The translations under genes were made by a program, and so were the position numbers. A stretch of 64,000 bases of DNA from Massalongia carnosa. Its lineage: Eukaryota. Of this stretch, positions 1-64,000 are shown one piece after another (the stretch's first letter is position 1; the number at the start of each line of letters is the position of its first letter). The notes beneath the pieces were generated by a model, which was not told the origin of the DNA, searched no databases, and saw only the letters and a list, made by a program, of their open reading frames with translations. The DNA lies in contig OZ287086.1 of assembly GCA_965645245.1 (NCBI GenBank), forward strand, positions 992,001-1,056,000. Reading direction: 5' to 3'.

Positions 1-1269
1 TTTAACCGGGCTCAACTCCCCACCAAAACACAAGCAATTTACATACGATTTTGATGGGATAATTATCATTATTATGAATTCTAAACATATCGAGACTCCT
101 ACCAAAGCTAAAATTCAGGGAGCCGTTGAATTTTGCGAAAAGCAAGGCATTTCTTATCACAAAGAGGATGTTTTTCGCACATTTGATGTGGAACGTACGA
201 GGGGCTATGCATACCTGCGTGAAGGAGCCTCATCACGCCGTCATCATAATAATTCCGATGTTTCTGAAGCTCGTGGGCGTCACAAAATTGTTACGCCTAA
301 ATTGATTAGAGAAATGGAACGGCTATTGGAAGAAGAAGGTATGGAGGCGCGCGCTCTTACATGGGAGCAATTGGGCTTCGAAGTAGGCCTAGACTGCAGT
401 GGCAAAACCATTCAACGAATCATGGGCACCATGGATTATCACAAATGCATTGCGTGCAGAAAGGGATGGGTGAACGAGAAGACAAGAAAGCTTCGTATGA
501 AGTGGTCAGATGCTATGCTTTCTAGATATCCAAATGCAGAAGACTGGAAACAAGTTCGATTTAGTGACGAAGTGCACTTTGGATGGGGACCTCAGGGCAA
601 ATTACGCATCATACGAAGATTAGGTGAACGTTATTGTCATGATTGTATTCAAGAAGCAGATGAACCAGACGAGGCCGTCAAGAAGAGACATCACTGTTGG
701 GCTGCTGCAGGTCATGACTTCAAGTCAGATATCTACTTTTACAGAGTTCCTGGAAACTCCAATGGAAAGATGAGTCAACGAGTCTATATCGACTCTATAT
801 TGGAGCCTATTGTGAAGCCCTGGATTGAAGCAAAACACGATTTCGTCTTAGAAGAAGACGGTGATTCTGGACATGGACTAGGCAAATCAAACATTGTACG
901 CACTTGGAAGCAGAACAACGATCTGAAGCACTATTTCAACTGTCCATGTTCACCTGATTTGGCCCCCATAGAAAATTGCTGGCAGGCCCCGAAGCAATAT
1001 TTAAAAAAATATCCTCATTGGATGATGATACGACCAAGGGGCTAATTTATGAGGGGTGGGCGAACGTTTCCCAGGCATTTATCAATGAACGGGTGTCTAC
1101 TATGCCAGATAGATTGAGAGCTGTTTTGGATTGTGAGGGTAAAATGACTGGTTATTGAATAGATTGAATGAATTGGATGACTGGTTGTTGAAATGGTGAT
1201 TATCCCATCAAAATTGTATGGAAATTGCTTGTGTTTTGGTGGGGGGTTGAACCCGGTTAAATTTTGGTG
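1..1269 (+). mobile_element. Tc1/mariner-superfamily DNA transposon; left TIR starts about 8 bp before the window
   Basis: Bases 1-70 are an imperfect reverse complement of ~1192-1261. The right end ...aaattttggtg is followed by TA (1270-1271). It encloses a DDE transposase. Confidence 0.9.
74..1158 (+). pseudogene. Tc1-like transposase (DD37E spacing) with one frameshift near 1020
   Basis: FSDE, EEDGD and SPDLAPIE motifs with 37 residues between D2 and E. The C-terminus (...MPDRLRAVLDCEGKMTGY) is in another frame, and one extra G at cattg/gat restores it. Confidence 0.85.
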
Positions 1270-1283
1270 TAGTTTTTTTTTTG

Positions 1284-2515
1284 TCCCCCGCGTGGACCCC
1301 AAGGAGCAGGAAGCCCTAGGTAAAAAGACCACAAAGGAAATAGTAGACGCCCTACGAGTCTCTAACGAAGAGGTGACGGGCATCCGACGACTACCAAGTG
1401 GAGATCTAAAAATTCACGTAAAAACACCGGAAGTCAAGGAAACCTTGCAAGCACACTCGGAATGGATAAAGAGAGTTGCTGCATCAGCGACGATACGCAA
1501 AGAAGGCTATGCAATTCTAGCTCACGGAGTAAAAATGAACGAAGTCAGAGGGTCAAAGCAAGCGAAAGCATTGGAATACTTGACAATGGAAAACGCAGGA
1601 TTGCATGAAGGACTGAAAATCAATCGAGTAGCCTGGAGCGCCAGAGCCCGCAAAAAAAACAAGCGCTACGCCTCGTTACACATCGAGGTAGAAACTGCAG
1701 AAATGGCCAATCGTTTGATCCTCGTAGGACTGGCGGACGAAGGGGAAATAAAAACATGCGAGCTCTTCGAAGCCGGCTGCAAGCTCACGCAATGCTTCAA
1801 TTGTCAGCAATACGGACACATCGCGAAGTTTTGCAAAAATCCCACCGTCTGCGGGTACTGCGTCGGAAGGCACGACAGCAGAAACTGCCCATGCAGCAGA
1901 AACGGAAGGTCCCTACGATGCGCAGTGTGCGGGGACAAGGGACACCCAGCGTGGGCAGCGGAATGCCAAGTCAGGAAAGAGAAAAAACACCGCACGGAAA
2001 TCACAAGAGAATCACGCCGGCGCTTGTACGCAGTGCCGCCCCCACCCAAAGGAAATAAAGCAATCCTCAGCCAAGCGCAGGGGGGGCGTATGGAAGTCGT
2101 AGTCGAGGACGAAACCGAAGCAGGTCATGGGAATCAACAACCCCAATCAAACAAACCCACCGACGCCTCACAAAACGAGTTCCCATCGACACACATCACC
2201 AACGAGGCGGAGCCGCAGGAAGGAGAAGAGGCGGAAAACGAAGTGGAAATGACAGAAACTACGAAGACGATAAGTAAGAGAAAAGAAAGTGCGAGATCAA
2301 TTAGAGAACTGAGAGTCACTCGGTCGCGCTCGTTATCACCACAAGAAGCACAAGAACGGAGGATTCTACGAGGGAGGGAAGAATGGGGGTCGACGAGGGC
2401 AAAAATAATGAACCCAGAAAACAGAGAGTCGGTCTTCGCCAAACCGAAAAGAGGACGTCCGATGACTAGAGCAAGAAACACCAACGAGATACAACTCAAC
2501 GAAAGAATGCTATGA
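1284..2515 (+). CDS. LINE ORF1 (gag-like nucleic-acid-binding protein), N-terminally truncated
   Basis: QCFNCQQYGHIAKFC, CGYCVGRHDSRNC and CAVCGDKGHPAWAAEC knuckles. The ORF-track start at 1193 runs into the Tc1 TIR and is not real. Confidence 0.85.
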
Positions 2516-5500
2516 AGAACACAGAAACCCTTACGATACTGCAGTACAATGTCAGGAAAAGTGCAAAAGGCACACTGATACCCTTGCTGTCAGATAAAAG
2601 AACACAGGATTTCGACATCATAGCTATTCAAGAACCGTGGAAAAACCCTACGACGTCCCTACTTCTTAACCCCTATCAAAGTGGGTTCCATCTTCTTTAT
2701 AAACCAGGGGGCGACACGCGAGTTTGCTTTTATATCAATAACAAAATAGACCCAGAAAGCTGGGAAGTGGAATACCCGTCAAAGGATATGAGCACATTGA
2801 AAATAAAAGTAAAAATCGGAAACGGAACAAAAATGATTCACATACACAACGTATACAATCCATCGCCCTTATCCACTTCCTCGATTACTAGCCCGTCCAC
2901 CCTATCGACCGTATTACACCAATTACAAGACCCCGGAGAGCATATTCTTCTAGGAGACTTCAATCTCCATCACCCATACTGGGGTGGAGCAGGGGTACGA
3001 GGACAGCACGAGGCGTCCGAATAACTGCTGGACATTATAGAAAACAAAAATCTCTCTCTCACACTTCCAAGAGGAACAATTACATGGGAAGCAAGAAACT
3101 CGACCAGCACCATTGATCTGGTGTTCATGACAGAAGATTTAACGGAGAGATTGGAACACTGCACCACGGTCCCGGAGATGAATCAAGATTCCGATCACAT
3201 ACCGATTTCAACGAGACTGCGGCTCTCCTGCGAACCCCTGACAAAGCTCCCACGAAGGGCCTGGAAACTTCTAAACATGGACAAGGTAAAAGAAATCGAG
3301 AAAAGAACCCCCGCACCACGCATGCCGCACAGCATCGAGGAAATCGATCAATATACCAAGGAAATCCAGGATTACCTCAAGGAAATCGTAGATAAAGCAG
3401 TACCATGGGCCAGACCAAGCCCGGAGGCGAAACCCTTTTGGAATAAGGAATGCGACGACGCAACAAGAGAGACTCGTAGGCTACGAAGAATCTGGACCGC
3501 GGAAAGAAACCTAGCGGATTGGAAAAACTACGTTAAAGCAAACGATAAGAAACAAAAAATTATCGGTAAAGCAAAAAATCTCTGCTTCAAACAGCAAATA
3601 GCCACAATCACAACTTCCCAATCCGGACTCTTCCGTCTAGCAAAGTGGGGTAAAAACAAAAGTGACGACCCCAGAGAAATCCCAAAAATGCCCCCCCTGG
3701 CCACAACCCAGGACCCTGATACGATAGCCAATACCTTCGAAGAGAAAGCGAAAATGCTAAAGAAATCTTTCTTCCCCCTAACCCCCGGACGCAGATCTCA
3801 GCGACATCGTAGGATACACGTACCCGCAAACCCCAGACTGCCCCATCCTGATCACGAAAGAAGAAGTGGCGGCAGCGCTTCGTAGGTCGAAACCAGACAA
3901 GGCACCCGGTCCGGACGGGATCACAAATAGAATTCTCAAGGCATGCTCGGAAAATCTGATCAGTTGCTGACAGCACTGTTCCAGGCCTGCGCAGAGCAGG
4001 GTTATCATCCTCGAGCGTTCAAAACCGTCAACACCATCACGCTGAAGAAACCAGGAAAGAGTAATTACGCGGATCCTAAGGCGTGGAGACCCATTGCGCT
4101 CCTAAACACGCTTGGAAAAATGCTAGAATCCATTATAGCAAGGAAAATAAGCTATTTAACGGAAAAACTCAGATTAATTCCAGACACGCAAATGGGAGCA
4201 AGACCAGGCCGCGCAACGGACACAGCGCTCGAACTACTCACGGAGCAGGTACACACGGTCTGGAATCAAGGGAAAGACAAAGTAGCATCGCTTCTTAGTA
4301 TCGACGTCTCAGGCGCCTTCGATACGGTTTCACATCGTAGGCTCATTCATAATCTGAGAAAGAGAAAAATTCCGGAATGGATCACGAAATGGACAGAAAG
4401 CTTCCTCAAGGAAAGAGAAACCACTCTCACTATCAATCAACGAACAGCCAACGCATTCCAGCTGAATATAGGAATTCCGCAAGGATCTCCTTTGTCTCCC
4501 ATTCTATATCTCTTTTATAATGCAGACTTACTCGATATTTGCAATAGACCAGGTACCAACGCAGCGGGCATGGGTTTCGTAGACGACGTCAATATACTGG
4601 CGTACGGAAAGTCCACCGAAGAGAATTGCAAAACGCTGGAAAAAATACACAAAGACTGCGAACGATGGGCCGCTCGCCACGGCTCCGTATTCGCGCCACA
4701 CAAATACGAGCTGATACACCTGGCAAAGAATCCAAAGAAATTCAACCTGGACGCATCCTTCGCGGTAAGAGGCAAGATCCTGAAGACCAAGACTTCGATA
4801 AGAGTCCTGGGAGTATACATTGACACTAGACTCGATTGGGCAGCGCATTACAAGGAAATTCAGAAGAAAATGACGAGACAAACAATGGCACTGACCAAAA
4901 TCGCAGCCTCAACCTGGGGGGCGACCCTCCTACGAGCCCGCCACGTGTACACAGCAGTGATACGCCCCGCCATGTCGCACGACTCGATAGCATGGCACAT
5001 GCCAGCCGAAGCAAGAAAGAAAGCCAAAGTCGAATCAAGAAGCAAACTCGAAGTCATACAAAACAAGTGTTTACGAGTCATAGCCGGAGCGTACAAGGCT
5101 ACCCCAAGTGAAGTATTACAGGCAGAAACCCACATCCCTCCCTTAACGCAACATCTAGACCGCTTACAAGCAAAAACGAGATCCAGAATCTCGAACAGCG
5201 AACAGGAAAAAATTATAAAGCAGGCGTGCAATAGAATTCAAGTGAAACTCAGAGGCAAAAGAGGTCAATCGCGAGTCGCAGAGAAAACACCGGGAACTCG
5301 TAAACGAGAATGGGTAACAAAGATGACGAAAGACGCACCGAAAACAGTTAAACTGGATCAACCCTCTCCCCCTCCCTGGACAACGATCGACGAGGCACAG
5401 AAGAGACAACGCACAGCGCAAGTAACGACGCAGAACCAACGAGACGGGATAATAAAGAAGCACTTTGAGAATCAGTGGATCAACAAGTGGAAAGCATATC

Positions 5501-5918
5501 AAGCAAAACACACGTTATATCCCACGATCGCACAACAGGCGCCTATACACAGTAAAAGGCTTAACGCACACAAGTTACTAGACAAAGCGCAAAGCTCACT
5601 AGCAACACAGATAAGAACGGAAAAAATCGGATTGGCCAACTTTCTATATCGGCGCAAGGTCCCAGGTGTGAACTCGGCGGCATGTCCCTGCGGAAGCCTC
5701 TTACAAACAGCCAAACATGTAATCATGTTCTGCAGACTGCACGAACACAGAACGCACATGCTATGAACGGCAGGCTCGTCAGACTACCGCAAGCTAATCA
5801 CCGAACCCAAAGCTCTCAAAGTAGTAACCGCGTGGCTCATGCGCACAGGTATTTTAACACAGTATTCCATTGCCACGCAACTGCTTGAACAGCAGCCGGG
5901 CAGTCTCTCTTCAGTTTG
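2512..5918 (+). pseudogene. LINE ORF2: AP endonuclease, reverse transcriptase and C-terminal Cys/His motif, disrupted
   Basis: LQYNV, IQEPW, GDFNLHHPYW and SDH endonuclease motifs; WRPIALLNTLGK, GIPQGSPLSP and FVDD RT motifs; CPCG..QTAKHVIMFC. In-frame stops at 3022-3024 and 5764-5766, frameshifts at ~3780 and ~3945; the frame continues to TGA at 5918. Confidence 0.9.
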
Positions 5919-6191
5919 AAAAACAGGTATCGCAGATTTTCGAGATACAGGAATCAATCCGCGGGAGCGGCGAACCCCCGATGAAGCGGATACGCAGGAG
6001 TAGTTTTTCACCTTCGGGTTTTCTACTTATTACATAGCTTATATAGCATCTCCCGCATGGGCCGGCCTTCGGCCGGTGACACAACGGCGTAAGAATAATC
6101 AAATCAAATCAAACGTTTTCTCGAAGTTAGAATTGTTATTAGCAAATTCAGACATGAATAGTTAATCAATTCGGTTATTTTAATGATAAGA

Positions 6192-6310
6192 TACCGTATT
6201 TTCTGGCAAATAAGACTCTAGTCTTATAGGGGGGTGGTCAACCCGAGGGTCATTTGGAACGGGGTCTTATAAGCAGCGGGGTCTTATAAACAGGTATAAT
6301 CTTATAAGAG
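6192..6310. mobile_element. Possible pogo/mariner-type terminal remnant
   Basis: TA-CCGTATTTTCTGGCAAATAAGAC start with repeated GGGGTCTTATA motifs. No partner end was found. Confidence 0.35.
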
Positions 6311-6317
6311 TAGATCT

Positions 6318-6486
6318 TAGTAAGCAGGGGAAAAACACGAAGACGCGTTTGCCTCAGTACCTCAGACGTGCGTGGCTCATTGAGCCGGCTAAGCCCCTCC
6401 GGGTTAGCCTATTTTCGCTAAGCCCCTTCGGGTTAGCGTCGCTGCTGACTAACATCAGTGCGATAGCACGTCTGAGCGCAAAACTC
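6318..6486 (+). repeat. Left TIR of the AcademH-like element
   Basis: Reverse complement of ~12211-12384. It contains two GCTAAGCCCCTYCGGGTTAGC hairpin-like subrepeats and CTCAGACGTGC in both orientations. Confidence 0.85.
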
Positions 6487-6847
6487 AAAATTACGGCCAG
6501 ATCCGCGTAATAAAAATTTTAGCAGTGCAACCATTCCTTTTATGGATTTAATACAATGATTAGGGTCGTATTAGTTTACCAGAGACTGTATTTTATACCA
6601 AAAACGCACCTCTCAAGATGGATGACTCGATAATCATGTGTTATAACTACTGTCAGGCTAAGAAAAGCGATGTGAAAGTCGATTAAGTGATAAATTGTTC
6701 GCTTTCGCTCAATTTTGAGGTTGATGAACTGATTATTTTCATGTGGCGCGATTACATTGAGTTACAAAGATCATGATGATATGAATAACGACGGCCAATC
6801 AATGGTATTGTATGATTTATCTAGATTGAAGCTATCTGACGAAAGCC

Positions 6848-9527
6848 ATGGCTCTTGTCGGGGGCCCCTCCTCGCCACTTACCGACCTACGCACAAGTCC
6901 CTTGACTCCCGCCGGTGCGCTCAAGCGGCCCCACCCATCGCCGTCAGGCAGTAATGATAGCTCACCCTCTTCCTCCTCCCCTCCTGCCTTACCTGAAAAA
7001 AATGGAGGCGCGAAACGCCACCGCCGGCGCATATCAGATTACGACAAGCTGGTTGAGGTGCTTAAATTTCTGAGCTCTCTAAATTGGTCGGTAAAAGATT
7101 TTTTATCAACACTTTGTAAGAATCGAGCCCGTCATAGTATGCGAAAGGCGCAAGGCCAGCTCTTCGATTTTGTCTATGTCGATATTGTGCGGCAAGAAGA
7201 CTTTTCAAGCCTCATTGGGCCTGGTAGAATATCCACTATCCTTCGCGAGAGAGGATGGGTTTGGGCCGCGGATGTGCTTCGTGAAGAAATCAAAGCTTTG
7301 GCAGATCACGCAGCCTTTGGCCCTTTCCAGCCGCCCTCTGCGACAGTCGAGTTTGGGACCTTGGAGGCTATTAAACTTGCTGCATCTGCCGCCAAGCAGT
7401 TGGCGCCACGATGGCTTGAGCTAATTGATAGTGTTTGTCACGAGGCTCGCCCGCAGGAACCTCTCGATGTGACGTTGGATTCTCCCAGCGGCCGGCACAC
7501 CGTTATATTGGCAATGCTTTGTCACAAATTGCGACCAAATAAGGCGACCAATATTCAGTCCGTCTTAGGCCTTTATATTTATCAAGGTGGGGCGAGGCGG
7601 CGAGTTCTAGATACACTCTGTCATTTTGACCTGACGATGTCATATACTACCCTGCAGCGGCGCATGATGTCCTTGATTAAGGAGGCCGAACGAAAGGTTC
7701 AGATGCTAGGACAAGGCTCAAACATGATCTTGACATACGATAACTTTGACTTCGCAGAAGGTAAACGAGGAGAGCGCACGGGGGATAATAGAGACGTCAG
7801 ATCAATCACTACCGCTCTAATTTTCCAGGGGCAAGGATTCGATGCCGGCGCTTTGAGGCAGGATATGTGGCGCCCCGCCACGCATCTTTTATCAGCTGAA
7901 AGAATTGCGCGAAAGCTGGAGACTGGTGATCTCGAGATGCAGGTGAGTTCAATACAGGACGAGGTGTATATACCGCGCTCAATCGCTAATGCACCGCGTA
8001 CCTAGATTCGTCTTCATCATCTAGAGTCAGCGATTCGAGCGCTTTATGGCCCAGAGATCGGCGACGTTCAACTTCCTTGGTCGACTGCAATGCCCGTGCT
8101 GAATAAGATGAAAAAATACAAGACCAATTACATTCCTATCAAACCAGTCATGAAGGATGAGAGCACAACATCTAATAATATTCAAATATTGGAGGATATA
8201 TTTGTGCGACAGTTCAAGTTCAAGGAGGATGACTCGACGTTTGCGAGCGTCATTCGGCTTATCTATGGTGACCTCAAGACATGGTCGAGAATGCAATCTG
8301 TCAAGGAATTACGTCGTGGGATATCGGAGCAATCTTTCGATCGGTTCGACTGGATTTTACCGGGATTAGGGTTATGGCATCTTCGCTTTAACATGCTGCA
8401 GCTTATTCATAAAATACATTGGGGAGAGGCCCAGCCGGTTGATCCTTCGACTCTTCAATATGCCGCCGATCGGTGGGGCCGCGCTCGTGTCGTGCAGCCG
8501 AACGATTTCCAGGCCTTAGAGGATCTGATCATTCAGAGCTATCAAGCTAGAATCGTTGGGACGTGGATTAGGTTTTTACGAAAGGATGGATATGCTCCGC
8601 AGCGAATCGAAGCAACTATTTCGTGGCTCACAGCGCAGACTTGCGGGCAGGATGGCACCTGGATGAATATGTTGGGCAGGATATCTCGCAAACTTCACGC
8701 GGAATTACCCTCAACGTCAATAGATATGCTTCCTCCAACGCTTGATCAACAATTTCAGAATCATCAGAACTTCTGTGATCACGTTGAATCGTATCTAACA
8801 CTTCGATACGCAATCAAATATGCGGATATTGGACTACTTCGTCACGCATTGCGCCACGCAACGGTGATCTTTCAGGCAAGCGTAGCTGGCACCCCCGAAA
8901 TATGCGCAAGCTCTTCTATACACCCTTCATGCGATTGATTCGTCCGCAGCGACCATAAGGCTACAGGAAAGTATTTTAATGAATAGTCTTGTCAATTTAC
9001 GCGGTGACGAAGAGTCGAGTTTTGAGACTGATCGGCTTTTAGAGATACTAAACAATAACCTCAAGACGTTCCAGCACGAGCGATCTTATTTTTCAAAGTA
9101 TAGTGACACCTTGCTCGAGAACTGGGCACTCAACGGTCCATATCTTATGAAGCTCAAAGAAATCGTTGAGTTTTACTTTGGAAGAGTCAACTCTTCAAGG
9201 CATCCAGCAAAATCGGCCGCAGAGGATGTGTGGGGCATGGCTACGGCACTAGCGCATAAATCACTCTGTAAAAGAAGCTATGATCGATTTTCAACTAATC
9301 CAACCGCTAATCTTTATGTTGAGGGATTGAAGAAACTTGGAGAAAATGTATTAAAATACAATCAGCAGTATCTTTCCGAAGAAATTTCAAAAGAAATTTC
9401 AACAGACGACCTTGAGGGTAAGTATGAAGCCGAGCCCGATTTTGTCAATGAAACAAAGCAGGTCCCCGACAGCCCTGTCATTTCAAAGGCCCGTCTCGAG
9501 ATATCCGGCGGTATGTTTTTTGATTAA
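6848..9527 (+). CDS. DUF6589/Academ-type transposase; intron 7943-8005; +1 frameshift in a C5 run near 8892-8896
   Basis: YDNFDF, YGDLKT, GLWHLRFN and LVNLRG...FETDRLLEILN motifs. A GT-AG intron with a GCTAAT branch site joins the ORFs in frame, and removing one C gives GTPKYAQALL...ILMNSLVN. Confidence 0.75.
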
Positions 9528-9586
9528 ATCATCGATACCACGAGATAGCCTAGTCATGTAAATCCGCGCCGCGCGGCTTTACAGAG

Positions 9587-11762
9587 TCAGAGGTAGCGGA
9601 CGGGGCACTTTCTTTCTTGTCTAGATCGTGTCGGAGGAAGGGCCATGGGTACATTCAGCGACAACGCTTCCATAGGATCTCGAGGCGCTTTTTTGGTCTT
9701 TGATGCCTTCATCGATGATTTAAGAGCATCAACATTGTCAACAACGAGCGCCGCATCGGAGATATTGTGATTAGGCGCAGGATTCTCGCCCGATGGCTCC
9801 GTGCTCTCGCTTTCCTTCGAGGCTTTCTTCTTGACCGCATTTCGCTTTTTAAAAACCTTTCTCGACATATATCCTTGTTTGATCATCCAGTTTTTCCTCC
9901 GTTCCTCAAATTCAATACTGGCGGAGTTGCATGTTAGGCTGGGTAATCGTTTTCTCTTTATGTCGTTGTGTCGTTTCCATTCCTCGAACATGTCTCCCTC
10001 GTCTAATCTCATTGCTTGACCCCGCTTTAAAATTTCTAAAAGCTCGGCGCCGTAGGGCCTAATACCAGTCCATGTGTTACCAATCCATCGCCGCATGGTG
10101 GGCTCGTCCACAATCTGATCCGCCCAAGTGGTCAAAGAATTCAGTACCTCATCGGGCATTATCAATGATGGGAAGTATCGCATATGTGAATTTGGGAACT
10201 TTTCCTGCGCCTTGGCCTCCCTCCATTCTCGAAGTTTAAGGGTGAACCAAGGCCGCCTAGACGAGTCACGCTCGGCCGTTCTATTTAACATCTCATTGGC
10301 GGCTGTTGATGTCTGAAAACTTGGATCGCAAATTGAACAGCAAGGTTGCGGCTTAACATAGGCCGACGTTGGATACACTTTATCATTGAAGAAATTCAAG
10401 CCAATACCTCGAACGCAACCATCTGAAGGCACATTGATTATCTCCCAAAGACCCGGTGGCATATCTCGTCGCCGATCAGCATCCTTTTGATTGATGCGGC
10501 GTTTACTGGCCTTGGATTCAATCTCGATTCCCGCGTCATATCCGTCCTGTTCGTCCATTTTTGATCCGCTTCTTGGACCCATGCACCAAGAAGGATGCAA
10601 AAGAGTAAAATGCGCCTGTCCTCGACCGCAACGCAAAGCACGACCTAAACGTTGGTATAGCTTCGCCATTGACGAGGGTAGCAGCCATTGCGTAACTCTC
10701 ATAACGTCTGGATTATCAATACCAAGCCCGTATGCATCCGTTGCGATCAGGATTCGAGGAAATTTACATTGATTCGAGGGCATTTCGAAGCGAGCCGCAA
10801 TCCTTTCTTTGTCTTGGGTGGCCATGTCGGAAAAGAAAGGCGCGACCCAACTAGCAGCCTCAATTGGATAGGACAATTGATTCATCCATACTTTCATTAG
10901 CGCACACGCCTTTTTGATAGATGAAATTGAATCCATGAAGATAATCGTTTTCGGAATATCAAAAGGACTCTCAGCCCGTGTTGGTAAAAGATGTTGAAGA
11001 TCGATCATGCTGTTCATAGGCCGCTGTAGACTGCTTGTCTGTATGTATATCTCTGGACGATCAAGCGCTGTTTGAATAACAGTACTTTCGTTATCAAAGC
11101 CACAGCGATCTTTAACGCTCTCTAGGGTTCTTGGATCCAGCGTTGCAGACGCACCCAGAAAAGGAATACCATCTGGTAATCGTGTACGAAGCACACCGAG
11201 ATTGAAGTATTCGGGCCGGAAATCTCGCCATTCGGATACAAGATGCATCTCATCAAGAGCTAAAAGACATAAATTCAAGAAGAAACTTGGATGCCTCAGA
11301 ACCTCCTGATTAAACAGCTTTGACGTCGCTATCTCTGGGCTAGTAAAAACTATTCATATTAACGAGTAAGTTTTTATATTTATCTCAATCATAATTTGAA
11401 TACACACCATGCGTATAATTGTTTTCACGAATTAACTTTAAATTAGAAGAATTATTACTATCACCGTCCAACACGAAAGGCTTGCATCCCTCGATAACGC
11501 TCAATTTCTTGCACTGTTGAGCTTCTAAGGTCTTGAGAGGCATGATAATTAAAGCGATCTTAAGACAAGAGAACATTAATGGCATAGCTTGAAAGATAAT
11601 ACTCTTTCCAAATCCAGTCTTGGCGATAAATATCAGATCCTTTTGATCTTGTGCTAAAGTCATGATAGCGTCAACTTGCTCATTCTTTGGATAAAAGCCG
11701 AATTTACTTAAAATCACGGTCGTCACCTGCTCGCGAGTTATCGACGCTATAGGATCGTCCAT
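9587..11762 (-). CDS. RecQ-like superfamily II DNA helicase; intron 11407-11350; intact
   Basis: AKTGFGKS (I), TSPE, DEMH (II), SAT (III), ATDAYGLGID (V) and QRLGRALR (VI); Cys cluster GCVR...CCSICD and an HRDC-like LREWREAKA segment. Splicing is in frame. Confidence 0.88.
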
Positions 11763-12210
11763 TTCGATGTGTTCGCGAGCGATATTCGACGATTCGCGAG
11801 TTGGATTCTTAGCCCGCAAAACGCACATCAAGCAAGTTCATCACATTCAACGATTTTAGGCTTTCGAAAACAACGCTCGGAGGATCAGATTAATGATCAG
11901 AAGCGCCGACAATGAAAAACTGGAGCTAGTGACCCGTTGAGTCTGCTGTGGTGGTGTCGAAATTTCGAGTCAAAGTCGAGTCCTCGTCGCGAGATCGATA
12001 TTGCGACTCAATTTTGCAGCGATATGTAATTAAAATATTGATTAATCGATAGAATGTATATCAAAGCATCATTTCTATTATTACATAATTTATGAAATGT
12101 CGTTGCGCGTTGTTGATTCCGCCGTCAACTTGATTCTTGATGATTTTTGAGGTTAAGCCAAAAATTTGTATGAGCGCGCACCAAAATAAGCCGGATCTGA
12201 CAAAAATACA

Positions 12211-12384
12211 GAGTTTTGCGCTCAGACGTGCCGCCCGTAGCATGCGTAGTCAGCTAAAGGGCCGCTAACCCGAAGGGGCTTAGCGAAAATAGGCTAACCC
12301 GGAGGGGCTTAGCCGGCTCATAGAGCCACGCACGTCTGAGGTACTGAGGCAAGCGACCGAGGTTCTTTTGCCTCCTGCTTACTA
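12211..12384 (-). repeat. Right TIR of the AcademH-like element
   Basis: Inverted copy of 6318-6486. Confidence 0.85.
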
Positions 12385-13382
12385 ATTTCCAGATTAGGCA
12401 ATCATATGCTATATGCGAAAAGCTTCAGATATCGGCACGACTTCGGCAACTACGAGGAGGCAAAGGTATGCAGCAATGATGCTACATTTCGGAGGAAATT
12501 CAGCTGTTCATGATCACTGAGTGTCTCGGTGTCTCCGGTCAGCAATAAGGTATATTTTGCCCAGCTGAAAAGGTTCAAAGGAAGCAGGTTCATGCATTTG
12601 ATATAGGCCGAGATGGAGGCCCTCAAGCAGTATAAAGAGACGATGATTCCTCATGTAATTTAGCTATTCAGTCGTTCAGAATTCAGTGCAGCAGATAGCT
12701 AAATTTGGAGTATCTTCACTGGAAATACGGAGTACCTGCATCACGTTTGCCAAGCACTTCTCTTTGCTTATCCTTGATAGCCCTAGACCCTCTTCTCCTG
12801 CATCCCGCTGCCGTATGCCTGGTTGATTTTTTGTTCAACACTATGCCAAGGAGCCAAGGCTTCAAGGTTGTTGTCGAAAATCTCCTGCTTGTGGACCTCC
12901 ATCTCATGAATAATACTAGTTCATGTAACCTCGTATTGCTTCTATTTCTAAGGTTGGCGGAAACACAGCGATCTGCACCTCGCTGGCGCCGTCACTCTCG
13001 CCGGCGCCTCTACCTAGCGCCCCCTTTCGGGCCTTGGTGCAGATCGCGGTGGATACTCCCTCTACCTCTGCGGCTGAGACCTGGAGTGGGTGGGCGGGTC
13101 AAAAACTACTATGCAGTGCTACCTCCGAATCCGAGATGATGAGGAGATGTAGGACTGCTTTGGCCCTCTATATAGCCTCCATCTCCCCCCTGTCATCCAT
13201 CCTTCCCTATCCGATCCCCCGTCGTTATCCGAACCAGCTCCTGGCGGATAACCGTGCAAAACCGAAGAGGTCCGGATTTTGCATCACCTGTTGTCCCCGT
13301 CATGCGTGGAGAACCGCTGGTAGCCGATCCGTTGGTAGCCGAATCCGCTGGTAGCCGAATAGCATCGGTCCCGCACTAGCTA

Positions 13383-14721
13383 CAGTCTCGTGTCAAAAGT
13401 TTCCGACTCTACCCGCGATTTTCGTGATTTCGCGTTTTAACCTACCAACCCATCAACTTTGACCTCATCATTTCACCATGCCACGCACTCCATTGACTTC
13501 AATTTCTGGTAATAAGCCTCGTAATAACGAATTGAATCAATGTCAAAGAGGTATGATTATTGGAGCCCAGGCATTGGGGCATGCACCGGCCGAAATTGCA
13601 AAGACATTAAATGTGCCTCGAACCACATTCATTTACACTCTTCAAAAGCACCCAGAACGCAACAACGAAAAGTCCAAATCGCGATCGGGTCGGCCTGGAA
13701 TATTTTCGAACCGCGATCGAAGACGTATCATCAAACTTGCGCGAATCAATCCACGCATCACCTACGCGCAGCTGCGTACGGAGGTTGAGGTGCAATGTAA
13801 TCGATCCACTCTCTATCGGACGCTCAAAGACTATGGTCTAACAAACTGGCTGGCTAAAAAGCGACCTTTATTGACGCCCGAGGTGGCAAAGAAGAGACTA
13901 GACTGGTGCTTGCTTCGGCGTGAGTGGAATTTTGAGCAGTGGTCACAAATAATATGGTCAGACGAGTGCTCGGTGGAAAAGGGGTCGGGAAAACAGCGTC
14001 AATGGGTGTTCAGGTTTCCGGACGAAAAATGGAAAAAACCTATGATACAACCGTACGGCAAAGGATAAGAGGTTAAGGTCATGGTATGGGGGGCTTTTTG
14101 GGGGGGGGGGGAGGTCGGATCTTTACAAATTGGCCCGCGATTTCGAGGCAAAGAAGATGGGGTACTCCGCGAATTCATATTTGGACTTATTGAACGATAA
14201 TCTGCTTGGAATTTGGGAACCAGGTCTCATTTTCATGCAGGATAATGCCCCCATTCACACTGCCAAAAAGGTGAAGAAATGGTTCGATGAAAACGGTATA
14301 ACAGTCATCGATTGGCCCCCTTATTCTCCTGATTTGAATCCCATCGAGCACGTTTGGTACGTGCTCAAAAAGCTCGTCTACCAGGTCAATCCGGACATCG
14401 ACTCGGTGACTGGTGGTGATGATAGGGTCCGCGAGGTACTTTGGAAAGCTTTGGAAGAAGCATGGGCCTTGATAGATGAGGAAATGCTGAAGAGTTTAGT
14501 AGGCAGCATGGAAAGGAGGATTGAAGCTTGCATCCAGTCAAAAGGATGGTATACGAAATATTACAAATATATTTCTCAGCCCAATGTGCTTGCTATAATG
14601 TATGTAATCATCGTACGAAGTTTCAAGACATCAAAATAACAACTTGATAGTTGATAATTCAAAGCAGTGGGGGGGTAAAAAGTTGATGGTGGGGCTGTCG
14701 GAAACTTTTGACCTAGTACTG
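13383..14721 (+). mobile_element. Tc1-like DNA transposon (DD34E), full length
   Basis: Imperfect 25-bp TIRs (CAGTCTCGTGTCAAAAGTTTCCGAC / GTCGGAAACTTTTGACCTAGTACTG) with a TA TSD on both sides. Confidence 0.92.
13478..14639 (+). pseudogene. Tc1 DD34E transposase, disrupted
   Basis: HTH region with SGRP, then WSDE and QDNAPIH...WPPYSPDLNPIE. Stop at 14066-14068 and a frameshift in a long G run near 14100. Confidence 0.88.
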
Positions 14722-16061
14722 TAGCTAGGGCCAGCTGCCTGACAGTACAGAGTAACATGATCGTCAACACTCTACCACATGAAGAGGTTCTAGTGCCTTG
14801 CCCGTGACACATGCGACGTACGCACGCATGCATGCAAACTCGAGAGCTACGACATGTGCAGATACGGCTTCGAGCCCGCCGAGTCAATCGGAGTTCGCGG
14901 GGCTGTCCAAGACACTGTATACGTGTTTCTTATTCTACAGACGGCGCTAAAATATACAGAGCCTGCGTCAGTTCGAGGGCAATGACCGTCTTGCACTGTG
15001 TGCATACGCTGCTGCATGATATTTGCGACAATCAACATTTTCGGGATTTATCTCCCTATGTTGTGCGTTGTCATTGTCTGCAGGCAGGAGAGAGGATGGA
15101 CCGGCGGGATTGCCGGCGGGATTGCCATTGCGATAGTTCAAATTCGTCAATAGCCTTTCGGAACCCCGCGGTGCTCACTTGTTGCATCAATTTTATCGAA
15201 GTCGACAATTGAAACATATCGTTTGTGACCACTCCGGCGGCAAGAATACACTTCCAATGCGAGGTGCATCCCGATCTTGATCTTTCCGCCTCTCCAATCC
15301 CTTGAGCTGCATCGCTGGCTCGCGACAGTCTTGCATCCTCGAGACTAGAAGTGATGATGCTTCGTTCAGATTTGCTAGATCAAGTGAGGTGTGCGATGTC
15401 GTCTTCATCTGGAGGGTTCACGCCCACAGCAGTTGGATCGATGGCTCGTGCAAACATAACAACTTCGACGCGGAGAAAATCTAACAACGCCGTGGCGTCC
15501 TCAGCGAAAGCTGAATGGCCAACGTTCTAGATGAAAGGTAGCCGCCCGATATGACGACCTTATCTGTTGAGGTAATAATGGCTAAATGTGGCGCTTCTAT
15601 AGTAGCTGAGAAACGTAACTTTGAGGGGATCTAGAAAGGATGTTCGTAGGCGAAGTCCTCGGATGCTGCAGGCAAGTCTTCATTCTGCAGCTGAGGGGCA
15701 ATGCTATGCGAGCCAGTCTGACATCGACGAGTTCAACGGCCTTGATACCGCAGATTGTGTAGACCTCGGACTGCATGAGGCCCGCTAGCGAGATCAGGGT
15801 GGCTGGCTGAATGTTCAACCGTGAAGCCAACGTCGCATGCGCGCTCTGCGTGTTTTGCTTTGGCTTTTGCGACACGGACCAGCTCCCATCTCAACCTCGA
15901 TCGATGCGCCACGGGACGTCCGCCCATGGCCGTGCTTTCGGACGAGAGGATATAAAGACGAACTTATCCTGCTGTAGTGCTTCATATCCAGCTCCACAGG
16001 TCCGGCTTGGAAACCCTTATTTGACCCTTCACGCCAGGGTATCTAACGTGATCTGGACATC

Positions 16062-18386
16062 ATGGGTCGACTTAGTCTCCGTCTTGCGTGGTTTCTTCCA
16101 GTCCTTCCCTTCACCGTTGCCAGTACCGACCCTTTCGCCGACAAAAGGTGCACAGACGTCCGTGGTCCAGGCTGGGAAGCCCAGATCGACAATACCGGGA
16201 AGGCGGTCCAATGCGTCAAGATCAGCCGGCAAGACGATTGTTTCCCAGATTGGTTGAATCCGCATACCGGGAAATACGAATGTTGGTCAGTGATGAGGCA
16301 AGTATCAACATATTGTCTAGCCGCTAAGAGACCAATGCAGCCCACCAGGGACCAGTCTTGCCTCGGATGTTCCTTCGGCCATCACCGCGTGCTGTAACAG
16401 TGGTCAAGCGTTGAGTGTCGATGCTAGCTCTCGGACGGGAGCCTGCTGTGACCTAGGCTTGCATTGGAGTTTCGATTCTGTGTCGCAGAAGGGAGGCTGC
16501 TGTCCAGATCATTATGCCTTGGATGGGATTCAGTGTGTCCTCCGCATAGATGGGCCTTCCAATCCTCAACCTTCAGCAACGTCGCCGAGCGTTCCACCGC
16601 CGCCGGCATCATCCAAATCCACACCCGCCCCACCAGCTTCGAGCGTTCCGCCGCCACCCGCACCTCCGAGCCCTTCGCATTCACCACCTCCCTCGAGCAT
16701 ATCGCTATCGCCAGCTCAGCATTCAAGTGCTCCATCGAGCGTGCTGCCTTCTCCTCCCATCAGTGCTCCCGCTGCACCTGCTCCAGCGTCTAGCGTCTCT
16801 GAGTCGAGCGCACAGCGCATCTCTCAACAAAGCACACCCTTAAGCTCCCGTGCCTCTCAGAATGTGCCTATACCCTCAAGTCCAGCAGCTCACGATGCAG
16901 CTTCATCCTCAGCGAGCGGGATCCAGGCCTCTGTCTCTACGCTTGGGGCATCTCTTTGCTCCATGCTCTGTCCTTCGCAGCCGACGATATCCCCATCAGC
17001 ATCATCGCCGGCTCCAGGGTTAGGAGGCTTGCCAAGTAACCAGGCCCCTCTTGGACCAAAACCCGACGGCAGCTGTCAAGCGCAAATATCTCAACCCAAT
17101 TGGTTCAATGGCACGTGCCGGGGATTGCAAGAGCGAACATGGAACTGTCATGAATGGGGCACAGGTGTTCCCGTCGTGGAAGTGGGCACGAAGGTAACGC
17201 TGCCCGTGATAGGGCATGAGTTTCCGGGATTTCGTCCTGCGGATGTCACCGGTAAGTGAACCATCACGGAGCTCAACAACAAAATCATCTTACGCCTCAT
17301 CAGTTTTCCGGTTTCCCGTGGATACGTGGATCACCATCACCAACTACCATGTTCGGTCACTACAAGGACGAGCTAGAGTCTGGGCGGATAAACAAGTCAT
17401 CGGCACTATGAGCAGTCTACCATCCGACGGCTCGAGTTACTGCTTTTCTGGAGGATCATTCGACTCGTGTTTGATTGCAGAAAGCACTCACAGGTGAGAC
17501 TTCTAGTTCCCCTCGTTATTTCAACGAAAGAGGCGACCCGAAAGGAATCTCCTTCTCCCGCTCTTATTCTCTCCACTGTTTCCCATCAGAAACGTCAGCG
17601 ATCGCATAGAGGCTGATACTGTCCGAACAGTCGTGGCGTCTTCTTGATTCCTGCAGGTCAATGCCCCCACACCCTGTGCAATACTCGTCTAACAGAACCA
17701 CAGGTACCCACAATGTCAGCCTCGAATGGATCGAAGGCTCCCAAATGTTCTACTACGCCATTCGGTACGACGCAGTCTGCAGCACTCTCACACCCTGTCA
17801 AGGTGAAGAATTAGTCCCCTTCACAGACTTCACCACCACGCCCACAGATCCCGTATTCGCGGTGTCGACTTTGTATACCGTGCCAAAATTCGACTACGAG
17901 GATGATGTATTGTTGACTCTCGTCGACAATGGGTACGCAGCTAGCCAATGGACGCTGTACATCGATGGCGAGACGGCGGGATCATTGAATCGACCGGTCT
18001 ATCTCACGGAGGATCATTTCATGAATGATGCGGTGCTATCGAACATTGATCCTGGACATTGCTTTGCTTGGGGAGCGTATTGGTAAGCACATCAGACGAG
18101 CATCCTGATGTAAATTTGAGCTCACCCTACGGTTTAGGCGCGTTTATCTCATCCCCAAAGGTATGGACTACTTTCAGTCACGATGGAGGTATGTTGCTAA
18201 AAATACAACAGGCAAGCACACCGTCTCCATGCGTGTCACGGGTGGTATGCGTGCCACGAATGCTGGTATGTCTATCCTTCTGTCAATGAGTCAGAAAAGC
18301 GCTGACAGGTCTTCTCAGGGATTCCGTGGGCCATCTACGATGCTGCATACAAGATCAACAAACCCTGCTGTGTCAATACGAGTTGA
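16062..18386 (+). CDS. Secreted protein: signal peptide, Cys-Cys repeat N-domain, Pro/Ser-rich linker and two duplicated C-terminal domains; about 8 exons
   Basis: Hydrophobic N-terminus MGRLSLRLAWFLPVLPFTVAS. GT-AG introns (e.g. 16286-16340, ~17252-17302, and those flanking micro-exons 17631-17656 and 18138-18160) give a continuous frame ending ...KPCCVNTS*. Confidence 0.7.
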
Positions 18387-18632
18387 AGATTTATCAGTCG
18401 ACAAGACAATTTAACAACAGTTGATCCCGATTGAAAACGCGTTGAAGGGAAAATGAAAAGTTCAGATTAACCTGGTTTTATTTTCATTTGTGGTTTTCTT
18501 TTGAAAATTAATATTTTTAAATTGAAATCTATTGAATATTCAACTCCTAACAAAATATACTGTCCTTAGTTAAATTAACATTTATCAGTTCAATAAAGAT
18601 AACGTAACGTTTATGTTGAAATATGTATATGA

Positions 18633-19852
18633 TTACGGCACTGACAAAAATTCTACCTCCACATGAGGCGCCACCTTTCCAAAAGCCCGCCAGATATACA
18701 CCGCCGTAGTTCGCCCGGCCATAACGTATGGTTCTACTATATGGCACATGCCAAAGGATATAAAAAAATCGAACGGCATCTCAAACAAGCTAGCCGTCAT
18801 ACAGAATAAATGCTTACGAACTATAGCTGGAGCATTTAAGGCGACCCCAATAGCGGTATTGGAAGCAGAAACGTACATAGCTCCTATTGCCATACATCTA
18901 GATCAACTTCAGACTCAGGCTAGACATCGCTTGTGTCAGGGAGGTCAAAAGAAATTCATCATCAATGCATGCAACTCTATTGCAAACAAACTCAGAGGCC
19001 GGGCTGGACGCAAGCGAGCTCCTGCGAGTATGCTGAAACACGCATGGGCCAAGAAAATAATATCGGACACACATAAAATCGCGTCGCCGGTAGCGCACCC
19101 ACCATGGGCCGAACCCCCCCCGAATTCAGCTCGAGAAATTGAAGAGGCGCGGGCGGCTCAAGGTAAAATAACCGCAAAAATTAAAAAACGATATATAGAC
19201 GCATGGCAGACCTCATGGAAAACATATCAGAATCGCACATCTACGCCTACTCCAGCACAGGCAGCCCCACTAACCAAAAAACGCATCAAATTACACTCTA
19301 GCCAAAGCAGAAAGCGCTCTAACTATCCAGATACGCTCAGAAAAGATAGGCCTAGCCGACTTCCTATTGAGACGTCGCGTTCCCGAAGTCTTGCCACCGA
19401 AGTGTCCATGTGGCTGGCCAAAACAAACCGCGAAACATGTAATCATTCATGTTTTGCAAACTCAACAGTAACAGACATTCAAGGTTACGCTCCATAGGAA
19501 CAAATAATTATCGACTCATTACTGACTCATCTAGAGCGATGAAACTAGTCACCGCTTGGTTAATGAAGACCGGCTTACTAACCCAGTTCTCACTGGCAGC
19601 ACAGCATTTATATCATTGACAATTGGCGATTAAATACGTCGATTCTTTTCTTTAACTTGTCATCGGTCAACTGTTCTTTAGGAAGATCTCTCGACGGAGA
19701 CTCGGAGAGTATTCGTAGAAGTATCGGATTACTTGGTTCTTCTTCCTCAAAAGGTTTTCCATGTATTATATAATCCCGTAGACTTGCCCGCATAGGACGG
19801 CCTTCGGCCGGTACCACATGGGAATAAGAATTATCATCATCATCATCATCAT
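18633..19852 (+). mobile_element. 3' fragment of a second Tad-like LINE family
   Basis: IQNKCLRTIAGAFKATPIAVLEAE is homologous to the ORF2 C-terminus of the first LINE; (ATC)n tail at 19833-19852. Confidence 0.85.
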
Positions 19853-19962
19853 AATCCTGATGTGTAAAATGAAAAGTTTTTATAAACCAGTACGCTGTGC
19901 AACGGGTCGGATTTCTCTACGCCGCGCAACGGGTTAGGTTTTCGCCACAAATTTTGTTTCGA

Positions 19963-20339
19963 TGTAAGACGTATGCTTCTACTCAGAGGGCGTGTTGGTC
20001 ACGTGAAGGGGGTGTCTCAATAATGTATGTTATTGATCTATGCCCTTAGAATAAGGTGGGCATCGACCTCCTTATCCTACAGACGTGTCTCCCCCTAAGA
20101 CTCCCTTATCGGATAGCCCCCAGCTATCTGATTGGTCCAAATGGCTCCCGGCCCCTTTGGGCGGTTAGTGCCATCCGACATGGGTTTCCAGCCGTCCCCC
20201 TCGCCAGCCGTCCCCCTGAGACGGCATGTGGCCGACAGCGGAATCAGCCCATTAGGGTCGGGCCCGGTTCGGCGGCCGAGTCCATGCTCATGCCCCTTTT
20301 CCGTATCCTTCTCCGTAGTCTCTATGGCAGGTCCTGACA
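19963..20339 (-). repeat. Gypsy 3' LTR
   Basis: Direct repeat of 31290-31666. Confidence 0.95.
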
Positions 20340-20544
20340 TTATCCTCCCCCTAGGGCTCATGTCGCAGGAGGCTTCGACTCACGTGATATCTTCTTTTCG
20401 TTGTTGGTGATATTCTTTGTTGTCGGATGCCCTCGTAATGCCAGTAATTCGAGCATAAATAGCCACTTGGCCTGTCTATCTCCCCTCAGTAGTCCCCAAT
20501 CCATGACTTACTTTTCATCATTTCAACCCTCCAATTTCCCAATT

Positions 20545-21104
20545 ATGTCTGATGTACCACCCCCCGCCGCCAGTCGCCGTCGGTCACCCCGAGCGTACGA
20601 TGTCCATTTGCCCGAATTTCCTCCCCCTGCTGCAGCGGTGCGGGTGCCTCCCAAATGGGTCGGCCCCACCTCGGAGGCTTCTCTCTGCCATCGGTGTTCC
20701 CAACACAATCCCGAACTTAATTTCAACTGCACCACCGATAACCAGCCTCGGGGAAGTGCGCTGATTGCATTCGTCGAAAGGAGGTTTGTCGCCCGATCCC
20801 AGTTCCTTTTCGGCGGACGGTCCTTCGGTTGTTGTAAGAGGCAACCGCCATCAACAACCTGCCGACCCCAAATCGGGCCCGGTTCGCTGCTCTCGCTGCC
20901 AAGCATGAGCGATATGTCGCCCGTGTGGCCATTTGGGAGCGCGCCCGTGCCAAGGCCTTGAAAACCGACAGCGTGGAGGGACTAGATGCCCTTGCGCAGA
21001 TCCGACGGCAGGCCTTTGAGACCGACGCCCTACTTCGGTGGGAAAAGGGGCTTCCCGTGACCGTCCCGGAGGGTGAGAATCAGGTGTCGGATCATGAGGG
21101 GTAG
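20545..21104 (+). pseudogene. Antisense accessory ORF of the Gypsy element with a Zn2Cys6-like six-Cys cluster (~186 aa if repaired)
   Basis: Adding one G to the G4 run at 20750-20753 gives CHRC-x10-C-x9-CADC-x6-C. One in-frame TAA at 20835-20837; ends at TAG 21104. Confidence 0.6.
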
Positions 21105-21204
21105 CTAGCTTTCTTTTTAGCAATAATCAAAGCTGTTTACTTAACTGTGTCTTAGGTCGATAAGATAAGATTATATTTTTCGCATGCCCGGTATGGGAAA
21201 AGAT

Positions 21205-22577
21205 CTATTTGCTTATCTTTCTTCTCTTTTCCCCGCTTTTCGACGGGTTCGATGGGTATGTCCGATGATAAATCCTAATTAGGTCTTGTGACCCTTCCAT
21301 GTCTTCCAATGACAGCCATTGATTGTCCGAATCCGGATATCCTTTCCATTTGACCAGATATTGCAGTTTCCCGTATCGGATTCCACTGCTCAGTACCTCC
21401 TCCACCTCGTATTGCTCCTCGCCGTCGACCTCGATGGCCGGGGGGAGCTCAGGACCTCTTGCTGAGTCTTCATTGTATGGTTCTAGAAGGTTGACGTGAA
21501 AGACGTCGTGGACGCCTTTTAGTAGCGGCGGTAGTTTCAGACGATACGTTTGCTTTCCTATAACCTTGGTTATCTCATAAGGACCGTAGTATTTATAGTC
21601 CAGTTTCTTTGAAGGCCTAGTAGATGAGATGTTTTTAGCATTAAGTAGTACCTTGTCCTTGACCCGATAGGTCATCGGGGTGTGCTTCTGATTGTAGTAC
21701 TTAGCTTGATCTGATGATGCTTTTTGCAGCAGAGTTTCGAGACGACGTCTCTTTTCGAGCGTTTCTATCGCCCTGTCTTTCGCTGCTGGCGTTTCCTTTT
21801 CGGTTTCCGTTATTTCCTCCTCCCACCTCGGTGCCTCTCCGAAAAGGGCCTCGAATGGGGACATTTTCAGTACGCTATGCCGACTGTTGTTGTAGGCGTA
21901 TTCTGCCATCGGTAGCCAGTACACCCAGTCGTCTTGTTGATAATTGACGTAGCAACGAAGGTACTGTTCCAACGTCTGGTTTTGACGTTCCGTTTGCCCG
22001 TCGGTCTGGGGGTGAAAGGCCGTACTGTAATTGAGCCGTACCCTCAGATGATAGCAGAAGTTGGACCAGAAATTCGAGGTGAACAGGCTTCCCCTGTCGG
22101 TCACCAGCGAGACCGGCATTCCAAAGCGGGTGAAGACTTCTTCTACCAGGGCGTCGGCAAGGTTCTCCGCCGTCCAGTCTTTCCTGGCCGCGATGTATCG
22201 GGCGTACTTTGTATACCTGTCAACAATTACTAGTATTGCATCAAAATAAGGGTGCGGCGGATGCTCGGGGGCAAATCCGTAATGAAATCTAGTGTCCAAT
22301 TCTGTCTTGGACCCAGAGGTACTGACAAGGATTCTAATTCGCCGAATGGTCTATGCCTGACTGCCTTGACTTGATGACAGCGAGTACAGGTATCAACGTA
22401 GTGCTTGACATCAGGGACCATTCGGGGCCAGTAGTATTTTCGTTGGAGAAGTTCTGTCGTTCTGAGGGTACCGAAATGCCCTGCGTTTGGATCATCATGA
22501 TTCCTTTTTAGCAGTTCGTTTTCTCAGCAATCCAGGCAGTATATACCACCTGTTATTTCGACAGAGGATGTCATCTT
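21205..22577 (-). pseudogene. pol: Gypsy integrase and chromodomain (3' part of pol)
   Basis: GHFG...CTRC zinc motif, TDRG, HPQTDGQTER, GPY module and YEVEEVL...YLVKWKGY chromodomain, with frameshifts. Confidence 0.92.
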
Positions 22578-25500
22578 TGGAGAAGTATGAGGTTATATAT
22601 TTTTGTTATATTGATGATTCTATAACTCTACTTCTAAGGTCTAAAATCATCCAAGTCCAGGATGCGTGCCGCATACCGGAATAGGTCTACTGTTACACGT
22701 GACCATAATAATGTCTAGCGCCATAGGTTGGTATCCAACACCCCCCCACAAGCTATGCGCTAGTTACGTAAGAATCGCCCACGATAACGAATCGATTTTT
22801 ATCTCGGTTTTTTTGGAAGAATCAGCAGCTGTTGGTTGCATCGGTTCATTGGTAGGTTGTGGCTCCAGGTAGTGTGGCTGTGCTGATTTGGCTCTAGGTC
22901 ATCTGCATCTGTTCGACAAAGGTGTGGAACTTTGCGTGCGTTAGGGCCTTCGTCAGGCCGTCGGCGATCATCTCCCCAGTTGGCACGTAGGTCAACTCGA
23001 TTCTCTTTGCCTCCACCTCGTCTCGGATGTAATGGTGCTGGATATCGATGTGTTTGGTCCTGGCATGGAATACTGGGTTGTGTGCCAGAGCAAGAGATCC
23101 TTGGTTGTCACCTTTGAGTGAAACAGTGGGGTCTCCGTCGCTGGGCTTGAGGCTGTTGAGGTCTCTGTTGATCGCTTGTACGCACGAGTTCTTGTTGGAG
23201 ACCTTGATCTCAGCATGCTGTTGGTCCGCTTCCAACACCCCAAGCTCTGTGAGGAGTAGACGAAGCCAGGTGGCTTCTTTGGCGGCCAGCGTGAGTGCGA
23301 TGTATTCCGCTTCTGTGGAAGAGAGAGCAACTGTTAATTGCCTTTTAGAGCACCAGCTTATCGGTCCCCCGTTCAGCATAAAGATGAAACCGGATGTTGA
23401 CTTCCGGCTGTCCTTGTCACCTGCCCAATCCGAGTCCGAATAGCCTTCGATTTTCAGTTCTTCATCCCCCCCATAGGTTATGCCTCGATGTTTCGAGCCC
23501 TTGAGGTATTTGAGGATGGTTTTGACTGCTTCGGTGTGCTGATGGCTCGGGTTCTTGGCAAAGCGACTTACGAGGGACGTGGCGAAGGCAATATCTGGTC
23601 TGGTCTCTACCATGGAGAACATTATGGACCCCGTCATTCCTTGGTATCTCTCCTTCTCTGATGGTGAGGCTTCTCCTTCCTCGCGTTGGGAGAGTGGCAC
23701 AGATTCTTTCATCGGGGTGTTGACGGGGTTGGCTTTGTCGAGATGGAATCTCTCCAACACTTTTTCGATGTAGGCCGGTTGAGACAGTTTGATGGTTCAT
23801 TCCTTTCGATCCCGATCTATTCTCAGTCCTAGGTAAAAGCTGATGGGACCCATATCTGACATAGAGAATGCAGCTGTGAGTTCTGCTTTGACTCGCTTGA
23901 TTATCCCACTGTCCTTTGGCGCCATAATCTTGATGTCATCTACGAAGACGCTGAGTACGGGACCTTTCAGCCCTGCACCCGATACGAATATACTGTGGTC
24001 TGCGTGGATGCGTTTCAAGCCTAGTTTCTCGAGGAGGAAGGCTGAAAAGCGTTCGTACCAGAGGCGGGGAGATTGTTTGAGGCCGTAGATAGCTTTCAAC
24101 AGTTTGCAAACCATATTCTTTGTGGCTTCTGTCTCAGTTCCCTTTGGAATCTCCATATATATCAGTTAATCAATGAGACCATAGAGAAAAGCCGTTTTTA
24201 CGTCCATCTAATCGATGTCCAGGTCGAAGAAGGCGGCAAGGGCGAACAGGGTTCTGAAGGCCATTGGCTTCACCACGGATGCGTAGGTTTGATCGAAATC
24301 AACACCAAAATGTTGTAGGTACCCTTTGATAACCCATCTGGCTTTGAATCTAGATACCTTGCCTTCGACATCACGCTTGACCTTGTACACCCACTTCCCC
24401 CCCAGAGGTCGATGACCTGACTCCATCTCGTTCTTTGGTATGAGAACCCAGGTCTTGTTTTCGTGTAGAGAGTCTATTTCTTCTTTCATTGCCTGTGCCC
24501 ACTGCGAGGCGTGGGGGCATTGCATTGCCCTGTTGTATGACTCAGGTTCTTCGACATCTAATTGGGTGGCAAGGACGTAGTCTCCTTTACTTTGGGCGTT
24601 GGTCTGAATAAGCCTCGAAGTCAAGATTGTGTATGGGTCGTCGTCTGCATCATGGCCGTCCTCCTCGCATTCGATGTTTGTCAGGAACGCGTTTGCTTTT
24701 TCCTCCGAGTTGTGTTCCCAGTCAAGGCCTAGCAGCTTGCTGAGATGTACTAGCAGATCTTGATCTTGAGCCTTTTGTGTAGGCCTTATCGTTCGGCCAG
24801 ACCGAGACTTCCTTGTCTCCGTAGTTTCATTTGACGCTCCAGTAGTTTCATCTCTAGTAGTGACCTTTCGGCCCTTCCTAGGGGTTACTTTGCTGGGAGT
24901 TGACTCGCTGGCACCTGTTGCATTGTTGACCTTTCGGCCTACATCCAACATCTGTGTGTCGCTCGTCGCCTCGTCATCGTCATCGGAGAGTAAGAAACCT
25001 GAGAAGGTGGGAGTGTTTTTGTATTCAGGAAGCTCGGTGGACGTCTTGGCCTCGTAGTCTTCAAAGATTCTGAGATCTTTGATGCGAATGACTTTGTTCT
25101 GTTCTCGGATGTGGACTCTGTAGATTGTATGACCATCGTATCCAACAAGAATACCGCGTAAGGCTCGTGGGTTCCACTTCTCAGACTTTAAGGCTCGTTC
25201 CTCTTCGTGTAGGAGAACGTACACTGTCGAGCCTAACACTCGGAGGTGTTGGATATCTGGGTGGATTTTCTGCTGTGCATGGTAGGGGTTGCCTCCACCT
25301 AAAGCCTTCGTGGGGCGAACGTTTTTGACGTACGTCATCGCAAGAACAATTTCAGGCCACAGCTCGTCATCAAGGCTTCCCTCTAGGATTGTCGCTCTTG
25401 TCATATCCATGATGGTTCTTCCCATTCGTTCTGACACGCCGTTTTGTTCCTGAGAGTACGGTGCTGAGGGTTCAAAAGTGATGCCCTTCTTCGCAAACCA

Positions 25501-27604
25501 TTCCTCTACCCTTTTGCTCTGCAGTTCTGATCCATAATCTGAACGTAGGCGTTCGACTGGTCTCTCCTTGTGTGACCTGGTTTTGCAGAGGTTGTAGAAG
25601 GTCTTGAGACATTTGAACCAATCGCTTTTCCGGGCACCAGTGTACACTTCGGTATATCGCGTGAAGTCATCCGTAAATGTGAAGAAGTATCTCTCCCCTC
25701 CAAAACCAACGGGGTTGATGGGACCTACTAGGTCTGTGTGTATAAACTGGTACGCCTCGCTTGCTCGTTTCTGAGGCTCGTGGCGGTTGTAGATTTTTGT
25801 GGCTTTCGCACGTTGGCAGCTGTCACACACGTACTTTTCTGAGTCGTCCACGTAGTCGATCTCCAGTTTGTGGAGATGTTGCTTCAGTGAGGGGAAGTTG
25901 AGGTGGCCGAGTCGTTTGTGCCAGGTGGTGAGAGGTAGTTTTGATGAGGTGGTGGTCCTGTAGGCGTGTGGTGGCCACTCGTACGTGTTGTCGTCGATCT
26001 GCTTTAGATGAGTTGCAGAGACAGAGAGGTTGAGAGGGTGAAGAAGGAAGCTGGTCCTCCACCTTTCGGCGTAAGCCAGGGTTTCCTTTGTTCTTCTATC
26101 ATAGAGTGTCTCGTTCTCATTATCATAGAAAATTCCATGAACGTTAAGAAGGCCGAGGCTGACAAGATTAGAAGGACTGTGGGGAAGGAAAAACACGTTG
26201 TTTAGGTTCAGGATCACTCCTTCGCGACTGTCTTTCAGGCTGAGGCGAAGGCGCACCTTTCCACGGCCTGGTGAAACCCCATCTGCAGTTGAGCCTCCGA
26301 TCCGGGTAGGCTTTTCGTGGTACTCAGTCAGCAAGCTTCGATCATTGCACACGTGCACGTCCGCCGCGCTGTCAAACCAGCCAGGAAGCGTCTCTCGGCC
26401 CTTTGACCGCTAGCACCTTTGGTTGTCAACTTTCGCGGGACGGGGTCTCGGAAGGGCTCTCTGTCTGGCTTTGGAGGTTTTGCCTAGAGCCTTTTGTTCT
26501 CATCTGGTGCAGCGAGTGTTTTGGCCGAAGTTCAAGGTATCTCAGGAAACAACGGTCTGTGTAGTGCTGTATATTTCCCTTCTTGATGCAATCTGGGTTT
26601 GTGCAGGTCCCCGGGGGTGCTCGATTACTAAGCTTTGGTGGTTTGGAGGTGAAGAGTGCCGATTGTTTGGGTGTGCCGGATTGTCCTAGAGTTTGGTCGT
26701 TCTCTTTCCTGATTTCTGCAAACCGGATAAGCTTTTTAGTGCTCTCGGCGATGTTTGTGTTCCCCATTTTCCACTCTGTCTCCATCATGGAGACGATCCC
26801 CGAGTATTCGTTTCCCATTCCAGTGAGCAGTCCTGCCTGCAGGAGTACCTCGGCTCCTTTTGCGGGGATCTCGGAATCAGTGGGAATGAGGCCGCACACA
26901 GTGTCGTAGGCCTCTTGGTATTTGCTGCAATATTCGTGAATGTCTGTGCAGTCCGATAGTCGTAATTTGGTGGTCTCCAGGATGAGTCGCGAGATGCTCA
27001 TTGGAGAGATGTGCTGAAATTTCGTTTGTAGGGTTTCCCACATTTCCTTGGCTTCTTTGCCCTCGATAGCTGCTTGGTGTTTGGAGGCTACCGAGTTTTT
27101 GATGATGCCCTCCGCTTTGCTCAGGGAGGCTCGGTGCTCTTTAATTTCGGTGGAGAGGGCAGTCCAGAGTGCTTGGGCCGTCATTTCGGTGGGTTTGAAG
27201 CCCATGGCTATGATGTCCGATCCGACGGACTCCTTCGTTGGCTCTGGCTTTCCGGTGACTGCCCAGGCGCAGTTCTTCTGCTTGAGCTCTCCCAGAATGT
27301 AGGATCGCCATAATGTATAGTTCTCGGAGCCTTGGAGAATGATGCGGGGAGCCTTATCCTGCTCTTCTCGTCGGTCTGACATTTTGTGGTTTTTTGGGCG
27401 AAGAGTTCTCAACGCCTTTGGGTTGTAGGAAGGTGGGTTGCCTTGTAGCTGTTGTGGTATGCGAGCGTCTTCGCTTCGTAACCTTTGGTATATGAGCAAG
27501 TTCTCCGCCTCGTAGCCTTCGGTATGTGAGCGTTCTGCTTCGTATGAGCGTCTTCGCCTCGTAGCCGTCTGGTATATGAGCGTCTTCGCTTCGTAACCTT
27601 TGGT
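22578..27604 (-). mobile_element. Ty1/Copia element, copy 1: 5' LTR lost, defective
   Basis: Near-identical to 41592-47180, with its 3' LTR at 22578-22740. Premature stops at ~24208 (CAG>TAG) and ~23797 (CGA>TGA) and a frameshift near 26375. It ends inside the 5'-leader repeats. Confidence 0.95.
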
Positions 27605-30221
27605 ACCCGTGCAGCTTAGGCGCACAGTTCCAGGGGGGGCGATGCAAAGGCAGCTTCCGACTCAGTCACGTCTAGGACGCGCTGGCTTAATGTGTCCGAG
27701 TCCCTCTCGGCCTCGACGAGTCGGAATCCCACAGGCTTGGAGTCAGCCGCGGTCTCGTCTGACTTCGGAGTGGCAGGCTTTTTGCCCTTTTTCTTCCCCC
27801 CCTTGGTCCTTCTCATTGCCGCCTGGATATCAGGATCCGACGCCCGTGCAGCATTCGGGGTGGTATCCATCCCTACGACAGCAATTGAGGATTCCGTGCG
27901 CGTCTCCGGTGGAGTATTGTTGAAGACGAAGGATTCCTTCGGCCCTTGACCGACTTCATCTGAAGAAACTAATGCGTAGGCTCTCGTTTGATATACCTCG
28001 CTTTCCCCCCCGACGACCCCCTGACCCAGCAGTGTGGCCTCGTCTTGACGATGCAAGCCTGGCCCTGCGTAGTCCGGGCGTCGCGAGGGTCCATCTGCCG
28101 GATTATTCCGACCAGGTCTGTACTCGAGCTGTAGGTCTAGACTGGATAGTCTTTCCCACCAACGCGCTTCGCGTCTAGATAGTGTTTTGGTTGTGAAAAA
28201 GGTGCGAAGGTTTCCATGATCGGTGAGCACTTTGACGGGGAAGTTTGCCCCTTCAAGCTAGTGTCTCCAATTTTTGCACGCTTCCACGATTGCTAACATT
28301 TCCTTCTCCCCGACCCCATAATTGATTTCTGCAGGGGTCATTTTCCGGGACCAGAAGGCGATCGGGTGCCATTGGCCCGTTTCTTCGACTAGTTGACTGA
28401 GGATTCCTGATAGGGCGAAATCTGACGCATCCGTCTCGAGCTTAATACGCCTTGCAGGATCGAAATGCAGCAACATTGGGGCGCTAGTGAACGCGATTTT
28501 TAACGCCTCAAAAGCCCCCTTTGCCTTGTCCGTCCACACGAACTTCCCCCGGAAACGGCCTTTGTCCCCACCTTTCAGCAAGGAAGTGCTTGGCGCCACT
28601 ATGCGCGAGAATCCTTTGATGAAGCGTCTATAGAAGTTGGCGAATCCAAGAAAGACTTGAACTTCTCGATGAGATTTCGGCTCCGGCCATTGCGTCACCG
28701 TAAAAATTCGTCCTGGGTCCATGGCGATGCCTTTTCGGGAGAGTATGTAGCCCAGGAAGTCCAGCTCGTACGCGTGGAAGATGCATTTCGATAACTTTGC
28801 GTGTAGTTTCCATTTCCGCAATTGATCCAGAACCCATCGAACGTGGCCCGAATGCTCCTCTTCCGTCTTGGAGAAGATGAGGATGTCGTCAAGATATACT
28901 ACTACGAACTGGTCGAGATTCTCTTTCAACACTTCGTGAATGAACGCTTGAAAGGAGGCGGGGGCATTGACCAGTCCGAAGGGCATGACTCTATACTCAA
29001 AATGGCCATATCTACATCTGAAGGCCGTCTTCCATTCGTCCCCGGCGGCGATTCGGAGGGTGTTGTATGCGTCCCTCAAATCCAACTTGGTGTAGATAGC
29101 CGACCCGCTGACGATGTCGAACAGCCCCTGGATCAGGGGTAGAGGGTACTTATTCTTAATCGTAGCAGCATTTAGGGCCCGATAATCGACACAGAGACGT
29201 AGACTACCATCTTTCTTCTTGGTGAATAGGATGGGCGCGCCTAGTCGTGAGGTGCTATGGGTAATATACCCTTTTGCCAGGTTGTCGTCGATGTAGTCTT
29301 TTAGGGTTTCTAGTTCGGTGAGGGAGAGGTTATACATGGCCCGGGTCGGGGGTGGTTCGCCTTCCAGATTGATTTTATGGTCGTGGGGCCCTCGTTCTGG
29401 TAGCACTGAAGCTTTTTCATTGGAGCAGACGTCACTGTAGGATTGATACAGAGGCAGAAGTTTATTGCTAGACGTAGAGATGGCACCAACTATTGACTCC
29501 GACTCCGGGCTCCCACCGAGCACTTCCCGAATGTCTATTAGGAATGCGTCGACGCCCTCGCATTCGCAGATGTCAAAGATCTCCTGCTCACTCACCATTG
29601 CCACTACTGGGAGATTGCTACTTCGATGAGGGGTTTCCTCATCGCCTACAGTGACCCCGGGACGTTCCCCTGGCAGGTCATCTCGTACTTCACCCTCGAT
29701 GAGGTGGCTTTCATGGATTATCCTCCTTTCGCGCTAGCCGATGGATGGATTGGCATGACCCAACCAGGGCAAGCCCAGGATCATGTCCACCCCATACATG
29801 TCTGACGCGACGAATGCCTGCTCGGCCACTCGCTCAAGACCATTGTCATCAACAACCCCGACGCGCAGGGCATGATCAAAATAAGTCTGGAAGGGGGTTC
29901 ATCGAGAGTTTTCAACCCAGATTGTGGAGGGGAGCCGGGAGGATCTCGAACACCTACCTCATTTAGCCAGGTTTGAGCGATAAGGTTCCAAGTTGCTCCG
30001 CAGTCGATCATTGCTCGGACACGATGCTGACTGTTGTCGTAATATAGGAAAACCGTTGAGAAGAGGTGGCGGCATGGGGATTTCCTCATTTGCCGGGCCA
30101 ATACGACGGAGGCAACGTCTATTGGCCCCGACCTTTTCCCGGCCGGCGGGATGATCCCCGCGGCGACGGCCGGGACCGACCTTCGAATTGAAGGTGCCCC
30201 ATTTTCCCGCAGTTCCAGCAA
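27605..30221 (-). pseudogene. pol: Gypsy protease, RT and RNase H (5' part of pol)
   Basis: AMIDCGAT, LCVDYRALN, MPFGLVNAPA, YLDD, ETDASD and NNPADGPSR motifs, with stops and frameshifts. Confidence 0.92.
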
Positions 30222-31223
30222 TCCTTATCCGACCGATTTCCTTTTGGTCTCGTAGGGGGCGGGGCTTCTTGAGCTTGCTGATCTTCCTGATCATCCAGCT
30301 TTCTTTTGTTTGATTGGTGGTTCGGATTAATCACGGGTGCCTGTGGAGCGTCAGCGGGTCCATCTTCTTCAGGTTTGGGAATTGAGGAAGATTGATTGTT
30401 TCGATTTTGATTCCGGCTTTTATTGAAAGTCTTCTTCCATCCATCGGGTTTTGGCTCAACCCTTTCCGCAATCCTCACCGCCTCGACCAGTTCCGCCCTG
30501 GTCGTCCCCTGACTACCCGCCCGGATCACAGCCGTCTTCAAGTAGTCGTGCACGCTGTGTAGGAGGTTGGAATGCTTCTGCATTTCCGTGGGGGGGTTCG
30601 GGGAGTTGAGCTTCTAGGCTTTCCAGATATGTGACAAAAGCGGACACGGTCTGCCCCTGGAATTGGCGCAATTTCTTCAGTTGTCCCCCCAGATCCATCA
30701 AGCGTAGATGCTTCGGTTTGAGCTTTTCCTGGAGGAAGTCAGCAAATATTTTCCAGGTGAGCTCACCTTCCGCCGCCTTCGTCGTCGCTTCCTTCTCACG
30801 GTGCCAATCGTCTGCAGGGGCTCCGGATAGATAGTACTCGGCGTAGAGGACCTGTGCCGAGGGCGATTCGTATGTGACTGGCTTCTGCAGAAAAGTTCTC
30901 TTGCAGTCACGTAGGAATGTGTCAAACGCCCGCTGATTGTCGCCGGCGTAGGTCGTCGGGTCTACGGAACGAAGAGACCTTTCCAGGGCCAGCGGGTCGA
31001 CGGGTTTGGTTCGATCCGTGAGAGTGGGGAAGCCGGCGGCCTTTTCCTTCTTCAGGTCCTCCAGCGTTTTAGCTAGGTGCGCCTGCTTCCGTTCAGCCTC
31101 AATGGCCTCAACTTCTCGCTGCATGTCTGCCATGGTGGCGGAAATTAGGGTCTCGTCCGGGTTAGGTGTCGGGTTCGCCCCGGAAGCGGTGGACGAAGAC
31201 ATTTGCGATCTAGTTAATACCAT
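30119..31223 (-). pseudogene. gag: Gypsy gag with a frameshift in a G run near 30590
   Basis: Retrotransposon gag-like YLSGAPADDW and LRQFQGQTVSAF; degenerate knuckle CWNCGKMGH. Confidence 0.85.
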
Positions 31224-31289
31224 AGGTTGAAATGTCGAGGTAATGAGGAATGACCAACGGGCTCCCCTAGAAGGTTGGATAGATCAAAG

Positions 31290-31666
31290 TGTAAGACGTA
31301 TGCTTCTACTCAGAGGGCGTGTTGGTCACGTGAAGGGGGTGTCTCAATAATGTATGTTATTGATCTATGCCCTTAGAATTAGGTGGGCATCGACCTCTTT
31401 ATCCTACAGACGTGTCTCCCTCTAAGACTCCCTTATCGGATAGCCCCCAGCTATCTGATTGGTCCAAATGGCTCCCGGCCCCTTTGGGCGGTTAGTGCCA
31501 TCCGACATGGGTTTCCAGCCGTCACCCTCGCCAGCCGTCCCCCTGAGACGGCATGTGGCCGACAGCGGAATCAGCCCATTAGGGTCGGGCCGGGTTCGGC
31601 GGCCGAGTCCATGCTGATGCCCCTTTTCCGTATCCTTCTCCGTAGTCTCTATGGCAGGTCCTGACA
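31290..31666 (-). repeat. Gypsy 5' LTR
   Basis: Direct repeat of 19963-20339. Confidence 0.95.
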
Positions 31667-31854
31667 TTCGACCCGTTGCGCGGCGTAGGTTTCTCTACTG
31701 AAAACCCAACGCGTTTATAGCGAATCCTATGATTTTTGATTTTCGGATTGAGTTTTGAAGAAAAACCCGATGGCGAAAAAGCAAATTTTGTGACGAAAAC
31801 CCAACCCGTTGCGCGGCGTAAAAAGCAGTCTTCTTTTAATTGATCGTTTTTTAT

Positions 31855-32090
31855 TGTCGAATGTTCAACTTCTACCAGCATTGCCTAGCCGATAGATTAG
31901 ATAAGATCAGATTTAATCTAATCGCATAGAGGCTCGGATAAACTATTATCATCTCGCTTAGCAGAGGTGACTAACATAAAAGGAACAGATTGCTCTGCGC
32001 TCCGTAGCAACTCTGCATCCTTAACATTATGGTCATACAGGCCCCTATCTTCACATAGTCATAGAGCCATAGTCATAGACCTATTCAACA
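31855..32090. mobile_element. Solo LTR (236 bp)
   Basis: TGTCGAAT...ATTCAACA termini with 5-bp TSD TTTAT. Confidence 0.7.
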
Positions 32091-32225
32091 TTTATCAAGC
32101 TAAGTGATAATAATTTATTCGAGTTTAAAGTGTTTAAGACATCGTTAAAGATATTAAGTAATCGATAGGTTTATATCAAATGTGGTTCAATTTATACTTT
32201 TGTGTTGATAGAAGTTGAACATTTA

Positions 32226-32377
32226 TACGCCGCGTCATGGGTCGGGTTTCTCTACTGAAAGCTCAACTCGTTTGTACCAAATCTTAAGATTTTTGACGTT
32301 CGGGTTGAGTTTTGAAAGAAAAACCCGATAACAAAAAAGCAATTTTGTGATAAAAATCCAACTCATTGCGCGACGTA
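32226..32377. mobile_element. MITE copy with many C>T/G>A changes
   Basis: Colinear with 32883-33034. Confidence 0.8.
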
Positions 32378-32609
32378 ACAATTCAACATTCAATTTCAAA
32401 TTTAAACAATACTTGTTCTTCAGATACGACTTGTAAATAATTGAATCTGTTGTATAATGATTATTGAATTCAATAATCGAATTCATATGTAATTGTTTTA
32501 TAAAAGAAAAAAACTTGACGTGAATAAACGACTTTGTCAATTCTTTCGTTATTATGTATTCAACTAAAACATATCTAATATTTATTCGACTTTTTGTTAC
32601 TTCATTTCG

Positions 32610-32859
32610 TGTCACGATTCAACACGGCACGACCTCGGCACTCGGCACTGCCTAGGGCAATCGTAGATGGAACACGCAGGCACTTTCGATTTCGTTCCCG
32701 CAGCTATTAGAAGGTTCCATGACGACTATACCACATGGGTACTAGCGCAGTAGTGGATATATAGGGGCAGGTTCTGGTTGTCGATTGGCTTTTCTCTCTT
32801 CATCTTTATGATATTCGTTTCTAGTATCCCTATGACTTGTCTCTAGGTAGATTATAACA
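32610..32859. mobile_element. Solo LTR (250 bp)
   Basis: TGTCAC...TAACA termini with 5-bp TSD TTTCG. Confidence 0.7.
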
Positions 32860-32882
32860 TTTCGAATGAAGTGATGTTGAAT

Positions 32883-33034
32883 TACGCCGCGCAACGGGTC
32901 GGGTTTCTCTACTGAAAACCCAACCCGTTTGTGGCGAACCCTATGATTTTTGGTTTCCGGGTTGAGTTTTGAAAGAAAAATCCGGTGGCGAAAAAGCAAT
33001 ATTTTGGCGAAAACCCAACCCGTTGCGCGGCGTA
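32883..33034. mobile_element. MITE (152 bp)
   Basis: TIRs TACGCCGCGCAACGGGT / ACCCGTTGCGCGGCGTA; non-coding and multicopy in the window. Confidence 0.85.
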
Positions 33035-33617
33035 TTTACATTAGCATTTTATTGAATCTTTAACAAAATTCTTCGTCAAATACAGCGTAATACTCTGTAT
33101 GTACAAGATACCAACTCAGCTGTCTGCAAAGACAACAGTCAATCAAACAATACATCCAACGATTTGCTCCGCTCTGCTCCCACTCTGACTCATCGACGGC
33201 TCTTCGTCGCTACGTTTTCGTAAAATACCTCATCGCCAACGGATCATCACTCACTGAATACCTCCCCTAAAACCTATTAGACTAAACTCCAACCTAGCTG
33301 CTTACGCATCTGCTAACGTAACCTGGAGCCAGTGATAAAAAGTGGAGTAGATAGGTGAGATGTAGCAGATGATGCAGTGTTAAGCAGTTGCAGATTGAAT
33401 ATATATTGAGATAGCTGACTAGTGAAGGTGATGGTGCAGCAGGACCTGTACGTACTGTAATTAGTAGAGAGATATGTAAATGGCAAAAGCCGCGTATGTA
33501 AAAATCTCCGTTAAACCAAAAAGTTCCCTTTCTCTTAAACAAAACAATATCCCCGAAACCAGAGCTCCTCCCCTCCCCTCCCCTGCCCCAACGAAACCCC
33601 TCGCTATCTTTCCCCAC

Positions 33618-33788
33618 TGTAACGGTTCGACCAAGCGTGGTGCGGACGGCAGGACCTACAGCGAACATAGCAGGAGTCCCAGTTATAGTAGAATAGAGCT
33701 TAGTCTGCGGACTAAGTATTGTGCCTTTTGGTCGGGAAGGACAGGTAGCGTAATGGTAGAGATCTATTCACTATCTCGCTTCGTCACA
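33618..33788 (+). mobile_element. Solo LTR, 171-bp family, copy A
   Basis: TGTAAC...GTCACA termini with TSD CCCAC. Confidence 0.88.
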
Positions 33789-35278
33789 CCCACAACCAAC
33801 TCCTTTTCTTTTTGAGGGCGCTCTCGGCCAGGTAGATAGATGAATGAGTGGGTAGGTGGGTTGGAAATCTTTGCGGTCATATGTAAACTGGCTGATAAAA
33901 AAAAGCGGCTTGATTTCAACGAGTTCTGAACCGTCGAAGAAATCCTATCAGCCTCTCTTTATCACTCGTTGCATTTTGCACCTTCTTTACCGTTCTGGTT
34001 TTTCTTTTCTGCTTCTTCGTTGGCTTCTTCTATTTTTGCCGTCTTCTCAAGCTACTTTGCTTCTTCTTTCATCCTGTCTTTCTCCTGCAGTTTCCCATTC
34101 CTTTCGATTCCGTTCTTTCCTCCCCGTTCTCCTCTAGCTTATCGTCTTGATTAGGTCCATCTACTTTTCATCTATCCTCCTTGAATTCAATTCTCCTTAA
34201 TCTATTTATTATCTTCCAGTACTCCCCCAACTCATCTCCCGTATTGTTGTCTTTTTGTCTCTGTAGATCATTCATCGACTCCCACTTAGCTTCCAACCTA
34301 GACAGCAGCTCAGCAAAGCTAAGCGGGAGAACCTTCATCACTATTGTATCCTAGCTTATATTTGAGAGAAATAACAAACGCATAGGCTCATTATAGTCAG
34401 GTCCAATTAGAAGAATTATCTTATAACATTGAAAAGAACGCGGAATGGTGGAGAGGAAAATTGAATCGAGTTTAAAACCGTGATATTTTAACGCTCCTGG
34501 TCGGCTACTATACTTGCATGATCGAATATTTACCGTATTATCAGTAGATTCAGTCGTGAACGCTGCCCTCTTGAAAATCGTCATGCTGTCTTTATCTGAA
34601 ATACGTAAAAGCGAAGATTTTGTTTCAATAGACTCTAGAATTTGCGTATATTTAGACCCTAGAGCATAAATAGAAGTGCCGCAAGCAGAAAAAATCAATT
34701 TTTCAAATTGTTTATAACGTAATTCACCGCTATTCGGAATACCCGCTTATTCGGAACTAATAAATTTGATACCAACCTTCGTAATTTATTATCACCGCCG
34801 CATCTACAAAACTTCCAGCACATGTAATCGGGAATTGATGAACAGGTTCTAGAGAATATATATAGCTAGCATAAGCTTGTAAAGCTACAATTTACGAGTG
34901 TTACGAATGACACGACCGCGCGAGCTAACCCGAACCTCTAAAACTTCCTCCTTCTCCCCCTTTCCTACTATTTCCATATCACACTGTATCAACACAGTGA
35001 TATTTTTCTTTCTTGATATACATTTTCCTTTATTCAGAGCAGTTTTTTTAAACCTTAGGTCACCCTTAACTGTCTCCTTAAAAATATGAGGTGTAATCTG
35101 AAGAAGATCGTGAAAAGCGTTTTGAAAGATAGAATCGTCTCGTTTCTTATTTTTAGATAAAGATCGAGATGTTACGAGATCAGGCCCGTATATCAGGTCG
35201 GGTCCAAGTCGCATTAGGTCTTTAGATATATAGTCGATCGTTCTGTTTTTCTTTCCTTACCTGTAATCTAGCCTCTTT

Positions 35279-35449
35279 TGTGACGAAGCGAGATAGTGAA
35301 TAGATTTCTACCATTGCGCCACCTGTCCTTCCCGACCAAAAGGCACAATACTTAGTCCGCAGACTAAGCTCTATTCTACTATAACTGGGACTCCTGCTAT
35401 GATCGCTGTAGGTCCTGCCGTCCGCACCACGCTTGGTCGAACCGTTACA
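35279..35449 (-). mobile_element. Solo LTR, 171-bp family, copy B (inverted)
   Basis: Reverse complement of copy A, with TSD TCTTT. Confidence 0.88.
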
Positions 35450-35525
35450 TCTTTCTCCTTTTTCTTATTTTCAGTTAATTGTCTTCTTTTCTCCAATTCT
35501 TCTAAACTCAATAAGCAAGCCCCTT

Positions 35526-35696
35526 TGTAACGGTTCGACCATGCGTAGTGCGGACGGCAGGACCTACGGCGAACATAGCAGGAGTCCCAGCTATGGTAGA
35601 ATAGAGCTTGGTCTGCGGACTAAGTATTGTGCCTTTTGGTCGTGAAGGACAGGTGGCGCAATGGTAGAAATCTATTCACTATCTCGCTTCGTCACA
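35526..35696 (+). mobile_element. Solo LTR, 171-bp family, copy C
   Basis: Same family as copy A, with TSD CCCTT. Confidence 0.88.
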
Positions 35697-36374
35697 CCCT
35701 TGATCATCGTATTGAGTGCCCTTACGTTGAGCTCGTTGTTTTTTTCGTGCATTGACTGCTAAAAGCTTCGTATTAGTACGATTCAAGACAATACGATCAG
35801 TCATAGCAAGTCTAGCTGCTTTAAGGGTTTTTAGTAGGAGAGTAAGCTTAGGGGAATCGAGAGTCTGATGGCGAAATAGTAATATAAGCTCCTCAAACTC
35901 TGAGACTTGTTCAATGTTTCTAGGTGTTGGAGGTATTTGGCCTGAAAGATAACGCGTTTGAATATTAGTACTAGCGTCAGGTAGAGTGTTATCGTTCGTA
36001 TGAGGCTTAGATGATATTTTGTCAAAGACAGCGGAAGGATTGAATAAGTTCAGTAGCTGGTCATGCTAAACGTATATTTCGTGCAGTAATTCGTCTTTCA
36101 AGGTAGTACGCAATCCCGATTTTGTGATTCGGGAAGAAGCCATTTCAGCTATGTAATTATCGATAATCAGCTATTATAATAATTATAATACCGTTTGCTT
36201 TATTAAATCAGTTTTAGGGTTTTCTTCAATAAGTTGTAGAAGAGATAATTGTTGAAAGTAAGTTTCGTGGTTTTGTTAGTTCCGAATAAGCGGGTTTTCC
36301 GAATACAGGTGAATTACGTTACAAAGTTGTTCATGGATTCAAGGGGTTTTCAATGACTGGGCGTTTCATGGTAT

Positions 36375-39300
36375 CTAGCGTAAAAATAACGAACTGATGC
36401 GAACATTGCGGAAAGTGGTCAATTCCTGATTCTTATAGCTGAGAAGCATCCACTGTAAAGAAGGATAAAAGGCAACAGAAACGTTTGATAACTTTATCGG
36501 AACATCGATTTCGACTTTATCAATTAGCCTTCTTGTAAGATCGAGCCGAAACAATGGCAATGACAATTCGCCAAAAAATGCAAGATATTCGCTACGATAA
36601 TCTAACATGACCTGAAGGTCAAAATGCTCTATTTCGATTTGTGCTTTCCATTCTGGACTCAAAGGAAGATAAAAGGGTTTCGAGGCAAGGTCGTCAATTT
36701 CATTACTGACATGAAAGACTTTGCTGCCATAGTTTATTAAAGCGAGATCGGGGCTAGAGTTCACGGGAAACGAACCAGCGAGACCTTCTGACCAATGATC
36801 AAGATCAAGCCGGCGGAGGCACTTTCCTCCCGATGAAATATCTATCAAATCGACATGGGCCTTTTCCTGGCTATATGAACCACGCTTAGTTTAGAGCCAT
36901 CGCAGAAGATGCGGCGGTCTGATATCGTTAAGTCCCCCTCTTGGTTGAGTTTCGTTCCTGATACCTCTAGCGAGATTTTTGATAGTTTTCCTTCCTCACA
37001 GCCCAGGCTTCAACGTCATTTTGAAGTATGTAAATCATATCTCTTTGTGGTTCAATTTTCGTTGTGTCGTAGCGAGAACCATTTAGGTCGCCTTGACTGA
37101 GGATACACGGTTCTGTTGTTAGGGATCCCCAGACTATCAAATATGTGCCCTCTGCTCCCGCAAGATCAAAGAGCTTTGTTTCGTCCTTTGAAAATTGACA
37201 GTAAGGTAGTCCGAATAAGTAATCGTATTCTAGCTGAAAGGTCTTTTTAGAGATAGTATCATACAAATTAAGAAATCCATCTACTATGACAAGATATCGG
37301 CCCGTCAAACTAACAGTTATGAAGCAATCATCCGAACTTTTTTCGTATTCTATTTCTTCTGAAGGTCGACTGTCGACTGTGGATAATCTTTCCAGGGACC
37401 GACTATTATGATCATTCAAAACAAGAGTACTCCCATCTCCGCTGAAGACAGCAGAGCTCTCGATAGTCCACGATCGCTCTTGAATAATGTCTGAAAATGA
37501 TCGCATATCACCGCGCTGTGGATGAGCTTTACCATTCGGAGAATAGAAGCAACTGTCTTTGCCGAAAACAATTCGGTTTGAAGCTATTTGACTGGGAAAG
37601 TAGTCTAGAGGGAGGCAAGGTTCCCCGGCCCCTGGACGGAGAATAAAGTGTTTTTTCGCCCACGGTTCGGGCTTCATTCTTTTTTTGAAGGAGAGATGTT
37701 CTTTTATTTGCCAGATAAGTGTGCAAAGCAAACCGGAAATGTTATAATATAGAACCCCGAGAAATATACCATCCTCACTGAGCGCGGCCCCAAGTACTCG
37801 ATAATTCTCGACTTGCATATCGGCGTCGATGATAGGAACCAGTGAATGTCCCGTACTGGCCTCCTGAACAAAAAGTCTATTGTCGCTTTCGCACGACGAA
37901 AAAAATACACGCCTACGTTCATCATAAATGAAAAACCCCAATCTCAATCTCGGCTCTGCCTTACATTGTCGAAGAGTCATATTTCTGGGTTCAGAATTAT
38001 GCGATTCACTTGGATTTGAAAAACCTTCCATTCACATCTGCTTCTCTCGTTTGATGCAGCAGCCATGCTTTTCGTACATCTCTCGAAGTTGTTCGGTATG
38101 AAATACGCTGCCTAGATCCAAGATATGCACCTGCGTTGGATATTGCGCAACAATCTCTCCATGCTCGTCGAGCAACCGCTGAACAGCCTCGCACCAATCG
38201 CCAAGAAAATGCCTATTATCATCGGCAAAGGTGGGACAGTCTTTTGAATCCATTATCTAGTCATTTAGGTCCTCAAAGCCTACTTTTAGACGTTCCAGAC
38301 TGGTCGAGTCCAGAATAAAACATGTCTAGATCCAACCAAACGTGCAGCGAGAATCGTAAGTTCTTCGAAAGGTCGCAGCAATTTCACCAACATCTTTCGC
38401 GTTGCACTCGATGAGATGAATCGGCCAGCAAAATACCGCATAATCGATGAAGGGACAATTATCCTTCCGATCCTGTAACTTTACCTTATCAACGACAACA
38501 TCAATACTATAAGTGCACTGGTCTATGTTTATTACTAAATTTCATACAATTTTGGTATATATATGCTAGGCATGATTGCGTTAGCTGCAGATAGGCTTCC
38601 GAAGGCGCAACGCATAGCTCTCGAAAAGGTTCGCTGACATCCATCAATTGTCGTTCGTCCTCAAGGAACTCTTTGATTGACAGATGGATGAGCTGGATCG
38701 TTTTATTCTGAACAGCTACTAAAGATCCACACATTACCTCAATATCCTTTTCACTACATAAGAACCTCTCATCATTGCCGAACTCAGGGTCACTTCCGAC
38801 TCGATAATGTGCCTCCAGTCAATTATGGAGCTCCTCAAGCCGAAGTGGACGCACCGCGCAGACAACCCACATCAGTACCTGTTTACATAGGTCTATAGTA
38901 CCAGGTGAGAGAGTACTGTGGAGTCTCCGTAACATTGCTTGATATATCGGCTCTAACTTCCCCGGTAGATTGTCTAATAATTCTCGCACTTGAGAGTTCG
39001 TGTTGCAATACTTTAACTCCTTAAGCATGAGATATGCCCAAAGAAACATCCCGTTGTGGCCTCCTGATATTCGTCTGATGACATCCTCACGTATCTGAGG
39101 TTGACTAGAGAGTCGGGAGATCTTTGATACCTTGGCCGTGACGATGAACTTGATGTCATCATTTACGTCTTGAGGATTGATTTCAAATGATGGCACCTGA
39201 TCAAACTGCTTTATAAGAGCCGTTTCCCGTCGGCTTGTCATGATGATGCTGATACCCTTGACGTCCGCTAATTTGATACTCACGGCACTCATCCAAGGCA

Positions 39301-40660
39301 TCGATGATAACCGTGACTAGTACGGCTTTTCCAACATGAAGTGAGAATATTTGCCAAAGATCACTGATGTTGACCGCCTTCGGTTGACCAGCCTTCTCCA
39401 TGGCTTTTTCCAGCTCTTTAACCAGAGAGTCCTGGTTGGGGTATACAACTTGATAGATTTGATACAAGAGCGAACGTACGATTGCCACTTGCGTGTATTT
39501 CAGTATCGGCGTCCTTGCAAAAGAAGTAAAGTACTCGACCATAATCTCTTGATGCTTCGTCGGAGCAATCGTGGTCTATCAAGAACGAAGAGTACTGTTT
39601 TGCCGGCTCCAGGCCTCGCGGAAATCCATAGAAATGACCCCCTTGAATCGTCACCCTTCGCCCATATTTCAAATTCCTTCCTTTTCAGAACCCACTTGCA
39701 GGTACCAGGATGAAGAGACTTTTTAGCTGACATCAGATCTTGGACATAATAATCGGTGTCATACGATTGAGGAGCGAGCCAACTATTGATATCCTTTTGT
39801 CGTGAGAATTCTTGAGCTTCTATCAACTCTCGGTTGACATGCTTTTGTTCGACTCTCGATTTCTTAGCTTCTCCGATATGCTCAGCAAGAGCGGCTTTCT
39901 CGACTCGATCGCGATTTTCAGTCATCTCCTGTTCAAGCTCCTGGAGTTTGGAAGCACAATCATTCCACGCGACTCGGAATAATCTCCAGTGTCTTCGGCC
40001 TCGATAATACTTGCAGGCACGGATCCAAAAACGGAGCATGGAATTATAAAATGCATTTACACTATTATGAACTAGGGGAGAATCAAATATATCCGCATAC
40101 ACCTCTATTCGTGGTAAGCAATTAACCATGACCGCAAAGCCTTGACATAATTTGGCATGCTCTTCTGCGGAAGCATCAACTAACGTAAGCACAAACTTGA
40201 TGCTACCCCACAGTAAGGATGCAGCCGAGTTGGCTCCTGCTAATTTATCGATGCAAGCACTGAACCGCTGGATACGAGTGGAACCGGCCCGAATCGTGTC
40301 GCCTACTTTTGTGAATCGGCTCCCTTCACGCCGGCGCTCCCATTCTTCTATGTGGCGTAAAACACCTTCAGGCCCTGTCGGAAGCTCCAATCTCGAAATA
40401 TCCTTCTTCGAAAGCGACTTTTCAAAGGCGCTCTTTGCGTCTTTGCAGATAGCGAGAGTGCTTGAAGTCTAGCCCCGGGCCTAGTGACACTAGGCCGTTC
40501 GCGACGGGGGGAGCCAGCGACGTTTTGGATATTCTAGTCAATCCTTAGTATCACGTATGGCCTGGAGAGTTTTAACGTCCGAAGCTGTGGAGACTACTAC
40601 CGTCGAAGTGTATTCCGCCGTGTCGCTTCTGGGATGCTTCCCAACACGATGGCAAAACGA
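36375..40660 (-). pseudogene. NLR-like NACHT protein (helical N-terminal domain, NACHT, degenerate beta-propeller-like C-terminus), fragmented
   Basis: ASLLWGSIKFVL N-domain, HPGTCKW, WISARPGAGKT P-loop, VIIDALDEC Walker B, GMFLWAYL, RPLRLEEL and LIHLSIKEFL. Many frameshifts and stops; the start is approximate. Confidence 0.8.
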
Positions 40661-41755
40661 CATAGAATTAGGGCTGAAACCCGTCCTCATCGCCGCTGTT
40701 CAGCAGGATCAGGTAGAATCATCGCCATGTTGAGCCGGGGGCGAGGCAGCAACGACAGGAAAGGTCAGAGAGACGATGAAGCGGGGGTAAAGAGCGGAGA
40801 ATATCTTAGGCTGCAAATAGCGCACAGCCTTATCAGTCAATGGTCACCATCCACCTACTTGATTTATTCCCATTCATCACTCTTGAGATACATATATTTA
40901 AAAGAACGATAGCTAAAGTTTCGAATCAATTATAAGCTCAAGCTTTGTAATTGTCAGGCTTCAACTGTGACCACTCCACCAGACCATTCGACGAAATCGT
41001 ATGTGTTCGGTCTCGCTCTCTCCCTGTCAAGGCTCGTGTAAAGCTTCATATATGCAGCAAACCTTCTACGATTCCGGATTCCCAGGTTTCCAAATTTGCT
41101 TGGGTACAAAAATACGATGGAAGACCATGGCGGAAGAAGTGACGGACCGTTTAAACAGGGCGCTTGATGGCAAGTTTCTCCAAACATAGGATTATCACGA
41201 AGTTCATGTTTTGCGGGAGGACAGCAGCGACGACTGCGCAGGCATGCTGCAAAAAAAAAAAAGAAGTCCAAGAACCGAGGAAGCTCTTCAAGGATAAATT
41301 CTCACCACGATGTTGACAGCTTTCCCATAACCCTCAGAAATGAGCCAGCTTTCCCGTTCACGCCTTTCTTCGATTGCTCTACTACTGAGCCTGAACGAAA
41401 GAGTCGGGATCTTCCACTAGGCTGCTGTACGAGTAAAACGTTGGACACCGTTTTCTTGCGAGTGGTCACATAACTGCTTCATACGTTTATTTTGCTTGCC
41501 CATTTAAAACACTTTTTTGAGAGGTCGGCATCATTGTGTAAGTAAGAAATGCGGAAACCGAGGAGAAGGGATGTCAAAATCAATGTTCTTGTGTTGGATA
41601 CCAACCTATGGCGCTAGACATTATTATGGTCACGTGTAACAGTAGACCTATTCCGGTATGCGGCACGCATCCTGGACTAGGAGGATTTCAGACCTTAGAA
41701 GTAGAGTCATAGAATCATCAATATAACAAAAAATATATAACCTCATACTTCTACA

Positions 41756-41767
41756 GGTTATGAGCCC
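41756..41767 (+). promoter_or_regulatory. Primer-binding site (internal tRNA-iMet/half-tRNA type)
   Basis: GGTTATGAGCCC directly after the 5' LTR; the same sequence occurs in the other Copia family at 48490. Confidence 0.75.
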
Positions 41768-42024
41768 GGCCAGCGCATAAGCTCATTAATCTTCGCTAGC
41801 GACAGGCCACAAATACCCCACACCCCCCAGAGCAATGCACCTAGAACAGGAGGAGCGGTGTGAGGCAGGAGGGTTAAGAATGCTACTATGAGGTAGCATC
41901 CGACCCCACTTGGCTACCAAAAGGAGCCAATTCTGAAATGGCGGTGTGGAATCAAGCCAATGCGCCTGACCACCTACCACAATAGATAGGAAGAGTGCTA
42001 CGCCCACGTACTGAAAGGATACGA

Positions 42025-42302
42025 AGTAGAACGCTCATATACCAAAGGCTACGAGGCAAACGCTCACATACCAGACGGCTACGAGGCGAAGACGCTCATA
42101 CGAAGCAGAACGCTCACATACCGAAGGCTACGAGGCGGAGAACTTGCTCATATACCAAAGGTTACGAAGCGAAGACGCTCACATACCAGACGGCTACGAG
42201 GCGAAGACGCTCATACGAAGCAGAACGCTCACATACCGAAGGCTACGAGGCGGAGAACTTGCTCATATACCAAAGGTTACGAAGCGAAGACGCTCGCATA
42301 CC
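42025..42302 (+). repeat. Tandem repeat array in the Copia 5' leader (~115-bp period made of shorter subunits)
   Basis: CGCTCACATACCAGACGGCTACGAGG recurs at 42061 and 42176. Confidence 0.85.
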
Positions 42303-42375
42303 ACAACAGCTACAAGGCAACCCACCTTCCTACAACCCAAAGGCGTTGAGAACTCTTCGCCCAAAAAACCACAAA

Positions 42376-43332
42376 ATGTCAGACCGACGAGAAGAGCAGG
42401 AGAAGGCTCCCCGCATCATTCTCCAAGGCTCCGAGAACTATACATTATGGCGATCCTACATTCTGGGAGAGCTCAAGCAGAAGAACTGCGCCTGGGCAGT
42501 CACCGGAAAGCCAGAGCCAACGAAGGAGTCCGTCAGATCGGACATCATAGCCATGGGCTTCAAACCCACCGAAATGACGGCCCAAGCACTCTGGACTGCC
42601 CTCTCCACCGAAATTAAAGAGCACCGAGCCTCCCTGAGCAAAGCGGAGGGCATCATCAAAAACTCCGTAGCCTCCAAACACCAAGCAGCTATCGAGGGCA
42701 AAGAAGCCAAGGAAATGTGGGAAACCCTACAAACGAAATTTCAGCACATCTCTCCAATGAGCATCTCGCGACTCATCCTGGAGACCACCAAATTACGACT
42801 ATCGGACTGCACAGACATTCACGAATATTGCAGCAAATACCAAGAGGCCTACGACACTGTGTGCGGCCTCATTCCCACAGATTCCGAGATCCCCGCAAAA
42901 GGAGCCGAGGTACTCCTGCAGGCAGGACTGCTCACTGGGATGGGAAACGAATACTCGGGGATCGTCTCTATGATGGAGACAGAGTGGAAAATGGGGAACA
43001 CAAACATCGCCGAGAGCACTAAAAAGCTTATCCGGTTTGCAGAAATCAGGAAAGAGAACGACCAAACTCCAGGACAATCCGGCACACCCAAACAATCGGC
43101 ACTCTTCACCTCCAAACCACCAAAGCCTAGTAATCGAGCACCCCCGGGGACCTGCACAAACTCAGATTGCATCAAGAAGGGAAATACACAGCACTACACA
43201 GACCGTTGTTTCCTGAGATACCCCGAACTTCGGCCAAAACACTCGCTGCATCAGATGAGAACAAAAGGCTCTAGGCAAAACCTCCAAAGCCAGACAGAGA
43301 GCCCTTCCGAGACCCCGTCCCGCGAAAGTTGA
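42376..43332 (+). CDS. gag: Copia gag
   Basis: MSDRREEQ...LQGSENYTLW, AKEMWETL and a Cys/His segment CTNSDC...HYTDRC; ends in TGA. Confidence 0.9.
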   Translation: MSDRREEQEKAPRIILQGSENYTLWRSYILGELKQKNCAWAVTGKPEPTKESVRSDIIAMGFKPTEMTAQALWTALSTEIKEHRASLSKAEGIIKNSVASKHQAAIEGKEAKEMWETLQTKFQHISPMSISRLILETTKLRLSDCTDIHEYCSKYQEAYDTVCGLIPTDSEIPAKGAEVLLQAGLLTGMGNEYSGIVSMMETEWKMGNTNIAESTKKLIRFAEIRKENDQTPGQSGTPKQSALFTSKPPKPSNRAPPGTCTNSDCIKKGNTQHYTDRCFLRYPELRPKHSLHQMRTKGSRQNLQSQTESPSETPSRES

Positions 43333-46300
43333 CAACCAAAGGTGCTAGCGGTCAAAGGGCCGAGAGACGCTTCCTGGCTGGTTGACAGCGCGGCGGACGT
43401 GCACGTGTGCAATGATCGAAGCTTGATGACTGAGTACCACGAAAAGCCTACCCGGATCGGAGGCTCAACTGCAGATGGGGTTTCACCAGGCCGTGGAAAG
43501 GTGCGCCTTCGCCTCAGCCTGAAAGACGGTCGCGAAGGAGTGATCCTGAACCTGAACAACGTGTTTTTCCTTCCCCACAGTCCTTCTAATCTTGTCAGCC
43601 TCGGCCTTCTTAACATTCATGGAATTTTCTATGATAATGAGAACGAGACACTCTATGATAGAAGAACAAAGGAAACCCTGGCTTACGCCGAAAGGTGGAG
43701 GACCAGCTTCCTTCTTCACCCTCTCAACCTCTCTGTCTCTGCAACTCATCTAAAGCAGATCGACGCCAACACGTACGAGTGGCCACCACACGCCTACAGG
43801 ACCACCACCTCATCAAAACTACCTCTCACCACCTGGCACAAACGACTCGGCCACCTCAACTTCCCCTCACTGAAGCAAAATCTCCACAAACTGGAGATCG
43901 ACTACTTGGACGACTCAGAAAAGTACGTGTGTGACAGCTGCCAACGTGCGAAAGCCACAAAAATCTACAACCGCCACGAGCCTCAGAAACGAGCAAGCGA
44001 GTCGTACCAGTTTATACACACAGACCTAGTAGGTCCCATCAACCCTGTTGGTTTTGGAGGGGAGAGATACTTCTTCACATTTACGGATGACTTCACGCGA
44101 TATACCGAAGTGCACACTGGTGCCCGGAAAAGCGATTGGTTCAAATGTCTTAAGACCTTCTACAACCTCTGCAAAACCAGGTCACACAAAGAGAGACCAG
44201 TCGAACGCCTACGTTCAGATTATGGATCAGAACTGCAGAGCAAAAGGGTAGAGGAATGGTTTGCGAAGAAGGGCATCACTTTTGAACCCTCAGCACCGTA
44301 CTCTCAGGAACAAAACGGCGTGTCAGAACGAATGGGAAGAACCATCATGGATATGACAAGAGCGACAATCCTAGAGGGAAGCCTTGATGACGAGCTGTGG
44401 CCTGAAATTGTTCTTGCGATGACGTACGTCAAAAATGTTCGTCCCACGAAGGCTTTAGGTGGAGACAACCCCTACCATGCACAGCAGAAAATCCACCCAG
44501 ATATCCAACACCTCCGAGTGTTAGGCTCGACAGTGTACGTTCTCCTACACGAAGAGGAACGAGCCTTAAAGTCTGAGAAGTGGAACCCACGAGCCTTACG
44601 CGGTATTCTTGTTGGATACGATGGTCATACAATCTACAGAGTCCACATCCGAGAACAGAACAAAGTCATTCGCATCAAAGATCTCAGAATCTTTGAAGAC
44701 TACGAGGCCAAGACGTCCACCGAGCTTCCTGAATACAAAAACACTCCCACCTTCTCAGGTTTCTTACTCTCCGATGACGATGACGAGGCGACGAGCGACA
44801 CACAGATGTTGGATGTAGGCCGAAAGTTCAACAATGCAACAGGTGCCAGCGAGTCAACTCCCAGTAAAGTAACCCCTAGGAAGGGCCGAAAGGTCACTAC
44901 TAGAGATGAAACTACTGGAGCGTCAAATGAAACTACGGAGACAAGGAAGTCTCGGTCTGGCCGAACGATAAGGCCTACACAAAAGGCTCAAGATCAAGAT
45001 CTGATAGTACATCTCAGCAAGCTGCTAGACCTTGACTGGGAACACAGCTCGGAGGAAAAAGCAAACGCGTTCCTGACAAACATCGAATGCGAGGAGGACG
45101 GCCATGACGCAGACGACGACCCATACACAATCTTGACTTCGAGGCTCATTCAGGCCAACGCCCAAAGTAAAGGAGACTACGTCCTTGCCACCCAATTAGA
45201 TGTCGAAGAACCTGAGTCATACAACAGGGCAATGCAATGCCCCCACGCCTCGCAGTGGGCACAGGCAATGAAAGAAGAAATAGACTCTCTACACGAAAAC
45301 AAGACCTGGGTTCTCATACCAAAGAACGAGATGGAGTCAGGTCATCGACCTCTGGGGGGGAAGTGGGTGTACAAGGTCAAGCGTGATGTCGAAGGCAAGG
45401 TATCTAGATTCAAAGCCAGATGGGTTATCAAAGGGTACCTACAGCAGTTTGGTGTTGATTTCGATCAAACCTACGCATCCGTGGTGAAGCCAATGGCCTT
45501 CAGAACCCTGTTCGCCCTTGCCGCCTTCTTCGACCTGGACATCGACCAGATGGACGTAAAAACGGCTTTTCTCTATGGCCTCATTGATCAACTGATATAT
45601 ATGGAGATTCCAAAGGGAACTGAGACAGAAGCCACAAAGAATATGGTTTGCAAACTGTTGAAAGCTATCTACGGCCTCAAACAATCTCCCCGCCTCTGGT
45701 ACGAACGCTTTTCAGCCTTCCTCCTCGAGAAACTAGGCTTGAAACGCATCCACGCAGACCACAGTATATTCGTATCGGGTGCAGGGCTGAAAGGTCCCGT
45801 ACTCAGCGTCTTCGTAGATGACATCAAGATTATGGCGCCAAAGGACAGTGGGATAATCAAGCGAGTCAAAGCAGAACTCACAGCTGCATTCTCTATGTCA
45901 GATATGTGTCCCATCAGCTTTTACCTAGGACTGAGAATAGATCGGGATCGAAAGCAACGAACCATCAAACTGTCTCAACCGGCCTACATCGAAAAAGTGT
46001 TGGAGAGATTCCATCTCGACAAAGCCAACCCCGTCAACACCCCGATGAAAGAATCTGTGCCACTCTCCCAACGCGAGGAAGGAGAAGCCTCACCACCAGA
46101 GAAGGAGAGATACCAAGGAATGACGGGGTCCATAATGTTCTCCATGGTAGAGACCAGACCAGATATTGCCTTCGCCACGTCCCTCGTAAGTCGCTTTGCC
46201 AAGAACCCGAGCCATCAGCACACCGAAGCAGTCAAAACCATCCTCAAATACCTCAAGGGCTCGAAACATCGAGGCATAACCTATGGGGGGGATGAAGAAC

Positions 46301-46863
46301 TGAAAATCGAAGGCTATTCGGACTCGGATTGGGCAGGTGACAAGGACAGCCGGAAGTCAACATCCGGTTTCATCTTTATGCTGAACGGGGGACCGATAAG
46401 CTGGTGCTCTAAAAGGCAATTAACAGTTGCTCTCTCTTCCACAGAAGCGGAATACATCGCACTCACGCTGGCCGCCAAAGAAGCCACCTGGCTTCGTCTA
46501 CTCCTCACAGAGCTTGGGGTGTTGGAAGCGGACCAACAGCATGCTGAGATCAAGGTCTCCAACAAGAACTCGTGCGTACAAGCGATCGACAGAGACCTCA
46601 ACAGCCTCAAGCCCAGCGACGGAGACCCCACTGTTTCACTCAAAGGTGACAACCAAGGATCTCTTGCTCTGGCACACAACCCAGTATTCCATGCCAGGAC
46701 CAAACACATCGATATCCAGCACCATTACATCCGAGACGAGGTGGAGGCAAAGAGAATCGAGTTGACCTACGTGCCAACTGGGGAGATGATCGCCGACGGC
46801 CTGACGAAGGCCCTAACGCACGCAAAGTTCCACACCTTTGTCGAACAGATGCAGATGACCTAG
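43333..46863 (+). CDS. pol: Copia pol (PR, INT, RT, RNase H), in frame with gag after one UGA
   Basis: WLVDSAA, WHKRLGH...CDSC, HTDLVGP, RSDYGSE, QNGVSER, FVDD, YSDSDWAG and ADGLTK motifs. Confidence 0.95.
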   Translation, partial: QPKVLAVKGPRDASWLVDSAADVHVCNDRSLMTEYHEKPTRIGGSTADGVSPGRGKVRLRLSLKDGREGVILNLNNVFFLPHSPSNLVSLGLLNIHGIFYDNENETLYDRRTKETLAYAERWRTSFLLHPLNLSVSATHLKQIDANTYEWPPHAYRTTTSSKLPLTTWHKRLGHLNFPSLKQNLHKLEIDYLDDSEKYVCDSCQRAKATKIYNRHEPQKRASESYQFIHTDLVGPINPVGFGGERYFFTFTDDFTRYTEVHTGARKSDWFKCLKTFYNLCKTRSHKERPVERLRSDYGSELQSKRVEEWFAKKGITFEPSAPYSQEQNGVSERMGRTIMDMTRATILEGSLDDELWPEIVLAMTYVKNVRPTKALGGDNPYHAQQKIHPDIQHLRVLGSTVYVLLHEEERALKSEKWNPRALRGILVGYDGHTIYRVHIREQNKVIRIKDLRIFEDYEAKTSTELPEYKNTPTFSGFLLSDDDDEATSDTQMLDVGRKFNNATGASESTPSKVTPRKGRKVTTRDETTGASNETTETRKSRSGRTIRPTQKAQDQDLIVHLSKLLDLDWEHSSEEKANAFLTNIECEEDGHDADDDPYTILTSRLIQANAQSKGDYVLATQLDVEEPESYNRAMQCPHASQWAQAMKEEIDSLHENKTWVLIPKNEMESGHRPLGGKWVYKVKRDVEGKVSRFKARWVIKGYLQQFGVDFDQTYASVVKPMAFRTLFALAAFFDLDIDQMDVKTAFLYGLIDQLIYMEIPKGTETEATKNMVCKLLKAIYGLKQSPRLWYERFSAFLLEKLGLKRIHADHSIFVSGAGLKGPVLSVFVDDIKIMAPKDSGIIKRVKAELTAAFSMSDMCPISFYLGLRIDRDRKQRTIKLSQPAYIEKVLERFHLDKANPVNTPMKESVPLSQREEGEASPPEKERYQGMTGSIMFSMVETRPDIAFATSLVSRFAKNPSHQHTEAVKTILKYLKGSKHRGITYGGDEELKIEGYSDSDWAGDKDSRKSTSGFIFMLNGGPISWCSKRQLTVALSSTEAEYIALTLAAKEATWLRLLLTELGVLEADQQHAEIKVSNKNSCVQAIDRDLNSLKPSDGDPTVSLKGDNQGSLALAHNPVFHARTKHIDIQHHYIRDEVEAKRIELTYVPTGEMIADGLTKALTHAKFHTFVEQMQMT

Positions 46864-47399
46864 AGCCAAATCAGCACAGCCACACTACCTGGAGCCACAA
46901 CCTACCAATGAACCGATGCAACCAACAGCTGCTGATTCTTCCAGAAAAAACGAGATAAAAATCGATTCGTTAGCGTGGGCGATTCTTACGTAACTAGCGC
47001 ATAGCTTGTGGGGGGGTGTTGGATACCAACCTATGGCGCTAGACATTATTATGGTCACGTGTAACAGTAGACCTATTCCGGTATGCGGCACGCATCCTGG
47101 ACTAGGAGGATTTCAGACCTTAGAAGTAGAGTCATAGAATCATCAATATAACAAAAAATATATAACCTCATACTTCTACATCTTGCGCTGGAACTAAAGC
47201 AATGACGAGATCCGTGTGTTTGATTCATGTGCTCATACACAATTTTCGGATACGGGGGGGGGACTTTCAAAGTGTTAGCTCCTACTGGTATACTATTTAA
47301 TGTGCTTAACCTGGGCAACTTCTTGCTCGATAACAGCTGCTAATGATATTATCACTGCGCCGCCTGTTCAAAAACGCGATTACACATGTAGGAATAAGG

Positions 47400-48345
47400 A
47401 CATTACCCGACCGAAAGACCCCAGAAATAGTAATAGATATTCTTCGAATATGTCGTAAATACTATATCCAGAGACTCGCTCTGATGTTCAGATGCGATAG
47501 ATGAAGTCGAAGATTCGATGCAATTTCGTCTCTGCGGCAAAACACTTCAAGAAGTTGAAACAGCGTCAGGATCTGACTATTTACATGTTTCGTGTCTACT
47601 TCGATGGAGTGACTCCAGAGCATTACTATCCATGTTACGATCGAAGATGTCTCGTCGCCGATGTTTGATTGCGCTGATGCGCGAAGAACTTATAAATCTT
47701 TGTATCCAAGTTCTCTATGGGCACAAGTAGAATCTCGAAGCCGCTGTCTAGTATTATTCCAAGGAACAGCTACATGAAACTCGTATCGATTTGGATAGGG
47801 ATCGACAGACATTTCGATGGCTTTACAGCCTTTGTGTCTTTAATGAGGATAGGAATCTCGTATCGCGCTCTTCTGAATATGTTCATCACTTTTCCAGCTT
47901 CTTAACTCCCGGCTCAACAAAGTCGAACATGCTCGTTTGTTCAAAGTCGCATATTTCCGAACGACAGCAGCAGGCATTCTTTCAGGCTGAAATTTCTATC
48001 AAAGTTTCGAGATAATTATTCCATTTTTGCCCAAGGGTTATTTTAGGATACGACGAGGCTTCGACTGCGTACAAGAGCTTGGAGAGTTTTTCGAACTTTG
48101 GCTCGGAAGTGTGATCTCCCTCTTGTGCGAAGACGGTAGCCCGTTGGTCGAGATACGGAGCCACTGAGCGAAAGCTATGCTCTAGAAGATTCAGATCTAG
48201 ATCCGGTAACTCGAACGGGTCAAACGCGCTAACCCGGGAACGGTTCCCCAACTCAGCGGGTTGAGCCCTACAGGTTCCCCAACCCGGTAGCGGGTCGGGT
48301 TCGACTAGTCAAAACCCGACCCAACCCGACCCGTTGTGCGGCGTA
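47400..48345 (-). mobile_element. Decayed end of a probable hAT-type element sharing the MITE terminus
   Basis: Ends ...ACCCGTTGTGCGGCGTA with several (A)ACCCG subterminal repeats. The interior is stop-riddled coding-like sequence; the left boundary is uncertain. Confidence 0.45.
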
Positions 48346-51300
48346 GTTAAGGGGGTTTTTGCTATAGCAAAAAATCCGGTCAATAAGGTCCTCGGGAGGA
48401 CCCCCCTCGAACTTCCTTCCTTCTAGATAGCATTAATATAATCACCTTTCAAAGCCTTCAGTATGCTACGAAGCCTCCTGTAATCAAAGGGTTATGAGCC
48501 CGGCTAGACGCTAGGGAAGTGCTATATAATCTCTTCTCTTCCTACATATCTAGTCCTCGTCCTTGTAGGCCAATTATCAAGCCTCAAAGAACCTCCTCAG
48601 CTGTCGGTGCTTAGTCTTCAACAATGGGACTAGAACCCTATCGGATAAAGCCATTGGTAGGTGAAAAGAACTACAATGTATGGAAGGAGGAGGTGAAAGG
48701 CCTCCTCAGTTTAGACGAACTGTGGGATATAGTTAAAGGGGAAGAACTCCGACCCCTTAATGCTCCGCCTCGACCAGTGGACTCCCCTTCTAAGATAGAG
48801 GATGGAGTCACCACCCCCGCCATAGTAGTGACAAAAAGCACTATTGAGCGGTGGGAGGACAAACTGGAGGCCTTCGAGGACAAACAGAAGAAATGGGACA
48901 AGCGAAGGGTAAAAGCAGCTACCAAGATATACTTGAACTGTGGAACAGGCCCTCGAGTCCATATAGAGGGCCTGGAAGACCCAAAAGAGATGTGGGATGT
49001 ACTGGAAAAGCATTACAAAGCAACAAGTCTGGCCACTAGAGACCTGGCCTTCCTTCAACTTCGTGCTAGCCAATCAGATTTCAAATCCATTCAGGAGTAC
49101 GCCGAACACCTAAAGAAGGCCCACTCCCAGTTGATACAACTCGGTCACAAGTTACCAGACTGGGTTCTCTCTACCTCGTTCCGACTTGTCTTAAACCGGA
49201 CCTGAACCTTATATCTTCAGTCTCGTAGAGGCTGCAAGAGCAAACATGAGGGAGTTAGACGTTGACGAGATGATGATGGCCTTAATAGATCATGATAACC
49301 GCCAACATAACTTAGAGGAATCCAACAAGGCACTGACGGCTAAGTTCAACAGGAAGGAAAAGAAAGAAGAAGATAAGAAGAGCAAAAAGGAGAAAAAGGA
49401 GAAAAAGGAGAAAAAGGGGAAAAAGGAGAAAAATACCAATTCGTCAAAATGTGAATACTGTGACGGTCCTGGTCACAACAAGACCAATTGCTATTATCTG
49501 AATGCAACCAACCGGCCCCATCTAAGGAAAACTTAGTGAAAAATAAGAATAAGAACAAGAAGGAATCTAATCCCTCGTCCAAATCAGCTTTCGTTCTAAG
49601 ATCAATGATAACCAAGAGCCTCTTTACTAACGTCCATAAGTCTCAAAATAAGGATCGTACCTGGTGGATAGACCCGGCTTCCGATGTCCATATTTGCTAT
49701 GACAAAGACCTATTTGATGATTATCAACCAATTAGAGGAAAGGTCATAAAAACGGCCAACTCCACTGACATGATTATTAAAGGAAAAGGATCTGTTACCC
49801 TGTATCTAGACGTGGATGGTGAATCAAAGGCTGTGTGCCTAAAGGATGTCCATCACGTACCCGAGTCAGGATACAATCTGTTTTCTGTAGGTGTTATTGA
49901 GTCGAAAGGATTTGAATTTCGAGTAGGAAAAGGAAGAACTGAATGTTTTGCCCCTGACGGAGAACTCTGTCTTACTGGTACTCGTCAGTCTTCTGGATCC
50001 ACACACTCGATCGACCTGGAACAATCAAAGACCTTACATACCTCTTACAAATCCTCTGACAATGCCTCGTGGACGGTGTGGCACCGACGATTAGGCCATC
50101 TCAACATGAAGGACGTCAAGATTTTAGCTAAACTCTCCACTGGCATTGATGCAATTAAGGCTGATAAATGTGAATCAGCAGAACCTAAAATCAACGTGTG
50201 TCCATCATGTGCAATAGGAAAACAACATCGAAATCTAGTTAGAATTCAACGACTAAAGGCCACCAACATCGGTGAAATCGTACATACCGACATTGCTGGC
50301 GGGGGGGACATACCTCAGACAGTTGGTGGAGCCAAGTATGCTGCCTCCTTCGTTGACGATTTTACAGACTGGACGGTGATTTACCTTCTGAAGAAAAAAA
50401 TCCGAATTAAAGGAGGTCCTAAAGGACTATTTAGCATGGATGAAGACACAAGGACACCCGGTCAAACTTATGCGCAGTGACAACGGAGGAGAGTATGCTG
50501 GCCATCAGACCTTAAGAATTTTGAAGGACAATGGCATCGAGTGGGATGCGACAGCACCACACAATCCGAATCAGAAATGGGGTAGTCGAGAGGTGCTTTC
50601 GCACCCTCTTCGAGCGAACCCGTGCGATTCTTAGTGACAGTGGAATGCCTTCTAATAAATGGGGGGAGGCTATTTCCTACGTTACTTACCTGAAAAACAG
50701 GAGTCCAAGGCATGTTGATAAAACACCCTTCGAACTAATGTATGGCAGACAGCCAGACTTGTCGGGTGCTCGTATCTTCGGGTGCGTAGCATACTCTTAC
50801 AATATTGACCCTCAGAAGAAGAAGCTGGACGACAGAAGCATCAATGCAGATTTCTTGGCCTTCAAGGCAACAACAAGTATCGCCTTTGGGACCTCACCTC
50901 CAAGAAACTCAGCATTTCGGCACACGTGCTATGGGACGAGACCGCATCCCTTTCGCTTGAAGAATCGGGGGATGGCGACGACGACGACTATGGCTTCTTA
51001 CAATTCTTCTACCGAAATGGTGACGACGAGGTGGATACATCAGGGGTGATAATTTATTCAAATGAAGAGGAGGAACCCGTTGATGAGGAACCCCCTAAAT
51101 GACCTTTAGAACCGGAATTTGCAGATGAAGGAACCGGGCGAGAGGACGACGATAAATCAGAAAGTTCGGAAAATTCCGAGGACTCACAAGTAGCCGACCT
51201 AACCTCTGGGTCATCAACTGCTCCTTTTACAGGCTAATTTACTAGTAATTCCGAGCAGTCGATCAAATCCGCACCAGGACAGGTACCTCAGGAACCTAGA

Positions 51301-52770
51301 CCACCACCTCCACCAACATCATCATCCCGACCATCCCGAAACACCTCTCGACCCGATTATGCTAAATTAGCTGATCCATGGTCTAAAAAAGGAGTTAACA
51401 AGGGATTCGCATTGAGAGCTCTTAAGGCCTCCTTAAACGACCTCACCGTCCCCAGCACCTAAAAGGAGGCCAATCAGTCTTCAGAGGCTACCGAATGGAT
51501 CCGAGCATCAGAGGAGGAGGTTGAATCTCATTCCATCAACGGGACCTGGGAGCTGGAAATTCCACCACCTGGTAGGAAGATCCTCCCTGGTAGATGGGTT
51601 TATACCACCAAACTCGGTCCAGATGGGGAAATATCTCGATTTAAGGCCCTATGGGTAGGTAATGGTTTTTGCCAGATAGAAGGCATTGACTATAATCAAA
51701 CCTATGCCAGCGTGGTCAAATCAATGACATGGAAGGCCCTGCTGGCTATAGCGGCTAGATATGACCTGGAGGTCGAACAGATCGACGTGGTCACCGCTTC
51801 CCTTGAGGCCCCTCTAAAAGAGGAGGTCTGGATGGAACAACCCAATGGGTTTGTCAAACCAGGGGGATATGCCTGTCGCTTGAAGAAGGCCTTGTATGGT
51901 CACAAGCAGGCCCCCCGTGAATGGTATTCCACCCTCACTGACTATCTTATCACCATGGGCTATAGGAGAGTGGACGAGGACCATTCGGTCTATATTCATC
52001 AGCAAAATGGCATCATAATAGCCATTTATGTGGATGATCTACTTCTCATCGGACCCTCTCTTTCGGACATCAGTCTCTTCAGGACTGAATTGTCTCACCG
52101 ATTCCAGATCAAGGATCTTGGACCAATTAATTTCTATTTAGGGATGCACGTCACTCGGGACCGGCCAAATAGCAGAATATATGTTCATTAATCGGCGTAC
52201 ATTAGGCGGGTCATCGATGTAGTTGACATGTCCGATTGCAAATCCGTCAAAACACCCATGGAGACCAATCTTCTTCTGGTCAAGAATTACTATAAAGGCA
52301 AGATATAGGAGGCCACAAATAGAGAGATCAAGGCAAATCAAATGCTTATTGGATCTCTATTGTGGTTAGCATTTATGACTCGGCTGGATATTGCTTACTC
52401 GGTGAATCGCTGCAGTAGATATTCAATCAATCCTACCCCCTATCAAGGCGCAATCTTAAAAATAATCATTCGGTATTTTGCTGGAACAAGGGACCTAGGC
52501 CTATGTTTTGGATCCTTCTATGAGGGTATTCACACCGATTTAATCGGTTATACTGATGCCTCTTATGGAGACTATCTGGACACTAGGAGATCCACTTCCG
52601 CCTATGTCTTCCTCCTGAACAGCGGACCAATCAGCTGGTCAACGAAACGCCAGGCCTCGGTGGCCACCTCCACAGCTGAGGCTGATTATATAGGGGAGTG
52701 CCATGCTGGCGAGGAGGCTGGCTTCTTGGCGAATGCCTTGAAATCCTTGGGATATGGTGTCAACGCGAGA
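48346..52770 (+). mobile_element. Second Ty1/Copia family, degenerate and 3'-truncated
   Basis: PBS at 48490, gag from 48624 with CEYCDGPGHNKTNC, then WWIDPAS, WHRRLGH, RSDNGGEY, YVDD and YTDAS. Many frameshifts and stops; no 3' LTR. Confidence 0.9.
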
Positions 52771-52989
52771 TGCTTAGGGACAGTCCCTCCCCGACCGTCC
52801 TCCCCCGTGTAAATCTTGGCTAGTAAACAGCCATTTCAATGCTCAGGGTGCGTACAAGCTAATGCAACTGCCAACAGCACATTAAACTCTTTTCGGTTTA
52901 AATCGTATGACGTGTTATTGCTACTTATGATTATCCTACTCGGTCTGATAAAGCATACCCTCACCCTCATCCTCAACCCCACTTACCAT

Positions 52990-53213
52990 TTGCCCTTGCC
53001 TATAAGACAATCGGTGCAGAAAATATGTGATGAGGTGCGGAAAAAACAATTAGATCAGGAGATTTTGTGCAAGCAAAAGCGAATACGCAATCCTAGATTG
53101 ATAGATAGAAATGCTTTTACGCTACTCACTGGGAAAATTACGCATCATGCCATTGACCTCGTTTCAAGAGAACTCGATGCCGCCAAATCATTAGCTGAAC
53201 GAATCCTTTCAAT
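52990..53213 (+). mobile_element. Possible Mutator-like transposase fragment
   Basis: AFTLLTGKITHHAIDLVSRE resembles fungal MULE C-terminal segments; the match is weak. Confidence 0.25.
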
Positions 53214-53863
53214 TGTCAAGGTCATGGTATGGTGGTCTTTTTGGAGGAAAGGAAGGTCGGATCTTTACAAATTGGCCCGCGATTTCGAAGCAAAGAAGAT
53301 GGGGTACTCCGTGAATTCATGTTTGGAATTATTGAACGATAATCTGCTTGGAATTTAGGAACCGGGCCTCATTTTCATGCAGGATAATGCACCGATTCAT
53401 ACTGCCAAAAAGGTGAAGAAATGGTTCGATGAAAACGGTGTAACAATCATCGATTGGCCTCCTTATTCTCCTGATTTGAATCCCATCGAGCACGTTTGGT
53501 ATGTGCTCAAACAGCTCGTTTATCAAGTCAATCCGGACATCGATTCAGTGACTGGTAGTGATGATAAGGTCCGCGAGGTCCTTTGAAAAGTGTTGGAAGA
53601 AGCATGGGCCTTGATAGATGAGGAAATATTGAGAAGTTTAATAGAGAGCATGGAAAGGAGGATTAAAGCTTGCATCCAAGCGAAAGGATGGTATACGAAA
53701 TATTAAAAATATATTTCTCAGCCCAAATTCCTTGCTAGAATGTATGTAATCATCGTACGAAGTTTCAAGGCATCAAAATAAAAACTTGGTGGTTGATAAT
53801 TCAAAGCAGTGGGGGGGTAAAAAGTTGATGGGGGGGCTGTCGGAAACTTTTGACCTAGTACTG
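53214..53863 (+). mobile_element. 3' half of a second copy of the DD34E Tc1-like element
   Basis: Colinear with ~14075-14721, including the right TIR followed by TA. Confidence 0.92.
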
Positions 53864-54516
53864 TACATAAATCATCGCCAATCCTATCACAAGCGAGAGT
53901 CAGGTTATCAAGCCTCAAAATGTAGTAGATTCTGAACTGCTACAACGGATGAATTCATAATACTGATTTCAATCAGGAGCAAGAGCGATGCTATTCATTG
54001 AAGTTGCCAAATGTCAGCCAGTTTAGTGGTCAAGCAGTAAGCGATATGTAGCTCGGATACGGTAATCTATTAACCGAATCCCAACATTCTAGTAACTGAG
54101 AGAATGGGTGCAAAATCCTTTCAATGCAAGCAATCATCACCTCAATTCCAAGTGTCAATTTCAAGTGTCTATCTAAAACGTAAATCATTCTCCAATCACC
54201 AAGAGCTTAGATCAATAAATCAAGCTCAATACCAAAACATGTGCAGGAAAATCATAACTCTTAAGCATTGTTGAGAAGCAGCATAAATTCCGCCTATCAT
54301 GCGAAATGTGTCTAGTCCGACTAGTCAAACGTAGCTCGAGATACAGCAACATCAGGTTCTGAACATTCGGCGGCTCGTTTCCGAAATGCTGCTTTCCAGC
54401 TGAAAGATGCAGTTGTATCAAAGACTCGTGGACTATGCTGGGTAGAAGATAATCAATTTCGACTATGATTTCCCTCGCTATGGCGGGCTTTATCATGATA
54501 TGAAGACCAGCCGGTC

Positions 54517-54710
54517 ATGAATGACAACAGGCTTGCAGCGTTCAATAGACACGAAGTTATCCTGAGCATGATCATGCGTGCTAGATTGGTAGAGCTGGAG
54601 GCACAAGATCAGCACGGGCGGACAGCGTTAATATGGGCAGCGGAACTAGAGCAGGAAAAGGTGGCGGAGATGTTGCTGGACAAGGGCGCGGAGACGAAGG
54701 CTCAAGGGAG
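54517..54710 (+). pseudogene. Ankyrin-repeat fragment
   Basis: LEAQDQHGRTALIWAAELEQEKVAEMLLDKGAE. Confidence 0.6.
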
Positions 54711-54961
54711 AAGGTTTGACGACTTCCTGCTATTTGGAACAGTTCGAGCACACCGCTTAGGCCTTTCTGCTATCGCGGGCGAGTTCAAAACCTAGGGGTA
54801 GTCGGGTGCGTCAGCGAGCTCGATCGTTCTGTCACTCATGTTCTGAGCTTTCAGCTTTGGACAAAATAAAAAGTATTATCTTACGCTGCTTTATTCACCA
54901 AACGCCCAAACAATTAAGTTTTAAGAATAATAGGATTTGGTTCTGATTTATATGAACCGCT

Positions 54962-57900
54962 TTAAGATTCCACTGTTAAACTCTCCCTCTGCCACTCATT
55001 GAGAGCCTCAAGCGAAGACTCTGTATCAGGATGTTGAGGACCCAATTTGTGATTACTTAGCTCAAAGCATTCCTTTAGCAGTGAGAGAGCCTCATCATTG
55101 CGGCCTTGAGACTTCCACGTGAATGCAAGGTTGTTTATGCTGGTCAGCGTGTCTGGATGCTCCGTCCCTAGCACCCTCTTTCTCGTCTCCATCACTTGCA
55201 CCTCCAGCTCTTCGGCCTCCGTCCATCGTCCTTGATTCGAATACGTCGACGCAAGGTTGCTCATGCTGATCAGCGTGTCTGGATGCTCCGTCCCTAGCAC
55301 CCTCTTTCTCGTCTCCATCACTTGCACCTTCAGCTCTTCGGTCTCCGTCCATTGTCCTTGATTCGAATACGTCGACGCAAGGTTGCTCATGCTGGTCAGC
55401 GTGGAAGGATGCTCCGTCCCTAGCACCCTCTTTCTCGTCTCCATCACTTGCACCTCCAGCTCTTCGGCCTCCGTCCATCGTCCTTGATCCCTGTACGTCG
55501 ACGCAAGGTTGCTCATGCTGGTCAGCGTGGAAGGATGCTCCGTCCCTAGCACCCTCGCACTCTTCTCCATCACTTGCACCTCCAGCTCTTCGGCCTCCGT
55601 CCATCGTCCTTGATCCCTGTACGTCGAGGCAAGGTTGTTCATGCTGGTCAGCGTGTCTGAATGCTCCGTCCCTAGCACCCTCGCACTCTTCTCCATCACT
55701 TGCACCTCCAGCTCTTCGGCCTCCGTCCATCGTCCTTGATTCGAATACGTCGACGCAAGGTTGTTCATGCTGATCAGCGTAGAAGGATGCTCCGTCCCTA
55801 GCACCCTCGCACTCGTCTCCATCACTTGCACCTTCAGCTCTTCGGCCTCCGTCCATCGTCCTTGATTCGAATACGTCGACGCAAGGTTGCTCATGCTGAT
55901 CAGCGTAGAAGGATGCTCCGTCCCTAGCACCCTCGCACTCGTCTCCATCACTTGCACCTTCAGCTCTTCGGCCTCCGTCCATCGTCCTTGATTCGAATAC
56001 GTCGACGCAAGGTTGCTCATGCTGATCAGCGTGGAAGGATGCTCCGTCCCTAGCACCCTCTTTCTCGTCTCCATCACTTGCACCTCCAGCTCTTCGGCCT
56101 CCGTCCATCGTCCTTGATCCCTGTACGTCGACGCAAGGTTGCTCATGCTGGTCAGCGTGTCTGGATGCTCCGTCCCTAGCACCCTCGCACTCTTCTCCAT
56201 CACTTGCACCTCCAGCTCTTCGGCCTCCGTCCATCGTCCTTGATCCCTGTACGTCGACGCAAGGTTGCTCATGCTGGTCAGCGTGGAAGGATGCTCCGTC
56301 CCTAGCACCCTCGCCCTCTTCTCCATCACTTGCACCTCCAGCTCTTCGGCCTCCGTCCATCGTCCTTGATTCGAATACGTCGACGCAAGGTTGTTCATGC
56401 TGGTCAGCGTGGAAGGATGCTCCGGCCCTAGCACCCTCTTTCTCGTCTCCATCACTTGCACCTTCAGCTCTTCGGCCTCCGTCCATCGTCCTTGATTCGA
56501 ATACGTCGACGCAAGGTTGCTCATGCTGGTCAGCGTGTCTGGATGCTCCGTCCCTAGCACCCTCGCACTCTTCTCCATCACTTGCACCTCCAGCTCTTCG
56601 GCCTCCGTCCATCGTCCTTGATCCCTGTACGTCGACGCAAGGTTGCTCATGCTGGTCAGCGTGGAAGGATGCTCCGTCCCTAGCGCCCTCTTTCTCGTCT
56701 CCATCACTTGCACCTCCAGCTCTTCGGCCTCCGTCCATCGTCCTTGATTCGAATACGTCGACGCAAGGTTGTTCATGCTGGTCAGCGTGGAAGGATGCTC
56801 CGGCCCTAGCACCCTCTTTCTCGTCTCCATCACTTGCACCTTCAGCTCTTCGGCCTCCGTCCATCGTCCTTGATCCCTGTACGTCGACGCAAGGTTGCTC
56901 ATGCTGGTCAGCGTGGAAGGATGCTCCGTCCCTAGCACCCTCTTTCTCGTCTCCATCACTTGCACCTCCAGCTCTTCGGCCTCCGTCCATCGTCCTTGAT
57001 CCCTGTACGTCGACGCAAGGTTGCTCATGCTGGTCAGCGTGGAAGGATGCTCCGTCCCTAGCACCCTCGCACTCGTCTCCATCACTTGCACCTCCAGCTC
57101 TTCGGCCTCCGTCCATCGTCCTTGATTCCAATACGTCGACGCAAGGTTGCTCATGCTGGTCAGCGTGGAAGGATGCTCCGTCCCTAGCACCCTCTTTCTC
57201 GTCTCCATCACTTGCACCTCCAGCTCTTCGGCCTCCGTCCATCGTCCTTGATCCCTGTACGTCGACGCAAGGTTGCTCATGCTGGTCAGCGTGTCTGGAT
57301 GCTCCGTCCCTAGCACCCTCGCACTCTTCTCCATCACTTGCACCACCAGCTCTTCGGCCTCCGTCCATCGTCCTTGATTCGAATACGTCGACGCAAGGTT
57401 GCTCATGCTGGTCAGCGTGGAAGGATGCTCCGTCCCTAGCACCCTCGCACTCGTCTCCATCACTTGCACCTCCAGCTCTTCGGCCTCCGTCCATCGTCCT
57501 TGATTCGAATACGTCGACGCAAGGTTGCTCATGCTGGTCAGCGTGGAAGGATGCTCCGTCCCTAGCACCCTCTTTCTCGTCTCCATCACTTGCACCTCCA
57601 GCTCTTCGGCCTCCGTCCATCGTCCTTGATCCCTGTACGTCGACGCAAGGTTGCTCATGCTGGTCAGCGTGGAAGGATGCTCCGTCCCTAGCACCCTCTT
57701 TCTCGTCTCCATCACTTGCACCTCCAGCTCTTCGGCCTCCGTCCATCGTCCTTGATCCCTGTACGTCGACGCAAGGTTGCTCATGCTGGTCAGCGTGTCT
57801 GGATGCTCCGTCCCTAGCACCCTCGCACTCTTCTCCATCACTTGCACCACCAGCTCTTCGGCCTCCGTCCATCGTCCTTGATTCGAATACGTCGACGCAA

Positions 57901-59940
57901 GGTTGCTCATGCTGGTCAGCGTGGAAGGATGCTCCGTCCCTAGCACCCTCGCACTCGTCTCCATCACTTGCACCTCCAGCTCTTCGGCCTCCGTCCATCG
58001 TCCTTGATTCCAATACGTCGAGGCAAGGTTGCTCATGCTGGTCAGCGTGGAAGGATGCTCCGCTCCTAGCACCCTCTTTCTCGTCTCCATCACTTGCACC
58101 TTCAGCTTTTCTGCCTCCATTTGTCGCCCTCCACTGCTGTATGCCATGGCTAGCATAGCCATACTATCCAATGTCTCTTCATCCTCTAGACCCAGCAATG
58201 TTTGCCTGGTTTTTGTTGCTTTTCGGGCCATTGTCGCTGCTTCAACGTAACTCCCTTTCGTCAACGCATACCATGCAGCGTGATATAGTATCAAGGCCCA
58301 ATCTTGTAATGAGCTTTCGACAGCTGGCTGCTGCGCTACTGCCGACTTTGCGTGAGGAAAAAGCGCTTGACACTTTGTCCAATTCTCGTAATCTCCCGTC
58401 GGAAATACTGTACTGAGATTCTTGATGAACTGCTGCTTCCATCTTTCGAGCTGATTGGATGCTTCTAGCCACTTTCTGATGGCTAGCTGCACTAGCCCGT
58501 GCATCTCAAAGGTGGTTTCATTCATGCTGATGGTGATGAACGAGTAGTTTCTCAAGACAAGTATGTCGGCTTCAAACTCGTCGACGCTGGAATCGGACAC
58601 GGTATCCTCATTGCTATCGTCTTCGTGGCCATCATCTTCGTCATCTCCAGCATTTTCTCCCGTATTTTCATTTCCTGCCTCATTTTGTGTCTTGAGTAAA
58701 GCCTCAGGAATTCCCTGTCGATCGAAAAAGCTCATAAGCGACAGCAGATTAGCCGCCGAAGGCCTAGTCTGATGAATATGATCAAACGATATTTGCCAGG
58801 TTATAATGATCGAGTTTTTAGCCTCACGGTCCCTGCGAAGATGTCCCGCTTTGTGATTCAAGAGACTAGTTCTTTTTTTATCATTCTTATGAAACTCATC
58901 TACGTACTGTCGTACAGAATATCTTGGTACTCTTAGTCGAATGTATGCAGCCGCTTGAACAATGGCAAGCGGCATAAATTCAAGTGCTACTGCTAGCTCA
59001 GAAGTATCTTCTCTATCGGTCTGTTCTCCCAGCTTCTTTTCAAGAAGCGTTAGCGCATGTGTATGATTCATCGGCTCAATTGGTATTATGTCATTTGCTT
59101 CCGCTAGCTGCAATGCCACGCTCTTAGTCCGGGAGGTGATGAGAACCGAGCCGTTTCGGCTCTGAGGTAGATATGCTAACAGTGATTGCATGGATCCGCC
59201 GCTAGAGCCGCTGGCCTGCGTCTTCTGGCCCGTAACACAAGTTTCGAAAAGCACAGTAGCTTCGTCGGCATTGTCGAGGACCAGAGCCCACTTTCCGTTC
59301 TTCTCGTCACGTAACCACTTGTCAACTAGCCGGAATATGTCCGCCTTTGGGTCCCCCCTGCCAGGAATCTTGACTTGCTCTGCAATCTCTCTGTAACCTT
59401 GCTCGATACGGGCTGCGTTGCTGGCGTGTATCCAGAAAACCCACGTCGCCGGGAACTGCTCTCTGATTTGATAGCAGTATTCGATGGCAAGCTGCGACTT
59501 TCTTTGCGAAAGTAAGCTATTAGAACTAGCCTGAGGCCCTTTGGCTTACCCAACGCCGCCTAGGCCGACAAGCGCTACCCTTGACGCTGGCGCGGCGCAC
59601 TTTTCGTGGATCTGATCAAGTAGCTTTCCGCGATCGACGAAATCAGGGTCGCGGCGGAAAGGAACAGTAGATGATGGGCTTGGTGGGGTATCGGGTCTTT
59701 CTACAAACGCAGAATGCTATCAGCCTTGGCTCACAGAACGCTATATCATTGCGAATGCCGACTTGCCTGGATATTGAAAAATATTGTTTATCTGAGAGCC
59801 TAATCAGGATTTAGCATAAGATCAATATCGATGTGAACAGGATCCAGACCAATCACTTTCGCATGGCCTGAGACGTCACCGACCACAGCGCCTTGGTTGC
59901 CAGAAATGGTGCCAAAGACTGCTAGCGTGTTACCGATCAT
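54962..59940 (-). CDS. Fungal NLR: short N-terminal amyloid-like motif, NB-ARC and ~24 near-identical TPRs; exons 59940-59850, 59799-59767, 59700-59550, 59501-54962
   Basis: The spliced frame is open: MIGNTLAVFGTISGNQGAVVGDVSGHAKVIGSQINNIFQYPERPDTPP...VPFRRDPDFVDR...GLGGVGKS (P-loop), LVLDNAD (Walker B), VLITSR, MPLAIVQAAAYI, MHGLVQ. Intron 2 is GC-AG. Confidence 0.92.
55120..58110 (-). repeat. 126-bp (42-aa) TPR tandem array, ~24 units
   Basis: Unit GTEHPSTLTSMSNLASTYxxQGRWTEAEELxVQVMExxxRVL. Confidence 0.97.
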
Positions 59941-60148
59941 TGCTGCGTCAGAAGATTGTAGACATTAGAGCTCGGAGCTATATTGAATAAGACTGAAAAC
60001 CATTCATTATCTTTACCGTGCTCAGGACCGCACCTAGGCTCGGTCAGAAACTCGACGCCCAAGACTTTCCAAAAGCACTGTTCATCTCTAAGTATAAATA
60101 TAGGCACGGACTCGCCGATGGAGGGCCCCCCGCCATCATGCAGGATCG
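59941..60148. promoter_or_regulatory. Probable bidirectional promoter of the NLR / hydrolase pair
   Basis: About 210-260 bp between divergent starts, with TATAAATATA at ~60093. Confidence 0.45.
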
Positions 60149-61578
60149 ATGGCTGATAGAGCCAAGGCTATGCACGTGCTGAAGCGCCTGGTCTCCATGC
60201 AGGCGGTATCACAATTATCTCGAATAAGTTACCGTATAGTGCTAAATTTGAAGCACGACTCCTCTGTAGTATTGCGATGACAACGCCGAACCGTACGGAT
60301 TAGGCGACCCCCTCTTTGATTCTCCAGAGGCGAATATAGAGTACGCACCAGATGTCATTTCTCGTCCGGGTTGCTTTGTACTAACCAAACAGTATTGTCT
60401 TCGTCCACGGGCTCGGCGGCGATAGAGTGAAAACGTGGACATGGGAGGGTCGAGATAGATCGCTGTTGTGGCCGCAAGATCTCTTACCTCAAGCCTGCCC
60501 AACAGCTCGCATCCTTTCTTTTGGGTACAATGCGGACTTTGCTCACTTCTATCCGTTTGTTGGACCGAAATTCATCCCGGAGCATTTGACTATTGATGAT
60601 CACGCGACTGCAATGTTCCAGGGCCTAATCGGTCTCCGCGAGAAAACCAAAACTGTAGGAATCGGTGCACCCCTACCCTTTCCACCAGAAATATGCTAAT
60701 AGGATGTCTATGTCCAGGCTGAACGGCCAATTATTTTCGTCTCGCACAGCCTAGGGGGTCTCGTGTGCGCCAACGCGTTGTCAAGGCACAATGGTACCGA
60801 CATGGCTAGCATTACCCTCGTAGAGAGAACGATTGGAGTCGTCTTCCTTGGAACGCCCTTTGAGGGATCGTCAAAAGCAAAATGGGGAAGCAGGGCTCTA
60901 CAGATACTGGGCTGGATAAGCACCACGCATAAGCAGGATATAAAAGATCTTGAAGAGCGTTCGGCAAAGCTCATCAGCGTTAACGAAGCCTTTCAGAAAT
61001 TCCTGAAAGCACGGGATCGTTCAGAATCAAGAGAGTTTGTGGAAGTAGCTTGCTTCTTTGAACAGTATGCTATGTACAAGGGAGGGACGAAGATGGGGTT
61101 TATCGTGCCCAAGTAATCGGCTTGCCTACCTGGTATCGATCCACAGTCGATCCAGGCGAATCATGTTGATATGTGCAAGTTTGAGGATGAAGACCGAGAG
61201 GGATACAAGAGAATTTCACAAAAGTTGGTTCAATGGAGATCGGATCTTGATAGTCGATCCAAGGGATCTGGAGAGGATCGCCAGGTCTGACATCTCTTTC
61301 GCGCGCTTGAAATCAGCTGAAACCCAACAGAAACACTCGGTTCGTATGGGCGATGTTAACTTTAGGGGCAATATCGATAACAATCGAGGTGTGATTATGG
61401 GTCATGCAAACAGTACGGCCACAGACGGGGTTAGGATAACTGGAAGTAATATCACTGTAAGGATCACCTATCCTTTCGATAGCGATGTACAAGCTGATAG
61501 AACATAAAGAATACTTTCATGGCATTAACCCAAAAGACTCTGTGTAGACCGAGGGATAGGAAATGGCGGAACTACTAG
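60149..61578 (+). pseudogene. SesB-like alpha/beta hydrolase (DUF676-type) with a C-terminal amyloid-like motif; one in-frame TAA at 61114-61116
   Basis: DIVFVHGLGG, LLWPQDLLP, ARILSFGYNA, SHSLGG nucleophile elbow, FLGTPFEGS and ANHVDMCKF. Introns 60206-60269, 60341-60392, 60655-60717, 61285-61330 and from 61457. The start codon and last exon are uncertain. Confidence 0.85.
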
Positions 61579-62169
61579 TCAACATGAGGGAGTCATTCTA
61601 GGACATTATTCAGGAACATGAACTTATCAACTGACATTTTGACGTCTTTCAAAACAATGGTTCTCTTGCGCAATCACCAGCTTCGGGTGGAGGTTGACTC
61701 CTTGTGAGACGTGAAGAGCTCGCATGACAAGAGTTACAGGCTTCAAATATGCCGCAGCTAGAGGGGGCCACTTTCTAGAGCATACTTATTCGTCTTATGT
61801 TCAATCTCTAAATCCTACCTTTACTTCCGTAAGCACTTCGGAACAAAATTCTGACAAGATCTTAAGTCATTAATGAATGAATAAGCTTCTTACTTCATTA
61901 CTTCACGTAGATGCAATCACGGAGATTTATAAAGACGTACAGTCAATGCTTACGTCTGTCGAGCCTTGATAAAGTACGCTGAAATTAAAACTCGATAGAG
62001 CATCTTAATCGACAACAAAACTAAAGCTGAGACGAGCAATTACAATACATCAAGTCCTGACATCTATTCCTATCATCATCATTATGTCAGTTCGGTACGT
62101 TGACAGTATTGAGGTTCTGCCTCAAGATTCCAAAGCGTTTGAGCAAGGACTGAGGTTGACAGAAAAATC

Positions 62170-62450
62170 TTCACTGATCTATGTTAATAATTGGCGGGCG
62201 ATTCACAGAGATAAAGTGGAAGCGACATCATCAGAAGATCATGATCAAGCATTGCAGCTACTGCTGAAGATAGGAGTCAACGTGAACGCTCAAGGTGCTG
62301 ACGGCGTCATCTAATGATCATGATCGAGTGATGCAGATACTGCTCGACAAAGAGGCTAATCCCAACGCTCAATGTGATATGACAGCGCATTACAGGCTGT
62401 ATCTGCGGAAGATCATGACAAAGTAATGCAAATGTTACTTGCTGCTGATG
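62170..62450 (+). pseudogene. Degenerate ankyrin repeats
   Basis: ALQLLLKIGVNVNAQG and SALQAVSAEDHDKVMQMLL-like segments with G>A decay. Confidence 0.55.
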
Positions 62451-63199
62451 CAATAGATTAGAAACATAGCACGGATGTGACGAGCTTACTACTGATCTAG
62501 CGATATAATGGCACGCGGTGAACCAAAAAAATCCGCACATTCGCTCATAAGCGAAAATCTTCAAGTTTGATAGCTACCGTCTAACTCGTCAAAACCATCA
62601 CATTCTTGTCTATCTAGAGTTGGGCTGCTTCCTGCCATTCGCAGCACGCCGGCGCTCTGCGATCAGGGATGCTCGGCTCAGGAGGTCCAGCTTACTCGCT
62701 AGAATGCTAGCCCCTAGTGCGAGTGGCAGAGAAACTCTCAACCCCCAAAACTAAATGACCCGCTAGCGGTACCGTTCCGACTGATGCTGGCCCGACTGAT
62801 GTTCCTTCGACCAAGGCTCAACCAGGCGAGGATAAAGGGCGCTGAAAACGTATGGATTTGTTGATAACTTAATCTGAACTGGACTGAATATAAAGCTTGT
62901 ATGCATTCGATTTCCATCGTCCTGTTAGATAGTAAGGACTAACATCTAACATCCATCTAGTTGTTAGATAATAAGTGTTAGATGGTAAGGACTGTTAGAC
63001 TACCATCATGGGCATCCATCTGGTGCTTATCTTCGGTGACCCTACCACAGGGGCCGAAGTGACCTCCGGGGACAGAAAATCAGTGGACCAGCTGACTCCC
63101 TATGAAAGGGGGTCGCCGGAAAGTCTTCAATGTGACTGCTATATAATGAGTAGATAGCTCACATATAATCCACACCTTCAATGACAAGCATGCTATTAT

Positions 63200-64000
63200 A
63201 CCTACAAAGTGAATCTATATTTTCATACGTCCAAGTTGCTATATTTATTCTTTAGAAATTCCGTTTATTCAGCCGTGATTGCTGCTCTTCTTCTTCTGAA
63301 CGTCTGGAAATTTTTCATTTTATGCCTAGCTAATTAATATCTGATTAGAGCTGGATGATGAGATACAGTTTTCTAAGAGAGCCGCCTTTTGAAGAAAATA
63401 AGAGGCTAGAAGAAGGCCGTGGAAATCGGATGAACAAGTTTCGGAGAGAGGAAATTGCGCAAGTTTCATCGTTTGATGATGCTGCCACCGTAAGCGTTAC
63501 GCCTTTTCTGACTCGATCAGTTTCGAAGCAAGAGCTTATTAAACTGAATACTTGCTGATTGTCTTGTTCATTGTCATGACGCCAATTCAGGATTCTGAAG
63601 ATCTTTATTTAAGCAGGAGAACTTTCCTGCTCGGAGAAAAGTTGCAAAAGTCAAACAGTAAGCGGCGCGTATCACTGCTTGTGATTCAACTGTTAAATCA
63701 AGCTATGACACTAGTTGTAAAAGAAAATTCTTTGTGATAGGAAGACGCTCGCGAATGTCTTCTTCCCCTCGTCTTCTTCTGATGCCTGTGATCAGTCTCT
63801 GAAGTAAAGAATGATAAAAGATTGCCAGATCTTCTACACCAAATCAATTAATATAGATCTAAGCCCGGCAAGGTAATCCTTAAGGGTTTTAGAAGCAATT
63901 CTCTGTTTGACTAGCTCGGTGATTTATGAAGCTATTCTTTGCAAGATAACAGGAAAATTGGAAAAAGTCTTGTTGACTTGACCATGAATCTCGTAGCTTC
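63200..64000 (-). pseudogene. Degenerate tyrosine recombinase (DIRS/Ngaro or Crypton-type)
   Basis: Across frames on the minus strand: KTLKDYLAGLRS, RERLPIT, FATFLRAGKF, SKTDRVRKG, TFRRRAA (HSFRRGAA-like) and QLGR. Confidence 0.65.

Follow-up and report, generated by a model that had tools for sequence, protein, structure and literature searches.

Fungal prion-like NLR amyloid signalling is a model for animal RHIM-based necroptosis signalling and for the origin of cross-seeding specificity. Among the closest described systems is the PNT1/HELLP/SBP cluster of Chaetomium globosum and Podospora anserina, in which the NB-ARC/TPR NLR PNT1 lacks an effector domain and has a short N-terminal motif that recurs at the C terminus of the adjacent SesB-like lipase SBP (PMC7885112, PMC5485727). 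The sigma locus het-eN/sesA/sesB of Nectria haematococca combines a SesB-type alpha/beta hydrolase with an NLR, and the two have a common terminal G/N-rich extension; there, an intron in the 5′ part of the NLR gene masked the homology in the first annotation, and the extensions are more similar inside a cluster than among orthologues (PMC3321046). In the NWD2/HET-S system, the NLR templates its effector through HRAM. This unit spans 21 residues, is hydrophobic at positions 5, 8, 10, 16 and 18, has G at position 19 and usually occurs twice in the effector (PMC4518210). The literature as of 2022 and 2025 recognises four or five fungal amyloid-signalling motif families.

Here we analysed a 64,000-nt stretch of Massalongia carnosa DNA (the window), in which an NB-ARC/TPR NLR gene on the minus strand and a SesB-like/DUF676 hydrolase gene on the plus strand are arranged head to head (Table 1). 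The NLR N terminus and the hydrolase C terminus have a common motif of about 35–45 residues, rich in G, N and V. Such a pair had been proposed by a sequence-only reading of the window, and under our splice models both peptides are encoded where that reading had placed them. Its claim that the NLR has no N-terminal effector domain also stood: about 42 residues precede a Pro-rich linker and the NB-ARC domain, and exons 1 and 3 carry no Pfam domain. The layout is that of PNT1/SBP, and the hydrolase type and terminal G/N-rich extension recall het-eN/sesA/sesB.

Table 1 Predicted features of the NLR–hydrolase locus, in window coordinates
Feature	Coordinates	Strand	Description
NLR exon 4	54962..59501	minus	NB-ARC remainder, DUF7779, ~25 TPR_10/TPR_12 repeats; stop codon 54962-54964
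Tandem array of TPR-coding units	55125..58118	minus	126-bp unit, 23.8 copies, 93% matches
NLR exon 3	59700..59550	minus	Pro-rich linker (ERPDTPPSPS...) and NB-ARC start to G-L-G-G-V-G (Walker A)
NLR intron 2	59766..59701	minus	GC-AG, donor GCAAGT, 66 nt
NLR micro-exon 2	59799..59767	minus	33 nt; predicted to encode SQINNIFQYP, the second half of the motif
NLR intron 1	59849..59800	minus	GT-AG, 50 nt; intron at same position in L001
NLR exon 1	59940..59850	minus	ATG at 59940; predicted to encode MIGNTLAVFGTISGNQGAVVGDVSGHAKVI plus one base
Divergent intergenic/promoter region	59941..60284		Holds displaced hydrolase ATG 60277-60279
Hydrolase first coding exon	60285..60340	plus	AEPYGLGDPLFDSPEANI...; no in-frame ATG in window allele; tblastn of P0001, P0003, P0006, P0010
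Hydrolase exon with H-G-L-G-G motif	60393..60654	plus	tblastn with homologues
Hydrolase exon with nucleophile elbow S-H-S-L-G-G and conserved A-N-H-V-D-M	60718..61284	plus	TAA inside
Hydrolase exon with C-terminal motif core	61331..61456	plus	Predicted to encode KHSVRMGDVNFRGNIDNNRGVIMGHANSTATDGVRITGSNIT
Hydrolase intron	61457..61509	plus	Same intron in L001
Hydrolase last exon	61510..61578	plus	Opens N-T-F, then frameshift; stop 61576-61578; homology-supported frame would end 61547

The NLR-side motif is predicted to be split by an intron. Exon 1 holds its first 30 residues (F-G-T-I-S-G-N-Q-G-A-V-V-G-D-V-S-G-H-A-K-V-I), and residues equivalent to those of micro-exon 2 are present in the annotated homologues P0088 and P0180. 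The metagenome contig L001 has the same NLR exon structure, with a micro-exon of 30 nt. At the position of the GC donor of intron 2, L001 reads GTAAGT; intron read-through ORFs of the relatives P0222, P0224, P0231 and P0238 end in Q/R-A-S, protein fragments that suggest a GC donor common to relatives. Downstream, most NLR homologues among the 120 listed share the Pro-rich linker. The exon 4 ORF spans 1527 codons and matches DUF7779 and TPR_10 in Pfam, the latter with 25 stretches, and NB-ARC homologues are 49–61% identical to the window NLR.

On the other strand, the central exon piece of the hydrolase gave weak Pfam matches to DUF676 (20.2 bits against a cut-off of 20.3) and Hydrolase_4. Homologues score above the Pfam cut-offs (P0033, DUF676, 31.2; P0010, Abhydrolase_6, 27.1), and P0018 is annotated at source as ‘SesB-related regulatory protein’. 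These matches, the nucleophile elbow (G-x-S-x-G in the family) and structure prediction assign the gene to the SesB-like/DUF676 alpha/beta hydrolases, the window copy itself being broken. The AlphaFold2 model of P0003, to which the motif-core exon is 79% identical over the matching stretch, has a confident hydrolase core and a C-terminal tail predicted to be disordered: residues 290–354 have a pLDDT of 31–52 and almost no secondary structure, with one 4-residue helix at 346–349. The same hydrolase domain is also fused to NB-ARC in proteins of 1213–1377 aa (P0062–P0067), and a cis/trans duality of such domains has been described (Daskalov et al. 2012, PMC3321046).

The resemblance between the two termini exceeds what composition yields. 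With BLOSUM62, the window pair attains a local score of 50, compared with a shuffled mean of 23.1 (s.d. 4.8), and 1 of 5,000 shuffles equalled it; for the L001 pair, none of 5,000 composition-preserving shuffles reached the observed score. Pair scores within a locus (50 and 59) are higher than those across loci (38 and 42; n = 2). Aligning the NLR-side with the effector-side profile by hhalign gave a probability of 92.7% and an E value of 4.4e-7 over 36 columns, and three motif-bearing NLRs rank above all 3,000 shuffles under the effector HMM. The window NLR peptide by itself scored 3.6 bits against that HMM (E 9.2). The claim that NLR and effector carry one terminal motif thus holds. The central loop is 4 residues shorter in the NLR-side than in the effector-side motif, which complicates strict in-register templating.

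Among the homologues, the motif lies at the C terminus of 33 of 61 short hydrolases, and on the NLR side in 3 of the 120 listed NB-ARC/TPR homologues as well as in P0189 and P0214. Searching 1.84 billion proteins with family alignment A3 (E ≤ 0.001) returned 69 matches, of which 21 were NLR-type, 46 effector-type and 2 unrelated. The receptors comprise NB-ARC/TPR (the window NLR, P0088, P0097 and P0180) and NACHT(NPHP3_N)/ANK proteins (P0189 and P0214), the effectors DUF676-type hydrolases and one PNP_UDP-type C-terminal fragment (P0233), so that the motif behaves as a module across NOD, repeat and effector domains. In composition, G is enriched about twofold, N 1.5–3-fold and V also, L, K, P and E are depleted, and Q is not enriched; signalling amyloids have the same bias, Q enrichment excepted (bioRxiv 10.1101/2020.01.06.895854). 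Judged by these profiles, the motif is a conserved family. In one search, clustering at 50% identity counted 67 related clusters.

Adjacency is conserved along with the motif. L001 carries an intact hydrolase gene, 72% identical to that of the window at the nucleotide level; about 280 nt upstream of it, in divergent orientation, lie the first exon and the micro-exon of an NLR gene. In Aspergillus nanangensis, the hydrolase KAF9893431.1 and the NACHT/ANK NLR KAF9893432.1 have consecutive accessions on one 671,713-bp contig. The pairing recurs at three independent loci, and the co-occurrence at NLR N termini and effector C termini in neighbouring genes that had been anticipated for a profile of the motif was found. 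For Dendryphion nanum and Lindgomyces ingoldianus, we found the motif-bearing NLR and hydrolases on contigs that differ in length, so these carriers are not neighbours. Of 80 metagenome loci encoding a related hydrolase, only 3 carry the effector motif and only 1 the NLR motif.

The window copy itself fared differently from the family: the pair had been assumed to be functional, and the window copy does not look so. The hydrolase carries three disabling lesions. An in-frame TAA occupies 61114–61116, where homologues read IVPKESACLPG with E at the stop position and the relative P0257 points to G or A at 61114. The ATG at 60277 is 5 nt out of frame with the conserved N terminus starting at 60285; in other runs, an ATG directly precedes 60285 (loose ends), and the runs differ by 2- and 3-nt indels in the intergenic region, which argues that it is non-coding. 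In the last exon, a 1-nt deletion after NTF shifts the frame where homologues read NTYHGINPKD; three to four contigs of each of runs X1–X4 have an extra A behind 61516, and the L001 tail is intact (N-T-Y-N-G-I-N-P). On the NLR side, the window motif is the only one of 20 aligned sequences to lack six residues (S-T-G-A-K-D type), a 6-column gap that corresponds to an 18-nt in-frame deletion in exon 1. Run X3 has an 18-nt insertion behind 59915, X1, X2 and X4 have loose ends at 59916, and the relative P0256 retains the six residues. Thus, the sequence-only reading was right that both peptides are encoded and overlooked the TAA, the displaced ATG, the terminal frameshift and the missing residues. 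From these lesions, the window allele is probably non-functional, with a hydrolase pseudogene and a truncated NLR motif, and the locus, which lies in a transposon-rich region, probably represents a decaying allele.

We next compared the motif with the named families. The sigma motif (PF17106) consists of three repeats of G-x-G-x-Q-F-N-x-x and/or G-G-T-Q-N-I-N-T; neither pattern occurs in the family alignments, and PF17106 gave no match. HRAM shares with our motif the proposed NLR-to-effector templating logic, conserved G at arc positions, a basic residue preceding the final strand and an unstructured effector tail. By contrast, the present motif is single copy, reads R-h-x-G rather than R-h-x-h-G, which leaves its last strand one residue short, and sits on an enzyme instead of a HeLo pore-former; by the published pattern and Pfam (PF11558, no match), it is not HRAM/HET-s. 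PUASM, a recently added fungal family, was found by the same NLR N-terminus/effector C-terminus logic, and the PNP_UDP-type fragment P0233 recalls it. Its pattern F-x-G-x-G-x-Q-x-x-G-x-G-x-F (PMC9815663) is absent from the family alignments, and the effectors are mainly hydrolases, as opposed to PNP_UDP in the PUASM described there. PF01048_015 (‘PUASM 2’, the second PNP_UDP-associated motif), which may be the same motif, is similar in that its partners are NB-ARC(/TPR) NLRs with N termini of about 44 residues; in a comparison by listed carriers, no Fusarium or Verticillium carrier of it appeared among the 69 profile matches.

The PP motif of PNT1, HELLP and SBP is harder to set apart. Identity with PP (PF17046, ‘Ses_B’) was rejected: the G-h-Q-h-G core within the pseudopalindrome N-x-G-x-Q-x-G-x-N is not present, and PF17046 matched none of 11 motif-bearing proteins while scoring 1.5e-10 on the control P0068. 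As the PP-like control P0099 was missed by the Pfam amyloid-motif models, these are insensitive, and the lack of a match carries little weight. None of the three loci showed a HeLo-like partner. An alternative is that the mechanism is the same and the motif a divergent PP (RHIM-like) branch, in which Q became V or I and a C-terminal extension x-R-I-x-G-S...N-x-Y was added. The register N-x-G-h-X-h-G-x-x-[NS]-G is common to the motif and to the PP-type N termini of close NB-ARC/TPR NLRs; PP-like N termini predominate among the closest NB-ARC relatives of the window NLR, and 52 of the 120 listed NLRs carry a PP-like pattern. When PP and the motif are aligned by hhalign, it is exactly this register that pairs up (14 columns, P = 0.0048; 15 columns, P = 0.0021). 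Four effector copies out of 34, namely P0033, P0035, P0038 and P0039, carry Q in the corresponding place and read G-V-Q-x-G. Moreover, across 27 of the 34 rows of a 2022 census, SesB-like effectors paired with NLRs bear only PP- or sigma-cluster motifs. However, the hhalign probabilities for this kinship are only 7% and 13%, the Q position is V or I in all 20 NLR-side sequences and in 61 of the 67 family matches (Q in 1 of 67), and the pseudopalindrome G-x-N-x-G is missing. The conserved stretch of about 45 residues, with its extra R-I-x-G-S...N-x-Y half, is also about twice as long as PP (17–24 residues; PMC3321046, PMC9815663). We therefore regard membership of a PP branch as unlikely. The motif may nevertheless be a relative of PP, given the register N-x-G-h-[Q/V]-h-G, and may form a distinct family derived from it with V or I replacing the central Q. 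The novelty claimed for the motif accordingly survives in part: scoring against the HRAM, PP, sigma and PUASM patterns and the runnable Pfam models was negative, and a possible kinship with PP in a 7-residue register qualifies it.

Our preferred reading, to which we assign a probability of roughly 60%, is that the locus encodes an NLR/effector signalling pair that works by amyloid templating through a motif family distinct from HRAM, PP, sigma and PUASM, the window allele itself probably being dead. By analogy with NWD2/HET-S, PNT1/HELLP/SBP and het-eN/sesA/sesB, the motif most likely adopts an amyloid fold that is templated and activates the effector. Ligand-induced oligomerisation of the NLR would gather its N-terminal motifs, which would take up a cross-beta (beta-arch) fold; this would act as a template on which the hydrolase tail folds likewise, and the converted tail would activate or relocalise the hydrolase.

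Alternatively, the motif could be a non-amyloid interaction module, such as a short beta-hairpin or strand addition, through which NLR and tail bind one to one and no prion-like templating takes place. The unequal loops and the unenriched Q would fit such a module, as would the outcome of our structure search, in which no solved amyloid or other structure resembled the motif at E ≤ 0.1. Yet validated amyloid-signalling pairs have exactly this architecture, with a motif-only NLR N terminus, an effector C terminus, adjacency and NOD/effector swapping; the composition and the conserved G and N positions suit beta-arch motifs, and the monomeric tail is predicted to be disordered. This alternative appears somewhat less probable again than a PP branch. 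That the resemblance reflects low-complexity composition and splice-site choice between functionally unlinked genes is close to refuted: the splice junctions are model-based, both peptides are G/N/S/T-rich and, taken by itself, the window NLR peptide gives no significant match to the effector HMM, but the shuffles, the profile–profile match, the three independent loci and the conserved micro-exons all speak against it.

More tentatively, and at slightly less than even odds, amyloid signalling by templating would make this a fifth or sixth NLR-associated signalling-amyloid family of fungi, found in at least four Pezizomycotina classes, with PP/RHIM spacing, V or I in place of the hallmark Q and a receptor copy that is systematically 4 residues shorter. 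If true, the Q-type and V-type tails on orthologous hydrolases would form a natural series for testing cross-seeding barriers, and the motif would provide structural work with a natural Q-to-V/I variant of a PP-like core. An additional well-populated family would widen the catalogue for training motif detectors, and its position behind micro-exons would show that many NLR-side motifs are hidden by gene-model errors. Should the motif template, neither a Q ladder nor equal repeat length would be needed for NLR-to-effector amyloid signalling.

Two divergent fungal genes, an NLR and a DUF676/SesB-like alpha/beta hydrolase (Pfam and homologues), occupy the final 9 kb of the window, arranged head to head (see table). 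The two terminal peptides that the sequence-only reading described are predicted to be encoded, on splice models that rest on homology. These models are supported by agreement with the annotated NLRs P0088 and P0180 (P-numbers denote homologous proteins or ORFs), which contain the micro-exon residues, and with the metagenome contig L001, which has the same exon 1/micro-exon structure and the same intron ahead of the last hydrolase exon. None of the predicted introns coincides with a joint in contigs from four public runs of unknown kind (X1–X4), which have no bearing on splicing or expression. The presence of a shared motif at both genes is real: the two window peptides reach a BLOSUM62 local score of 50 against a shuffled mean of 23.1 (s.d. 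4.8), a score matched by 1 of 5,000 composition-preserving shuffles.

As the same reading stated, the window NLR has no N-terminal effector domain. About 42 residues stand ahead of a Pro-rich linker. Its reading frame is open throughout, and its C-terminal part comprises 25 TPR_10 stretches and DUF7779 (Pfam); NB-ARC is present in homologues. Unequal recombination is a known hazard of fungal NLR repeat arrays of this TPR kind. The window NLR motif lacks six residues that all other aligned NLR-side sequences (19 of 20) have. These residues are present in the near-identical relative P0256, and run X3 has them as an 18-nt insertion.

Features of the window and of metagenome contig L005 (positions in nt)
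Feature	Position	Strand	Remarks
NLR start codon	ATG 59940	-	sequence
NLR exon 1	59940..59850	-	then 50-nt GT-AG intron
NLR micro-exon, 33 nt	59799..59767	-	then 66-nt GC-AG intron, donor GCAAGT
NLR exon 3	59700..59550	-	ends in Walker A glycines; then 48-nt intron
NLR last exon, 4.5 kb	to stop codon 54962-54964	-	open
TPR-coding tandem array	55125-58118	-	126-bp unit, 23.8 copies, 93% matches; repeat analysis
Hydrolase, five coding pieces	60285-60340, 60393-60654, 60718-61284, 61331-61456, 61510 onward	+	Pfam, homologues
Three ankyrin-repeat-like stretches	62090-62450	+	D-H-D-x-h-h-Q-h-L-L-x-x-x-A-N-x-N-A-Q type; directly 3' of hydrolase
Second NLR-type fragment	39503-40468	-	DUF7708, then start of NPHP3_N (NACHT-type); ends after 322 codons
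DDE_3 transposase fragment	2-1042
RVT_1 element	3931-5763
Helicase fragment	9590-11353
Gypsy-type integrase with chromodomain	21208-22350
Copia-type gag/pol copy	24211-27661
RVT_1 element with RNase H	28261-29733
Copia-type gag/pol copy	41986-46860		open 1176-codon pol
Copia-type gag/pol copy	49464-52188
L005 hydrolase/divergent-gene regions	7933-8865, 10001-11432	-, +	L005 coordinates

The same C-terminal stretch occurs in 33 of 61 short hydrolase homologues (P0001–P0061) and reads roughly S-V-x-M-G-D-V-N-Y-x3-I-x-N-N-x-G-V-V-M-G-H-A-x-x-T-A-x-D-G-V-R-I-x-G-S-x3-N-T-Y; the remaining 28 end early or have other N/Q/G-rich tails. Among the matches listed, 3 of 120 NB-ARC/TPR homologues (P0088, P0097 and P0180) have the window-type N terminus and 52 have a PP-like pattern there. 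A profile of four N termini added one further carrier, the NACHT(NPHP3_N)/ANK protein P0189. An HMM built from effector tails only scored P0180, P0088 and P0097 at 14.2, 10.9 and 8.0 bits, above all 3,000 shuffled N termini, and gave just 3.6 bits on the truncated NLR peptide of the window. When the NLR-side and effector-side profiles were compared, 36 columns aligned with a probability of 92.7% (E = 4.4e-7).

We searched 1.84 billion protein representatives with a combined profile of both sides (A3, 25 rows; E ≤ 0.001). Side-specific HMMs sorted the 69 matches into 21 NLR-type, 46 effector-type and 2 unrelated sequences. The majority were exon-sized ORFs from unannotated fungal DNA, which indicates how often gene models miss such ends. 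Named carriers belong to the Dothideomycetes (Pleosporales, Phyllosticta), Eurotiomycetes (Aspergillus, Penicillium, Talaromyces) and Sordariomycetes (Xylariales and others), with Orbiliomycetes also represented.

Two homologous pairs keep both motif and adjacency. L001 (2,984 nt) encodes an intact hydrolase, 72% identical to that of the window at the nucleotide level, with NLR exon 1 and the micro-exon in head-to-head orientation roughly 280 nt upstream. In Aspergillus nanangensis, a single contig of 671,713 bp bears the hydrolase P0012 (KAF9893431.1) and the NACHT/ANK NLR P0214 (KAF9893432.1), whose accessions are consecutive. The carriers found in Dendryphion nanum and Lindgomyces ingoldianus lie on different contigs and are thus not adjacent. 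Motif scores were higher within loci (50 in the window, 59 in L001) than across them (38 and 42; n = 2), a likeness also described for sigma clusters (PMC3321046). The effector-type match P0233 represents the C-terminal portion of a protein of PNP_UDP type and shares 45% identity over 87 residues with P0069 in the PNP_UDP region of the latter (E = 1e-17). In P0062–P0067 (1,213–1,377 residues), the same hydrolase domain sits at the N terminus, fused to NB-ARC proteins (NB-ARC or AAA_16 in three of them in a precomputed Pfam list); these proteins correspond 'in cis' to the split pair. On a further metagenome contig, L005 (15.5 kb), a related hydrolase has the tail ...Q-S-I-A-A-G-H-V-V-G-T-T-K-D-A-V-R-I. 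The divergent gene upstream opens with a peptide resembling this tail (...N-S-I-A-T-G-H-I-H-G...; 13.3 bits, E = 0.062), and a Pfam search of it gave neither an NLR nor any other domain.

The motif fits none of the published patterns of PP (F-x-G-x(x)-N-x-G-L-Q-L-x-G-x-N-x-G-x-L; PMC3321046), sigma (G-x-G-x-Q-F-N-x-x and G-G-T-Q-N-I-N-T, three repeats; PMC3321046), HRAM (21 residues, G19, hydrophobic at 5, 8, 10, 16 and 18, doubled in effectors; PMC4518210) or PUASM (F-x-G-x-G-x-Q-x-x-G-x-G-x-F; PMC9815663), with the second PNP_UDP-associated motif, PF01048_015, outside the comparison. Identity with HRAM was rejected because the spacing does not agree in the alignment. NLR34 of PMC9815663 was likewise set aside, since its 25 listed carriers are of other kinds, mostly Fusarium NACHT proteins, with five from Tuber, one from Lomentospora and one NACHT protein of the basidiomycete Pyrrhoderma noxium. 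The sole resemblance is to a seven-residue register of PP, N-x-G-h-X-h-G, which hhalign aligned weakly (P 0.002–0.005, probability 7–13%). At X, all 20 NLR-side sequences have V or I; Q is found there in 4 of the 34 effector rows and 1 of the 67 profile matches. The motif is possibly a PP offshoot.

Pfam models PF17046, PF17106 and PF11558 matched neither the window peptides nor 11 carriers. The control P0068 matched PF17046 at 1.5e-10 and P0099, the second PP-like control, went unmatched, which marks these models as insensitive. A Pfam search of further hydrolase tails returned no amyloid-motif family. Across the 27 rows covered, out of 34, in a 2022 census (PMC9815663), NLR-paired SesB-like effectors carry PP- or sigma-cluster motifs only, and a 2025 paper (PMC12261475) counts four or five fungal motif families. 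Motif strings and accessions had no match in the supplements of PMC9815663 (sequence and HMM files, two archives and figure logos were outside this search), motif strings matched no paper in a literature search, and the best hit among solved structures was unrelated (E = 0.49).

Every structural hallmark that marks out NLR/effector amyloid-signalling pairs is present, and this is a candidate pair of that kind. AlphaFold2 predicted the hydrolase core of P0003 confidently and gave residues 290–354 a pLDDT of 31–52, with scarcely any secondary structure (one four-residue helix, 346–349); this predicted disorder of the tail would indirectly support the candidate amyloid reading. So would composition: against Swiss-Prot averages as backgrounds, the motif is enriched in G, N and V and depleted in L, K, P and E, a bias like that reported for signalling amyloids by Dyrka et al. 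(bioRxiv 10.1101/2020.01.06.895854), although Q, unlike in their set, is not enriched. The central loop is four residues shorter in the NLR-side copy than in the effector-side copy, which counts against a simple in-register model.

The hydrolase of the window is damaged at three places relative to homologues. Its conserved N terminus runs from 60285 and the sole ATG (60277) lies 5 nt out of frame, whereas contigs of other runs have an ATG immediately ahead of 60285. A TAA at 61114–61116 replaces the E of I-V-P-K-E-S-A-C-L-P-G; P0257, an overlapping ORF of a close relative, implies G or A at 61114 and hence a non-stop codon. Position 61114 is absent among the 40 of 121 run variants listed. One missing base in the last exon shifts the frame of the tail after N-T-F, where homologues read N-T-Y-H-G-I-N-P-K-D, and three or four contigs in each of X1–X4 have the extra A at this site. 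An upstream start exon (ATG 60150 plus intron) is contradicted by 2-nt and 3-nt indels among runs within that stretch. Splicing out of the TAA fails because none of the GT...AG combinations preserves the reading frame and the stop is directly followed by S-A-C-L-P-G, which is conserved.

Two side observations concern motif copies. The hydrolase is immediately followed by a short ORF (61529–61621, +) that ends in H-E-G-V-I-L-G-H-Y-S-G-T, a sequence like the motif core (tblastn E = 0.14 against P0001 and 0.79 against P0010); the resemblance may be fortuitous or may mark what is left of a motif exon that was duplicated. P0240, the motif exon of a relative, has the normal sequence as far as G-V-I-M-G and departs from it beyond that point; this may be a further broken effector-tail copy.

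The surroundings of the pair (1–53000) are transposon-rich. The ankyrin-like stretches beyond the hydrolase are broken by stops and frame changes and resemble what is left of an ANK-repeat gene; 62093–62311 had no Pfam match at E ≤ 0.01. X1–X4 contigs depart from the window sequence at about 120 positions across 2.4 kb (59300–61700) and have their own 1-nt deletion at 60515, within a conserved hydrolase exon. This suggests that different lineages have different broken alleles, and the locus may therefore be decaying in several of them, contig errors being possible. The proposal that the two genes are a signalling pair and that their motif is unfamiliar is well supported at the family level, but the window instance itself, judged from its lesions, appears to be a decaying allele.
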